Shown: piece by piece, positions 1 through 64,000 of the stretch
Position numbering within the stretch: the stretch's first letter is position 1
Layout: every line of letters starts with the position of its first letter
Assembly (NCBI GenBank): GCA_002269645.1
Contig: NIVC01002876.1
Span: 68,605 to 132,604, forward strand
DNA from: Macrostomum lignano
Taxonomy: Eukaryota
Direction of reading: 5' to 3'
Length of the DNA: 64,000 nt
Program-made: the position numbers and the translations under genes
The notes under the pieces: generated by a model
What the model was told of the DNA's origin: nothing
Database searches by the model: none
The model's input: only the letters and a program-made list of their open reading frames with translations

Positions 1-1316
1 CTAGAAACGGCACGGCGGTGTCGCTGCGCCACGTGGTCGGATTGCAGGCTCCGCCTAGAAACACGGAGCAGCGCGGCTCGTCGCTTAGCAACGGCCTGCC
101 GCCGCCGCCGCCACCAACGACGACAACTCCGCGCCGTAGACTGGGACGGCGCCATCTGCCGAAGCCGACACCGACGCTAGATCTTCGACGATAAGCGACG
201 CTTGGACCCCCGGCCGGGGCCGATGCGCCGATGCTGAAGCGACTTTTCTTGCGACGATTTTTCAGACAGCCGACCAGCACGCAGAATAGCTCGAATGAGA
301 AGCCGCCGCCAAGTCCGCAGCCGTTGGTCCGACTTTGCCGGCTCCTGCTGGCTCGGAGTGCCGCTTTCAGGCTGGCCGGGAAATCGCTGCACTGCAGCTC
401 CAGTACTGTGGGGGGCGGTATGTTTGAGTTTAATTTAAAATGAATTTTAAATACGAGGTCATGGCAAAAACGTGAATATAAGAATCTCGTTCACGTTTTT
501 CATGAATTTTTTTCTCGCTTGGGATCAGATTGGCTTTTGTCAGTTATCGTGACGCTAGTCCGTAAAGAGGCAAGCAGTCATGCTTATTCCGATGAAGCTT
601 TCAGCACGCAGGGGTACACGCTCACACTCACACACGCTTATATACACACACTCTCTCATATACGTTTACACACGCTGAAACTCGCTCAAACCCGCTCACA
701 CACGTTCACACACGCTCACACATGCTCATACACGGTCATTCACGCTCACACACGCTCATACATGTTCAGAACGCTCATACACGCTCACACAATCACACAC
801 GCTCACACATGCTCATACACGGTCATTCACGCTCACACACGCTCATACACGCTCACACAATCACACACGCTCACACATGCTCATACACGGTCATTCACGC
901 TCACACACGCTCATACACGCTCACACGCTCATACATGTTCGGAACGCTCATACAATCACACACGCTCACACATGCTCATACACGGTCATTCACGCTCACA
1001 CACGCTCATACATGTTCAGAACGCTCATACACGCTCACACAGAATCACACACGCTCACACTCTCACACACGCTCACACTCACACACGCTCACACTCTCAC
1101 ACACGCTCACTCTCACACACGCTCACACACTTTCACACACACTTTGTGTACAAAAGTACAGCAAAATTAGCAAATTTGGGACACTCACTCTGCGACCTGC
1201 TAGGATAGATGCCAAACCGATGGGCAGCCTTTTGAATTCGTTGCACCAGAGGGCCGCCTCGGTCTGTCCGGGCCGCGCTGTCCAATTCGTAGCGATCGAA
1301 TGCCGCCCTGAGCTGC
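1..1316 (-). CDS. raw: Raw-like protein (nucleoside 2-deoxyribosyltransferase-like 'raw repeat' domain), partial gene running off the window's left edge; exons approx. 1197-1316 and 1-405 (or 1-386)
   Basis: Minus-strand frame not in the ORF track reads ...SFELFCVLVGCLKNRRKK...SDEPRCSVFLGGACNPTTWRSDTAVPFL, matching the VFLGGSCNPTTWR motif of Drosophila Raw-family proteins. The upstream exon 1316-1197 (ctcgccag|G CAG CTC...CCT AGC AG|gtcgca) reads QLRAAFDRY...FGIYPS. The splice phase between these exons is unresolved and the 5' exons were not found. Confidence 0.7.
620..1140. repeat. CA-rich degenerate minisatellite (cacacgct/catacacgct units) in an intron of the raw-like gene
   Basis: Direct inspection; source of the His/Thr-rich pseudo-ORFs 519-1208, 722-1351 and 877-1170. 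Confidence 0.9.
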
Positions 1317-1721
1317 CTGGCGAGTTTATTTTAGTGTGTTGGTTTTTTTAAACTACTTAGCTCGTATATGAATCAATAAATCAGTAGCTAAGTACGAATA
1401 TAACATCAAGAAGTTATTCTATTCTTACTGTAAAAACTTCGATTTCATCAATTGACACAGTCAATTGGCAATAAAGTGGGCAATTAGGTCCGTAGCTACT
1501 TTTAAAACTTTAAAACAGTTTTAATTAACAAGCTAGGCGCAGTATAAGTGCACCGCTTGTTGACAGCGCGCCTGTCTCTGACATACAGTGCTGACAGTGG
1601 GCTTTTATAACAGAACTGAAAGTTTACGAATAAATAATTAAAAGGAATTGATGCATAATTAGAATAAATAATTAAAAGGAATTGATGTATAATTAGCTAA
1701 CCTTATCATTTTGGTTTGATT

Positions 1722-4253
1722 GGGAGGTGGAGGACCTGGGAGAGTGGTGGAGGATCTGGGAGGGTGGTGGAGGACCTGGGAGGGTGGTGGAGGATCTGGT
1801 AGGGTGGTGAAGGATCTGGGAGGGTGGTGAAGGATCTGGGAGGGTGGTGAAGGATCTGGGAGGGTGGTGAAGGATCTGGGAGGGTGGTGAAGGATCTGGG
1901 AGGGTGGTGAAGGATCTGGGAGGGTGGTGGAGGATCTGGGAGGGTGGTGGAGGACCTGGGAGGGTGGTGGAGGATCTGGTAGGGTGGTGAAGGATCTGGG
2001 AGGGTGGTGAAGGATCTGGGAGGGTGGTGAAGGATCTGGGAGGGTGGTGAAGGATCTGGGAGGGTGGTGAAGGATCTGGGAGGGTGGTGAAGGATCTGGT
2101 AAGGTGGTGAAGGATCTGGGGTGGTGGAGGATCTGCAAAGGTGATGGAGGATTTGGGAGGGTAGTGAAGGATCTGGTAGGGTGGTGAAGGATCTGGGAGG
2201 GTAGTGAAGGATCTGGGAGGGTGGTGGAGGATCTGCAAAGGTGATGGAGGATCTGGGAGGGTAGTGAAGGATCTGGTAGGGTGGTGAAGGATCTGGGAGG
2301 GTAGTGAAGGATCTGGTAGGGTGGTGAAGGATCTGGGAGGGTGGTGGAGGATCTGCAAAGGTGATGGAGGATCTGGGAGGGTAGTGAAGGATCTGGTAGG
2401 GTGGTGAAGGATCTGGGAGGGTGGTGGAGGATCTGCAAAGGTGATGGAGGATCTGGGAGGGTAGTGAAGGATCTGGTAGGGTGGTGAAGGATCTGGGAGG
2501 GTAGTGAAGGATCTGGGAGGGTGGTGGAGGATCTGCAAAGGTGATGGAGGATCTGGGAGGGTAGTGAAGGATCTGGTAGGGTGGTGAAGGATCTGGGAGG
2601 GTAGTGAAGGATCTGGTAGGGTGGTGAAGGATCTGGGAGGGTGGTGGAGGATCTGCAAAGGTGATGGAGGATCTGGGAGGGTAGTGAAGGATCTGGGAGG
2701 GTCGTGAAGGATCTGGTAGGGTGGTGGAGGATCTGGGAGGGTGGTGGAGGATCTGCAAAGGTGATGAAGGATCTGGGAGGGTAGTGAAGGATCTGGGAGG
2801 GTAGTGAAGGATCTGGTAGGGTCGTGAAGGATCTGGTAGGGTGGTGGAGGATCTGGGAGGGTGGTGGAGGATCTGCAAAGGTGATGGAGGATCTGGGAGG
2901 GTAGTGAAGGATCTGGTAGGGTGGTGAAGGATCTGGGAGGGTAGTGAAGGATCTGGTAGGGTGGTGAAGGATCTGGGAGGGTGGTGGAGGATCTGCAAAG
3001 GTGATGGAGGATCTGGGAGGGTAGTGAAGGATCTGGGAGGGTCGTGAAGGATCTGGTAGGGTGGTGGAGGATCTGGGAGGGTGGTGGAGGATCTGCAAAG
3101 GTGATGAAGGATCTGGGAGGGTAGTGAAGGATCTGGGAGGGTAGTGAAGGATCTGGGAGGGTCGTGAAGGATCTGGTAGGGTGGTGGAGGATCTGGGAGG
3201 GTGGTGAAGGATCTGGGAGGGTGGTGAAGGATCTGGGAGGGTGGTGAAGGATCTGGGAGGGTGGTGGAGGATCTGGGAGGGTGGTGGAGGACCTGGGAGG
3301 GTGGTGGAGGATCTGGTAGGGTGGTGAAGGATCTGGGAGGGTGGTGAAGGATCTGGGAGGGTGGTGAAGGATCTGGGAGGGTGGTGAAGGATCTGGGAGG
3401 GTGGTGAAGGATCTGGGAGGGTGGTGAAGGATCTGGTAAGGTGGTGAAGGATCTGGGGTGGTGGAGGATCTGCAAAGGTGATGGAGGATTTGGGAGGGTA
3501 GTGAAGGATCTGGTAGGGTGGTGAAGGATCTGGGAGGGTAGTGAAGGATCTGGGAGGGTGGTGGAGGATCTGCAAAGGTGATGGAGGATCTGGGAGGGTA
3601 GTGAAGGATCTGGTAGGGTGGTGAAGGATCTGGGAGGGTAGTGAAGGATCTGGTAGGGTGGTGAAGGATCTGGGAGGGTGGTGGAGGATCTGCAAAGGTG
3701 ATGGAGGATCTGGGAGGGTAGTGAAGGATCTGGGAGGGTCGTGAAGGATCTGGTAGGGTGGTGGAGGATCTGGGAGGGTGGTGGAGGATCTGCAAAGGTG
3801 ATGAAGGATCTGGGAGGGTAGTGAAGGATCTGGGAGGGTAGTGAAGGATCTGGTAGGGTCGTGAAGGATCTGGTAGGGTGGTGGAGGATCTGGGAGGGTG
3901 GTGGAGGATCTGCAAAGGTGATGGAGGATCTGGGAGGGTAGTGAAGGATCTGGGAGGGTAGTGAAGGATCTGGGAGGGTCGTGAAGGATCTGGTAGGGTG
4001 GTGGAGGATCTGGGAGGGTGGTGGAGGATCTGCAAAGGTGATGGAGGATCTGGGAGGGTAGTGAAGGATCTGGGAGGGTAGTGAAGGATCTGGTAGGGTC
4101 GTGAAGGATCTGGGAGGGTGGTGGAGGATCTGGGAGGGTGGTGGAGGATCTGCAAAGGTGATGGAGGATCTGGGAGGGTAGTGAAGGATCTGGGAGGGTA
4201 GTGAAGGATCTGGGAGGGTAGTGAAGGATCTGGGAGGGTCGTGAAGGATCTGG
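1722..4253. repeat. 20-bp G-rich minisatellite (gtggtgaaggatctgggagg and variants such as gtgatggaggatctgcaaag), about 2.5 kb, with higher-order blocks
   Basis: Exact 20-bp periodicity visible in the sequence lines; generates the 678-851 aa Pro-rich pseudo-ORFs in all three minus frames. Confidence 0.97.
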
Positions 4254-5030
4254 TCCTTCACTTAGCCAGCACTTAACTACTATTCGCTAAAAATTCACAT
4301 ATTTCTAATAAGCTAAATCTCTTTGCACAGAGACACACCCAGAAAAGAGATAGGCAGACACAGTGAATTGAAGCAAAATGTATTATTTCAGAAAATAGAA
4401 CGTTGTTTTGTTAAAAGAACTTGCGCCTCTTCGCAGTTTATTTTATAGCGAATCAATAGTGTATATAAAAAACAGTATAGTTATTGAACAAGGCTTAAGA
4501 AATAGTGTACATAAAAATCAAATCAATAAACTCTTTTTTCAGAGGCGGCACACATTGTATTTTACACTAGTAGTATTTATCACAGAAGGAATTTAGGACG
4601 GAACCGCAAAATATATTACTACTAGTAGATCAAACGAGGCGGAAAACCAAATAGGAAGGGAAGTTTAAGTAAGGTAGCCGAATAAAGAGTTGGAGTGAGA
4701 AGAATAGAGAAATAAAAAAGTTTTGCTACAGCTTTTAAAGTACACACAGTGAATTTCTCCAATCAGTTGCATACTCAATGGACCTCTCCCTTTTGGCCAT
4801 AGACTATGAAGAGCAAGTCTTAAAAACAGCTTGATTCTCCTACTACTAAGATTGCCTACTGAACAGTAGCAAGTAAAGAATATAAAGCTAATTTCTTTTA
4901 GTGTGTTAAAAGTTCAACTCACGCGAACTTTCCCAGTGCTTGAAGTGCGTTTAACAATGAAAATCCTTAACTATAGCATAATTTTAGTCTCAATAAAACA
5001 TCCCAGTCGAGATTCCTCCAGTTTCTCTAT

Positions 5031-8000
5031 TCATAGCAGCCGCATCAAGCTGCTAGGCGTGCCGGAGGCGGCGGCGGCGTTGCCCCCGTGTCCGGCGCCG
5101 CTAGTCGCTTTGCTGCCGGTGCCGCTGGAACGCATCCGGCCTCGACTGCCAGCGGCTGCGGCAGCGGCGGCTGCAGCCTCCGCCTCCTGCTGCTGCCGCT
5201 TCCTATTGAGCAAGTAGGCCTGATAAGCGCCAGGCGGCAGCGTCGCCGAGGCGTCCGTCCGTTTAGCGGCCGATTCGCGCACCTTGTCCTGAAAGGTCGG
5301 GATCTTCTGGCGCGGCCTAGGGATCAACTGCAGCGAGCCCGGCTTGCAATGGCTCGGCACGCCGACCTCAGGCAGCGTATCGGCCGAAGCTGCCGTCTCC
5401 GCCGCCGGGGCCTCGTCGTCATCGTCTGCATCGGCGATCTCGTCCAGTGGCACATCCTCCTCAGTGTGGTGCGTCACCGCCGTGTCCGGTCGACTGGCCG
5501 ATCGCCGCTCGGCCGCCGTAGTCGGCAACCCGGCCACCGCCTCGGCCAGCAAGTCGCGCAGCCGACGCAGCAGACGTTCGCCGTCGGCCTCGCCGACAGG
5601 CATCTGCAGTGCCTGTTTGAGAATATCGGCTGCGGCGCTGACGCCGGCCCGGGCGGCCTCGTTCTCGGCTTCGGCTCTGCTGAGATCGTCCTCGGCGGCC
5701 CGTTTCAAGGACTCCTGCTCGTCCAGCTGTTGGGCCAGCGATTCGATCTCTTCGCGCTGCTCTTCTACCTATATAAATTTTAGATTATTGAGATTAGACA
5801 CTGTACTCATTGTTGCACGCGTAATTGTTTTGTCTTCCTGTTAATTTATTGACTTTTTGCAGTGCTTTTTTGCGTGATCTCTACCCCACCACTCCCTTCA
5901 TCTCTACCCCACCACTCCCTTCATCTCTACCCCACCACTCCCTTCATCTCTACCCCACCACTCCCTTCATCTCTACCCCACCACTCCCTTCATCTCTACC
6001 CCACCACTCCCTTCATCTCTACCCCACCACTCCCTTCATCTCTACCCCACCACTCCCTTCATCCCTACTACACTGCTGCCTTAATCTTTACACCACCACT
6101 CCCTTCATCTCTACCCCACCACTCCCTTCATCCCTACTACACTGCTGCCTTAATCTCTACACCACCACTCCCTTCATCCCTACTACACTGCTGCCTTAAT
6201 CTCTACACCACCACTCCCTTCATCTCTACCCCACCACTCCCTTCATCCCTACTACACTGCTGCCTTAATCTCGACACCACCACTCCCTTCATCTCTACCC
6301 CACCACTCCCTTCATCCCTACTACACTGCTGCCTTAATCTCGACACCACCACTCCCTTCATCTCTACCCCACCACTCCCTTCATCCCTACTACACTACTG
6401 CCTTCATCTCTACTCCATCATTCCCTTTATCTCTACTCCACCACTCCCTTCATCTCTACTCCACCATTCCCTTCATCTCTACTCCACCATTCCCTTCATC
6501 TCTAATCCACCATTCCCTTCATCTCTACTCCACCACTCCCTTCATCTCTACTCCATCATTCCCTTCGTCTCTACTCCACCACTCCCTGTATCTCTACTCT
6601 ACCACTCCCTTCATCTATCTGTCATACATCACTACCTGTGCATTCCTAATCAGAAGAATTCTCCCCCTCCGCACTTGAATTGCCCGGAAACAAGCAGCAA
6701 CGAAGACTCAGAAAGACAAACAAGAAGCCCCGTAACCGCACCTGAACGCGCAGGTTTTCGCTCTCCCGTTCCATGGCTTCCATTTCGGCCTCGCGTCGCT
6801 TGAACTCGTCAACAAGCAGGTCGAGCTCCTTCCGTTTCTGGCGCAGCATCAGTATGATGCGCTGGTGGCAGGCAAACTTAGTGGCCGACTCTTTCTGGCC
6901 GCGCTCCAGCTCCGCTATGCGACGGCGCTGCTCGCGAAGGCGCTTACGAATCTCCGCGTTCTCCTCCATCAGCTCCACCTGATCACGGGTTGGTTGTATA
7001 ATCTGTATTGTCTCTAACAAATCACAATAGGCTTAATTTAGGTTTAAAAATAGAAATTAATAGCAATACACATAGCACCTTCAACATTGCACATTCAACA
7101 AGCTCGCCAATGCTGTACGCAGGCACGCACTCATACACACGCTCACGCAGGGTGTACAACAGCTCTATCTATTCGTCAGACATGTACACTCTCTTGGGGG
7201 GCTGGCCCTCAAGGGCACGACAACCCATCGGCCAATTTTTGTGCACACGAGCCCCAAATGAACGCGTTTGCGCACGGAATCGAACCACGGGCTCGTGACG
7301 CGAGAGTCAGACCCGTTTACCTCTGAGCTGCTCCTCCCCCAATACATCAATCATTTGAAATTTAATTTAAAAAGTTGCATATTTCATAGAGCTGCTAGCC
7401 TATTACAGCTTCATTTTGCACTCGCTTACGGTGCTTGTCTAGAGACATACTCAGCCGTGAACTAATAATAATAACTGATTACACCTGCACTGACGGGCAG
7501 ATTTGCAACTGGCAGCTCAGCCGCAGCTATTAATTGCGCAGCGCATCTGAAGGCTGCGTACCGATGTTCAGTCCAAGGATTGGGGGGTCGTCTCCATACA
7601 CAGTCTCAACTACCCCAGCTAATGCTGGCACCCATTTTACAGCTGGGTGAACTGACCCACTAACTTGCTCACCTGTTTCTCAGACATCTTGAACATCTGC
7701 GATTGTATAGACACATTCTCTCGAATAGTTCGCTTAGTAGTTTCGGCCATTTGTTTGTTAGAAACTTTGCGAAAATCCGCCGCCACGTGGTTAACTCGGG
7801 TCACCATGTCCTTTTTAAGCCGGTCTCTGTCCAGCTGGCGGGGTTAAACAAACAATCGTAGAATAAAATCACAAATTTAAATGGAAAATTTGACATAAAA
7901 AGTAACAAAAAAATCAGTGATAATTTCCTACCAGATTTTTAGCGTGAATCCTCTGCTTAGCAGCCTCGTGATCCTCCAGCATCTTGTTAAACTCCTCAGT

Positions 8001-8501
8001 GAGCGCATTGTACCTGGCTATGATGACTTCGCGATCCCGTTTAAACTCTTCTAACGAGGCTAATTTGGTTGCGGCCAAGTTGTTCTCGCTGGTCAGCTGG
8101 TCCTTCATCTCCTGGAACTCGGTGCGAAGCCGCTGCAACAGCTGCTCCCATTCTTCTTTTTTCTGCTCCTTGAGCTGGCGCTGACCGGTGAGTCGGTCCT
8201 GCAGCTCGGCAATTTCGTCGTCCCTCTGCTCCATGGTCTTCTTGAGAAAGGCGACCGAGTCTTGGCGAGTCTTGCTGCTGTCCTCGAATGCGCTGAGCAG
8301 CTGGCTGTTCACCTGCTCGAGCTGGCGGTGCTTCTCCTGGTAGCGAGCGAGCCGGCGCTCCCAGTCCTGGATGTGCTCAAGCAGCTGCTCAAGCGACAAC
8401 TCGTAGCTATAATCTGGCCCCTCCTCTTCTTCTTGCTCCTCGGCTTCGTCTTCTCGCTTGCCTTTGCTAGCCTTCTTGCCAGCTTTCTTCTTTGGCGGCA
8501 T
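5031..8501 (-). CDS. CFAP157: Cilia- and flagella-associated protein 157; 4 exons: 7932-8501, 7673-7834, 6742-6978, 5031-5768 (568 aa)
   Basis: All introns are GT-AG and phase 0. The spliced protein MPPKKK...IQDWERRLARYQEK...FQEMKDQLTSENNLAATKLASLEEF...LDRDRLKKDMVTRVNHVAADFRKVSNKQMAETTKRTIREN...HQRIILML...CKPGSLQLIPR is collinear with vertebrate CFAP157 ([61 protein letters not shown]). Confidence 0.9.
5878..6615. repeat. 23-bp C-rich minisatellite (ctctaccccaccactcccttcat) with longer composite variants, in CFAP157 intron 3
   Basis: Direct periodicity. Confidence 0.95.
7485..7655 (-). mobile_element. 5'-truncated copy of the tRNA/CORE-like SINE, in CFAP157 intron 2
   Basis: Shares ccccagctaatgctggcacccattttacagctgggtgaactga and cagctcagccgcagctatt...gcatctgaaggctgcgtac with the copy at 34370-34899. 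Confidence 0.8.
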
Positions 8502-8619
8502 CTTTTCTTTTCAAAGGCTGATTGACGTGCAGATAGTTGATTAATATTTGGTGGCTGACGAGCATGCAACAGGAGGTTAAGTGCTTTATGTTAATACGAG
8601 GGTGTCCATTCAGCGTGTG

Positions 8620-9255
8620 TCTCTTAGTATCTATCTATGTGTCCTAGCATCCGTCTATGTGTCCGTTTTAGTGTCTCTTAGTATCCATCCATGTGTCCTA
8701 GCATCCGTCTATGTGTCCGTTTTAGCGTGTCTTAGTATCCATCCATGTGTCCTAGCATCCGTCTATGCGTCCGTTTTAGTGTGTCTTAGTATCTATCCAT
8801 CCATGTGTCCTAGCATCCGTCTATGTGTCCGTTTTAGTGTCTCTTAGTATCCATCCATGTGTCCTAGCATCCGTCTATGTGTCCGTTTTAGCGTGTCTTA
8901 GTATCCATCCATGTGTCCTAGCATCCGTCTATGCGTCCGTTTTAGTGTGTCTTAGTATCTATCCATCCATGTGTCCTAGCATCCGTCTATGCGTCCGTTT
9001 TAGTGTGTCTTAGTATCCATCCATGTGTCCTAGCATCCGTCTGTGTGTTTCAGTGTGTCTTAGTATCCATCCATGTGTCCTAGCATCCGTCTATGCGTCC
9101 GTTTTAGTGTGTCTTAGTATCTATCCATCCATGTGTCCTAGCATCCGTCTATGCGTCCGTTTTAGTGTGTCTTAGTATCCATCCATGTGTCCTAGCATCC
9201 GTCTGTGTGTTTCAGTGTGTCTTAGTATCCATCTGTGTCCTAGCATCCGTCTATA
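8620..9255. repeat. About 55-59-bp minisatellite (gtgtcttagtatccatccatgtgtcctagcatccgtctatg..ccgttttagt) upstream of the CFAP157 ATG
   Basis: Direct periodicity. Confidence 0.9.
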
Positions 9256-9386
9256 CACCGTTTGAAATAAAGCAGAAAGAAGACAACCGCAGAAGCAGAA
9301 GCCCAGCTGCAAGCCAACTACGCATCAGCTCTCATCTCATATCAAGCCGACGTTTGGGGGTGTTTCAAAAGTAACGAGAATTTTGT

Positions 9387-10000
9387 TATAATCCATAAAA
9401 ATAAAGACTTTCTGTGACAATATTTGCGTTCTCCGAGATTTTATTTGGTAATATTCAATAATATCCCGTAAAGTCTTTATGTCTATGGTTTATACGAGAT
9501 TACACATGCCTTTTTCGGGAGTTATTTTCATAAATCCCTCGGGCCTCAGGCCCTCGTGATTTATACAAATAACTCCCTCAAAAGGCATGTTTAATCTGAT
9601 ACATAACTTTTGATGGGATGTACGTATGAACCTGAAATTTTCACCCAACAATATGAACAACTAAAAGCTTTATATTTTAAGCCTTATATAGCTGCAAGCA
9701 ACTGTGTAACCGTAAATGAAAATCCATGCCTCGAGATTGAAGATTACGATTTTTGTCTATGGCAAAAAGACTCAAAAAGTTTAAAATTTGAAGGCGTTTA
9801 AACTTCAAATTGTTTGAAGTTTAAACAATTTGAATTTAAACAATTAATGGTTGTTTAAACAATTTAAACAACCATAGACAATTGCAAAAAAGCAATTGTC
9901 TATGGTTGCTGAGTCTATGGAGCAAACACACATGGGAAGGAATCGGTTTGCGCGCAGTGTTCAGCCTGGCTAACATTAGTCTATGGCCAAAACTTGTGTT
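9387..10000. other. Cluster of perfect and near-perfect hairpins with recurring CCATAGAC/GTCTATGG motif (probable non-autonomous palindromic DNA element relics)
   Basis: Inverted arms 9393-9411/9470-9488; long imperfect stem 9497-9597 centred on gggcc-tca-ggccc; gtttaaacttcaaa-ttg-tttgaagtttaaac near 9797-9827; caaccatagacaattgc-aaaaaa-gcaattgtctatggttg 9869-9908. Confidence 0.65.
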
Positions 10001-11216
10001 GAAATCAACAGGCTCTTATGGATTCTTGTGCAGTCAACTTTCATGGGAGAGTCAATTGCTTGTTTGTCTTTTTCTCACTTTTTTTCTCTAACCTTTATGT
10101 ACATAACACTGGCCTGTTCACACGCGCTCCTTCGAATAAACTTTTTCTTGACCACATCATGGAGCTGAGATCCGCAGCTTTCATTTGAATCAAGTTACAA
10201 TTGAAACGGACTGAAATTATGTCCGCTAGAAGACATAGTAGCAAGGGTTCCGGAACTTTTGACGGACAGTAGTTTCAGTGCATTATTGCAGTGTGTGAAT
10301 TCTCATAAACGGTGATCACATCAGCTGCAAGCTGGAACCCGCACTCATCGGGGTCAGGCAATAATTCATTGGGTAAACAATAGCGCTAAACTCTGTGCAT
10401 GCAATCCCAAATACAGGAAAAGAGCCCGGCGTGGGCTACAGCATGTACATGTATACGCTTCACTGCCAATCCAGTTTTTTTCGGATAGAGAGAAGATGGG
10501 AAAGAGACTTTTGGTTGAGGCTTAATCGCTAGGCAAATATGCATACCTAATGTGTACCCACATCAGTACGGGCTTAATTACCTAAATGTATGTACACTCA
10601 GTGTCGCTAACAGGAGGCAGTAATGCCGGATACAGAATACGAAACAATTCTGCATCAAACAGGTGCTTGCATATTAATGGCAGTATCTACTAAATTGGGA
10701 AATAATTTTATACCTATATGTGCGAGGATAGATCAAATTGGATGAAACCTAATGTTGTTGCTAAGGGAAAATCTTGATAATAATTGTGGTAGCTAGCGTG
10801 CAAGTGCACTACAAGAAATGCATATACGAGTATACGCCAGGTCGCGTACAGCAGAAGCTCAAACCTATACGTAGGCAGTATTAAAATTGAAACACAGCAG
10901 CAGATAGGTATGAGAGGCTGAATGCAGCAACTGTAAACTAGCCAATGAACAACTGCCTGTATAGCCTCTAATTGCATCTCACTGGCTGCCAAGCGCAGGG
11001 GAAGCTGCAGAAGAAACAAAGAGAGGAATGATAGCAGCATATAAGATATTTCTGCCAAGCTGTCCAACAGAGCGCCTGAAAACGCAGCAAGCGAACAGGA
11101 CTAGTTCGTCAAACACTTCTTATTAACAATAGGAGCATTTGAAGCGGCTATAGCGAGTAGATTTCTAAGGCGAGACTTAACTGTAACTAAAGAGCGCACA
11201 AGCCCCCAACGCAGCC

Positions 11217-13718
11217 ATGGCTGACAGTGACGCGCGTAAGTGGCTGCTCTGCTTCTTTTGCGTACCCATTTCTGTCATAGTTTTCTTCTTTCAGTTCTTT
11301 TCAGTTCGTTCATTTCTAACTAATTTCTTTTGCTGCTAGTGATGATTGTGATGATACTTTTTTACATTAACGAACTTCAACGAACCACGGTCAACTTGTC
11401 ATAGAGTTACGAAACAACACCTCCTATTCAACACAGAACTGAAGGCAGTATTCTCTTATTTTGATCGGGACGGCACTGGCAAGCTGGATGTTAACGAGAT
11501 TCAAGAGGTGCTTAACGCACTCGGACAGTGCATGACGCCAGACGAAATCAAGGAAATTATGCAGAAGGAGGACATTAATTGTAAGCTGAATTTATCAACT
11601 AATCTAGCACGATTTTGTCTGCCTTATAAACAATAAATTAAAAACCCACAGCTGACGGAGCAATGGACATCAAGGAGTTCATTTCGTTCTTCAAAAAATA
11701 TGGCAAAGAAGCTAATAAAATAAGTCGGGAGATTCGCGACGCCTTCAAGGTAACGCTTTTATTCTTCTGTCAAATTGCTTAATAAAACGTGCCCATTGGC
11801 ACGTTGGCAGCAAGTTTCAAAATAATCGAATTTTAAGGACGTCAAGATACGAGTATCAGCGATTCTTTCCGAAAATTTGGACTTTCAAATACGCGATCTT
11901 TTTAATTTTTCGAGTTTAAAAAATTTAAACCAACGGTTTCCCGATCGTGCAAGTTGTCAATCATAGTACGCTCGTTTTTTTCTCTTTATCATTAGATTAA
12001 CCGCCCTTCGTAACTTTTATGAAAAAAGCTTGATATTTTGTCTTGAAGACATTGGACAAAGTGCTTTGAATTCCGTATGCCTTGAAATATGCTAGTACTT
12101 TATACAGCCGTTCTATTGATAGTCTTAATTCTATTAATCCACGTCTCACTACAGAAATTCGACAAGCAAGGTCGCGGCTACCTGACCCAGGCCGACTTGG
12201 AGAAGATTCTGACCCAGACTGGCGCATTTCCATTCAGCAAGGAGGAGGCCGAGATGTGCTTTAAAGCATTCGACACCAACAAGGACGGCAAGATGGACTA
12301 CGAAGGTAATAAATAATACGGATCGAACTTATGTTGTCAAACTAGGAAGGGTCTTCAGATAGTTTAAGATATTTCAAGTCCTTAGTATAACAAGAGTTAT
12401 ACCCCTCTAGTGGTGTCCCTCCGGTGTTAAACCCCTCTAGTGGTATGTCCCTCCAGCATTATACCCATCTAGTGGTATGTCCCTCCAGCATTATACCCAT
12501 CTAGTGGTATGTCCCTCCAGCATTATACCCATCTAGTGGTATGTCCCTCCAGCATTATACCCATCTAGTGGTATGTCCCTCCAGCATTATACCCATCTAG
12601 TGGTATGTCCCTCCAGCATTATACCCATCTAGTGGTATGTCCCTCCAGCATTATACCCATCTAGTGGTATGTCCCTCCAGCATTATACCCATCTAGTGGT
12701 ATGTCCCTCCAGCATTATACCCATCTAGTGGTATGTCCCTCCAGCATTATACCCATCTAGTGGTATGTCCCTCCAGCATTATACCCATCTAGTGGTATGT
12801 CCCTCCAGCATTATACCCATCTAGTGGTATGTCCCTCCAGCATTATACCCATCTAGTGGTATGTCCCTCCAGCATTATACCCATCTAGTGGTATGTCCCT
12901 CCAGCATTATACCCATCTAGTGGTATGTCCCTCCAGCATTATACCCATCTAGTGGTATGTCCCTCCAGCATTATACCCATCTAGTGGTATGTCCCTCCAG
13001 CATTATACCCATCTAGTGGTGTGTACCTCCAGCATTATACCCATCTAGTGGTGTGTACCTCCGGTGTTATACCCCTCTAGTGGTGTGTCCCTCCGGTGTT
13101 ATACCCCTCCAGTGTTATGCCCCTCCAGCATTATACCCCTCTAGTGGTATGTCCCTCCGGTGTTAAACCCCTCTAGTGGTATGTACCTCCGCTGTTATAT
13201 CCCTCTAGTGGTATGTCCCTCTGGTGTTATACCCATCTAGTGGTATGTCCCTCCGGTGTTATACCCCTCTAGTGGTATGTACCTCCGGTGTTATACCCCT
13301 CTAGTGGTATGTCCCTCTGGTGTTACACCCCTCTAGTGGTATGTCCCTCCGGTGTTATACCCCTCTAGTGGTATGTACCTCCGGTGTTAAACCCCTCTAG
13401 TGGTATGTCCCTCTGGTGTTATACCCTCTAGTGGTATGTCCCTCCGGTGTTATACCCCTCTAGTGGTATGTCCCTCCGGTGTTATACCCCTCTAGTGGTA
13501 TGTACCTCCAGTGTTATGCCCCTCCAGTGTTATACTCATTCAGTGTTATACCCCAGCAGTGATATATCCTCCAGTTTTTCAGTGAGTAATGCTTTTTTAA
13601 AGAAATTCTAATAATTCTTTATACCCACAACCCAAACTATATTGTTGCAGAGTTTGCCAACTTCCTGTGTGCCATCTGCCCGAGCTTTGACGATCTGGAG
13701 AAGCTGAACAATAAGTGA
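11217..13718 (+). CDS. Calmodulin-like EF-hand calcium-binding protein; 5 exons: 11217-11235, 11437-11580, 11652-11749, 12155-12305, 13651-13718 (159 aa)
   Basis: GT-AG introns with consistent phases (1,1,0,1). EF loops DRDGTGKLDVNE, DINSDGAMDIKE, DKQGRGYLTQAD and DTNKDGKMDYEE. Too divergent to be canonical calmodulin. Confidence 0.9.
12400..13560. repeat. 32-bp minisatellite (tagtggtatgtccctccagcattatacccatc) in intron 4 of the calmodulin-like gene
   Basis: Homogeneous core of about 20 identical units with diverged units at both edges. Confidence 0.97.
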
Positions 13719-14199
13719 AAAAGCGTGAATTCAATGACAGTAGAAATGAACCTATCAGTAACAGCCACGCCAGTTCAAAACTATTTTGACCTATACCATG
13801 CTAATCCAACACGTTTGCCTAAAAAAAGACCCTACCTAAACATTGGCTAATTTGCTTCTGTTAAAACATTTAAAATAAATAGATAAACAACAAAAGTAAT
13901 AAAAACACATTGTGACTACTGTTAGTAGTGCAAAATTCAAGATTTACTTTCTTTCAATTAACCACGCAAAAGGAAGAGCAACACTACAGGCAACAATGGG
14001 TTTGGTTACTTCACATGGCAATGACTAATAAACGTCAGGCTGCTATAAAAACTACTCAGCACCAAGTTAGTACTGTTTAGTAGATAGAAGAGTTAATATA
14101 AAGCAATAAAATTCTAACAACCGGATTTAACAGATTTGCGACTGCAGATAAATTTGAAACAGGTCATGATTAGCAAGAAAAAATGCGTTATTACACACA

Positions 14200-14430
<231 letters not shown>

Positions 14431-14510
14431 GATATTCATAAGGCAGTTTGAAACTGCAAACCACGCACTCGGAAGATATTGAAGGTTACCAGTTGTCGAA
14501 AGTTCGAAAA

Positions 14511-14551
14511 AAACCGATATTTCGGCCCAGACTGGGCCTTCGTCAGGGTTT
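14511..14551 (-). ncRNA. Minimal type I hammerhead ribozyme, copy 1
   Basis: Minus strand reads AAACC-CUGACGA-A-GGCCCA guc UGGGCC-GAA-AUAU-C^GGUUU: conserved CUGANGA/GAAA core, stem II, palindromic 4-nt stem III (AUAU), AUC cleavage triplet, stem I AAACC/GGUUU. Confidence 0.85.
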
Positions 14552-16386
14552 ATTTATTCGGGTTTAAAAACAAATATATTGGCAGTGAAGTTATTGTAAC
14601 ATAATTTCAATATATATATATGCTACTTTTGGGGGTGCACTGAGCAGTGTTGAGTAAAGATGTGTACGTATAATTAGTTAAAAACGTGAGTTGAAGCACG
14701 CTGATTGGTTAAAGATTGGCAGCTTAAAGCCTTGCACAAAAAATATTAAAGATGTTAGGTGCTATAGAAAAACAGATTTAGAGCGTAGAAGTGTATGAAT
14801 AAGCATCTTGAAAAGTTCAACAAATAAGTTATTTACGCCCGTAGAATTGAGAACAAATATTAAATTAAAACAGAGCACTGAGAACTTTTCAAAAAGAAGT
14901 GCAAGTAAATAGATGTTATTACATAAACAGTAAATAAATTGAGTCGCCAGGCAGGCCACTAGTTGCAGTTGGCGGCGTCTGGTCACAGATCGCCGCCTGC
15001 ACAGCCCCTGGTCACAGGCGACTGGGCACTGCAGATCAGTTGAGGCTAGATTATCAGTAGTAGTAGCACTAGTAGTTGCAGTAGTAGCTCGTAGTAGTAG
15101 TAATGGAAGTAGTAGTAGTACAAGTATTAGTAGAGTAGTAGTAGAGCAGTCGTAGGCGTAGTCGTAGTAGAGACGTACTGGTAAGCAGTTATTTGAAGTA
15201 GCCAGGCAGGCCACTAGTCGCAGTTGGCGGCGTCTGGTCACAGATCGCCGCCTGCACAGCCCCTGGTCACAGGCGACTGGGCACTGCAGATCAGTTGAGG
15301 CTAGATTATCAGTAGTAGTAGCACTAGTAGTTGCAGTAGTAGCTCGTAGTAGTAGTAATGGAAGTAGTAGTAGTACAAGTATTAGTAGAGTAGTAGTAGA
15401 GCAGTCGTAGGCGTAGTCGTAGTAGAGACGTACTGGTAAGCAGTTATTTGAAGTAGCCAGGCAGGCCACTAGTCGCAGTTGGCGGCGTCTGGTCACAGAT
15501 CGCCGCCTGCACAGCCCCTGGTCACAGGCGACTGGGCACTGCAGATCAGTTGAGGCTAGATTATCAGTAGTAGTAGCACTAGTAGTTGCAGTAGTAGCTC
15601 GTAGTAGTAGTAATGGAAGTAGTAGTAGTACAAGTATTAGTAGAGTAGTAGTAGAGCAGTCGTAGGCGTAGTCGTAGTAGAGACGTACTGGTAAGCAGTT
15701 ATTTGAAGTAGCCAGGCAGGCCACTAGTCGCAGTTGGCGGCGTCTGGTCACAGATCGCCGCCTGCACAGCCCCTGGTCACAGGCGACTGGGCACTGCAGA
15801 TCAGTTGAGGCTAGATTATCAGTAGTAGTAGCACTAGTAGTTGCAGTAGTAGCTCGTAGTAGTAGTAATGGAAGTAGTAGTAGTACAAGTATTAGTAGAG
15901 TAGTAGTAGAGCAGTCGTAGGCGTAGTCGTAGTAGAGACGTACTGGTAAGCAGTTATTTGAAGTAGCCAGGCAGGCCACTAGTCGCAGTTGGCGGCGTCT
16001 GGTCACAGATCGCCGCCTGCACAGCCCCTGGTCACAGGCGACTGGGCACTGCGGATCAGTTGAAGCTAGATTTTCAGTAGTAGTAGCACTAGTAGTTGCA
16101 GTAGTAGTAGTAGTGGTAGTAGAGTAGTAGTAGTACAGTCGTAGTCGTAGCCGTAGTCGTAGTAGTGTCGTGCGTCTTAAATATTCAGCTGCAGAAATAG
16201 TACTCTTGCTTATCCCAAGTAGATTTTTGGCGGAGAATAGCTCGTATACGAAGATATTTTGTTGACAAACATGGCGAGCCTCAATAATAGTCCGGTCCTG
16301 GGTACAGATATTCATAAGGCAGTTTGAAACTGCAAACCACGCACTCGGAAGATATTGAAGGTTACCAGTTGTCGAATGTTCGAAAA

Positions 16387-16427
16387 AAACCGATATTTCG
16401 GCCCAGACTGGGCCTTCGTCAGGGTTT
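16387..16427 (-). ncRNA. Minimal type I hammerhead ribozyme, copy 2
   Basis: Identical to copy 1, offset 1876 bp. Confidence 0.85.
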
Positions 16428-18262
16428 ATTTATTCGGGTTTAAAAACAAATATATTGGCAGTGAAGTTATTGTAACATAATTTCAATATATATATATGCT
16501 ACTTTTGGGGGTGCACTGAGCAGTGTTGAGTAAAGATGTGTACGTATAATTAGTTAAAAACGTGAGTTGAAGCACGCTGATTGGTTAAAGATTGGCAGCT
16601 TAAAGCCTTGCACAAAAAATATTAAAGATGTTAGGTGCTATAGAAAAACAGATTTAGAGCGTAGAAGTGTATGAATAAGCATCTTGAAAAGTTCAACAAA
16701 TAAGTTATTTACGCCCGTAGAATTGAGAACAAATATTAAATTAAAACAGAGCACTGAGAACTTTTCAAAAAGAAGTGCAAGTAAATAGATGTTATTACAT
16801 AAACAGTAAATAAATTGAGTCGCCAGGCAGGCCACTAGTTGCAGTTGGCGGCGTCTGGTCACAGATCGCCGCCTGCACAGCCCCTGGTCACAGGCGACTG
16901 GGCACTGCAGATCAGTTGAGGCTAGATTATCAGTAGTAGTAGCACTAGTAGTTGCAGTAGTAGCTCGTAGTAGTAGTAATGGAAGTAGTAGTAGTACAAG
17001 TATTAGTAGAGTAGTAGTAGAGCAGTCGTAGGCGTAGTCGTAGTAGAGACGTACTGGTAAGCAGTTATTTGAAGTAGCCAGGCAGGCCACTAGTCGCAGT
17101 TGGCGGCGTCTGGTCACAGATCGCCGCCTGCACAGCCCCTGGTCACAGGCGACTGGGCACTGCAGATCAGTTGAGGCTAGATTATCAGTAGTAGTAGCAC
17201 TAGTAGTTGCAGTAGTAGCTCGTAGTAGTAGTAATGGAAGTAGTAGTAGTACAAGTATTAGTAGAGTAGTAGTAGAGCAGTCGTAGGCGTAGTCGTAGTA
17301 GAGACGTACTGGTAAGCAGTTATTTGAAGTAGCCAGGCAGGCCACTAGTCGCAGTTGGCGGCGTCTGGTCACAGATCGCCGCCTGCACAGCCCCTGGTCA
17401 CAGGCGACTGGGCACTGCAGATCAGTTGAGGCTAGATTATCAGTAGTAGTAGCACTAGTAGTTGCAGTAGTAGCTCGTAGTAGTAGTAATGGAAGTAGTA
17501 GTAGTACAAGTATTAGTAGAGTAGTAGTAGAGCAGTCGTAGGCGTAGTCGTAGTAGAGACGTACTGGTAAGCAGTTATTTGAAGTAGCCAGGCAGGCCAC
17601 TAGTCGCAGTTGGCGGCGTCTGGTCACAGATCGCCGCCTGCACAGCCCCTGGTCACAGGCGACTGGGCACTGCAGATCAGTTGAGGCTAGATTATCAGTA
17701 GTAGTAGCACTAGTAGTTGCAGTAGTAGCTCGTAGTAGTAGTAATGGAAGTAGTAGTAGTACAAGTATTAGTAGAGTAGTAGTAGAGCAGTCGTAGGCGT
17801 AGTCGTAGTAGAGACGTACTGGTAAGCAGTTATTTGAAGTAGCCAGGCAGGCCACTAGTCGCAGTTGGCGGCGTCTGGTCACAGATCGCCGCCTGCACAG
17901 CCCCTGGTCACAGGCGACTGGGCACTGCGGATCAGTTGAAGCTAGATTTTCAGTAGTAGTAGCACTAGTAGTTGCAGTAGTAGTAGTAGTGGTAGTAGAG
18001 TAGTAGTAGTACAGTCGTAGTCGTAGCCGTAGTCGTAGTAGTGTCGTGCGTCTTAAATATTCAGCTGCAGAAATAGTACTCTTGCTTATCCCAAGTAGAT
18101 TTTTGGCGGAGAATAGCTCGTATACGAAGATATTTTGTTGACAAACATGGCGAGCCTCAATAATAGTCCGGTCCTGGGTACAGATATTCATAAGGCAGTT
18201 TGAAACTGCAAACCACGCACTCGGAAGATATTGAAGGTTACCAGTTGTCGAATGTTCGAAAA

Positions 18263-18303
18263 AAACCGATATTTCGGCCCAGACTGGGCCTTCGTCAGGG
18301 TTT
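18263..18303 (-). ncRNA. Minimal type I hammerhead ribozyme, copy 3
   Basis: Identical to copy 1, offset 3752 bp. Confidence 0.85.
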
Positions 18304-19645
18304 ATTTATTCGGGTTTAAAAACAAATATATTGGCAGTGAAGTTATTGTAACATAATTTCAATATATATATATGCTACTTTTGGGGGTGCACTGAGCAGT
18401 GTTGAGTAAAGATGTGTACGTATAATTAGTTAAAAACGTGAGTTGAAGCACGCTGATTGGTTAAAGATTGGCAGCTTAAAGCCTTGCACAAAAAATATTA
18501 AAGATGTTAGGTGCTATAGAAAAACAGATTTAGAGCGTAGAAGTGTATGAATAAGCATCTTGAAAAGTTCAACAAATAAGTTATTTACGCCCGTAGAATT
18601 GAGAACAAATATTAAATTAAAACAGAGCACTGAGAACTTTTCAAAAAGAAGTGCAAGTAAATAGATGTTATTACATAAACAGTAAATAAATTGAGTCGCC
18701 AGGCAGGCCACTAGTTGCAGTTGGCGGCGTCTGGTCACAGATCGCCGCCTGCACAGCCCCTGGTCACAGGCGACTGGGCACTGCAGATCAGTTGAGGCTA
18801 GATTATCAGTAGTAGTAGCACTAGTAGTTGCAGTAGTAGCTCGTAGTAGTAGTAATGGAAGTAGTAGTAGTACAAGTATTAGTAGAGTAGTAGTAGAGCA
18901 GTCGTAGGCGTAGTCGTAGTAGAGACGTACTGGTAAGCAGTTATTTGAAGTAGCCAGGCAGGCCACTAGTCGCAGTTGGCGGCGTCTGGTCACAGATCGC
19001 CGCCTGCACAGCCCCTGGTCACAGGCGACTGGGCACTGCAGATCAGTTGAGGCTAGATTATCAGTAGTAGTAGCACTAGTAGTTGCAGTAGTAGCTCGTA
19101 GTAGTAGTAATGGAAGTAGTAGTAGTACAAGTATTAGTAGAGTAGTAGTAGAGCAGTCGTAGGCGTAGTCGTAGTAGAGACGTACTGGTAAGCAGTTATT
19201 TGAAGTAGCCAGGCAGGCCACTAGTCGCAGTTGGCGGCGTCTGGTCACAGATCGCCGCCTGCACAGCCCCTGGTCACAGGCGACTGGGCACTGCGGATCA
19301 GTTGAAGCTAGATTTTCAGTAGTAGTAGCACTAGTAGTTGCAGTAGTAGTAGTAGTGGTAGTAGAGTAGTAGTAGTACAGTCGTAGTCGTAGCCGTAGTC
19401 GTAGTAGTGTCGTGCGTCTTAAATATTCAGCTGCAGAAATAGTACTCTTGCTTATCCCAAGTAGATTTTTGGCGGAGAATAGCTCGTATACGAAGATATT
19501 TTGTTGACAAACATGGCGAGCCTCAATAATAGTCCGGTCCTGGGTACAGATATTCATAAGGCAGTTTGAAACTGCAAACCACGCACTCGGAAGATATTGA
19601 AGGTTACCAGTTGTCGAATGTTCGAAAAAAACGTGGTTTGCAGTT

Positions 19646-22216
<2,571 letters not shown>

Positions 22217-22659
22217 GGCACACAGAGGGGACACACTCACACAGACACAATCAATCTAGCACAGACTGATGAATTCAATTGGACTAAATTAAACTAATAA
22301 ATTGCACTTTAATAAAATATTCTGCGGTAAGCAGGCTGGGGAAACAGCGATTCAGTGGTTAAAAAGTATATAAATGGTATTGGTGAATTACTTGTGCTTC
22401 ACAGCAAGCAAGTGCAAGTAAATCTGATTTAATTGAGGCATGCAGCATAGGATCATGACAAAACCGGATGGTGAAGGGGTTACAAGTTCACTTCGCTATT
22501 GCTGATCTTGAGCTCACTGAGAATATGAAAAGAAGACAACCTAATATCGAGAATATGGATGACTACATCTCCGAGACCTTTACATCATAAATTATCTCAT
22601 GCTCTCTCTCTCTAGATGACTAAAGGATCACGGAACCTCGAGATAATTCCACGATGTTC

Positions 22660-23075
22660 AGATCATCTCTTGATCTTTTCTAACTACTGCAGATCTTTAG
22701 ATCATCTCTTGATCTAGTCTAACAATTGCAGATCTTTAGATTATCTCTAGATCTAGTCTAACAATTGCAGATCTTTAGATCATCTCTAGATCTAGTCTAA
22801 CAATTGCAGATCTCTAGATCATCTCTAGATCTAGTCTAACAATTGCAGATCTTTAGATTATCTCTAGATCTAGTCAAACAATTGCAGATCTTTAGATTAT
22901 CTCTAGATCTAGTCTAACAATTGCAGATCTTTAGATTATCTCTAGATCTAGTCAAACAATTGCAGATCTTTAGATTATCTCTAGATCTAGTCTAACAATT
23001 GCAGATCTTTAGATTATCTCTAGATCTAGTCTAACAATTGCAGATCTTTAGATTATCTCTAGATCTAATCTAACA
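22660..23075. repeat. 39-bp palindrome-rich minisatellite (tctagatctagtctaacaattgcagatctttagattatc)
   Basis: caattg recurs at 39-bp spacing (22801, 22840...); each unit contains TCTAGA, AGATCT and CAATTG palindromes. Confidence 0.9.
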
Positions 23076-23244
23076 AAGCCAGAGATCTTCAGATCAACTT
23101 TAAAATCTATTCTCAAGATTAAAACAACACGGATAGCTTATACTAAGCCTGTAATATCATTATACAGTACAGTAGCTACCAGGTACTAACCAACAATACA
23201 CCGAAACAATGCCAATAAAGTTAACAAAACTACTAACGAATCAA

Positions 23245-24603
23245 TCAATCAGTTTTGACAGCAGCTGGTCGCAGCAGGCGCAGCATTAGCAACACTATCA
23301 TGACAGCGTGACAGCAGTGCAACAGGCCGCTACTAAAGCTAGTTGACGGATAGGTGTTCCAGCACAGCTCTATACAGCCCAGCAACAGTAGCTGAGGAGC
23401 GGCGGGCAGCCTGCACCGCCAGACCAGATAGTGCAAACTGTGAAAATACCAAACGTAGAACTGATAATGCAGCGATCTGGCGCAGACAACGCCGATAAAG
23501 TTACTAACAAACAGTACGCAGACAATGTCTTCAACTGCTGGCAAAACTGTCTCTCCTTGCTGTTTCCCAGCCGCTTGTAGAGGATGGAAACGAATTAATC
23601 GACTAATAGAGAGCCGGCGAGTTCTAGCGTAGGCCAATAGAAAGACCAACAGCAGGGTCAGGTGGACAGTCAGCAGGCCAGCGTGGAACAGCCGATTATG
23701 AAAGACAGCCTCGGGCAGGAAGCGCCAGTTCACCGTCCATTTAAACAGGAATTGTCTGGAGAATTCGAAAGCCCGGCCAAGGTAGGCGGACGTGCTGTAG
23801 GTGAGAAACGGGGCGCCTAGCAACAGTTGGATCAGGGCGCAGACAGACAGCTGGCCGGCCACCTCCCAGACGTGATGACGCATGAGCAGCAGCAGCAGGA
23901 GGCCCGGCGCGTACAGCAGGATGTTCATCTTAACTGACACGGCCAAGCTGTACAGCACGCAGCCAACGGACCAGCGATCGTATAGGAAGCACAGCAGAGC
24001 GGCGTGAAAGAATAGCATAGCAACTGGATCGTTGAATAGACGCAACAGGTGGATAGAATGCACTCGATAGGATAGGCAGCACATGAACACTAACAGGTAG
24101 GGCGGTACCCGGCCAATACGGCGGTAAATTAGCAGAACAATAGCAGTATTGGTCAGGTAGATAGCAGCGAATGCGCACTGAGCAATGAGTATCTGACTGC
24201 CCCGATCTGTCAAATAGTACAGAGCCGAATAAAAGTACACGAATCCGGCCGGATACACGAGAGGCCCGGTGTCGCCGCTAAGCAGACGATAGTCTCTAGT
24301 ACCATTTAGGAAGCCTTCAACTTCTTGCATATAGGCTCGCCAATCGATTTCTGTGTACGGCACGCGCCAGACGATAAGGGCGCAGACAAGAATTTCGGCT
24401 AGTAGCAGCGGTACCGCAACCAAACCGGTGGCGCCCGGTTCCGTTAGCAGATAGCGCGCCCATTCTACTGGGGTACGCGAGGCCAGCTTTTGTCGGCAAG
24501 AATTTATTAGAGAGCGAAGGCTGCCGCTAGCAGACGAGGAAGCTGACGCCGCCGATTTCGGCTTGGCTGGTCGACGGGGCGGCGGAGCCATCGGATGCGG
24601 CAT
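23245..24603 (-). CDS. ALG3: Dol-P-Man:Man5GlcNAc2-PP-dolichol alpha-1,3-mannosyltransferase, intronless CDS (start at ATG 24603 or 24591)
   Basis: Motifs VPYTEIDWRAYMQEVEGFLNG, GDTGPLVYPAGFVY, RVHSIHLLRLFND, SLAVSVKMN, FLFKWTVNWRF, SLHYQFYVWYFHSL and ELCWNTYPST. The track's extension to 24705 runs into the 23-bp repeat. Confidence 0.95.
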   Translation of the reverse strand: MPHPMAPPPRRPAKPKSAASASSSASGSLRSLINSCRQKLASRTPVEWARYLLTEPGATGLVAVPLLLAEILVCALIVWRVPYTEIDWRAYMQEVEGFLNGTRDYRLLSGDTGPLVYPAGFVYFYSALYYLTDRGSQILIAQCAFAAIYLTNTAIVLLIYRRIGRVPPYLLVFMCCLSYRVHSIHLLRLFNDPVAMLFFHAALLCFLYDRWSVGCVLYSLAVSVKMNILLYAPGLLLLLLMRHHVWEVAGQLSVCALIQLLLGAPFLTYSTSAYLGRAFEFSRQFLFKWTVNWRFLPEAVFHNRLFHAGLLTVHLTLLLVFLLAYARTRRLSISRLIRFHPLQAAGKQQGETVLPAVEDIVCVLFVSNFIGVVCARSLHYQFYVWYFHSLHYLVWRCRLPAAPQLLLLGCIELCWNTYPSTSFSSGLLHCCHAVMIVLLMLRLLRPAAVKTD

Positions 24604-24699
24604 GAAGATGGGTGAAGTGAGGCTGCGATTAATAAGCGTCATCACGATTCTAAGAGACAATTTAAAGTGATTCCGGAGACAATCTGGGGCGATTCTAAG

Positions 24700-25143
24700 A
24701 GGCAACTCAAGTCGATTCTAAGAGGCAACTCAAGTCGATTCTAAGAGGCAACTCAAGTCGATTCTAAGAGGCAACTGAAGTCGATTCTAAGAGGCAATTC
24801 AAGTCGATTCTAAGAGGCAACTCAAGGCGATTCTAAGAGGCAATTCAAGGCGATTCTAAGCGGCAACTGAAGGCGGCTCTAAGAGGCAACTCAAGGCGAT
24901 TCTAAGAGGCAACTCAAGGCGATTCTAAGAGGCAATTCAAGGCGATTCTAAGCGGCAACTGAAGGCGGTTCTAAGAGGCAATTCAAGGCGATTCTAAGAG
25001 GCAACTCAAGGCGATTCTAAGAGGCAATTCAAGGCGATTCTAAGCGGCAACTGAAGGCGGTTCTAAGAGGCAACTCAAGTCGATTCTAAGAGGCAACTGA
25101 AGGCGGTTCTAAGAGGCAGTTTAAGGCGATTTTAAGAGGCAAT
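24700..25143. repeat. 23-bp minisatellite (gattctaagaggcaactcaagtc/ggc) between MORN3 and ALG3
   Basis: Direct periodicity. Confidence 0.95.
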
Positions 25144-25690
25144 TTTAAGGGAAATCTTTAAACTTAAGAAAAAACGAATTGCAAAACTAATCACTCAAAT
25201 TATTCAAATTAAAATATAGAAAAACAAAGGCACGTAACAGATTTATTCTGAAACTACACAAACAAGAAATTAAATAACGAAAAACATATAAAAGACACGG
25301 TAAGATTACTCATTTCTACACCATAGTCCCTATTATTTTAGTAAGAATAGGCCAGAGAGGAAGTTATTAAGCAAATTCTAGTTGTAAAAATTTACATACA
25401 TACAGGTAAAATCGGGTTCCAGTGTGTTATCACAGATATTGATAGATCTCAAAGAACATTAAGGACGTACAGAAAAACCAAAACTTATTAAAAAAGAATA
25501 AATTTCAATCGGCGATTAAAACGGCGTTGGAATATATGGACGGATTTGGTGGTAAAAAAGTACACGCGTACATGTACACAGCAGATACGGGAATCAGTGG
25601 GTAACAGTACATAAAGCAAGTCTCTAAATTAGCGAACCAGTAGTGTACTTTAAGAGTGCATCAGCCATGCTAGCCAGTGTAGTTAAATAA

Positions 25691-27207
25691 TCAATCGTCC
25701 TCTGGGCAGAATGTCTCAGCGGCATCTTCCAGAACCTTCTGCGTATCGGCCAGCTTAATCTGATAATGATGACGATGGGGTATAATAAGGGATTTAGAAG
25801 TTCGTGAACAGACGGTGCAGTACGTTGTGTAATACCTTTGAAGCCCTAGTAAGTCTCATTACGAAAACAAGGCTTCTCAAACAACATCTCTGAACGGGGA
25901 TTATTATCCCAAACTAACCAACTTTAAATTGGGATTATTATCCCATCCAACACCTAATTTGTTTTGGGATTATTATCCCATCCAACACCTGATTTGTTTT
26001 GGGATTATTATCCCATCCAACACCTAATTTGTTTTGGGATTATTATCCCATCAGCACCTGATTTGTTTTGGGATTATTATCCCATCCAACACCTAATTTG
26101 TTTTGGGATTATTATCCCATCAGCACCTACTTGTTTTGGGATTATTATCCCATCCAACACCTAATTTGGTTTGGGATTATTATCCCATCAGCACCTACTT
26201 GTTTTGGGATTATTATCCCATCCAACACCTAATTTGGTTTGGGATTATTATCCCATCAGCACCTACTTTGTATTGGGATTATTATCCGACCCAACACCTA
26301 CTTTGTATTGGGATTATTATCCCACCCAACACCTACTTTGTATTGGGATTATTATCCCACCCAACACCTACTTTGTATTGGGATTATTATCCCACCCAAC
26401 ACCTACTTTGTATTGAGATTATTATCCGTTTATTTGTAAAGGGAAAAATATCACGTGCAAGGCTACCTTTGCGTTGGGATAACAATGTCCCACCAATGCC
26501 CACTAGAGCAATGGGATAGTTTCGCAGTATCTAGAAATCCCATCATCATCAGCTGCACTCACCTCAGAGATGGGATACTGAGTAGGATTAGCCGCCTCCT
26601 CCCGCCCGAAGTCGCTCATAGCTCCGCACTTGGCCACGTCGTCCTTCCAGACGCCCTCATAGATCTGGCCAGTGCTCAGATTATAAAACTTGCCCGGCCC
26701 GTTCTTTTTATCGTCGCGCCATTCGCCTTCGTAGCGGTTCTCGTTCGGCAACCGCAGCATGCCCTGGCCGCAGCGCTGGTCGTTAAGCCATTCGCCTTCG
26801 TACACGGACCCGTCTGCGTAGTACATCCGGCCCCAGCCGCTTCGCTTATCGGCGTAAAATTCGCCCTCGTAATATTCGTTCTCGCCGTACCAATTCTCGC
26901 CGTAGCCGTGCCGCTTGTCGGCCTTCCAGCCACCAGAGTACTGCTTCTTATAGCCGGCACCATTGGGGAGTGGCACGCTGTACACGCCGAATCCGCAGCG
27001 ACGACCGTCACGCCAGTCGCCTTCGTACATGGCGCCTGTGCCTTTCCACACCTGGGTGCCGCGGCCTTGCTTCTTATTGGCCTCCCATTCGCCAGTGTAT
27101 TCGTCGCCTCGAACCGAATAGATTGTATTGCGTAATCCGGCTTTGTCAGCCTTTCTATCCCATTCTTTCCACAGCGGCTCGGATTGAATATCGCGCCTAT
27201 GCGGCAT
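25691..27207 (-). CDS. MORN3: MORN repeat-containing protein 3; exons 26563-27207 (or from ATG 27240) and 25691-25759 (about 237 aa)
   Basis: MPHRRDIQSEPLWKEWDRKADKAGLR...YTGEW...GTQVWK...YEGDW...SGWGRMYY...AKCGAMSDFGREEAANPTQYPISE|IKLADTQKVLEDAAETF follows human MORN3 (LWKGWDRKAQRNGLR; AKCGTMIDFGRDEAPEPTQFPIPEVKILDPDGVL). The intron is GT-AG, phase 0. Confidence 0.92.
25897..26430. repeat. 34/35-bp minisatellite with hairpin core GGGAT-TATT-ATCCC, in the MORN3 intron
   Basis: Direct; no unique spacers. Confidence 0.95.
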
Positions 27208-27356
27208 GCCTTGACGATTATTTCTGCTGCTGTTGGCCATGCAGTGTAGATAAATATAGTGTTTGAGTTTTGCTTCACTACTACTTAATAGTAGCATTTA
27301 TTGGATAATGTTCAAGGATGTTGCAAAGTACAATGTTGATGATTGTAGAAGAAGAC

Positions 27357-27588
27357 CTGAGAAGGGCTGCTAGCAACGTGAGAAGGGCTGCTAGCAACGT
27401 GAGAAGGGCTGCTAGCAACGTGAGAAGGGCTGCTAGCAAAGTGAAAAGGGCTGCTAGCAACGTGAAAAGGGCTGCTAGCAACGTGAGAAGGGCTGCTAGC
27501 AAAGTGAAAAGGGCTGCTAGCAACGTGAAAAGGGCTGCTAGCAACGTGAGAAGGGCTGCTAGCAACGTGAGAAGGGCTGCTAGCAACG
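27357..27588. repeat. 21-bp minisatellite (gaagggctgctagcaacgtga)
   Basis: About 11 near-identical units. Confidence 0.95.
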
Positions 27589-28049
27589 TTTAAAAGCAAT
27601 TTTTTAAAGAATAAAATACAAGCAAAGCTAGGCACAGTCAATAAAGTCGTTAGACAATAATTTTTATTGAAATGGCACATTACAATTAAAAAATGAACAA
27701 ATGTACTTTTTTACAGAACATGGCATATACGCTCGTAGTACTTAACACTTAGATAAGAGCCCATTGAAAGTGAGACTATTGGTAATATTATAAATTACTT
27801 TGAGTTTATTGTCTGCACGATAAGCAGTCTTCAAATTTTCACTGATATAGAGCCGCAGGTTGCGTAGGGTAAAGAATCCAATTTATACCAGTCAGGTTTA
27901 TCAAACCTTTTAAGGTATACAAAATGCTAAAAATAACGGATGAAGTTAATGAAGCTGAATACACTTTGAATGCCAACACTTAATAAGCAATGTAATAAAA
28001 TATTACTAGTAGTGACCTAGAGGCCCAGAATTTGTTTCGTGTCTCATAG

Positions 28050-28710
28050 CAAACCGGAAGTGACTTTAAATCTTTCGAAACTGATCAATTGTTACTAACC
28101 GGAAGTGATTTTAAATCTCTCAAAAACTGATCAATTGTTACTAACCGGAAGTGACTTTAAATCTCTCAAAAACTGATCAATTGTTACTAACCGGAAGTGA
28201 TTTTAAATCTCTCAAAAACTTATCAATTGTTACTAACCGAAAGTGATTTTAAATCTCTCAAAAACTGATCAATTGTTACTAACCGGAAGTGACTTTAAAT
28301 CTCTCAAAAACTGATCAATTGTTACTAACCGGAAGTGACTTTAAATCTCTCAAAAACTGATCAATTGTTACTAACCGGAAGTGATTTTAAATCTCTCAAA
28401 AACTTATCAATTGTTACTAACCCAAAGTGATTTTAAATCTTTTAAAACTGATCAAATGTTACTAACCAGAAATGAATTCAAATCTCTCAAAACTGATCAA
28501 TTGTTACTAACCGGAAATGAATTCAAATCTCTCAAAACTGATCAATTGTTACTAACCGGAAATGAATTCAAATCTCTCAAAAACTGATGAATCGCTACCA
28601 ACCGGAAGTGACTTTAAATCTTTCAAAACCGATTAGTTGTTACAAACCGGAAGTGACTTCAAATACAATATATAAAAAACTGATGGCTCATTAACTAACC
28701 GGAAAGTAAA
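28050..28710. repeat. 46-bp minisatellite carrying an ACCGGAAGT (ETS-like) core, between the CDC40 3' end and MORN3 5' end
   Basis: aaccggaagtga recurs at 46-bp spacing (28097, 28143...). Confidence 0.9.
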
Positions 28711-28831
28711 CGGTATCTAGCCTAAATAAACGAAGGTTTTTTAATAACCGGAAGTGGCATTAGAATTTGAATAACTGATGAGTAACAGAAAGTGGCATAA
28801 TCGGATCCCATAAAATCCACAGATTAAAGTC

Positions 28832-31800
28832 TTAATCCCACAGTCTAATAGTGCCGTCCCAACCGGAAGTGACAACTTTGCTAGTCTCGTACGGCAGCCA
28901 GGCAGATGACACGCACGGTCCGTCGTGCGCCTTCCACCTGGTGACAATGCGCTGCTTCTTCCAATCCCAGATGAACAATTTGCCGTCTCCGTCGCCAGAC
29001 ATTAGAAATTTCATATCGGGCGAGAAATCGATTGAGCAGGCATAGCCGGCGGCCATGTGGCCTTTGAAGCATTTCTTCTTCATTTGTTTCATGCCTTTGT
29101 GCACGTTGAACACGACAATCTGATTGTCTAGCGATTGGCACACCAGCCATTTGCCGTTCGGGCTCAGCGTAACAGCCGGCATGGAATGCATGGACGGGTC
29201 GCTGATATTGTTATAATCAACCGGGATGTCCCATTCCCACATGCGCAGGCTCTTATCGTCCGAGGTGGATACGAATCGTTTATTATCGTCAATAAACGTG
29301 ATGGTATTCACTGAGCCAAGGTGCCTGTCGTATTCTTGCGTCACCTCGCCGGTTCGAGTGTCCATGCAGATGATCTTTTTATTATTGCAGCCGGCTAGGA
29401 AAAAGTTGGCCTTATCCGGGTCCGGGTTGAACTTGACGCAGTAGGGCACGTGACCGAGGTCCCAGCGGTCCACGCACTTGCCCGTCTCCGTGTCCCACAG
29501 CTTCACGTAGCGATCGTAGGAGGCCGACAGAAATTGGCTGCCGTCGTGACTGCAAGCGGGGAGATGGAGTTTGTTTGATATAATATAATCCTAGCTATAC
29601 TGATGCTTATTTCGGGACACTAGCGACACTGTTTCGGGACACTAGCGACACTGTTTCGGGACACTAGCGACACTGTTTCGGGACACTAGCGACACTGTTT
29701 CGGGACACTAGCGACACTGTTTCGGGACACTAGCGACACTGTTTCGGGACACTAGCGACACTGTTTCGGTACACTAGCGACACTGTTTCGGGACACTAGC
29801 GACACTGTTTCGGTACACTAGCGACACTGTTTCGGGTAAATAGCGACACTGTTTCGGGACACTAGCGACACTGTTTCGGGGAAATAGCGACACTGTTTCG
29901 GGACACTAGCGACACTGTTTCGGGGAAATAGCGACACTGTTTCGGGACACTAGCGACACTGCTTCGGGGAAATAGCGACACTGTTTCGGGGAAATAACGA
30001 CACTGTTTCGGGGAAATAACGACACTGTTTCGGGGAAATAGCAAAACTGTTTCGGGGAAATAACGACACTGTTTCGGGACACTAGCGACACTGTTTCGGG
30101 GAAATAACGACACTGTTTCGGGACACTAGCGACACTGTTTCGGGGAAATAGCGACACTGCTTCGGGGAAATAGCGACACTGTTTCGGGACACTAGCGACA
30201 CTGTTTCGGGTAAATAGCGACACTGTTTCGGGACACTAGCGACACTGTTTCGGGGAAATAGCGACACTGTTTCGGGACACTAGCGACACTGTTTCGGGGA
30301 AATAACGACACTGTTTCGGGGAAATAGCAAAACTGTTTCGGGGAAATAACGACACTGTTTCGGGGAAATAACGACACTGTTTCGGGGAAATAGCGACACT
30401 GTTTCGGGGAAATAGCAAAACTGTTTCGGGGAAATAACGACACTGTTTCGGGACACTAGCGACACTGTTTCGGGGAAATAACGACACTGTTTCGGGACAC
30501 TAGCGACACTGCTTCGGGGAAATAGCGACACTGTTTCGGGGAAATAACGACACTGTTTCGGGACACTAGCGACACTGCTTCGGGGAAATAGCGACACTGT
30601 TTCGGGACACTAGCGACACTGTTTCGGGGAAATAACGACACTGTTTCGGGGAAATAGCGACACTGTTTCGGGGAAATAACGACACTGTTTCGGGGAAATA
30701 GCGACACTGTTTCGGGGAAATAGCAAAACTGTTTCGGGGAAATAGCAAAACTGTTTCGGGGTAATAGCGGGGTTATCCCGGGGTTATCAGGCAACAAATT
30801 TTTGATAATTTTTGCAACAAAAATAATGCAACGCAAAACCCACCTGAAGCAGGCATCCCGAACTGCCTGCCGATGTCCGGAATAGGTGCGCAATAGCCGG
30901 CGTTCCTTGTACAGTTCGAACAGCTTGAGCTTGGAGTCCATGCCGGCCGATAGCAGCAGGTGGCCAGTGCGCGGGAACAGGCGGATAGCAGCCACGCCGC
31001 GATCATGCGCTTTAACCCATTCATGCAGCTGCCGTTTCGGTAGGAAGCACTTCCGGGGCCCCTCGTCTGACCGGAAATTAACGCCGGCATCGCGCGGCGG
31101 CTCCAGCAAGCTTCGGCCCTGATAGTCGGCCATAGCCGGCACGTGCATAGTGGTCTTCTCCTCCACCGGGGTCTCCTCCGGCCGGCGCTTGTTCTTGGCC
31201 TTCTTAGCCAGGTACTCCTGCATGTACTCGCGATCCTCCTCTGGCGGCGCCGCTACCAACGCTTCGTCAACGAATTTACCCCACGGTCCCAGGTAGCCTT
31301 CAATATCGGCCGGATCATTGTTAGTTCGCCGTTTCCGATTGTCGCCCGGCCGCTTCTTGACGCCTTCAAAGACTGTGACAGCGCCGCTGGCGGCGCCTCT
31401 GGCCGCGTTGCCAACCATAGCGTCGGCGTCGATGCTGGGATCCGCGGCGTAGCCGTAACTATGAAAAGTTCGACGCTGCGTCTCGAAATGAAAATCGTTC
31501 ATGTGGCTGGGCTCAACAAAGCCGGTTAGGGTGTTTTTTGGCGCGGTCGACTTGCCCGGCACCTGCGGCCCGAGCACAGGAGCGAACAGCTCGTCAGCCT
31601 TGGGATTGTAGGCCAGCTCCTTGCACGTGGGATCTAGTGCCGGTCGGGAATCCCTAGTGGCCTGTTCGATTCCGCTAACGTCGGGCGTGAGATCGAGCTT
31701 GGGCACTAGCGAGCTGTGCGTCACTGGCCGGGTTGATAGAGGCGGCTGTGATGGTTGCTGCTGCAGCGGCTGAGCCTGGGGCGCAGAATCCGGTTCGCCT

Positions 31801-31844
31801 TCGTCAGAGGAAGCCTCATAGGAGACTAATGATGCGGCTGCCAT
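28832..31844 (-). CDS. CDC40: Pre-mRNA-processing factor 17 (WD40); exons 30844-31844 and 28832-29549 (572 aa)
   Basis: ELAYNPKADELFAP, MNDFHFETQRRTFHSYGYAADPS, CFLPKRQLHEW, HLLLSAGMDSKLKLF, (intron) SHDGSQFLSASYDRYVKLWDTETG, QEYDRHLGSVNTITF, DNNISDPSMHSMPAV, FKGHMAAGYAC, TSGWDGTIRLWD. The phase-2 GT-AG intron restores frame. Confidence 0.95.
29610..30770. repeat. 22-bp minisatellite (cgggacactagcgacactgttt / cggggaaatagcgacactgttt) filling the CDC40 intron
   Basis: Direct periodicity with two alternating variants. Confidence 0.97.
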
Positions 31845-31929
31845 CCTTCATGCAATAGAAGAGCAGGGAAGTTCATTACAATAGTTAGTACGAGCAGAAA
31901 TGTTGCCTAGAGAATTCAACTTGGATACC

Positions 31930-32700
31930 ATGTGTGCTGGGATCATGAGATGCTGGGATCATGAGATGATATCATGTGATGCTGATAGCATGTGATGCGA
32001 AGATCATGTGATGCTGATAGCATGTGATGTTGATAGCATGTGATGCTGATAGCATGTGATGCTGATAGCATGTGATGCTGATAGCATGTGATGCTGATAG
32101 CATGTGATGCTGATAGCATGTGATGCTGATAGCATGTGATGTTGATAGCATGTGATGCTGATAGCATGTGATGCTGATAGCATGTGATGTTGATAGCATG
32201 TGATGCTGATAGCATGTGATGTTGATAGCATGTGATGCTGATAGCATGTGATGTTGATAGCATGTGATGCTGATAGCATGTGATGCTGATAGCATGTGAT
32301 GCTGATAGCATGTGATGCTAATAACATGTGATGCTAATAACATGTGATGCTAATAACATGTGATGCTGATAACATGTGATGCTGATAGCATGTGATGCAG
32401 ATATGATTTGACGCAGATTATGTGATAGTGAAATCATGTGATGCTGAGATCATGTGAGGATGGGATCATGCAATGATGAGATCATAGGATGCTGATAGCA
32501 TGTGATGATGAGATCATGTGATGCTGAGATCATGTGATGCTGAGATCATGTGATGCTGAGATCATGTGAGGATGAGATCATGTGATGCAGATATGATTTG
32601 ATGCAGATTATGCGATAGTGAGATCATGTGATGCCGAGATCATGTGATGCTGAGATCATGTGATGATGAAATAATGTGAATGATGTGATGCTTTGGTCAT
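31930..32700. repeat. 16-bp minisatellite (atgtgatgctgatagc) upstream of CDC40
   Basis: Direct periodicity, degenerating toward 32400-32700. Confidence 0.95.
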
Positions 32701-33202
32701 GTGATTAAGTCAGGCTGTGATATTGTCAGTGACACTAACTAAACGGCTACTTTGAGTATTAGAATAAGTTTAGGTAATTTAAATATTATGCCACTACACT
32801 AGCCTTTGTATGCAAAGATTTGAAAGAAAAAAGTAAAGCCAAAGAATTCTGCTATTCGTAGCCAATAACAGTAGCGATATAAGTATTTATATGCAATTAA
32901 TATCAGGTATGAACTGCGCGGAATGGTTTCATTAAAAAAAGCAAAAAACATATTTAAGCAAATTAATACAGGTGCAGAAAAACCTTTAACCGATCCCCAG
33001 CCACCAGGTGAAAGTGTGCGGCAAGGAATACGAAAGTTTAAAAATACAGGATTAATAACCCTTGCCTAGCTGACATAGACGGTAGTATAGTAAGCAAGTA
33101 ATCAGGAAGCAGGTAAAAATGAAGGACTAGAGATATACCGCAGGCGCATGACATAATCAGGTACAGAATTGGCAGAGATGTTAATTTCAACTTTCACAGC
33201 AA

Positions 33203-33400
33203 TGTTGGCCGTAGCCCAGTGGTCTAACGCGGCGCTCTGATGCACCAGCGGCCCAGGCTCGATTCCAAGTGCAGTCACATTAATTTGGGGCTGAACTGGA
33301 ATCTCGGCTTGGCTTTGCTTGTGCAATTAACGCCTTTGAGGACCAACCCCCCCCCCCCAAGGCACAGTGAAGTGTACATGCCTAACGATAAATAAAGTTA
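33203..33400 (+). mobile_element. tRNA-headed SINE-like element (second family); related body fragment at about 35395-35500
   Basis: A-box-like TAGCCCAGTGG and B-box-like GGCTCGATTCC; caaggcacag..gtgtacatg..agggccgc is shared with 35446-35490. Confidence 0.55.
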
Positions 33401-34224
33401 GGGCCGCTGTTCACTCCTGTGTGAGTGTGTGCCTGTGCGTATGACTGCGTACGTATCCGCGCGCTTGTGTGCCTGCTCAGGGGAGTCGGCGGAATGGGCA
33501 GCAATGCCTCTCGCCGGTTGTCCCATGCACTGGAATATTGCTAAACGAAAATTGAAAATTTCCAATAGCAGAATTTGTACAAATTAGTGGCACAATAAAA
33601 ACAAACAATAAGGGTTAATTAATACATAAATTACAATCATTCTCATAATACCGTAAAAACCACCTCAGAAGAAAGAAGAAACAAAGGCATACACAGTCTA
33701 AACGATTGAGTCCGTTTTTGTTAAACAGCACTGGCCCGACTTTGGCGATATGTAGCGAAAGTAATAAAAAACAAAGACAAAATTTTGGGGAGATTACACT
33801 GTTCAATTAGAAAAAAATCAATATAAAAACTACCTAGATTTTTAACGATAACTTTAAATTTAACCAAGGCGTCTGACTTATCATAATTGAGCTGGTAACG
33901 ATCTCCAAGATTCCAAAAGCATTGCATTGAAAAGCTGGACAGAATGGCAACAAAGAAAAAAAACAGATAAATAGAAAAACAGAGAACGGAGAGCGGCGGT
34001 GCAATTCTGGGGTACTTTTTGATACTAATTTGATAAACAATTTTTATAACAAAGGTTGCCCAGCACCGCACAACAGGAGGAAAATAATTAAAAAATAAGA
34101 TCTAGTCGCCAAATTATTGATCGATTGAAATAGACCGAACTGCAGATTTTGATGCGCTGAATAACCAACAGCCAAGAATTTCGGCGACGAAGTCAATTCT
34201 GCTTTTCAGTCTGCTTGAGAAACT

Positions 34225-35619
34225 TCAGTCTTGATTTGCCTGCGCTTCGGCCCGTAGCTGCTCAATCTTCTTCATTGGAAGAGACTGCGGCACTTTGAAT
34301 ATTTGCTGAAAGTTAAAGCAATGCATTACATTCAATAATAATAATCATAATCATCATTTTCATTGACTACACCTGCCCCAATCGGGCCAGATGTGCAACC
34401 GACAGCTCAGCCGCAGCTATTGCGCGGCGCATCTGAAGCTGGGTTTATTTTTTGTGCGTAGAGTGTGCATATGCACCTTAAATTTAAAAATTGCACCCTG
34501 AAATTGAAATGTAGGTGCAGTTTAAGTGCAGTCTCATAACATATATTTCTATTAAAGCCTCATCTGCACTGCTTTAAAATAAGAAAAAAATGCACTTTGA
34601 GCCTTAAAATTGCACTATGAAAGTGAGCATAGGGTGCGATTTTGCACCTTGTCTCTGGCAAAAAAGAAAACCCTGATCTGAAGGCTGCGTACGGCTGTTC
34701 AGTCCAAGGACTGGGGGGTCGCCACACACACCCTCAATTACCCCAGCTAATGCTGGCACCCATTTTACAGCTGGGTGAACTGAAGCAATGCAGAGTTAAG
34801 TGTCTTGTTCAAGGACACAGATTGTTTCAGTGGGATCAGGAATCGAACCCCTGACCTTCAAGTCGTGAGTCCGACACTCTAACCACTAGGCTACAACCTT
34901 GTATGTCACTGAAATCAGTTACTAGTGTGTCACTGAAATAAGTCACTAGTGTGTCACTGAAATCAGACGCCAGTGTGTCACTGAAATCAGTTACTCTTGT
35001 GTCACTGAAATCAATCACTAGTGGGTCACTGAAATCAGCCTCTAGTGTGCCACTGAAATCAGTTGCCAGTGTCACAACCTACTATTTTAGAAAGTAAGTT
35101 ACAAAATGAAGCAAGGCATCTCACCGGAATGAAGGTGTGACAGTGCAGCACATTCCGGTCCTGCACCATCTGTTGGAAAACTTTAATCGCGCTGGGCAGG
35201 TCTCGACAACCCAGCAGGGCGTTCTGATTCAGATGGATCAGCGTCAGGGCTACGCGGAACAACACTTTGGAGCCTTCGAAGAACAGCACGTCCCAGATGC
35301 GGTAGACGGTCTGTGGGAATTTACGAGCGTACAGTCACTGTTGTTTATCAGTTCTCATTCCCAGCTCCATTTCATATCTACCGCGAAAGCTATCTGTTGG
35401 CCAGGGGGGGGGGGCTTGTCTTGCAATTCACACAAGACGCCAACCCTCAAGGCACAGAGTGTACATGTACATGCTAGAATCAGGGCCGCGGTACAACCAA
35501 ATGACTAACAAACAAACTAACTAACTGACTAACTAACTAACTAACTGACTAACTAACTAACTGACTAACTAACTAACTGACTAACTAACTAACTGACTAA
35601 CTAACTAACTGACTAACTG

Positions 35620-35662
<43 letters not shown>

Positions 35663-38600
35663 GACTAACTGACTAACTAACTAACTGACTAACTAACTAA
35701 CTGACTAACTAACTAACTGACTGACTAACTAACTAACTGACTAACTAACTGACTAACTAACTAACTAACTAACTAACTGACTAACTAACTGACTAACTAA
35801 CTGACTAACTAACTGACTAACTAACTAACTAACTATCTGACTAACTAACTAACTAACTAACTGACTAACTAACTGACTGACTGACAAACTAACTGACTGA
35901 CTGACTAACTAACTAACTAACTGACAAACTAACTAACTGACTAACTAACTGACTAACTGACTAACTAACTGACTAACTAACAGACTAACTAACTAACTAA
36001 CTGACTAACTAACTGACTAACTAACTAACTGACTAACTGACTGACTAACTAACTAACTGACTAACTAACTGACTGACTGACAAACTAACTAACTGACAAA
36101 CTAACTAACTGACTGACTAACTAACAGACTAACTAACTGACTAACTAACTGACTAACTAACTAACTGACTAACTAACTGACTAACTGACAAACTAACTAA
36201 CTGACTGACTAACTAACAGACTAACTAACTGACTAACTAACTGACTAACTAACTAACTGACTAACTAACTGACTAACTGACTAACTAACTAACTGACTAA
36301 CTGACTGACTGACAAACTAACTAACTGACTAACTAACTGACTAACTGACTAACTGACTAACTAACTGACTAACTAACAGACTAACTAACAGACTAACTAA
36401 CTAACTGACTAACTAACTGACTAACTAACTAACTGACTAACTGACTGACTAACTAACTAACTGACTAACTAACTGACTGACAAACTAACTAACTGACAAA
36501 CTAACTGACTGACTAACTAACTAACTGACTAACTAACAGACTAACTAACTGACTAACTAACTGACTAACTAACTAACTGACTAACTAACTAACTGACTAA
36601 CTAACTGACTAACTAACTAACTGACTGACTAACTAACTGACTAACTAACTGACTAACTAACAGACTAACTAACAGACTAACTAACTGACTAACTAACTGA
36701 CTAACTAACTGACTAACTGACTAACTAACTGACTAACTAACTGACTAACTAACAGACTAACTAACTGACTAACTAACTAACTGACTAACTAACTGACTAA
36801 CTAACTGACTGACTAACTAAATAACTAACTGACTGACTAACTAACTGACAAACTAACTAACTGACTGACTAACTAACTAACTGACTAACTAACAGACTAA
36901 CTAACTGACTAACTAACTAACTGACTAACTAACTGACTAACTAACTGACTAACTGACTGACTAACTAACTAACTGACTAACTAACAGACTAACTAACTGA
37001 CTAACTAACTAACTGACTAACTAACTGACTAACTAACTGACTAACTGACTGACTAACTAACTAACTAACTAACTAACTGACTAACTGACTGACTGACTGA
37101 CTAACTAACTAACTGACTGACTAAATAACTAACTGACCAACGAACTAAACTATATAAATAACTAATTAACTACGAGCTACTACTGCTGTTGCAAAATCAA
37201 CCCGCATACCCCATTGCAAATCTGCCAGCGGATTCTGCAATCATTTTAGCTAAAACACGCACCTCAACAGGCAGCACATCCGCGTAGAGGCAGATGAACC
37301 ATTTAAGCGTCACCATGGGAAACGTGACGCCATAATCTTTCATAAATTTGTGCACCTGAGGCAGTTTCTCTTGAACCAATCGGCCAAGCACGTAGCACTC
37401 AGCCTGGAAGCTGGCCATGCTGGGCTGATAGTAACCGGGCAAAATTCGATTCACCAAAGTGTCCAACAGCCAGAAGGCTTTCTCTTCGTCTTTAACCACG
37501 AGTAGCATGAGCGCTGTTACGTAATTCAATCCCTGGCAATAACCAACTGCCGGATTCTTCTTGCCAAAGGCGTACAACACGTTAAATAGAGCTTGCATCT
37601 GCGACTCGCTGTTGCCAAATTCTTTAAAGTGCACATTCTCCGGGAATGTTCTGTGCAGATCGAGTCGCACCTGCGGCGCGCAATAAAACTAAACATTTAA
37701 TTAATCATTTCCTATATTGACACCTACTTATAGTAGTGTAAAATGTTTCGCGAGTTATTAAGAGTACATTGATGAAGCTGATACACAATAAAAGTGACGC
37801 TGTTAGTGAAAATAAAGGACGAGAAATATGAAATACTTACGAGCAAATATGAAATTTATACTAATTGCTACAGCTTGATATTCAACGCGACACATTGGCC
37901 TTCGAGAGATAAGTCAGTAAGCGAATTTATTACAAAACAGCAGGAAATATGACTTATTAAGATAATTACACTTATAATTTATACACTTATTACGGAGTCG
38001 CTAGTGTGTCACTCAAATCTATAATGAGTCACTAGTGCGTCACTGAAATCTACTATATTGAGTCACTGAAATCTACTATATTGAGTCACTAGTGCTTCAC
38101 TGAAATCTATTATAATGAGTCACTAGTGCTTCACTGAAATCTACTATATTTATTCAGTTACTAGTGTGTCACTGAAATCTACTATATTGAGTCACGACTC
38201 ACTAGTGCTTCACTGAAATCTATTATAATGAGTCACTAGTGCTTCACTGAAATCTACTATATTTATTCAGTTACTAGTGTGTCACTGAAATCTACTATAT
38301 TGAGTCACGACTCACTAGTGCTTCACTGAAATCTATTATAATGAGTCACTAGTGCTTCACTGAAATCTACTATATTGAGTCACTAGTGCTTCACTGAAAT
38401 CTATTATAATGAGTCACTAGTGCTTCACTGAAATCTATTATATTTATTCAGTTACTAGTGTGTCACTGAAATCTACTACGAGTATATTGAGTCACTAGTG
38501 CGTCACTGAAATCTACTATATTGAGTCACTAGTGCGTCACTGAAATCTACTACAGTGAGTCACTAGTGCGTCACTGAAATCTACTACAGTGAGTCACTAG

Positions 38601-39269
38601 TGCGTCACTGAAATCTACTACAGTGAGTCACTAGTGCGTCACTGAAATCTACTATATTAAGTCACTAGTGTGTCACTGATGCATACAGTATTTTATGTGT
38701 TACTGTGTCACATCATGTGTCACTGATGCATACATAATTGATGTGTCACTGTGTGTCATAATGTGTCACTGTGTCATAATGTGTCACTAAAGTCTACTAT
38801 ATTGAGACACTCGTGTGTCACTGAAATCTACTATATTGAGTCACTAGTGTGTCACTGATGCATACAGTATTTGATGTGTCACTGTGTCTCATAATGTGTC
38901 ACTGAAGCCTAACTGTACTTTAGCCAGTTGCTGCGGCGGCATAAGCCGATGCCCTGCCAGACCCCAGCCGCTCACCTGATTGGCCACAGCATCATCCTCG
39001 GCCACATTGCCCAGCAGGGTTTTATAGTAACCAGGCCGCTCATTAAGCCTGCCCTGCGCCCCGGAGACCAGCATCCAGACATCGGAGCGCAATTCTCTCG
39101 GTATGCCTTTGCGAATGAATCGTTTCAGCTTGCCGCTGCGACTCTGCAGCTCGGACTGGTTGAGGCTCTGCCAGCGGCCAGACCGCCTGTCCAGCACAGA
39201 GGCGTAGTCGCCAACAAATTCATCGAAAGCTCGTCGTTCATCGTCGGTCAGTTCGAAGCCGTAATCCAT
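34225..39269 (-). CDS. GRTP1: Growth hormone-regulated TBC protein 1-like Rab-GAP (TBC1D6); exons 38976-39269, 37263-37670, 35125-35310, 34225-34305 (322 aa)
   Basis: MDYGFE...KLKRFIRKGIPRELRSDVWMLVSGAQ...PGYY|VRLDLHRTFPENVHF...NPAVGYCQGLNYV...EEKAFWLL...KWFICLYADVLPVE|TVYRIWDVLFFEGSKVLFRVAL...LHCHTFIP|QIFKVPQSLPMKKIEQLR. TBC catalytic R and Q fingers (DLHRT, YCQG) are present and all introns are phase 0. An additional upstream exon cannot be excluded. Confidence 0.9.
34370..34899 (-). mobile_element. Full-length tRNA-derived SINE with CORE-like central domain, interrupted by a MITE, in the last GRTP1 intron
   Basis: Minus strand reads ggttgtagcctagtggttagag...ggggttcgattcc (A/B boxes) then tgtgtccttgaacaagacacttaactctg...cagttcacccagctgtaaaatggg, which resembles the CORE consensus tgtgaccttgggcaagtcacttaacctctctg...ctgtaaaatggg. 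Confidence 0.8.
34439..34675. mobile_element. 237-bp hAT-type MITE nested in the SINE
   Basis: 8-bp TSD atctgaag at 34431-34438 and 34676-34683; imperfect TIR c[t/a]gggttt..tttttg; removing it restores the SINE sequence seen at 7550-7560. Confidence 0.8.
34905..35075. repeat. 24-bp minisatellite (gtcactgaaatcagttactagtgt)
   Basis: About 7 units; shares the cactgaaatc core with 38000-38900. Confidence 0.85.
35505..37135. repeat. About 1.6-kb mixed (ACTA)/(ACTG) tetranucleotide microsatellite in GRTP1 intron 2
   Basis: Direct. Confidence 0.97.
38000..38900. repeat. About 34-bp minisatellite (gagtcactagtgc[t/g]tcactgaaatctactatatt) in GRTP1 intron 1
   Basis: Direct, with composite higher-order units. 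Confidence 0.9.
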
Positions 39270-40330
39270 GTGCTCTGAGGTTGTTTTTAATGCTAATCTA
39301 TAAACTTCAATCTCGTGATATAAAATGCTTGATAGCTCGCCAATTGAAGTGTTTCATAACCTTGAAACTTCATAAAATTAATTAACATTTATTGGATTAG
39401 CCATCCACATTTGGGATAATATAAATACATACATACACAAATCTGTTTATAGTATTGTACATTTCCCCTCATTTTCTCAACAATGGTAATCAATTAGCAA
39501 CTTGAAGCTTCAAAATTATTTTATTCAAGGCTAGTAATACAAGACACATCCCAAAATCTCTTTGTAATTGGTTTTTAACTCTCAAGAATGTAAAGATATT
39601 GCATTGAAACCCTACACAAACCTGACTGCAAATTATTTCAGTGTATTTATAAAAATTTCAGATTAAAACATTGATCATTTTGAGTAAAATTGCATAATTT
39701 GTGTAGCTAAGTCATGTAGCTGCACATTGCCTTTTTGGTGTTCACAATCTGCAATAAGTGGTACCATGGTAAATGAATATTTCCTAGCATTCACCATTCA
39801 CTGAGACTTTTGGGATAACCCTTGTAATGTCTAAAGTCAATCAAAAAGCTAATATTCTTACTTTCTAGGTCTAACTGAATGGCTAAGACTATATAATTAA
39901 AAATTTATATAATTTTTAGATAAAAACAAGTAGTTCAGAATGAAATATAAAATAGATAAAAAAATAAATCAAAGTTTATCAATAGCTATTCAAAGTTTAC
40001 ACCTTAAAATATAATAAATATTATGTATCCATATAGGAATTAGAATAACTAATAACTAGTAACTAGTGGCACTAAATTAAATAAATATTTGTAAAAAAAG
40101 CCAGTTTGACTGACTCAATATAATAGATTTCAGTGACAAACATCTCTAGTTTCTCTTCTATTTTTTCATTGAGTTGATATTTTAGTCAGGCTTTAAAGCT
40201 CATAATAGTTATATCTATTATCTATGGAAAATCTTCTTTCTAGCTTTAATAAAGATAAAAAATCTTGTATCTTTCATACAACCCTCTTAAGCCACCATAG
40301 AGAAAAGTGACTTTTTGAAGTGTAATAGGC

Positions 40331-43300
40331 TAGAGGTCGGACGAGCAAAAATTTTTGGGTCGGGCGTGAGTAGTCGTGAATAATTTCAGCTTTGCCGTGA
40401 TCGTGATCGTGATCGTGATTGGTTCGTGAAAAATTAAAAGTAAAAAATTTCCGTTCAAATTTTGTTTTTTTTTCTTCAAATTTGAATTTTTCTATCAGTT
40501 AATGTGTTTGATTCTATTTTTAAGTGCTTCTATACCATCAGCTTATACCATCTGCATCTGCCCATCTGGCTTTCTTCTCTGGTTGAGAAGGAACTCAGAG
40601 TCTGGCTGAGAAGTAAGAAGTTCTTACTTCTTAGACATTTGTGTTGCTTTTTGGCTTTCTCAAAGCTCAAACTAAGCTGAAAGCTGTAACTATTTAGTAT
40701 TTTTATTTTTAAATTTTTAATTTAAAAGTAGTATTTGCTACTATTACTATTTTAGAATTTAGTATTAAATAAATAGTTAAAAAAAAATTTCATTTCATTT
40801 TGATCATGAATTTGCATATTTGAGTTTTTCTTTCTTCTTATTATTTTTATGCTATAATAATGTATAAATAGATTAGATACTATACAGATAGATAGTAGAT
40901 ACTAGAGCATAATTTTATAATCTGATTGTCTAATAGTTATTTAGTAATTATAATTTATAACTAATAATTTTTAATATATAAGCATAGTATTTTTTTACTA
41001 AAATAAATTGCTGTAAATTAAAAATTAAGGTTGACTAAGTCTAAGTACTAAGTAGCAAATATAGTATATACTTGATGGATATGCTAAATTAAATTGTTAT
41101 TTGCTATTGTTATTGTCATTTGTTAATAGTAATAATAATAGTCAAACACAAATATTAAATACTTTTTCTTCTTGAATTGAATTGAATAATGAATAATATT
41201 CAATATTCAATATAGTATTAACTATTATGTACTAGTACTATCATGTGGTACACTGGTATATTGAATATGTATGCCTGATTGCCTGATGCATAGTAGTATA
41301 TTTCTAATCTATATGGTTAGTCTAAAAATATTTTTTTCTAGCCTATTTGACTTTAAAGTCTGTAGTGACTTTACATTTACACTATACTGCTATACTATGC
41401 AATATTTTATTTAAAATATAAATAAATATTTTAATTTAAAATAATATAATACTTGTTTTTTCTTTGCTTTTCTACCTAGCAAATTAAAATAGGCAATTAC
41501 ACAATATTACATTACAATTTACAATTTACAAATCAAACAATTTCAGCCATTCATTTGCAATGGCCTCTGTTGATAAGCCAACCCAGCAACCTCGAGGAAG
41601 AGGCAGTGCTGTGTGGTTGTACTTTAAAGACGTTGAAGGAAAAGAGAATTCTGCTGCTTGCCTAGCTTGTAAGAAGGAGGTTCTACGAAACACAGGATCA
41701 ACAGGCAGCATGCGAAGACACATAGAATCCTGCCATCCAATTCAATTCAAAGAGCTCCTAAACACTGAGGCAGATCGTGCAAAGCCAAAATGTAAAGATG
41801 GACCACAACCATTGAAGCAGCAGAAGTTGAGCACAATGTTTGCTCAAGCAAATGCTCAAGAATGGTCGGATTCGCACCCTCGTTCGGTTGCAATTGATCG
41901 AAAAATTCTCCGCTTTATTGTGTTGGATTCACAGCCATTCTCTGTGGTAGAAGGTGAAGGCTTTCGCGATCTGTTGAAAGAAGCATGTCCGCAATATCGA
42001 TTGAAGAGCACTCGATTTTATCATGACAAGCTAGAGACTCTCTATGAAGAAATTAAATTGCAGGTCCAGGACGAAATAGACAGACTGCGAGATTTCGGTT
42101 TCACGTGTGACTTGTGGAGTGACGGCCAGTTGGCACTCATGTCCTTCACAATCCATTCTATCACGCCAGATTTTGAGCGTAAGCAGCTTTTACTGTGCGT
42201 AAAGCCATTCACTGATGCCCATACTGGGCTTAACATCTCGGCCGTTTTTTCGACAACCCTTGGTGAGTGGGGCATTGGCTTAGAGCAAGTCAGCCTCCTC
42301 CTGCGTGATGGGGCCAGCAACATGAAGCTTGCAGGAGAACTTCTGAAAGTACCATCTGCCCATTGTGCTGCCCACAAGCTGAACCTTGTTGTTAAGGATT
42401 CCATCTCCGGTCATCGAGGACTGAAGACAATACTTGACAAAGCACGGAGCATTGTTGGCCACTTCCACCACTCTGTAACCGCTCAAGCAAACCTCAAAAC
42501 ACTGCAGCTCCAGCTGAAGCTACCAACACACAGCCTCGTGCAAGATGTAGACACACGCTGGAATTCAACACTAGCCATGTTACGCCGAATCAACGAGCAA
42601 GAGGAAGCGTTTAGTGTCTATCGCACCAGACACCGACCAATTGAAATCCTGACGGACAATGAGTCAGATGTTTCAAAGAAAGCTGTCAAACTTCTTGAGA
42701 TTTTTGAGGTTTTTACGCTAGAAGTCAGCAGGGAAACTGCCAGCATCTCGTGTATCTTGCCGATGGTGAAAGTGTCGCTGGAGCATCTGCAGCAGGTAGA
42801 CTGCTTTGGCATCACGTACCTTCGAGACGACCTGGTGAAAGGGTTGACTCAACGCTTCTCTGACGAAAAAAAGAGTCACCACCACATTGTTGCTACGATG
42901 TTAGACCCACGCTTCCGGCTAGATTTTTTCGATGAAGAGCAGCGCAACTTTGCTAAGGCTGAGCTCGTAAAAGCAATGAATGAAATTTTGCGTGAAACTT
43001 CTCTTCCTACTGTTGATGGCGATACAGCCATAGACGAGGACCTCTCCGATGTATCTATCGAAACTGAGCCGTGAGTATTTCCTCTATTTCATAATTCAAT
43101 GTACATGTACATGTAACAAAAAATTAAATTATAAATTACATTTGCTACATCTGTAAGTTATAAATTTTATAACTAATATATCAAAGTTCTCTTTGTTTTA
43201 ACTTTTAACTTTTAATTTCACCTTTTTAGACAAACTGAGTCTCAGCCTCAGCAGCTATCTATGTCAGCCCTGTTCGAGAAGTCTTCTACTTCTAGTGCTG

Positions 43301-44549
43301 CAGCTGCAACTCTGCGTGACCTGTCTAGGGCCGGAACGCTACTGCCAGTTTCAAACAGAGGCAATGCTATGGACAAGTTGGCTCGTGAAATGGCAGCCTA
43401 CCTATCAGAGCCTCGACTTCCATTTGAGGAAGACCCAATGAAGTTCTGGAGAGACAAGACTCCATCAACTGCAATGTCAGCACTTGTTCGGAAATTTCTG
43501 GGACCACCACCTACCAGTGTTCCAAGTGAGCGTATCTTCAGCAACGTTGGAAACATCTACGAGCCGAAACGACGTCGCCTGCTTGGCGAAACCGTTGAAA
43601 AGCTTGTTTTTATTAACTATAATGTTCGGAAGTTTGACCCATAGAGAAATGAGCAGGGTCCATTCAATTCATTGCTGTTATTGCTGATTAGTGATTAGTT
43701 TTACTTTTTTGAAGATTGAGATCAGAGAGACAAGATAATGATAGAGAAAATAAATAATCAAAGACTATAGAACAAGTAGAGTTGGAGCTACAAGAAAAAG
43801 TTTATCGATAAGGAATAGATAACTGTTGCTATAGTGTGTAGCTGTGTACTCTGTAGTCTGTAGACTCTGTAGTATGATTTTTTGCATGTAGCTAGTATAG
43901 TATAGATTAGACTTAAATTAGTCATTGTAATAACACTATATGTGTAGAACGTAAAAGTAAAGTAGTAAACCTACATGTACTCTTTTATACTTCATATTCA
44001 TACACTGATAAGCTTTTCTGTTTTTCACTTTTCACTGTTTTCAGTTCTGTAGGCAGCTAAGCAAGTTAACAAACACTTGTCTGTACATGTCATGTACTAT
44101 CATGTAGTGAAATTTATATACAGTCATACATATATACAATTTATATTTTCATTCAGTGCTTTTCAGTTTTAATTTTACATTTTACAAAATAAACAAAAGA
44201 TTGAAAAGAATAAGGCAGTAAGCTTTGAACTTCGAAAATCCACTTTAACTTCGAACTTTCTGAACTAAGTAAAGTAAACTGAAAACTCTATTCTGTAAGT
44301 TTTGTGTTAAAACACATTCGTTGTATTTGAAAAGAAAAACAAAAACCAAGTAAGTCTACATTTAGGACTGTACACGATTGTGGTTTGGGGAACTGAAAAG
44401 TATAAACATAGTAACATCTGAAGCTGAAAGAAACCCACAATCACGATCACGCACGTGAAAAATGTTTCACGACTCGTGAATTCACGACACTGAAAAAGGT
44501 CGTGAATTCACGATATCGTGATCACGATCGTGATCACGTCCTACCCCTA
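40331..44549 (+). mobile_element. Full-length hAT DNA transposon (4219 bp)
   Basis: 8-bp TSD taataggc (40323-40330, 44550-44557); imperfect TIR TAG[A/G]GGT[C/A]GGACG; dense subterminal CGTGA/TCACG repeats at both ends; internal transposase gene. Confidence 0.93.
41560..43644 (+). CDS. hAT transposase (BED finger, DDE/RNase H core, hATC dimerisation domain); exons 41560-43070 and 43230-43644 (641 aa)
   Basis: AVWLYF..C..C...H.ESCH BED finger; FTCDLWS, LLRDGASNM, HCAAHKLNL, DVDTRWNST, TMLDPRF, FWRDK, PPTSVPSERIFS. The phase-2 GT-AG intron joins the two track ORFs in frame with no stops. Confidence 0.92.
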
Positions 44550-45159
44550 TAATAGGCCTATCATTGTGGAAATAACCATTAAGAAGTGGGCTAATATCTT
44601 ATTCTGGGCTAATAGATGACTCTTTGTTTAGATGCTTTATAAATATATCCCTTAGTTAAAAACATAGTATATTGAATGCTCTAAATGATGATAGTTGCAT
44701 GATCCTTTGGCAACTTTTAAAACTCTTTGGAGATATCTATGAAGAGCATTTATATTGCATCATTGCTGATCATGTCAATATGACATAAGTTGTTGCTTGA
44801 TAGATCATGGGTTTCTAAACTTTTAATATTGGCCTAGTTGCGAGAGAGAATTTATATTTGCAACTAATTTCTAAATGCTTATTGAAATAAGCCCATAAGC
44901 CCACAAGGACCAAGCAACAAAGTAACATATGAAAGGCATATAATAAAGCTCTACCTATCAAGGCTAAGACTATAATTTGCTAAGAAGCATATGACAATAG
45001 TCTTTTGGGACAAAAAAGGCATCTTGCTAATTAAATGGCTACTAAAAAGAAAAATTACCAATTTTGGCCTAATATTACTATGAAATCAGAGAATGGCTAC
45101 ATGAAAAGATCAAGAATTAGAGTTATTGCTATATAATGATTACCAAGGGCATAGTGCTA

Positions 45160-45310
45160 CAATGTATAGTAATAACAATTCTAAGCTACATATTGATACT
45201 TGCAATGAAGCTCTAGACAATATCAAGAGACTAGGCTTTGACCTTCTGTCTCACCTTGCCTATTTTCCTGATTTGCCCCTTAGTGAATATTAGTTATTAC
45301 TTTACTTAAA
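45160..45310 (+). pseudogene. Highly decayed mariner transposase relic
   Basis: Translates as NNNSKLHI...RLGFDLLSHLAYFPDLPLSEY*LL, a decayed form of mariner HDNARPH...LGWELLPHPPYSPDLAPSDY. Confidence 0.55.
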
Positions 45311-45402
45311 ATGAAAAAGATACATTGTAGTCATCATTATAGAAGACTTTTAAATCTTGGCTTTGCTAGGGGCCTACCAACCAGTGGTTGCAAAGTAGGC
45401 TA

Positions 45403-45925
45403 GCTATCCTATAGAATTGTTTGTTAAACTTACTATATGCACTTTTTAAGCTATTTATATGAAACTTTCTAAAAATGAATATTTTTATTATGCCAACATT
45501 TAAGAAGTGTTTTGGTATTAAAATATTTGTTAGTTCAAGGGCTAGACAAACCTCTTGGTAGCACAATCTAGGTCATTTGCTAGCCATTTTCAAGTGGAAA
45601 GCACTTTATATAAAATATTTGCATTGCAGCTTAGCAGCAAAATTTCAAACCCAAAACCTCTCTCTTTTTATGCCAGACACATTTTTGCCAGTGACATTAG
45701 CATATACATTCAAAATTGCATACTCATTAATAGTTAGTTGTTAAAATTGAAAAAAACCTAGAAATTGCAATAAAGTTAGGTTGCAACCCTCTATGATGGA
45801 ATTTAAATGCCAAAATACTTCTTAAATGTTGGCATAATAAAAATATTCATTTTTGGAAAGTTCCATGTCAATAGCTAAAAAATGTGTACATAATGAATTT
45901 AATAAACAATTCTGCACAGGATAGC
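45403..45925. mobile_element. Old fold-back/MITE with about 125-bp diverged terminal inverted repeats
   Basis: 45403-45525 (gctatcct..gaatatttttattatgccaacatttaagaagt..) is the reverse complement of about 45805-45925. Confidence 0.75.
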
Positions 45926-47699
45926 CCATAGGCCTATCTTCAAATAATTCTTTGCTCAAAGCATCAGCAAGCTACCAGAAATATGGCACAAATGTGTTCA
46001 GCCCTGGGGAAACTATGTTGTGAAGTGTGACTATGAGTATAACATTGATTATTTATTATTGTTTTTACTTGTTTAGAAAAATGGGGAGGTGTCGCTCGCT
46101 TAGCTAGGCCTAGGGCCTAATGCTTATGTGCTAAGCTATATAATTTGAGGGACCAATTTGCTGGCCCCTATTGCCATTTTTCTATGTGGCCACTCTATAT
46201 TATGTAGCAATTGTCATTGAAAGCATTTGGCATTGTTGTATCTGCACCCGACCCAATTGCTTGTACCACTATCCACTAGGCCCTACCTGAAATAGATTTG
46301 CTAGAACTGCCTTGCCAGGCATATTATAATTATAACAATACTATACACTGAAACTAGTGGACTATGCACTATACTAACAATAAACAGACTCCTGATATAG
46401 TACAGGTGATAGACTAAGCCTAGCCTAGGTAGTTACTGTAGGCGTAGAGTCGTAGACCCGCGTAGTTTTAACTAAAATTAAAAACTGACTTGTTTAAATT
46501 GCATAGGATTCTAAGTTCGAAGCTCTATATAGGGTTTAGTATAATTTATAGTACATTTTATAATGATTTCACATAGTGCTAAACTGCTAATGCTTTACAT
46601 GCATTTATTTCAAAGTGTTACTTTAAAGTTAAATTCTTAATGAATCTTGTAAAATTAAATTAGATTGTCGCAATTATTTCATTCGGTCGCCAAAAACACA
46701 CGAGGTAGAACAATTAATATCCATGAATAGAAAGTTTTCAAAGCTTTGTTGGTCATATAAATGACTAAGTCTTTTTATTTGACCAAATATAGTTTAACTT
46801 TACATCATCGCGCTTCTCTTTGTTATAACGGGTCACTTGTAAATAAAAAAATTTCCATTTTGAAACCTATATTCTTTTGCTGTTCGAGCCTAATTCCACG
46901 GGTGCATTTGTCCTGCGGTTTACTATGACTATGAGAGAGATCCGATCTAAATAAAATTAAAGTGTGGACATAAGCTAACGCTTGTTTACTTTTTATAGTT
47001 TTAATTTTTTCTTTAATATTATTGAAATTTGGACTTTTTGTGCATAGTTATCGTACACATGTACTCATATACAACTATTTTCTGTTTTCGGTAACAGCAA
47101 ATAGATCCAGCTAATTAATAATTGCAACTTTTCAGTTTTCGGTAACAGCAAATAGATTCAGCTAATTCATAATTAAAACTCATTCCAGTTTAGTTGCCTA
47201 TTCTACCAATTTAAAATTCCGAAATTTTGAATAGTCTGAAAAGGCCCACTTTTCAATGATGTGCTTTATATGCTGTAAAATGGGAAATTAATACTATTGG
47301 GCTAAAAGCAATAAAGAAATAGACATTTATAGTATCATGCATAAAATCTGCAATTTATTTGAAAGTCACAGCTCTCTCTATTTCACTAATATTCATCAAC
47401 CTATATTGTAATCCAAGCTGATAAATTAAATTTCAGTTTATTTCAATCTGATAAAGCATGTAGCATAAATTTCAATATGGTTAATAGTTGTTTCATTTTC
47501 CTTTCATTTTATTGTCTCAAACATTTTTTTTTACTATTAGCTAAGTAAAGACAATTTTTTACTGGTAGATAGTGTAATAAGAACAAACAGGGTACATTTT
47601 TACAAGATAAAAACTTAGGTTAGAGCTTGAATTTCTAACTCGTGATTTTCAGCACCTGCGTACAAATTAGAATTAATGACTTTCTGTTTCAGATCAGCC

Positions 47700-49454
47700 A
47701 TGGGCATTGGCGTCATGGTGTGGAGCTTGCTAACTAAATTTCTTTTCTGTGAAATCCTCGGCTTAGTAGCGCTATTTATGCTGCCATTTATTGAGTCCCA
47801 GCGTTGTAAAAGTCTGCTCGAATCGAGATTTTTTTCTGCATTGGACCAACGACGAGATGTCACGTTCATTTGCCTCTTTGTGCCACTGTCTGCCCTCACC
47901 GTTCATTCCACTTGGCAGCTTGTCAGATACCCACTGCCCGCTGCCGATGCGGCCAAACTGACGGATCTGCTTGCTTTGCAAAGTGACACATTCATAGTTG
48001 GTTCTGTCACGCTGCTCTGGCTTGTAATTTGGTGTACTGCTCGCCTTATCTCTAGGTATTGTTATGATCGGAATTCCAGCAGTTAAATTTAAACCATTAC
48101 TTACAAGACTCCATTATGGGCAAGCACGGTATAGACTACTTAGTTTATAGTAGCATAAAGAGTAGCATAAATTTGTTTAGTTATCTTGCCAATGCATGCT
48201 CGATATCCTACTGTAGCTGAAACATCGGCGACCCAGATAACAAAACAGAGAAGAGCACTAAGACCCATCTTAAGTCCAAGAATACCCATCTCAAGTCCAA
48301 GAATACCCATCTCAAGTCCAAGAATACATACCTGAAGTTCGAGAATCCCAATCTCAAGTCCAAGAGTGCCCCCTCAAGTCCAAGAATACCCACCTGAAGT
48401 TCGAGAATCCCAATCTCAAGTCCAAGAATACCCACCTCAACTCCAAGAATACCCACCTCAACTCCAAGAATACCCACCTCAGGTCCAAGAATGCCCACCT
48501 CAAATCCAAGAATACATACCTGAAGTTCGAGAATCCCAATCTCAAGTCCAAGAGTGCCCCCTCAAGTCCAAGAATACCCACCTGAAGTTCGAGAATCCCA
48601 ATCTCAAGTCCAAGAATGCACCCCTCAAGTCCAAGAATACCCACCTGAAGTTCGAGAATCCCAATCTCAAGTCCAAGAATGCACCCCTCAAGTCCAAGAA
48701 TACCCACCTGAAGTTCGAGAATCCCAGTCTCAAGTCCAAGAGTTCGAGAATCCCAGTCTCAAGTCCAAGAATGCCCACCTCAGGTCCAAGAATTCCCACC
48801 TCAAATCCAATAATACATACCTAAAGTTCGAGAATCCCAATCTCAAGTCCAAGAATACCCACCTCAAGTCCGAGAATCTCAATCTCAAGTCCAAGAATAC
48901 CCACCTGAAGTCCGAGAATCTCAATCTCAAGTCCAAGAATACCCACCTCAAGTCCGAGAATCCCAGTCTCAAGTCCAAGAGTACTCATCTCAGCTCTAAG
49001 AATCCCTCATCTGACCAAAAGTCAATCCCCATCGCACAGGCTCGGCACCTTGGAATCCGAGCTGACTACAGCGCGTCAAAGGCTGGCTGATGGTGCCGCA
49101 GCTGTGGCCATCGCCACTGCGGCCGCCGCGGCTGCCAGTCCTACTGGAAATTCATCGTCTAGCGGAGCTCCCCGACGTGCAGCAGCGGACGCAGCGGGCG
49201 AGTCGAGCCGTCGCCACAGCATGGCGGTGGTGGTGGAGGCCGCGGTGGAGGCGGAGCGGACTCGGCGAGAGCTGGCGGACACTCGTGTCGCCCTGGAACG
49301 GGCCCTGGAGCGGCTGCATCGCGCCGAGCTCGACTTGTCGGCGATGCGTCGTCAGGCTGAAAGCACGAGCCGGGCGTTCGACGAACTGCTGGAGGAGCAC
49401 AACCGGCTGCAGATGGCGGTGGCCGGCGGCCAGCAAAGAAAGAAAGACACCTGA
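47700..49454 (+). CDS. Divergent BAP31/BAP29-family ER membrane protein; exons 47700-48055 and 49040-49454 (256 aa)
   Basis: The N-terminus VWSLLTKFLFCEILGLVALFMLPFIESQRCKSLLESRFF aligns with BAP31 WTAVATFLYAEVFVVLLLCIPFISPKRWQKIFKSRL. It has three hydrophobic segments, a C-terminal coiled coil LSAMRRQAESTSRAFDELLEEHNRLQ (BAP31 VLAMRKQSEGLTKEYDRLLEEHAKLQ) and a KKxx ER-retrieval end (KKDT). Phase-2 GT-AG intron. Confidence 0.8.
48262..49010. repeat. 21-bp-based composite minisatellite (ctcaagtccaagaatacccac + gaagttcgagaatcccaat) in the BAP31-like intron
   Basis: Direct. Confidence 0.92.
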
Positions 49455-49469
49455 GTGCGCTGTACTCAG

Positions 49470-49810
49470 CAACTCAAATCCCCTTGGCTGTCAATCAGCA
49501 ACTCAAATCCCCCTTGGCTGTCAATCAGCAACTCAAATCCCCCTTGGCTGTCAATCAGCAACTCAAATCCCCTTGGCTGTCAATCAGCGACTCAAATCCC
49601 CCTTGGCTGTCAATCAGCAACTCAAATCCCCCTTGGCTGTCAATCAGCAACTCAAATCCCCTTGGCTGTACTCAGCAACTCAAATCACCTTGGCTGTCAA
49701 TCAGCAACTCAGATCCCTTTGGCTGTCAATCAGCAACTCAAATCCCCTTTGGCTGTCAATCAGCAACTCAAATCCCCTTTGCTGTCAATCGCTTAACAAC
49801 TCAAATTCCT
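49470..49810. repeat. 29/30-bp minisatellite (actcaaatcccc(c)ttggctgtcaatcagca) starting right after the BAP31-like stop codon
   Basis: Direct. Confidence 0.92.
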
Positions 49811-50439
49811 TGGCTTTCAATTGCCGTCTAGAAGCACACCAGGAACCAAGTTATGGTTCAAAAAAGTTCTGTCAATTTCAACGAAAAAAAACAAATCCCT
49901 TTTGCCTTTGAATAAATTTCCTACAGTATACCAAAAATATCCCAAATTCAGGAACGAACTTTCACGGCCAGAGCCATTAATGCAAATATTATAAGACCTG
50001 CGATTTGGCTTTGTTACTCGTATAATCACATAATTGCACTGCTTACTTTTGTACTGGAACTCCGTTCCCTATAAAAAGGACACGCGCACTTATCAATTAA
50101 AATGCAAATAACAGGCATTCCTGCATCTTTATGGCAGCTTCATCCGTGTTTTTACTCGTAACTAGCTAGAATGTATAGACAGCATCATTGCTAGCGTAGC
50201 TTGACTTTGCTAGAAGCCTTCAATTGGAGTGGAATTATCAGATAGTTAGCTAGTCAATGCTTCTGTATGAGAACTGTACAATAAATTCTGCCAGTTTGAT
50301 TAACTTCTTAACATTTTCAAATTTATTTTCCCAGTTGGCATTCCTAGTATGTTTCTTTATACATTAACGTATGCAGTGGCGTGAGCTGGAGGTTTAGTTG
50401 GAGGGTTGCAAATAAAATGGGCACCGGAAAGGGAGGGTG

Positions 50440-51215
50440 CCATTGTCTCTGGGGGGAGGGCGCCGCTGTCTCTTGGAGGGGGGGCGCCACTGTCTCTTGG
50501 AGGGGGATGCCACTGTCTCTTGGAGGGGGGGGCGCCACTGTCTCTTGGAGGGGGGCGCCACTGTCTCTTGGAGGGGGGCGCCATTGTCTCTTGGGGGGCG
50601 GCGCCACAGTCTCTTGGAGGGGGGCGCCACTGTCTCTTGGAGGGGGGGGGCGCCACTGTTTCTTGGAGGGGGATGCCACTGTCTCTTGGAGGGGGGGGGC
50701 GCCACTGTCTCTTGGAGGGGGGCGCCACTGTTTCTTGGAGGGGGCGCCACTGTCTCTTGGAGGGGGATGGGCGCCACTGTCTCTTGGAGGGGGGGCGCCA
50801 CTGTTTCTTGGAGGGAGGGGGGCGCCACTGTCTCTTGAAGGGGAATGCCACTGTCTCTTGGAGGGGGGCGCCACTGTCTCTTGAAGGGGGATGCCACTGT
50901 CTCTTGGAGGGTGGCGCCACAGTCTCTTGGAGGGGGATGCCACTGTCTCTTGGAGGGTGGCGCCACTGTCTCTTGGAGGGTGATGTCACAGTCTCTTGGA
51001 GGGGGATGCCACTGTCTCTTGGAGGGTGACGCCACTGTCTCTTGGAGGGGGGTGCCATGCACAGTCTCTTGGAGGGGGATGCCACAGTCTCTTAGAGGGG
51101 GATGCCACTGTCTCTTGGAGGGTGGCGCCACTGTCTCTTGGAGGGGGCGCCACTGTCTCTTGGAAAGGGAGGGCGCCATTGTCTCTGGGGGGCGCCACTG
51201 TTTCTTAGGGGGCGT
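50440..51215. repeat. About 23-25-bp G-rich minisatellite (gcgccactgtctcttggagggggg)
   Basis: Direct; G-run length varies between units. Confidence 0.93.
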
Positions 51216-52549
51216 CACTACCCCTGTAGTGTACGCCCTCTATTTCCTCTGGCTCTCTCTGCCAACGTGCAATGGCACTGGTTATTGCGTAACATAGTAG
51301 CCGCAGGTCGGCAATGAATGTATATACTTCAGTAATAAGTCGAATATTTAGTAACCGGTGGATGGTCCAGTTTTGGAGGGGCCATCAAGGGGTGGCGGTC
51401 CTCCTGACATGTATACATTCGACATGACTAGCGATCTCTTATTAAATATTGGTGTTTTAAACACTGAAGTATATAAGCAAGATATGTGTCGATAAATTTC
51501 GCATAAAGGCTTTTACTGCGAAATGCATTTTTTTAAATTGAGTTTTGTTTTTTTCACTATATTCTACATATTCTACGATATCTCACCTCGGAATTTCCGG
51601 ATTTTACTTAGAGCAAGCGTGTGTTTTGTTCGAGATTGATCCACAATTTATCTAGAATAAACTACAAAAAGTAGCTGGAGTGTTTTCTAAACAGATTTAT
51701 CGAAGATTTGCCTTTTCGAGAAAAAAATTTCGACATAAAAATGCGTCTGGAAAATAATTAGCGCCATTTGCCTGAAATTTGTCACACACATTCCTTACAA
51801 AAGCGTTACAATATACATATGAAAAATTCTTCAAAATTGTACAGTAAGACAGAGTTCCTTAGCCTCAGACACAAGCCCAAAGGAGAATAGTTTTAACCTC
51901 ATTTATCTAATAATTTTACTCAAGCTAATTATACTGGCTATGTCCCAGAATACTACTATGATAAACTCTCAAAAAACAACTCTATAAACTTCATAAGGAG
52001 TCTGTAGTTAGTTCAAAAAGGACAGGAACGCCAACAAGAGACCACCAAGTTCATGAGTGTGTTTTTTTAAGTTCTCTCATACATGTATGTATGGTGACTG
52101 TACCCCTCTCAGGTCGCTGTGTGACTCAAGCAAGGCTTTTAAAAGCAGAGATAAGCACAAGAAAGGCCGAATTTGAAAAAAAATTGATACGCGTTATTTT
52201 CGGCGTATTAGATTTCTTCTGTTACGAGAAACAAAAAATCAAAGTGTAACAGAATTGAATTCTGTACAAATCTAACATTGCATTGACAATTTGAATCGAA
52301 GAAAAAAGGATATCTGATCCTTCGCAAAGCTTTTTATTTGTGTAGTTTCTTAAAGGAGAAAATGGTCCAAGAGAAAGAACAAGATGGGCTTGCTAGTTTG
52401 CTAGTTGGCCAATCTCTATAAGTTCTTTTTTGAATAAACTGCCAAAGAAGAAAGTTTAGAGACTCTTCAAGGTTACCAGTACGAAACAAAGTTTGACCGA
52501 CTCCGAAGTGCGTTTCCGCTAGGTCTGACACTATAAAGGCTGACTGAAG

Positions 52550-53172
<623 letters not shown>

Positions 53173-53769
53173 TGTTGCTCTTTGACTGCATGCCAATTTT
53201 TCCATCATCAAGTATATTACTAGTTTATCACAATAGCATCAGTCCTACGTTTCACCAAACAATCCTCAAATAAATAATACAAGATTAAATAAAAATGTGA
53301 CAAGCCAGTTTCGGAAAGACCAGACCAGCCTGACAAATCCGATGATCGCGCCATTGTGTCGTGCCAGCCTACGAGTATCGGCTGCCGGGGGGTGGGCAAA
53401 TTATCTGAAATTATAGTTTGAGAATCAAATCAACATCTCAAATCAACGTCGCAATTTCCGCCCCTATTATTCCTGATAGAAAATATTAGGCGGCGGCTCT
53501 CTTTCACCCACGACTCGCCCACGACCATGTCGAAGTTACCCCCCCCCGTTGTGACGCCCCCGTGTTGATCGTGGGTGGCCCGTGCTTTAAAATCTGTGTT
53601 CCAGACAAGGTTAAAGCTCCCAAGGTTAAAACCCTGACAGGACGCCCAATCTTTTGGCTCGTGGTGCTTTTTAAAGCGCCACCACCAATGAGATTGCAGA
53701 GCCTTCAGTCAGAAAGCTACTATTTTCCCTCAGAAAGCGCCATTTTTTCTTGAAGTAGAAAGCACCAAA

Positions 53770-54570
53770 TTTCCTTTCCTTCAGATTTTCCTTCAGAAAG
53801 CTCTTTCATCCTTCATAAAGTTCCTCCTTCTGTTAGAAAGCTCCTCCTTTTAGAAAGCTCCTCCTTCCTTCAGAAAGCTCCTCCTTCCTTCAGGAAGCTC
53901 CTCCGTCCTTCAGAAAGCTCCCCCTTCTTTTAGAAAGCTCCTCCTTCCTTCAGAAAGCTCCTCCTTCCTTCAGAAAGCTCCTCCTTCCTTTAGAAAGCTC
54001 CTCCTTCCTTCAGAAAGCTCCTCCTTCCTTTAGAAAGCTCTTCCTTCCTTCAGAAAGCTCCTTCCTTCAGAAAGCTCTTCCTTCCTTCAGAAAGCTCCTT
54101 CCTTCAGAAAGCTCCTCCTTCCTTCAGAAAGCTCCTCCTTCCTTTAGAAAGCTCTTCCTTCCTTCAGCAAGCTCCTTCTTCCTTTAGAACAATCCTCCTT
54201 CCTTCAGAAAGCATCTCCCTCCTTTAGAAAGCTCCTCCTTCCTTCAGAAAGCTCCTTCCTTCAGAAAGCTCCTCCTTCCTTCAGAAAGCTCCTCCTTCCT
54301 TCAGAAAGCATCTCCCTCCTTTAGAAAGCTCCTCCTTCCTTCAGAAAGCTCCTTCCTTCAGAAAGCTCTTCCTTCCTTCAGAAAGCTCCTTCCTTCAGAA
54401 AGCTCCTCCTTCCTTCAGAAAGCGCCCCCTTCCTTTAGAAAGCTCTTCCTTCCTTCAGAAAGCTCCTTCTTCCTTTAGAACAATTCTCCTTCCTTCAGAA
54501 AGCATCTCCCTCCTTTAGAAAGCTCCTCCTTCCTTCAGAAAGCTCCTCCTTCCTTCAAAAAGCTCCTCGT
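53770..54570. repeat. 18/21-bp pyrimidine-rich minisatellite (cagaaagctcctccttcctt) upstream of the GPCR gene
   Basis: Direct. Confidence 0.92.
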
Positions 54571-54784
54571 TTCCATTCAGGAAGCACTTCCTGCGCCCTG
54601 GAAGTGGCGTCCAATTGAAGCGCACCAGCGAACCCCTTGAACGTTCATCTTGCATTTAGTGAGCTGAGATTGGCTGGCGAGACGGGGCGGGGCTGATGGA
54701 GTAGCATCTTCATATATTATACGAGCAAGATTAATAATACTCTCCGTGGAAATCCAATTGTTCGCTAAACTCGATCAAGTCGCA

Positions 54785-62731
<7,947 letters not shown>

Positions 62732-63163
62732 GTAAAGCTAATTATTTTTTTCAAGAACTGAAGCTTTTTAGTGTTTTTCCTCACAGAAACAGAGCCTGTC
62801 TTTAATTCGAACTTGCTAATTATTCTTGTCTCCCAGCAGCAGACAAGCAAGGTAGCTCAAATCCTTTGACTGTTTTAACTGGCTTCTGCTTCAATTATGC
62901 TGATTAGAAAAACAAACTGGAGCAGAGCGAGCCCCCTGCCCTTGCCTCGTTGAATTGTGATTGGCGACAGTCGATCCGCAGTCAGAGAGGAAGCGAGCAG
63001 TCAGGCCCATTCCATTGACCCCTGAGCTCGAACACGGATACGAACTCGGGCACACACTTTCATACGTCAGGGCGTGTCATAAAGCTTTTAGTTAGTACGC
63101 TCTTTAAAACTGGCAAACAAGAAACTTCTGTTGTTACCCTGCCTTTCAACCATGGATGAATAA

Positions 63164-63798
63164 TATCGCTTTTGACGCTCTAGATAAGACTTTAGACATT
63201 CAAAATAAGACTGCTAGGATCGCAAGCAAGGCCAGGCTAGCCACGGCCAGAGCAAGCCCAGTCTTGGCTGCAGGAGGCTTGGCCATAGACTAAAAAATGG
63301 AATATCAAAATGAGAATAAGACGCTTAATATGAGACCGGGAGTGAACGTAATTTATTTGCTTTTTGGCAGTCACCATACAAACAGCTAAGGAGAAATTAG
63401 GCAATAAACAAGAAGCAGAATAGCATATCGAAATGTTTAGTCCATCAGCTAGGATGGTTGATCCATTGTTTACTGCGTCGATCAGACGCCGACGGTCTGC
63501 TGCAGGAATCGATGGTGCCATCACAGTGAAATCCAAGGGGTCAGATGCAACCCAAGGGGTGAAGAAGGAGAGCTGGCTGAGGGTCAGAGGGTTAGAGCGA
63601 TATCTGAAGGCTTTCACACTCAGTCTCATATTGAGCGTCTTATTCTCATTTTGATATTCCATTTTTTAGTCTATGGCCAAGCCATCCCTGCAGCCAAGAC
63701 TGGGCATGCTCTGGCCGTGGCTAGCCTGGCCTTGCTTGCGATCCTATGCAGTCTTATTTTGAATGTCTAAAGTCTTATCTAGAGCGTCAAAAGCGATA
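63164..63798. repeat. Long, young inverted repeat (arms 63164-63346 and 63613-63798) around a 266-bp coding-like spacer
   Basis: tatcgcttttgacgctctagataagactttagac...atatgagac mirrors gtctcatattgagcg...tctagagcgtcaaaagcgata with few mismatches; flanked by TAA on both sides. Confidence 0.85.
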
Positions 63799-64000
63799 TA
63801 ACTGGATCGCCAGAAGCTCGATTTTTTTGGTCCTAGCCATAGACAAGCACCAGCATCACAAGAAGCTCAGAAATGCCGTACTTTCACCCTGCATATATTG
63901 CGAGCATGTGCTTGGACATAAATAGAATACTTATAAATAAAGGTTTGCAGCTTCTGCAGCGGCTATTGTCTATGTGTGAAAGTACGTCATTCTGAGCTTC

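What the first reader, a model, noticed from the sequence alone, without database searches (positions are those of the whole stretch)
14430..19632. Large hammerhead-ribozyme-punctuated tandem element (about 1.9-kb retrozyme-like / non-autonomous Penelope-like unit)
Seen: three near-identical units, each carrying on the minus strand AATAAA followed by AAACC-CUGACGA-A-GGCCCAgucUGGGCC-GAA-AUAU-C^GGUUU, so ribozymes are spaced exactly one unit apart. Established: minimal type I hammerheads with a palindromic stem III, thought to act as dimers, are characteristic of Penelope-like element pseudo-LTRs and of tandem non-LTR retrozymes. In those elements self-cleavage releases monomer RNAs that can circularise, and the described animal units are typically a few hundred nt. 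Inference: this is an unusually large, RT-less element carrying repetitive cargo, processed to 1876/1366-nt monomer (possibly circular) RNAs and mobilised in trans by a PLE reverse transcriptase.
Basis: partly seen in the sequence, partly recalled or inferred. Interest (0 to 1): 0.88.

Follow-up and report, generated by a model that had tools for sequence, protein, structure and literature searches.

The report
Hammerhead-bearing non-autonomous Penelope-like retroelement
This is a young, protein-less mobile element of the flatworm Macrostomum lignano that carries a minimal hammerhead ribozyme in every 1.4-1.9-kb unit and inserts only into (TAGA)n microsatellites, a larger and more target-specific relative of known "retrozymes" that could help test what hammerheads do for Penelope-like retrotransposons.

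Summary
Three identical minimal type-I hammerhead motifs lie on the minus strand, 1876 bp apart, in a 2.8-unit head-to-tail array. The array is better bounded as 14430/14435-19645. Each unit has 651 bp of unique sequence plus a 255-bp minisatellite (4.7, 4.7 and 2.7 copies).

No Rfam hammerhead model matches. The motif nevertheless meets every published feature of Penelope-like-element (PLE) "min-HHRs".

The ORF led to three more loci in Macrostomum lignano contigs (98-100% identical, plus an 82% subfamily). All four insertions:
- sit inside (ATCT)n arrays in the same orientation;
- end 81-86 nt past the ribozyme cut site, beside a conserved hairpin;
- share TATCT microhomology with the target.

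Three copies are 5'-truncated. The window copy starts 1 nt after the predicted cleavage site and is capped by a 13-nt inverted mini-copy. Partial tandems, an internal RT start and an inverted 5' piece are PLE insertion signatures.

No reading frame encodes RT or endonuclease. The 517-aa ORF is not conserved.

Verdict: a new, recently active, (TAGA)n-specific non-autonomous PLE/retrozyme-like family. Self-cleavage, circular RNA and the autonomous partner remain untested. Interest is moderate.

The parts
14221..14434 (.). (TAGA)n microsatellite, the target flank on the 3' side of the element (RNA sense). The last 5 nt (AGATA, 14430-14434) are microhomology shared with the element (RNA UAUCU).
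   Evidence: TRF; sequence; junction comparison
14435..16310 (-). Unit A (1876 bp), the 3'-most unit in RNA sense. Its end at 14435 is the element's 3' terminus (putative reverse-transcription start), 81 nt after the ribozyme cut.
16311..18186 (-). Unit B (1876 bp)
18187..19552 (-). Unit C (1366 bp; two fewer 255-bp repeats)
19553..19632 (-). Partial unit D (80 nt). The element's 5' end in RNA sense begins at G1.2, 1 nt after the predicted hammerhead cleavage site.
   Evidence: alignment
19633..19645 (+). 13-nt inverted mini-copy (GTGGTTTGCAGTT on +), the reverse complement of 14452-14464. It starts in the hairpin next to the 3' end, giving a second RT start site 17 nt internal to the first (PLE-like 'tail'/inverted 5' copy).
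19646..19654 (.). 9-nt filler ATCTATATC between the inverted mini-copy and the microsatellite
19655..22217 (.). (TAGA)n microsatellite, the target flank on the 5' side of the element
   Evidence: TRF
14511..14551 (-). Minimal type-I hammerhead, copy 1. Helix I 5 bp, CUGACGA, bulged A, helix II 6 bp with G10.1-C11.1, GAA, palindromic AUAU, C17. Cut between 14516 and 14515.
16387..16427 (-). Minimal hammerhead, copy 2 (cut between 16392 and 16391)
18263..18303 (-). Minimal hammerhead, copy 3 (cut between 18268 and 18267)
14553..14558 (-). AATAAA immediately 5' of helix I. It repeats at 16429-16434 and 18305-18310. It could be a poly(A) signal or a TATA-like box about 30-38 nt upstream of the cut site.
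   Evidence: sequence; function inferred
14443..14457 (-). Hairpin GCAGUU-UCA-AACUGC just upstream of the 3' end. It is kept in the diverged subfamily as GCAGUU-UGA-AGCUGC.
14540..14900 (-). About 360 nt upstream of and including the 5' half of the ribozyme. This is the most conserved block between subfamilies (90-100% versus 68-84% elsewhere). It contains CCAATCAG and a (TA)n run, so it is a candidate promoter or RT-recognition region.
   Evidence: function inferred
14942..16166 (.). Internal 255-bp minisatellite, 4.7 copies plus a degenerate AGT-rich end. Arrays also at 16818-18042 (4.7 copies) and 18694-19408 (2.7 copies).
   Evidence: TRF
14762..16315 (-). 517-aa ORF through the minisatellite (also 16638-18191; a 347-aa version at 18514-19557). 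Judged non-functional.

Best explanation
The region is one insertion of a young, non-autonomous Penelope-like (PLE-type) retroelement of Macrostomum lignano. It can equally be called an oversized 'non-LTR retrozyme'.

Structure (shown). The RNA-sense strand is the minus strand. Each unit holds:
- a short leader after the ribozyme cut site;
- a variable 255-bp minisatellite;
- a conserved block of about 360 nt;
- AATAAA and a PLE-type minimal hammerhead.

Proposed cycle:
1. Multi-unit RNA is transcribed. Transcription is indirectly supported; a promoter in the conserved block is inferred.
2. The min-HHRs, probably paired or protein-assisted, cut at AUC^GG (inferred).
3. A PLE reverse transcriptase/GIY-YIG endonuclease supplied in trans nicks a (TAGA)n array. 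It primes cDNA synthesis internally on the RNA, 81-86 nt 3' of a cut site, next to a small hairpin, where the RNA reads UAUCU and can pair with the ...AGATA-3' DNA end. The junction and microhomology are shown at the four observable 3' junctions, in three of the four loci (L021's is hidden by a gap); the priming step is inferred.
4. The cDNA runs through more than one unit. It stops either prematurely (three 5'-truncated copies, shown) or at the 5'-OH end created by the ribozyme (the window copy starts 1 nt after the cut site, shown).
5. The other DNA end primes a second, abortive cDNA in the hairpin, which leaves the 13-nt inverted mini-copy (structure shown; mechanism inferred by analogy with the Anolis Poseidon element).
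6. Unit number and minisatellite copy number can change later by unequal recombination.
For: Ribozyme:
- Three exact copies, none expected by chance.
- The minimum-free-energy fold gives helices I and II with an open core.

Mobility and target:
- Further copies lie in M. lignano contigs NIVC01002743.1, NIVC01001007.1 and NIVC01000001.1.
- Window, L021 and L022 have unrelated flanks; L023, all microsatellite, differs in structure.
- All lie inside (ATCT)n in the same orientation, and the four observable 3' junctions (window, L022, both L023 copies; L021's is in a gap) share the same end and TATCT microhomology.
- 5' truncations are seen in L021, L022 and L023.
- Copies at different loci are 98.4-100% identical, so the family is recent.

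PLE signatures:
- Partial tandem with terminal redundancy.
- The 5' end lies 1 nt from the cut site.
- Inverted 13-nt piece starting in the 3' hairpin.
- The distance from cut site to RT start is 81-86 nt (64 nt for the second start). In Poseidon PAc it is 85-92 nt, with initiation in a stem-loop, two start sites defining the 'tail', and extension from both DNA strands (PMC11167929).
- Microsatellite bias, inverted 5' copies and tails are typical of PLEs (PMC8557442).

Non-autonomy:
- No Pfam domain in the ORF or in six frames of the unique part.
- The ORF is broken in the 82% subfamily.
- The ORF has no relatives among 1.84 billion representative proteins except M. lignano copies.

Transcription:
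- Three GenBank gene models sit on element copies, and that annotation is RNA-seq-guided (PMC5730564).
Against: - No Rfam hammerhead model scores at all.
- Cleavage is untested, and published min-HHRs cleave poorly in vitro.
- The classical double-hammerhead dimer is predicted less stable (-25.2 kcal/mol) than two monomers (-30.2) or a helix-II-swapped dimer (-42.7).
- Only 1 of 4 insertions has its 5' end at the cut site. An AATAAA/TATA-like box about 30 nt upstream could instead make that position a transcription start.
- One ribozyme copy in L021 has a 1-nt deletion. The L022 copy has a C.A mismatch in helix II, with no compensatory change.
- No autonomous PLE sharing the termini was found. 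The tools gave no access to the whole genome.
- The solo and multi-unit copies in L023 that share one 5' truncation show that the number of units need not date from insertion.
Confidence: 0.8

Rival explanations
1. The element is a SINE-like passenger of a non-PLE reverse transcriptase, for example a LINE with a microsatellite 3' tail. The hammerhead-like motif would be incidental, and (ATCT)n would be an element-generated tail rather than a target.
For: Many LINE/SINE pairs end in short tandem repeats (own knowledge). All four observable 3' junctions abut (ATCT)n and share TATCT with it. No Rfam hammerhead hit. The partner RT was not identified.
Against: Long (ATCT)n arrays flank both ends of every copy, including 5'-truncated ones. 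More-than-unit tandems, an internal start next to a hairpin, an inverted 5' mini-copy and a min-HHR with all four non-descriptor hallmarks are PLE traits, not LINE traits. The chance of such a motif is 0.0025 per 64 kb.
Confidence: 0.08
2. The 5' end at GGUUUU marks a transcription start (AATAAATAAA acting as a TATA box about 30 nt upstream), not a ribozyme cut. The hammerhead would then be inactive or serve another role.
For: An A/T-rich TATA-like box lies 28-38 nt upstream of the cut site. Min-HHRs cleave poorly in vitro, and no RNA-seq ends at the HHR site were seen for Anolis Poseidon. The dimer fold is not favoured. Only one copy shows this 5' end.
Against: The end coincides to within 1 nt with the canonical cleavage position of a complete motif. 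A random 5' end would fall within 3 nt of that position with probability of about 0.2% per copy. The ribozyme block is 100% conserved across 11 of 13 copies and nearly so in the 82% subfamily.
Confidence: 0.2
3. The array is a local tandem or segmental duplication (satellite-like) of a sequence that happens to contain a ribozyme-like motif, without retrotransposition. Alternatively it is an assembly artefact.
For: This genome is extremely rich in tandem repeats (15% of the genome, PMC5730564). The L023 solo and multi-unit copies show post-insertion changes in unit number.
Against: There are four loci, three with unrelated unique flanks (L023 differs in structure), with identical 3' ends at the four observable junctions, differing 5' truncation points and a common target and orientation. 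Multi-unit arrays recur in an independent assembly.
Confidence: 0.03
4. The unit is a protein-coding gene: a 517-aa Thr/Leu/Tyr-rich repeat protein with an 85-aa period, carrying a ribozyme in its 3' UTR.
For: The ORF is open for 517 codons, including about 110 codons outside the repeats. The 255-bp period is a multiple of 3. GenBank carries 'hypothetical protein' models on it.
Against: In the 82% subfamily the repeat period is about 214 bp, every repeat has an in-frame TGA, and the C-terminal part has a 2-nt deletion. There is no Pfam domain. No homologue exists outside M. lignano among 1.84 billion representatives. Openness is expected on the (ACT)n-rich strand. An HHR-cut RNA would lack a cap.
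Confidence: 0.03

Closest known systems
Metazoan non-LTR retrozymes (Cervera & de la Pena 2020, PMC7229834; Li et al. 2026, bioRxiv 10.64898/2026.07.22.740005)
   Same: Head-to-tail units that each carry a type-I hammerhead, with no protein, low GC, and a proposed dependence on PLE enzymes.
   Different: Units here are 1366-1876 bp, against roughly 170-400 bp. The Li et al. pipeline caps the TRF period at 1000 bp, so it would miss this family. The ribozyme is the PLE 'minimal' form rather than the canonical form with loop-loop contacts. The unit carries an internal 255-bp minisatellite. Insertion is strict for (TAGA)n. Circular RNA has not been shown.
min-HHRs in PLE pseudo-LTRs (Cervera & de la Pena 2014, PMC4209133), including flatworm Cercyon elements of Schistosoma
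   Same: Same ribozyme architecture: long helix II, short helix I, bulged nucleotide after A9, G10.1-C11.1, and a palindromic helix III stub. It is also located near the 3' end in a partial tandem.
   Different: There is no RT-EN ORF between the repeats. Sequence homology to any named PLE was not tested.
Poseidon PAc of Anolis carolinensis (Frangieh et al. 2024, PMC11167929)
   Same: Reverse transcription starts internally in or near a stem-loop, about 85-92 nt (here 81-86 and 64 nt) 3' of the HHR cut. Two start sites define a 'tail'. Both DNA strands are extended, which explains the inverted 5' pieces.
   Different: PAc is autonomous, targets AT-rich DNA and shows no primer-template homology. 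Here the target is (TAGA)n with 5-nt microhomology. No read ends at the HHR site were seen for PAc, whereas one copy here begins there.
Microsatellite-targeting PLEs: Naiad, Chlamys and Neptune (Craig et al. 2021, PMC8557442)
   Same: Strong insertion bias for microsatellites, complex tandem/inverted insertions, and tails.
   Different: Their targets are (TA)n, (CA)n or (C)n, and Naiad/Chlamys mostly lack canonical HHRs. Here the target is a tetranucleotide repeat and an HHR is present.
EN-minus PLEs Athena/Coprina (cited in PMC8557442)
   Same: Short target-complementary repeats next to an HHR at the RNA 3' region, used to anneal to the target DNA end.
   Different: Those elements attach to telomeric overhangs and carry several repeat units. 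Here only UAUCU is present and insertion is internal to the chromosome.

Membership tests
PLE-type minimal type-I hammerhead (min-HHR) | Catalytic boxes CUGANGA ... GAAA and a UH cleavage triplet, in type-I order | tested here: met
   CUGACGA ... GAA-A ... U-C^G, three copies
PLE-type minimal type-I hammerhead (min-HHR) | Unpaired nucleotide between A9 and 10.1; G10.1-C11.1 pair; palindromic 15.2-16.2; helix II 6-8 bp; helix I 4-5 bp (PMC4209133) | tested here: met
   Bulged A; G-C closing pair; AUAU; helix II 6 bp; helix I 5 bp (criteria)
PLE-type minimal type-I hammerhead (min-HHR) | Helices supported by compensatory changes among relatives | tested here: inconclusive
   13 copies, 11 of them identical. 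The only changes are a 1-nt deletion and a G-to-A that gives a C.A mismatch in helix II. There is no covariation to count.
PLE-type minimal type-I hammerhead (min-HHR) | Self-cleavage at the predicted site | not testable with these tools
   Only indirect: one genomic copy starts 1 nt after the site
Rfam hammerhead families (types I, II, III, HH9, HH10) | Score at or above the covariance-model gathering threshold | tested here: not met
   No hammerhead hit at gathering score or at E<=10, even on 81 nt. The models expect a real helix III.
Non-LTR retrozyme | At least two consecutive tandem units, each with a complete type-I HHR | tested here: met
   Three units in the window; 4 and 4-5 in L021 and L023
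Non-LTR retrozyme | No protein-coding capacity | tested here: met
   No domain in any frame. The long ORF is not conserved.
Non-LTR retrozyme | Small monomer (about 170-400 nt) accumulating as circular RNA | tested here: not met
   Monomers are 1366-1876 nt. Circularity is not testable here.
Penelope-like element, non-autonomous derivative | Partial-tandem (pseudo-LTR) insertion with an HHR near the 3' end | tested here: met
   80-nt terminal redundancy, with the HHR 81-86 nt from the 3' end wherever that end is visible: window, L022 and both L023 copies; L021's 3' end is in an assembly gap
Penelope-like element, non-autonomous derivative | 'Tail'/two internal RT start sites and an inverted 5' copy | tested here: met
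   A 13-nt inverted copy starting 17 nt internal to the main 3' end, in the hairpin. It is shorter than the usual 30-40 bp tail and is seen in one copy only.
Penelope-like element, non-autonomous derivative | Insertion bias for microsatellite or AT-rich DNA | tested here: met
   4 of 4 loci lie in (ATCT)n, in the same orientation
Penelope-like element, non-autonomous derivative | RT plus GIY-YIG ORF (autonomous PLE) | tested here: not met
   Absent, hence 'non-autonomous'
Penelope-like element, non-autonomous derivative | Termini homologous to an autonomous PLE in the same genome | not tested
   No whole-genome nucleotide search of M. lignano was available. Protein-word searches with the N-terminal and C-terminal peptides found only element copies.

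The most novel reading that the evidence does not exclude
The HHR-cleaved, 5'-OH RNA is the true retrotransposition template of this family. The 1.4-1.9-kb units are released, and perhaps circularised, as by far the largest animal retrozyme RNAs. Priming uses telomerase-like pairing of a UAUCU template stretch with the (AGAT)n DNA end. Because M. lignano is transgenic-tractable and the family is young, this would give a direct experimental system for the unresolved role of hammerheads in PLE mobility.
Probability: 0.3. Interest if true: 0.62.

Novelty: new variant of a known kind. Interest (0 to 1): 0.45.

Why it matters
What hammerheads do for Penelope-like elements is still described as unclear (PMC8557442), and the one biochemical study found no in vivo ends at the ribozyme site (PMC11167929).

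This family offers several things at once:
- It is small, very young (copies up to 100% identical) and protein-less.
- It has a sharply defined target, (TAGA)n.
- It has a defined 3' start.
- At least one genomic copy has a 5' end that maps to the cleavage site.
- Its host is a laboratory flatworm with established transgenesis.

It also shows that retrozyme-like elements can be several-fold larger than current detection pipelines allow and can carry expandable minisatellites. It further shows that such elements produce spurious 'hypothetical protein' models in the M. lignano annotation.

Tried and rejected
- Rfam scans at three stringencies gave no hammerhead hit. This is a limit of the models for min-HHRs, not evidence against the motif.
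- A degenerate HHR pattern in viral contigs returned 20 unrelated contigs from the viral collection (none inspected further), and I dropped them.
- Two metagenome scans, one with the HHR plus helix I and one with the conserved CCAAT block, found nothing.
- Exact-protein look-ups of the window's 517-aa ORF, three ALG3 start variants and the MORN ORF found no record. I therefore could not locate this same locus in another assembly to test for an assembly artefact.
- Three word-index protein searches found only three element-derived M. lignano models. One search missed a protein that it should have found, so the index is lossy.
- The exhaustive HMMER search used the C-terminal part of the ORF. 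With hindsight, the N-terminal/HHR-spanning peptide would have been the better probe for an autonomous partner.
- I considered and rejected the ORF as coding.
- I considered that the inter-array sequences of the whole window might be one repeated element family. They are unrelated to each other.
- The weak mir-34 hit in each unit (16.8 bits against a 53.4 gathering score) was not pursued.

Full report
**1. What is in the sequence**

Reading 14000-20200 shows a block flanked on both sides by (TAGA)n (TRF: 14221-14434 and 19655-22217).

After masking tandem arrays, a self-comparison resolves the block into head-to-tail units that are 99.8-100% identical:
- A: 14435-16310 (1876 bp)
- B: 16311-18186 (1876 bp)
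- C: 18187-19552 (1366 bp)
- D, a terminal partial unit: 19553-19632 (80 bp)

Each unit is 507 + 144 bp of unique sequence around a 255-bp minisatellite. The minisatellite has 4.7, 4.7 and 2.7 copies, which accounts exactly for the 510-bp length difference of unit C.

AATAAA lies directly 5' of each copy.

**2. Is it a hammerhead?**

No Rfam hammerhead family matches, at gathering score on the whole window, at E<=10 on 5.5 kb, or on 81 nt.

The motif nevertheless has the full catalytic boxes in type-I order, and the minimum-free-energy fold gives helix I (AAACC/GGUUU) and helix II (GGCCCA/UGGGCC) around an open core.

It also shows every feature that Cervera & de la Pena (PMC4209133) report for PLE min-HHRs:
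- an unpaired nucleotide between A9 and 10.1;
- a G10.1-C11.1 pair;
- palindromic 15.2-16.2 (AUAU);
- a long helix II (6 bp);
- a short helix I (5 bp).

Those authors stress that the first three of these (the extra nucleotide, the G10.1-C11.1 pair and the palindrome) were not built into their descriptor.

A descriptor I wrote finds only these three loci in the window. It finds 0.0025 loci per simulated 64-kb window.

Cautions:
- The classical double-hammerhead dimer is predicted at -25.2 kcal/mol. Two monomers give -30.2, and a dimer that swaps the near-palindromic helix II gives -42.7.
- Published min-HHRs cleave poorly in vitro, and the Anolis one needs its protein.
- Activity is therefore plausible but unproven.

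**3. Relatives elsewhere**

The minus strand carries a 517-aa ORF through the minisatellite. Used as a probe, it hit 'hypothetical proteins' of Macrostomum lignano. Their contigs gave three more loci from assembly GCA_002269645.1.

- **L021:** a 5'-truncated copy followed by units of about 1617-1619 bp (3.7 repeats) with four ribozymes. It runs into an assembly gap.
- **L022:** a 5'-truncated monomer of a diverged subfamily, 82% identical, with repeats of about 214 bp.
- **L023:** a solo 5'-truncated copy, plus a copy with the same truncation point followed by units of 1876, 1365 and 1621 bp. One unit is interrupted by a 1231-bp hAT-like MITE.

The window's flanks match none of these loci, and L021 and L022 share no unique flank with each other or with the window. 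L023 lies entirely inside (ATCT)n, so its flanks cannot be compared and it is told apart by its structure.

Copies at different loci are 98.4-100% identical, so the window is from M. lignano or a very close relative, and the family is young.

**4. Insertion signatures**

- All four loci lie inside (ATCT)n arrays, with the RNA-sense strand reading ATCT.
- The four 3' junctions that can be read (window, L022, both L023 copies; L021's is hidden by the gap) are the same...CUGCCUUAUGAA|UAUCU-(AUCU)n, or ...UUUUGCA|UAUCU in the subfamily. The end is therefore 81-86 nt after the cut site. The uncertainty comes from 5 nt (TATCT) shared between element and target.
- Just upstream is a hairpin, GCAGUU-UCA-AACUGC, retained in the subfamily with a U-A to U.G change.
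- Three copies are 5'-truncated inside the minisatellite.
- The window copy is not truncated. Its homology to full units begins at G1.2, 1 nt after C17^G1.1.
- The window copy is capped by a 13-nt inverted copy of GUGGUUUGCAGUU. The boundary of that piece lies at the hairpin loop, 17 nt internal to the main 3' end.

These features correspond to the published PLE pattern:
- partial tandems forming pseudo-LTRs, inverted 5' copies, a short 'tail' and microsatellite bias (PMC8557442);
- internal RT initiation in a stem-loop 85-92 nt 3' of the HHR cut, two start sites that define the tail, and extension from both cleaved DNA strands (PMC11167929).

**5. Non-autonomy and the ORF**

The ORF has no Pfam domain. 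Six-frame translation of the non-minisatellite part has none either.

In the 82% subfamily the frame is destroyed. Every repeat has an in-frame TGA, the period is not a multiple of 3, and the C-terminal part has a 2-nt deletion.

An exhaustive HMMER search of 1.84 billion representative proteins found only two clusters, both from M. lignano element copies.

The ORF is best explained by the stop-free (ACT)n-rich strand.

**6. Conservation profile**

Between subfamilies:
- the roughly 360 nt upstream of and including the 5' half of the ribozyme are 90-100% identical;
- the minisatellite is 68-78% identical, with many gaps;
- the post-cut 81 nt are about 80% identical.

The conserved block contains CCAATCAG and a (TA)n run. 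A role as promoter or as RT-recognition region is my inference.

Three GenBank gene models overlap element copies, and that annotation is RNA-seq-guided (PMC5730564). This is indirect evidence of transcription.

**7. Mechanism and its limits**

The most economical reading is target-primed reverse transcription by a trans-acting PLE enzyme at (TAGA)n. Priming would be beside the hairpin, where UAUCU can pair with the nicked ...AGATA-3' end. The cDNA would span more than one unit and run off either prematurely or at the ribozyme-generated 5' end.

I cannot tell whether the multi-unit structure comes from a multimeric transcript, from template jumping between cleaved monomers, or from rolling-circle copying.
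- Unit lengths differ within single insertions (2.7/4.7/4.7 repeats here; 4.7/2.7/3.7 in L023).
- All L021 units lack a TA dinucleotide in the (TA)n run that the window and L023 units have (the 82% subfamily copy also lacks it).
- The L023 solo and multi-unit pair shows post-insertion change in unit number.

A transcription start at GGUUUU, about 30 nt downstream of the AATAAATAAA box, is a live alternative to ribozyme cleavage for the 5' end.

**8. Comparison with known kinds, and novelty**

It works like, and meets the structural tests for, a non-autonomous PLE. It meets the tandem/HHR and non-coding criteria for non-LTR retrozymes but not their size range (about 170-400 nt; PMC7229834).

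The recent vertebrate survey that links retrozymes to PLEs capped the TRF period at 1000 bp, so units like these would be invisible to it.

I found no paper on hammerheads or PLEs in Macrostomum.

I rate it a new variant of a known kind, on the borderline with 'new member'. The distinguishing points are kb-sized units with an expandable minisatellite, strict tetranucleotide-microsatellite targeting with primer-template microhomology, and a copy whose 5' end marks the cleavage site.

Interest is moderate. Nothing here overturns the current picture, but the family is a promising handle on the open question of what hammerheads do for PLEs.

Noticed in passing
window 1-64000 (e.g. 1722-4253, 12396-13575, 29610-30769, 35504-37172, 55712-56108): About 30 mini- and microsatellite arrays, one every 1-2 kb, with unrelated units and unrelated inter-array sequence. 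One 22-mer array (29610-30769) sits in the apparent intron of a WD40/Prp17-like gene (28832-31844, minus strand).
   Followed up: partly
window 23245-24705 (-), 26503-27297 (-), 47676-48086 (+): Ordinary host genes lie next to the element. There is an ALG3 mannosyltransferase in a single exon (Pfam E=1e-140), a MORN-repeat protein, and a Bap31-like exon. The element is intergenic, about 3.6 kb downstream of ALG3 on the same strand.
   Followed up: partly
window 41560-43074 and 43261-43644 (+): A hAT-family transposase (BED zinc finger, Hermes DNA-binding domain, then the hAT dimerisation domain in a separate ORF). It is probably a hAT transposon with an intron or frameshift.
   Followed up: no
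window 63163-63346 / 63613-63799; 45403-45524 / 45801-45925: Two pairs of inverted repeats (95% and 86% identity), possibly MITE-like elements or long hairpins.
   Followed up: no
window 7476-7655, 34364-34899, 60980-61201: A short dispersed repeat family shared by three places in the window (80-96% identity, one copy inverted).
   Followed up: no
L021 12624-13056 and 14588-15020: Two identical 433-bp insertions (a 272-bp unit x 1.6, a partial tandem) in the same (ATCT)n array as the element, with no hammerhead core. This suggests a second, HHR-less family that also targets this microsatellite.
   Followed up: partly
L023 7514-8744: A 1231-bp hAT-like MITE (12-bp TIR CAGTGTTGGGCA, 8-bp TSD CTTACCAG) inserted into the minisatellite of one unit.
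   Followed up: yes
L023 2458-3515 versus 5833-12991: A solo 5'-truncated copy and a 3.6-unit copy share the same truncation point and 120 bp of flank but differ at 5 sites. Either this is a duplication or homeologue of one insertion, or unit number changed after insertion.
   Followed up: partly
L021 10001-16085; L022 10001-10423; L023 10001-10822: GenBank models BOX15_Mlig029014g1, BOX15_Mlig001677g1 and a third (P0003) take their coding sequence wholly or partly from the element's spurious ORF. In L021 the element is annotated as the terminal exon of an unrelated upstream gene.
   Followed up: partly
window 14573-14616, 16449-16492, 18325-18368 (+): A weak mir-34-like hairpin hit containing UGGCAGUG in each unit, on the strand opposite the ribozyme. 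It scores 16.8 bits against a gathering score of 53.4, so it is probably chance.
   Followed up: no
window 16420-16316 (-), same frame as the 517-aa ORF: The long ORF's frame stays open upstream through the whole hammerhead, back to the TAA of AATAAATAA. This recalls Poseidon PAc, whose ORF starts inside the HHR. The frame is closed by a TAG in the L022 subfamily.
   Followed up: partly

What the first reader, a model, noticed from the sequence alone, without database searches (positions are those of the whole stretch)
19548..19645. Array 5' end sits at the ribozyme cleavage site and carries a short fold-back inversion
Seen: the terminal partial unit stops at ...ttcgaaaaaaac (19632), 1-2 nt from the predicted cleavage position (equivalent to 14515/14516). 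It is followed by gtggtttgcagtt (19633-19645), the reverse complement of 19570-19582 inside the same unit, and then the GATA tract resumes. Inference: the integrated cDNA was copied from a ribozyme-cleaved RNA to its very 5' end and then template-switched or folded back before joining the target. This is a direct footprint that the ribozyme worked in vivo and that the array arose by retrotransposition (for example rolling around a circular template) rather than by unequal crossover alone.
Basis: partly seen in the sequence, partly recalled or inferred. Interest (0 to 1): 0.75.

Follow-up and report, generated by a model that had tools for sequence, protein, structure and literature searches.

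The report
Snap-back junction of a ribozyme retroelement
A flatworm (Macrostomum lignano) repeat that carries a small self-cutting RNA motif was copied via RNA into a GATA microsatellite; this copy starts 1-2 bases from the predicted cut site and has a short reverse-complement patch there, an interesting but single example, since the other four insertions I could examine start elsewhere.

Summary
The terminal partial unit ends at 19632, 1-2 nt short of the predicted hammerhead cleavage site. It is followed by a perfect 14-nt inverted copy of 19570-19583.

The window is Macrostomum lignano, contig NIVC01002876.1. The unit (1366-1876 bp, sense on the minus strand) carries a minimal Penelope-type hammerhead.

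Four other loci of the same assembly give five independent insertions in all:
- All five lie in (TATC)n in one orientation.
- All five end 3' at the same base, 82-86 nt past the cleavage site.
- Their 5' ends differ.
- One has a target duplication of at least 387 bp.

This is target-primed reverse transcription of a template that spans the cleavage site, so it was multimeric or circular. The fold-back matches the "snap-back" class of 5' junction described for R2.

Only this copy begins at the cleavage site. Chance gives about 0.2% per event and about 1% over five. Run-off on a ribozyme-cut template is therefore the best reading but is not proven. Duplicated array-plus-tract blocks and unequal unit lengths show that DNA-level processes also shaped the arrays.

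Verdict: new member of a known kind, moderate interest.

The parts
14221..14433 (.). GATA tract flanking the element's 3' end (downstream flank in element orientation). The last 4 nt, AGAT (14430-14433), are shared with the unit and could be priming microhomology.
14430..14515 (-). 3'-terminal partial unit, unit positions 1-86 (GGTTTTTTTCGAAC...CCTTATGAATATCT). Every array in five insertions ends at this same point.
14516..16391 (-). Full unit, cleavage site to cleavage site, 1876 nt, with 4.7 copies of the 255-bp subrepeat.
16392..18267 (-). Full unit, 1876 nt. It differs from the neighbouring unit by one base in 1876 (14501 A against T).
18268..19632 (-). 5'-most unit, 1366-nt type (two 255-bp subrepeats fewer). 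It begins at unit position 2 or 3, so it lacks only G1 or G1-G2 after the predicted cleavage site.
14511..14551 (-). Minimal type I hammerhead: helix I AAACC/GGUUU, core CUGACGA, one unpaired A, helix II GGCCCA-GUC-UGGGCC, GAAA, UAUC^G. Cleavage is predicted between 14516 and 14515. AUAU is palindromic, which would allow a dimeric helix III.
   Evidence: architecture as in PMC4209133
16387..16427 (-). Second identical hammerhead; cleavage predicted between 16392 and 16391.
18263..18303 (-). Third identical hammerhead; cleavage predicted between 18268 and 18267.
19570..19583 (+). Template arm of the fold-back (AACTGCAAACCACG). It overlaps the 3' arm of the palindrome GCAGTTTGAAACTGC (19561-19575).
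19632..19645 (+). Snap-back tag CGTGGTTTGCAGTT, the reverse complement of 19570-19583. C19632 can belong either to the unit or to the tag (1-nt microhomology).
19646..19655 (+). Second piece of filler, ATCTATATCT. It is an inverted-orientation copy of the tract variant GATATAGAT, whose nearest copies are at 14405 and 19797.
19656..22217 (.). GATA tract upstream of the element's 5' end. Joining it to the left flank without the filler gives a 64-mer that occurs 13 times in this tract, so the empty site reconstructs cleanly.

Best explanation
The array is one insertion of a non-coding, hammerhead-bearing retroelement of Macrostomum lignano. The element specifically targets (GATA)n/(TATC)n microsatellites.

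How it most likely works:
1. A nick in the GATA strand gives a 3'-OH ending ...GATAGAT. This pairs with AUCU at unit position 83-86 of the element RNA and primes reverse transcription (target-primed reverse transcription). This step is inferred from the constant 3' end.
2. That start point lies 86 nt downstream of a hammerhead cleavage site, and every array continues upstream across at least one intact site. The template is therefore a multimeric transcript or a circularised monomer, not a fully processed linear monomer.
3. In this copy the cDNA crossed three intact sites. It then ended 1-2 nt before the fourth, most likely because the template's 5' end had been made there by hammerhead self-cleavage (run-off). 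This step is inferred from one junction.
4. The freed cDNA 3' end (...AAAAAAAC) snapped back onto itself, with C19632 pairing to G19583. It was extended 13 nt and stopped inside a 7-bp palindrome.
5. It then picked up 9-10 nt copied from a GATA-strand variant motif and was joined to the upstream target.

The junction structure itself is shown by the sequence. Which enzyme did the snap-back (the element's reverse transcriptase or a repair polymerase) is not shown. The reverse transcriptase is presumably supplied in trans by a Penelope-like element, because the hammerhead has the Penelope-type minimal architecture. That partner was not identified.

Sub-claim confidences: target-primed retrotransposition about 0.9; snap-back about 0.8; ribozyme run-off about 0.55.
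For: - Identity and source. The window equals NIVC01002876.1 of GCA_002269645.1, 100% over 21,538 bp. The element's ORF matches M. lignano hypothetical proteins.
- Hammerhead. Core, helices I and II, an unpaired A before stem II and an AUAU palindrome in place of helix III are present. The descriptor gives 3 hits against 0 in 300 shuffles. The architecture matches the min-HHR of Penelope-like elements (PMC4209133). The HHR block is the best-conserved part against a diverged relative: 83/86, compared with 313/349 and 66/84.
- Retrotransposition. Arrays in L001, L002, L003, L005 and the window all lie in (TATC)n in the same orientation and end at ...CCTTATGAAT-ATCT|ATCT. Their 5' ends differ. 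L003 has a duplication of target DNA including 373 bp of unique sequence. L002 has a 3-nt microhomology at its 5' junction. The joined window flanks restore a normal tract.
- Snap-back. A 14-nt perfect inverted copy lies 48 nt away, with p<5e-5. The same junction class is described for R2 insertions (PMC11331408).
- Run-off. The end lies 1-2 nt from the predicted cleavage site. About 3 of 1876 positions qualify, so about 0.16% per event and about 0.8% for at least one in five.
Against: - Only 1 of 5 independent 5' ends is at the cleavage site, and none of the others has an inverted tag.
- The hammerhead is predicted only. No Rfam hit was found. There is no covariation, because copies are identical or carry a single C.A mismatch. 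Published Penelope min-HHRs cleave poorly in vitro, and no RNA-seq ends were found at the cut site of the Anolis element (PMC11167929).
- Unit lengths differ within arrays (1366/1621/1876). A single rolling circle does not predict this.
- All loci come from one PacBio-based assembly, so the junction has no independent confirmation.
- No autonomous partner was found.
Confidence: 0.55

Rival explanations
1. Coincidence. The cDNA simply stopped early, as in the other four insertions. The stop happened to fall next to the cleavage site, and the snap-back followed premature dissociation rather than run-off.
For: Four of five independent 5' ends are scattered. 5' truncation is the rule for this kind of insertion.
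Against: Only about 3-5 of 1876 positions would count, which gives roughly 1% for at least one hit in five events.
Confidence: 0.28
2. The reverse transcriptase stalled on an uncleaved template at the folded hammerhead (helix I plus the GC-rich helix II). The end marks RNA structure, not cleavage.
For: The minimum-free-energy fold forms helix I and a 6-bp GC helix II immediately upstream of the stop.
Against: The enzyme passed the same structure three times in this array and up to seven times in L003. The stop lies at the inner end of helix I, after most of it had already been unwound. Structural stops usually occur on entering a helix (established knowledge of reverse-transcriptase pausing).
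Confidence: 0.07
3. The inverted tag is not a snap-back. It is an abortive second cDNA, an inverted 5'-truncated copy as often seen next to Penelope-like elements or in L1 twin priming. It would have been primed on the other side of the break from an internal start 22 nt inside the usual 3' end.
For: Inverted 5'-truncated copies at the 5' side are a Penelope hallmark (PMC8557442), and internal alternative start sites are documented (PMC11167929). The reverse complement of the filler (AG-ATATAGAT-AACTGCAAACCACG) equals the 3' junction 14422-14465 minus the terminal 22 nt (my reading).
Against: The piece lacks the element's true 3' end (positions 64-86). The strand that would have to prime it is TATC-type and cannot end in ...ATAGAT. 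A template 48 nt away explains the 14-mer more simply.
Confidence: 0.1
4. Assembly artefact: the junction is a chimeric or mis-polished stretch of a long-read assembly in a 2.5-kb microsatellite.
For: All data come from one assembly. Homopolymer length varies at equivalent sites in other arrays: T6, T8 and T10 instead of T7.
Against: A precise 14-nt templated inversion plus a clean empty-site reconstruction is not a typical assembly error. The array is internally consistent with one SNP in 1876 nt.
Confidence: 0.03
5. A DNA-level origin only: a satellite that expanded inside the microsatellite by unequal crossover or replication slippage, with no RNA intermediate.
For: L001 and L002 each hold two array-plus-tract blocks with identical 5' junctions, and subrepeat numbers vary. 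DNA-level duplication therefore does occur here.
Against: This cannot explain the same exact 3' end, fixed orientation, different 5' truncation points and a target duplication at unlinked loci.
Confidence: 0.02

Closest known systems
Minimal type I hammerheads of Penelope-like elements (Cervera & de la Pena 2014, PMC4209133)
   Same: [quoted passage not shown] It occurs in head-to-tail repeats.
   Different: No reverse transcriptase or GIY-YIG ORF lies between the repeats. The unit is a 1.4-1.9 kb non-coding sequence with internal 255-bp subrepeats. Activity is untested.
Metazoan non-LTR retrozymes (Cervera & de la Pena 2020, PMC7229834; Li et al. 2026 bioRxiv 10.64898/2026.07.22.740005)
   Same: A non-autonomous tandem repeat with one type I hammerhead per unit, proposed to spread by reverse transcription of circular or multimeric RNA, with Penelope-like elements as the suspected helper.
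   Different: Units there are 170-400 nt; here they are 1366-1876 nt. Here there is strict microsatellite target and orientation specificity and a fixed internal 3' end 86 nt past the cleavage site. I did not find either feature described in those papers.
Snap-back 5' junctions of R2 target-primed insertions (PMC11331408)
   Same: Reverse-complemented sequence from the cDNA itself or from nearby target DNA sits between the cDNA 3' end and the upstream target. This is exactly the composition of 19632-19655.
   Different: Those were seen in engineered R2 insertions in human cells. Here it is a natural insertion of an unrelated element, and the polymerase responsible is unknown.
R2 HDV-like ribozyme defining the element's 5' end (Eickbush et al. 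2013, PMC3774820)
   Same: A self-cleaving ribozyme sets the 5' end of the RNA template, and this is reflected in the 5' junction of full-length insertions.
   Different: The R2 ribozyme is HDV-like and sits at the very 5' end of the element, and full-length copies regularly start there. Here the ribozyme is a hammerhead, it stays on the upstream fragment, and only 1 of 5 insertions starts at the site.
Microsatellite-targeting Penelope-like elements (Naiad/Chlamys, Neptune; PMC8557442)
   Same: Insertion bias for microsatellites, head-to-tail multicopy insertions including non-autonomous derivatives, and complex 5' ends.
   Different: The targets reported there are (TA)n, (CA)n and (C)n, and Naiad/Chlamys lack canonical hammerheads. 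Here the target is (GATA)n and a hammerhead is present. No 30-40 bp optional 'tail' was seen.

Membership tests
Hammerhead ribozyme, type I minimal (Penelope-type) | Conserved catalytic core C3-U4-G5-A6-N7-G8-A9 ... G12-A13-A14 ... U16.1-H17 | tested here: met
   CUGACGA ... GAAA ... UAUC^G appears three times on the minus strand. The descriptor gives 3 hits against 0 in 300 shuffles.
Hammerhead ribozyme, type I minimal (Penelope-type) | Helices I and II flank the core; helix III is absent or 1 bp with a palindromic loop (dimeric form) | tested here: met
   Helix I is AAACC/GGUUU and helix II is GGCCCA/UGGGCC with one unpaired A before it. A15.1-UA-U16.1 gives the AUAU palindrome. This compares with the description in PMC4209133.
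Hammerhead ribozyme, type I minimal (Penelope-type) | Match to curated covariance models (Rfam) | tested here: not met
   There was no hammerhead hit at gathering score or at E<=10. A motif with no helix III may simply not fit those models; I did not check whether they include minimal variants.
Hammerhead ribozyme, type I minimal (Penelope-type) | Covariation supporting the helices | tested here: inconclusive
   The 19 copies seen are identical apart from a 1-nt deletion in helix II (L003 17617) and a C.A mismatch in L005. The HHR block is the best-conserved segment.
Hammerhead ribozyme, type I minimal (Penelope-type) | Self-cleavage at the predicted site | not testable with these tools
   This needs in vitro transcription of tandem or dimeric constructs, or RNA end mapping.
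Metazoan non-LTR retrozyme / non-autonomous Penelope derivative | Head-to-tail units, each with a type I hammerhead, and no reverse transcriptase or endonuclease | tested here: met
   Arrays hold from less than one to seven units. The only ORF has no significant Pfam match and no relatives outside the element.
Metazoan non-LTR retrozyme / non-autonomous Penelope derivative | Unit size of about 170-400 nt | tested here: not met
   Units are 1366, 1621 or 1876 nt.
Metazoan non-LTR retrozyme / non-autonomous Penelope derivative | Expression as linear and circular monomer RNA | not testable with these tools
   No transcript data were available.
Metazoan non-LTR retrozyme / non-autonomous Penelope derivative | Sequence shared with the terminal repeat of an autonomous Penelope-like element in the same genome | not tested
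   The whole assembly could not be searched. Protein searches with the element's ORF found only element copies.
Target-primed (non-LTR-type) site-specific retrotransposition | Constant 3' end with variable 5' truncation | tested here: met
   The 3' end is at unit position 82-86 in all seven arrays (five independent events). The 5' ends are at about 2-3, 900, 1709, 656 and 727-equivalent.
Target-primed (non-LTR-type) site-specific retrotransposition | Target-site duplication | tested here: met
   In L003, tract plus 373 bp of unique DNA is duplicated on both sides at 100% identity. This cannot be determined where both ends lie in the microsatellite, which includes the window.
Target-primed (non-LTR-type) site-specific retrotransposition | Fixed target sequence and orientation | tested here: met
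   All five events are in (TATC)n with the element sense strand on the TATC strand.
Snap-back class of TPRT 5' junction | Reverse-complemented cDNA or nearby target sequence between the cDNA end and the upstream target | tested here: met
   There are 14 nt from the cDNA 48 nt away plus 9-10 nt of inverted tract motif. The class is defined in PMC11331408.
Ribozyme-defined 5' ends (R2-like logic) | Full-length insertions regularly begin at the cleavage site | tested here: not met
   One of five independent insertions does so.

The most novel reading that the evidence does not exclude
Minimal Penelope-type hammerheads have been poor cleavers in vitro, and for the Anolis element no in vivo RNA ends were found at the cut site. 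This junction would be a genomic fossil showing that such a hammerhead does cut in vivo and can set the 5' end of the retrotransposition template. The family as a whole would be natural, junction-level evidence that hammerhead repeats spread by target-primed reverse transcription of multimeric or circular RNA. Its features are a GATA-specific target, a fixed internal start 86 nt past the cut site, and arrays of up to seven units.
Probability: 0.4. Interest if true: 0.6.

Novelty: new member of a known kind. Interest (0 to 1): 0.45.

Why it matters
How hammerhead-bearing tandem repeats ("retrozymes") and Penelope-like elements move is still largely a model. The papers I read call target-primed copying of circular RNA likely or hypothetical (PMC7229834, the 2026 bioRxiv preprint). 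For one Penelope element, hammerhead cleavage was found dispensable in vitro and undetected in RNA-seq (PMC11167929).

This flatworm family gives unusually clean genomic evidence for the integration step:
- one target and one orientation;
- one exact 3' end that lies downstream of the cleavage site;
- 5' truncations;
- a long target duplication;
- junctions consistent with direct joins, one with an 8-nt filler, and one snap-back.

If a full census shows an excess of 5' ends at the cleavage site, it would tie ribozyme activity to the template. If not, the junction studied here is an ordinary snap-back end that fell next to the ribozyme by chance.

Tried and rejected
- Rfam scans of the window at gathering score and of the array at E<=10 found no hammerhead, only chance DicF and mir-34 matches.
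- My first motif pattern had the wrong spacer length and found nothing. I replaced it with a scripted descriptor.
- A metagenome scan for a 30-mer of the unit gave 0 hits.
- Exact look-ups of window ORFs (ALG3, hAT, MORN, and the 517-aa and 347-aa element ORFs) were not on record. The M. lignano ALG3 entry had no contig.
- I hoped to see the locus in a second assembly or an empty paralogous site through ALG3 and MORN3 homologues. The MORN3 hit turned out to be the window's own contig, so there is no independent check.
- I checked whether the roughly 87-nt interruptions in the L001 TATC tracts were solo 86-nt terminal fragments, which would have been run-off products. They are only imperfect microsatellite.
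- I first read the 380 bp between tract and array in L003 as a foreign "extra template". It is a target-site duplication.
- I considered the 517-aa ORF as a real gene and rejected it as unlikely. It has only a sub-threshold Pfam match, it stays open largely because of (ACT)n-like repeats and a 255-bp (85-codon) subrepeat, and its ATG is lost in the diverged relative.
- My recollection that the Penelope "tail" is an inverted tag was wrong. The papers describe it as a direct 30-40 bp extension.

Full report
**1. What is in the sequence**

The window carries a head-to-tail array on the + strand from about 14430-14434 to 19632. Unit starts, using the anchor ATTCATAAGG, are at 14434, 16310, 18186 and 19552.
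- The first two units are 1876 bp and differ at one base.
- The third is 1366 bp because it has two fewer copies of an internal 255-bp subrepeat.
- The fourth matches for 81 nt and stops at 19632.
- GATA microsatellite lies on both sides: 14221-14433 and 19656-22217.
- No other copy of the unit is in the window. The only outside matches are to a (TAC)n microsatellite.

**2. The ribozyme**

On the minus strand each unit has this motif:

AAACC-CUGACGA-A-GGCCCAGUCUGGGCC-GAAA-UAUC^GGUUU

This is a hammerhead core with helix I (5 bp), an unpaired A, helix II (6 bp with a 3-nt loop), and in place of helix III only A15.1-UA-U16.1.
- The minimum-free-energy fold gives helices I and II with the core open.
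- A descriptor for this arrangement hits 3 times in the window and 0 times in 300 dinucleotide-preserving shuffles.
- Rfam finds nothing even at E<=10.
- The shape is the one described for the minimal hammerheads of Penelope-like elements. [quoted passage not shown]

I number the unit from the first base after cleavage: position 1 is G and position 1876 is C17.

**3. The junction**

In this numbering the array begins at position 2, or at position 3 if C19632 belongs to the inverted arm.
- The next bases, CGTGGTTTGCAGTT (19632-19645), are a perfect reverse complement of 19570-19583, 48 nt away.
- Shuffling the 24-nt junction filler 20,000 times never gave a reverse-complement match longer than 12 nt to the 300 nt upstream.
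- The following ten bases, ATCTATATCT, are the only stretch in TATC orientation in either tract. Its first nine bases are the reverse complement of GATATAGAT, a variant motif that occurs 15 times in the tracts. The nearest copies are at 14405 and 19797.
- The filler therefore has two inverted, templated pieces, one from the element and one from the target.
- Joining the two flanks without the filler gives a 64-mer that occurs 13 times in the right-hand tract. The array plus filler is a clean insertion.

**4. Where the window comes from, and other copies**

The element's only ORF matched three Macrostomum lignano hypothetical proteins. These gave loci L001-L003 from assembly GCA_002269645.1. 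A profile-free search of the representative library added a diverged relative, L005. A MORN3 homologue led back to the window itself. L004 is 100% identical to window 37228-15691, so the window is the last 64 kb of contig NIVC01002876.1 and record coordinate = window + 68604. All data therefore come from one assembly.

**5. What the other copies show**

Every array lies in (TATC)n with the element's sense strand on the TATC strand. Every array ends at ...CCTTATGAAT-ATCT followed by ATCTATCT. That is unit position 82-86, with 4 nt of ambiguity because ATCT matches the target.

The 5' ends differ:

| Locus | 5' end | Notes |
|---|---|---|
| Window | unit position 2-3 | snap-back tag and inverted tract motif |
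| L001 | inside a 255-bp subrepeat (about position 900) | same junction and same irregular upstream flank occur twice, so a local duplication |
| L002 | about position 1709 | CTA microhomology; also occurs twice |
| L003 | inside a subrepeat (about position 656) | 8-nt filler; see target duplication below |
| L005 | in the repeat region (about position 727-equivalent) | diverged relative, about 83% identical |

- In L003 the tract plus 373 bp of unique DNA upstream of the array is 100% identical to the sequence downstream of it. That is a target-site duplication of at least 387 bp.
- That makes five independent events, and only the window's starts at the cleavage site.
- None of the other junctions has an inverted tag.
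- Internal unit-to-unit joins are seamless (ATATC|GGTTTTTTT). The only differences are in the length of the T run, which in a PacBio-based assembly may be error.

**6. Mechanism**

A constant 3' end, variable 5' truncation, a target duplication and fixed target and orientation are the signature of target-primed reverse transcription. This is established knowledge of non-LTR and Penelope-like elements (see PMC11167929 and PMC8557442).

The fixed start lies 86 nt downstream of a cleavage site, and every array then crosses at least one intact site. The template therefore cannot be a fully processed linear monomer. It must be a multimeric transcript or a religated circle. I cannot tell these two apart.
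- Seamless joins fit both.
- Unit lengths differ within arrays (for example 1620, 1621, 1876, 1620, 1621 and 1619 in L003, and 1366, 1876 and 1876 in the window). This argues against one circle copied faithfully, unless the enzyme slips among the 255-bp subrepeats or the arrays changed after insertion.
- The duplicated array-plus-tract blocks in L001 and L002 show that DNA-level duplication happens at these loci.

**7. The 5' end in the window**

Three readings remain.

(a) Run-off on a template whose 5' end was made by the hammerhead.
- About 3 of 1876 positions would count. That gives about 0.16% per event and about 0.8% for at least one in five. With some discount for hindsight this still favours (a).

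(b) Chance truncation.

(c) Stalling at the folded ribozyme on an uncleaved template.
- This is weakened by the three to seven successful passages of the same structure.
- It is also weakened by the stop lying at the inner end of helix I rather than at its entry.

I put (a) at roughly 0.55-0.6. The missing 1-2 nt are compatible with run-off followed by joining through the C/G microhomology.

**8. The fold-back**

The + strand is the cDNA.
1. Its 3' end ...AAAAAAAC can pair C19632 with G19583.
2. It can then be extended along itself from 19582 to 19570, which gives exactly GTGGTTTGCAGTT.
3. Copying stops two bases past the centre of the palindrome GCAGTTTGAAACTGC (19561-19575).
4. Nine to ten bases copied from a GATA-strand motif follow, and then the upstream target.

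An abortive inverted second copy, as in Penelope-type inverted copies or L1 twin priming, is a weaker alternative. The piece lacks the element's real 3' end, and the strand that would have to prime it has the wrong polarity.

**9. Comparison with known systems**

The hammerhead fits the Penelope min-HHR description. The element works like a non-LTR retrozyme or a non-autonomous Penelope derivative (PMC7229834; bioRxiv 10.64898/2026.07.22.740005).
- It differs in its much larger unit, its strict GATA specificity and its fixed internal 3' end.
- Microsatellite targeting and multicopy head-to-tail insertions of non-autonomous derivatives are known for Penelope-like elements (PMC8557442).
- A ribozyme setting an element's 5' end is known for R2 (PMC3774820). 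There it is the rule; here it is 1 of 5.
- I found no paper on hammerheads or Penelope-like repeats in Macrostomum.
- Against the diverged relative L005, the hammerhead block is the best-conserved part: 83/86, compared with 313/349 upstream and 66/84 in the terminal segment. This is modest evidence that the motif matters to the family.

**10. Verdict**

Retrotransposition and a snap-back are well supported.
- "Direct footprint of in vivo cleavage" rests on one junction that is unlikely by chance but is not matched in the other four events.
- "Rather than unequal crossover" is overstated.
- The element is a new member of a known kind. A whole-assembly census of 5' ends would settle the main question.

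Noticed in passing
window 14762-16315, 16638-18191, 18514-19557 (minus strand): A 517-aa (347-aa in the short unit) ATG-started ORF runs on the element's sense strand from unit position 79 through the 255-bp (85-codon) subrepeats. It is annotated as a hypothetical protein in M. lignano (PAA94865.1, PAA86640.1, PAA62220.1). It has only a sub-threshold Pfam match, no relatives outside the element, and its ATG is lost in the diverged copy L005, so it is probably not a gene.
   Followed up: partly
L003 6069-6441 and 18558-18930 (NIVC01001962.1): There is a long target-site duplication. The TATC tract plus 373 bp of unique DNA is present at 100% identity on both sides of a seven-unit array, with an 8-nt filler (TATGGCTA) at the 5' junction. 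The second-strand break was therefore hundreds of bases from the first.
   Followed up: yes
L001 2458-3520 and 5833-12996; L002 9760-11340 and 12064-13899: Two arrays per locus share the identical 5' truncation point and, in L001, the same irregular upstream flank. They differ in unit or subrepeat number. This looks like local duplication of array plus microsatellite (unequal exchange between tracts), or an assembly duplication.
   Followed up: partly
L001 7514-8740: A 1227-bp foreign insertion sits inside one unit, flanked by a 12-bp direct duplication (ACTGCTTACCAG) and with similar inverted ends (GTTGGGCA...). It is probably a DNA transposon or MITE.
   Followed up: no
L005 10005-11151 (NIVC01001007.1): This is a diverged relative of the element (about 83% identical) with the same target, orientation and 3' end. 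The hammerhead block is nearly unchanged, with one C.A mismatch in helix II. The hairpin GCAGUUU-N-AAACUGC near the 3' end is kept with a U.G pair.
   Followed up: partly
window 23245-24705 (minus strand): An uninterrupted ORF encodes a complete ALG3 mannosyltransferase (Pfam E=1e-140). No gene is called there in the assembly's annotation, and it is only 81% identical to the M. lignano ALG3 in UniRef. It may be an unannotated paralogue or a retrocopy.
   Followed up: partly
window 41560-43074 (plus strand): A 504-aa ORF has a BED zinc finger and a Hermes-type DNA-binding domain, so it is a hAT-family transposase. It is not on record as a called gene.
   Followed up: no
whole window, e.g. 1722-4253, 5877-6616, 12397-13533, 29610-30769, 35504-37172, 48263-49003, 50430-51206, 53788-54585: More than thirty separate minisatellite arrays (units of 10-60 bp, 0.3-2.5 kb each) lie between and inside genes. 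One of 22-bp units lies between the two WD40 ORFs (28832-29506 and 30456-31844), which belong to one annotated gene. This is an unusually dense tandem-repeat landscape.
   Followed up: no
window 55712-56108: A perfectly pure (TAC)132 microsatellite (100% matches). It is the only sequence outside the array that aligns with the unit, through the unit's AGT/ACT-rich subrepeat.
   Followed up: no
window 19656-22217: The GATA tract has a higher-order structure. A variant block (GATGGATATAGATACATAGGTATATAGATAGAT) recurs at irregular intervals, and an exact 64-mer recurs 13 times. The element's 3' end abuts one such block.
   Followed up: partly
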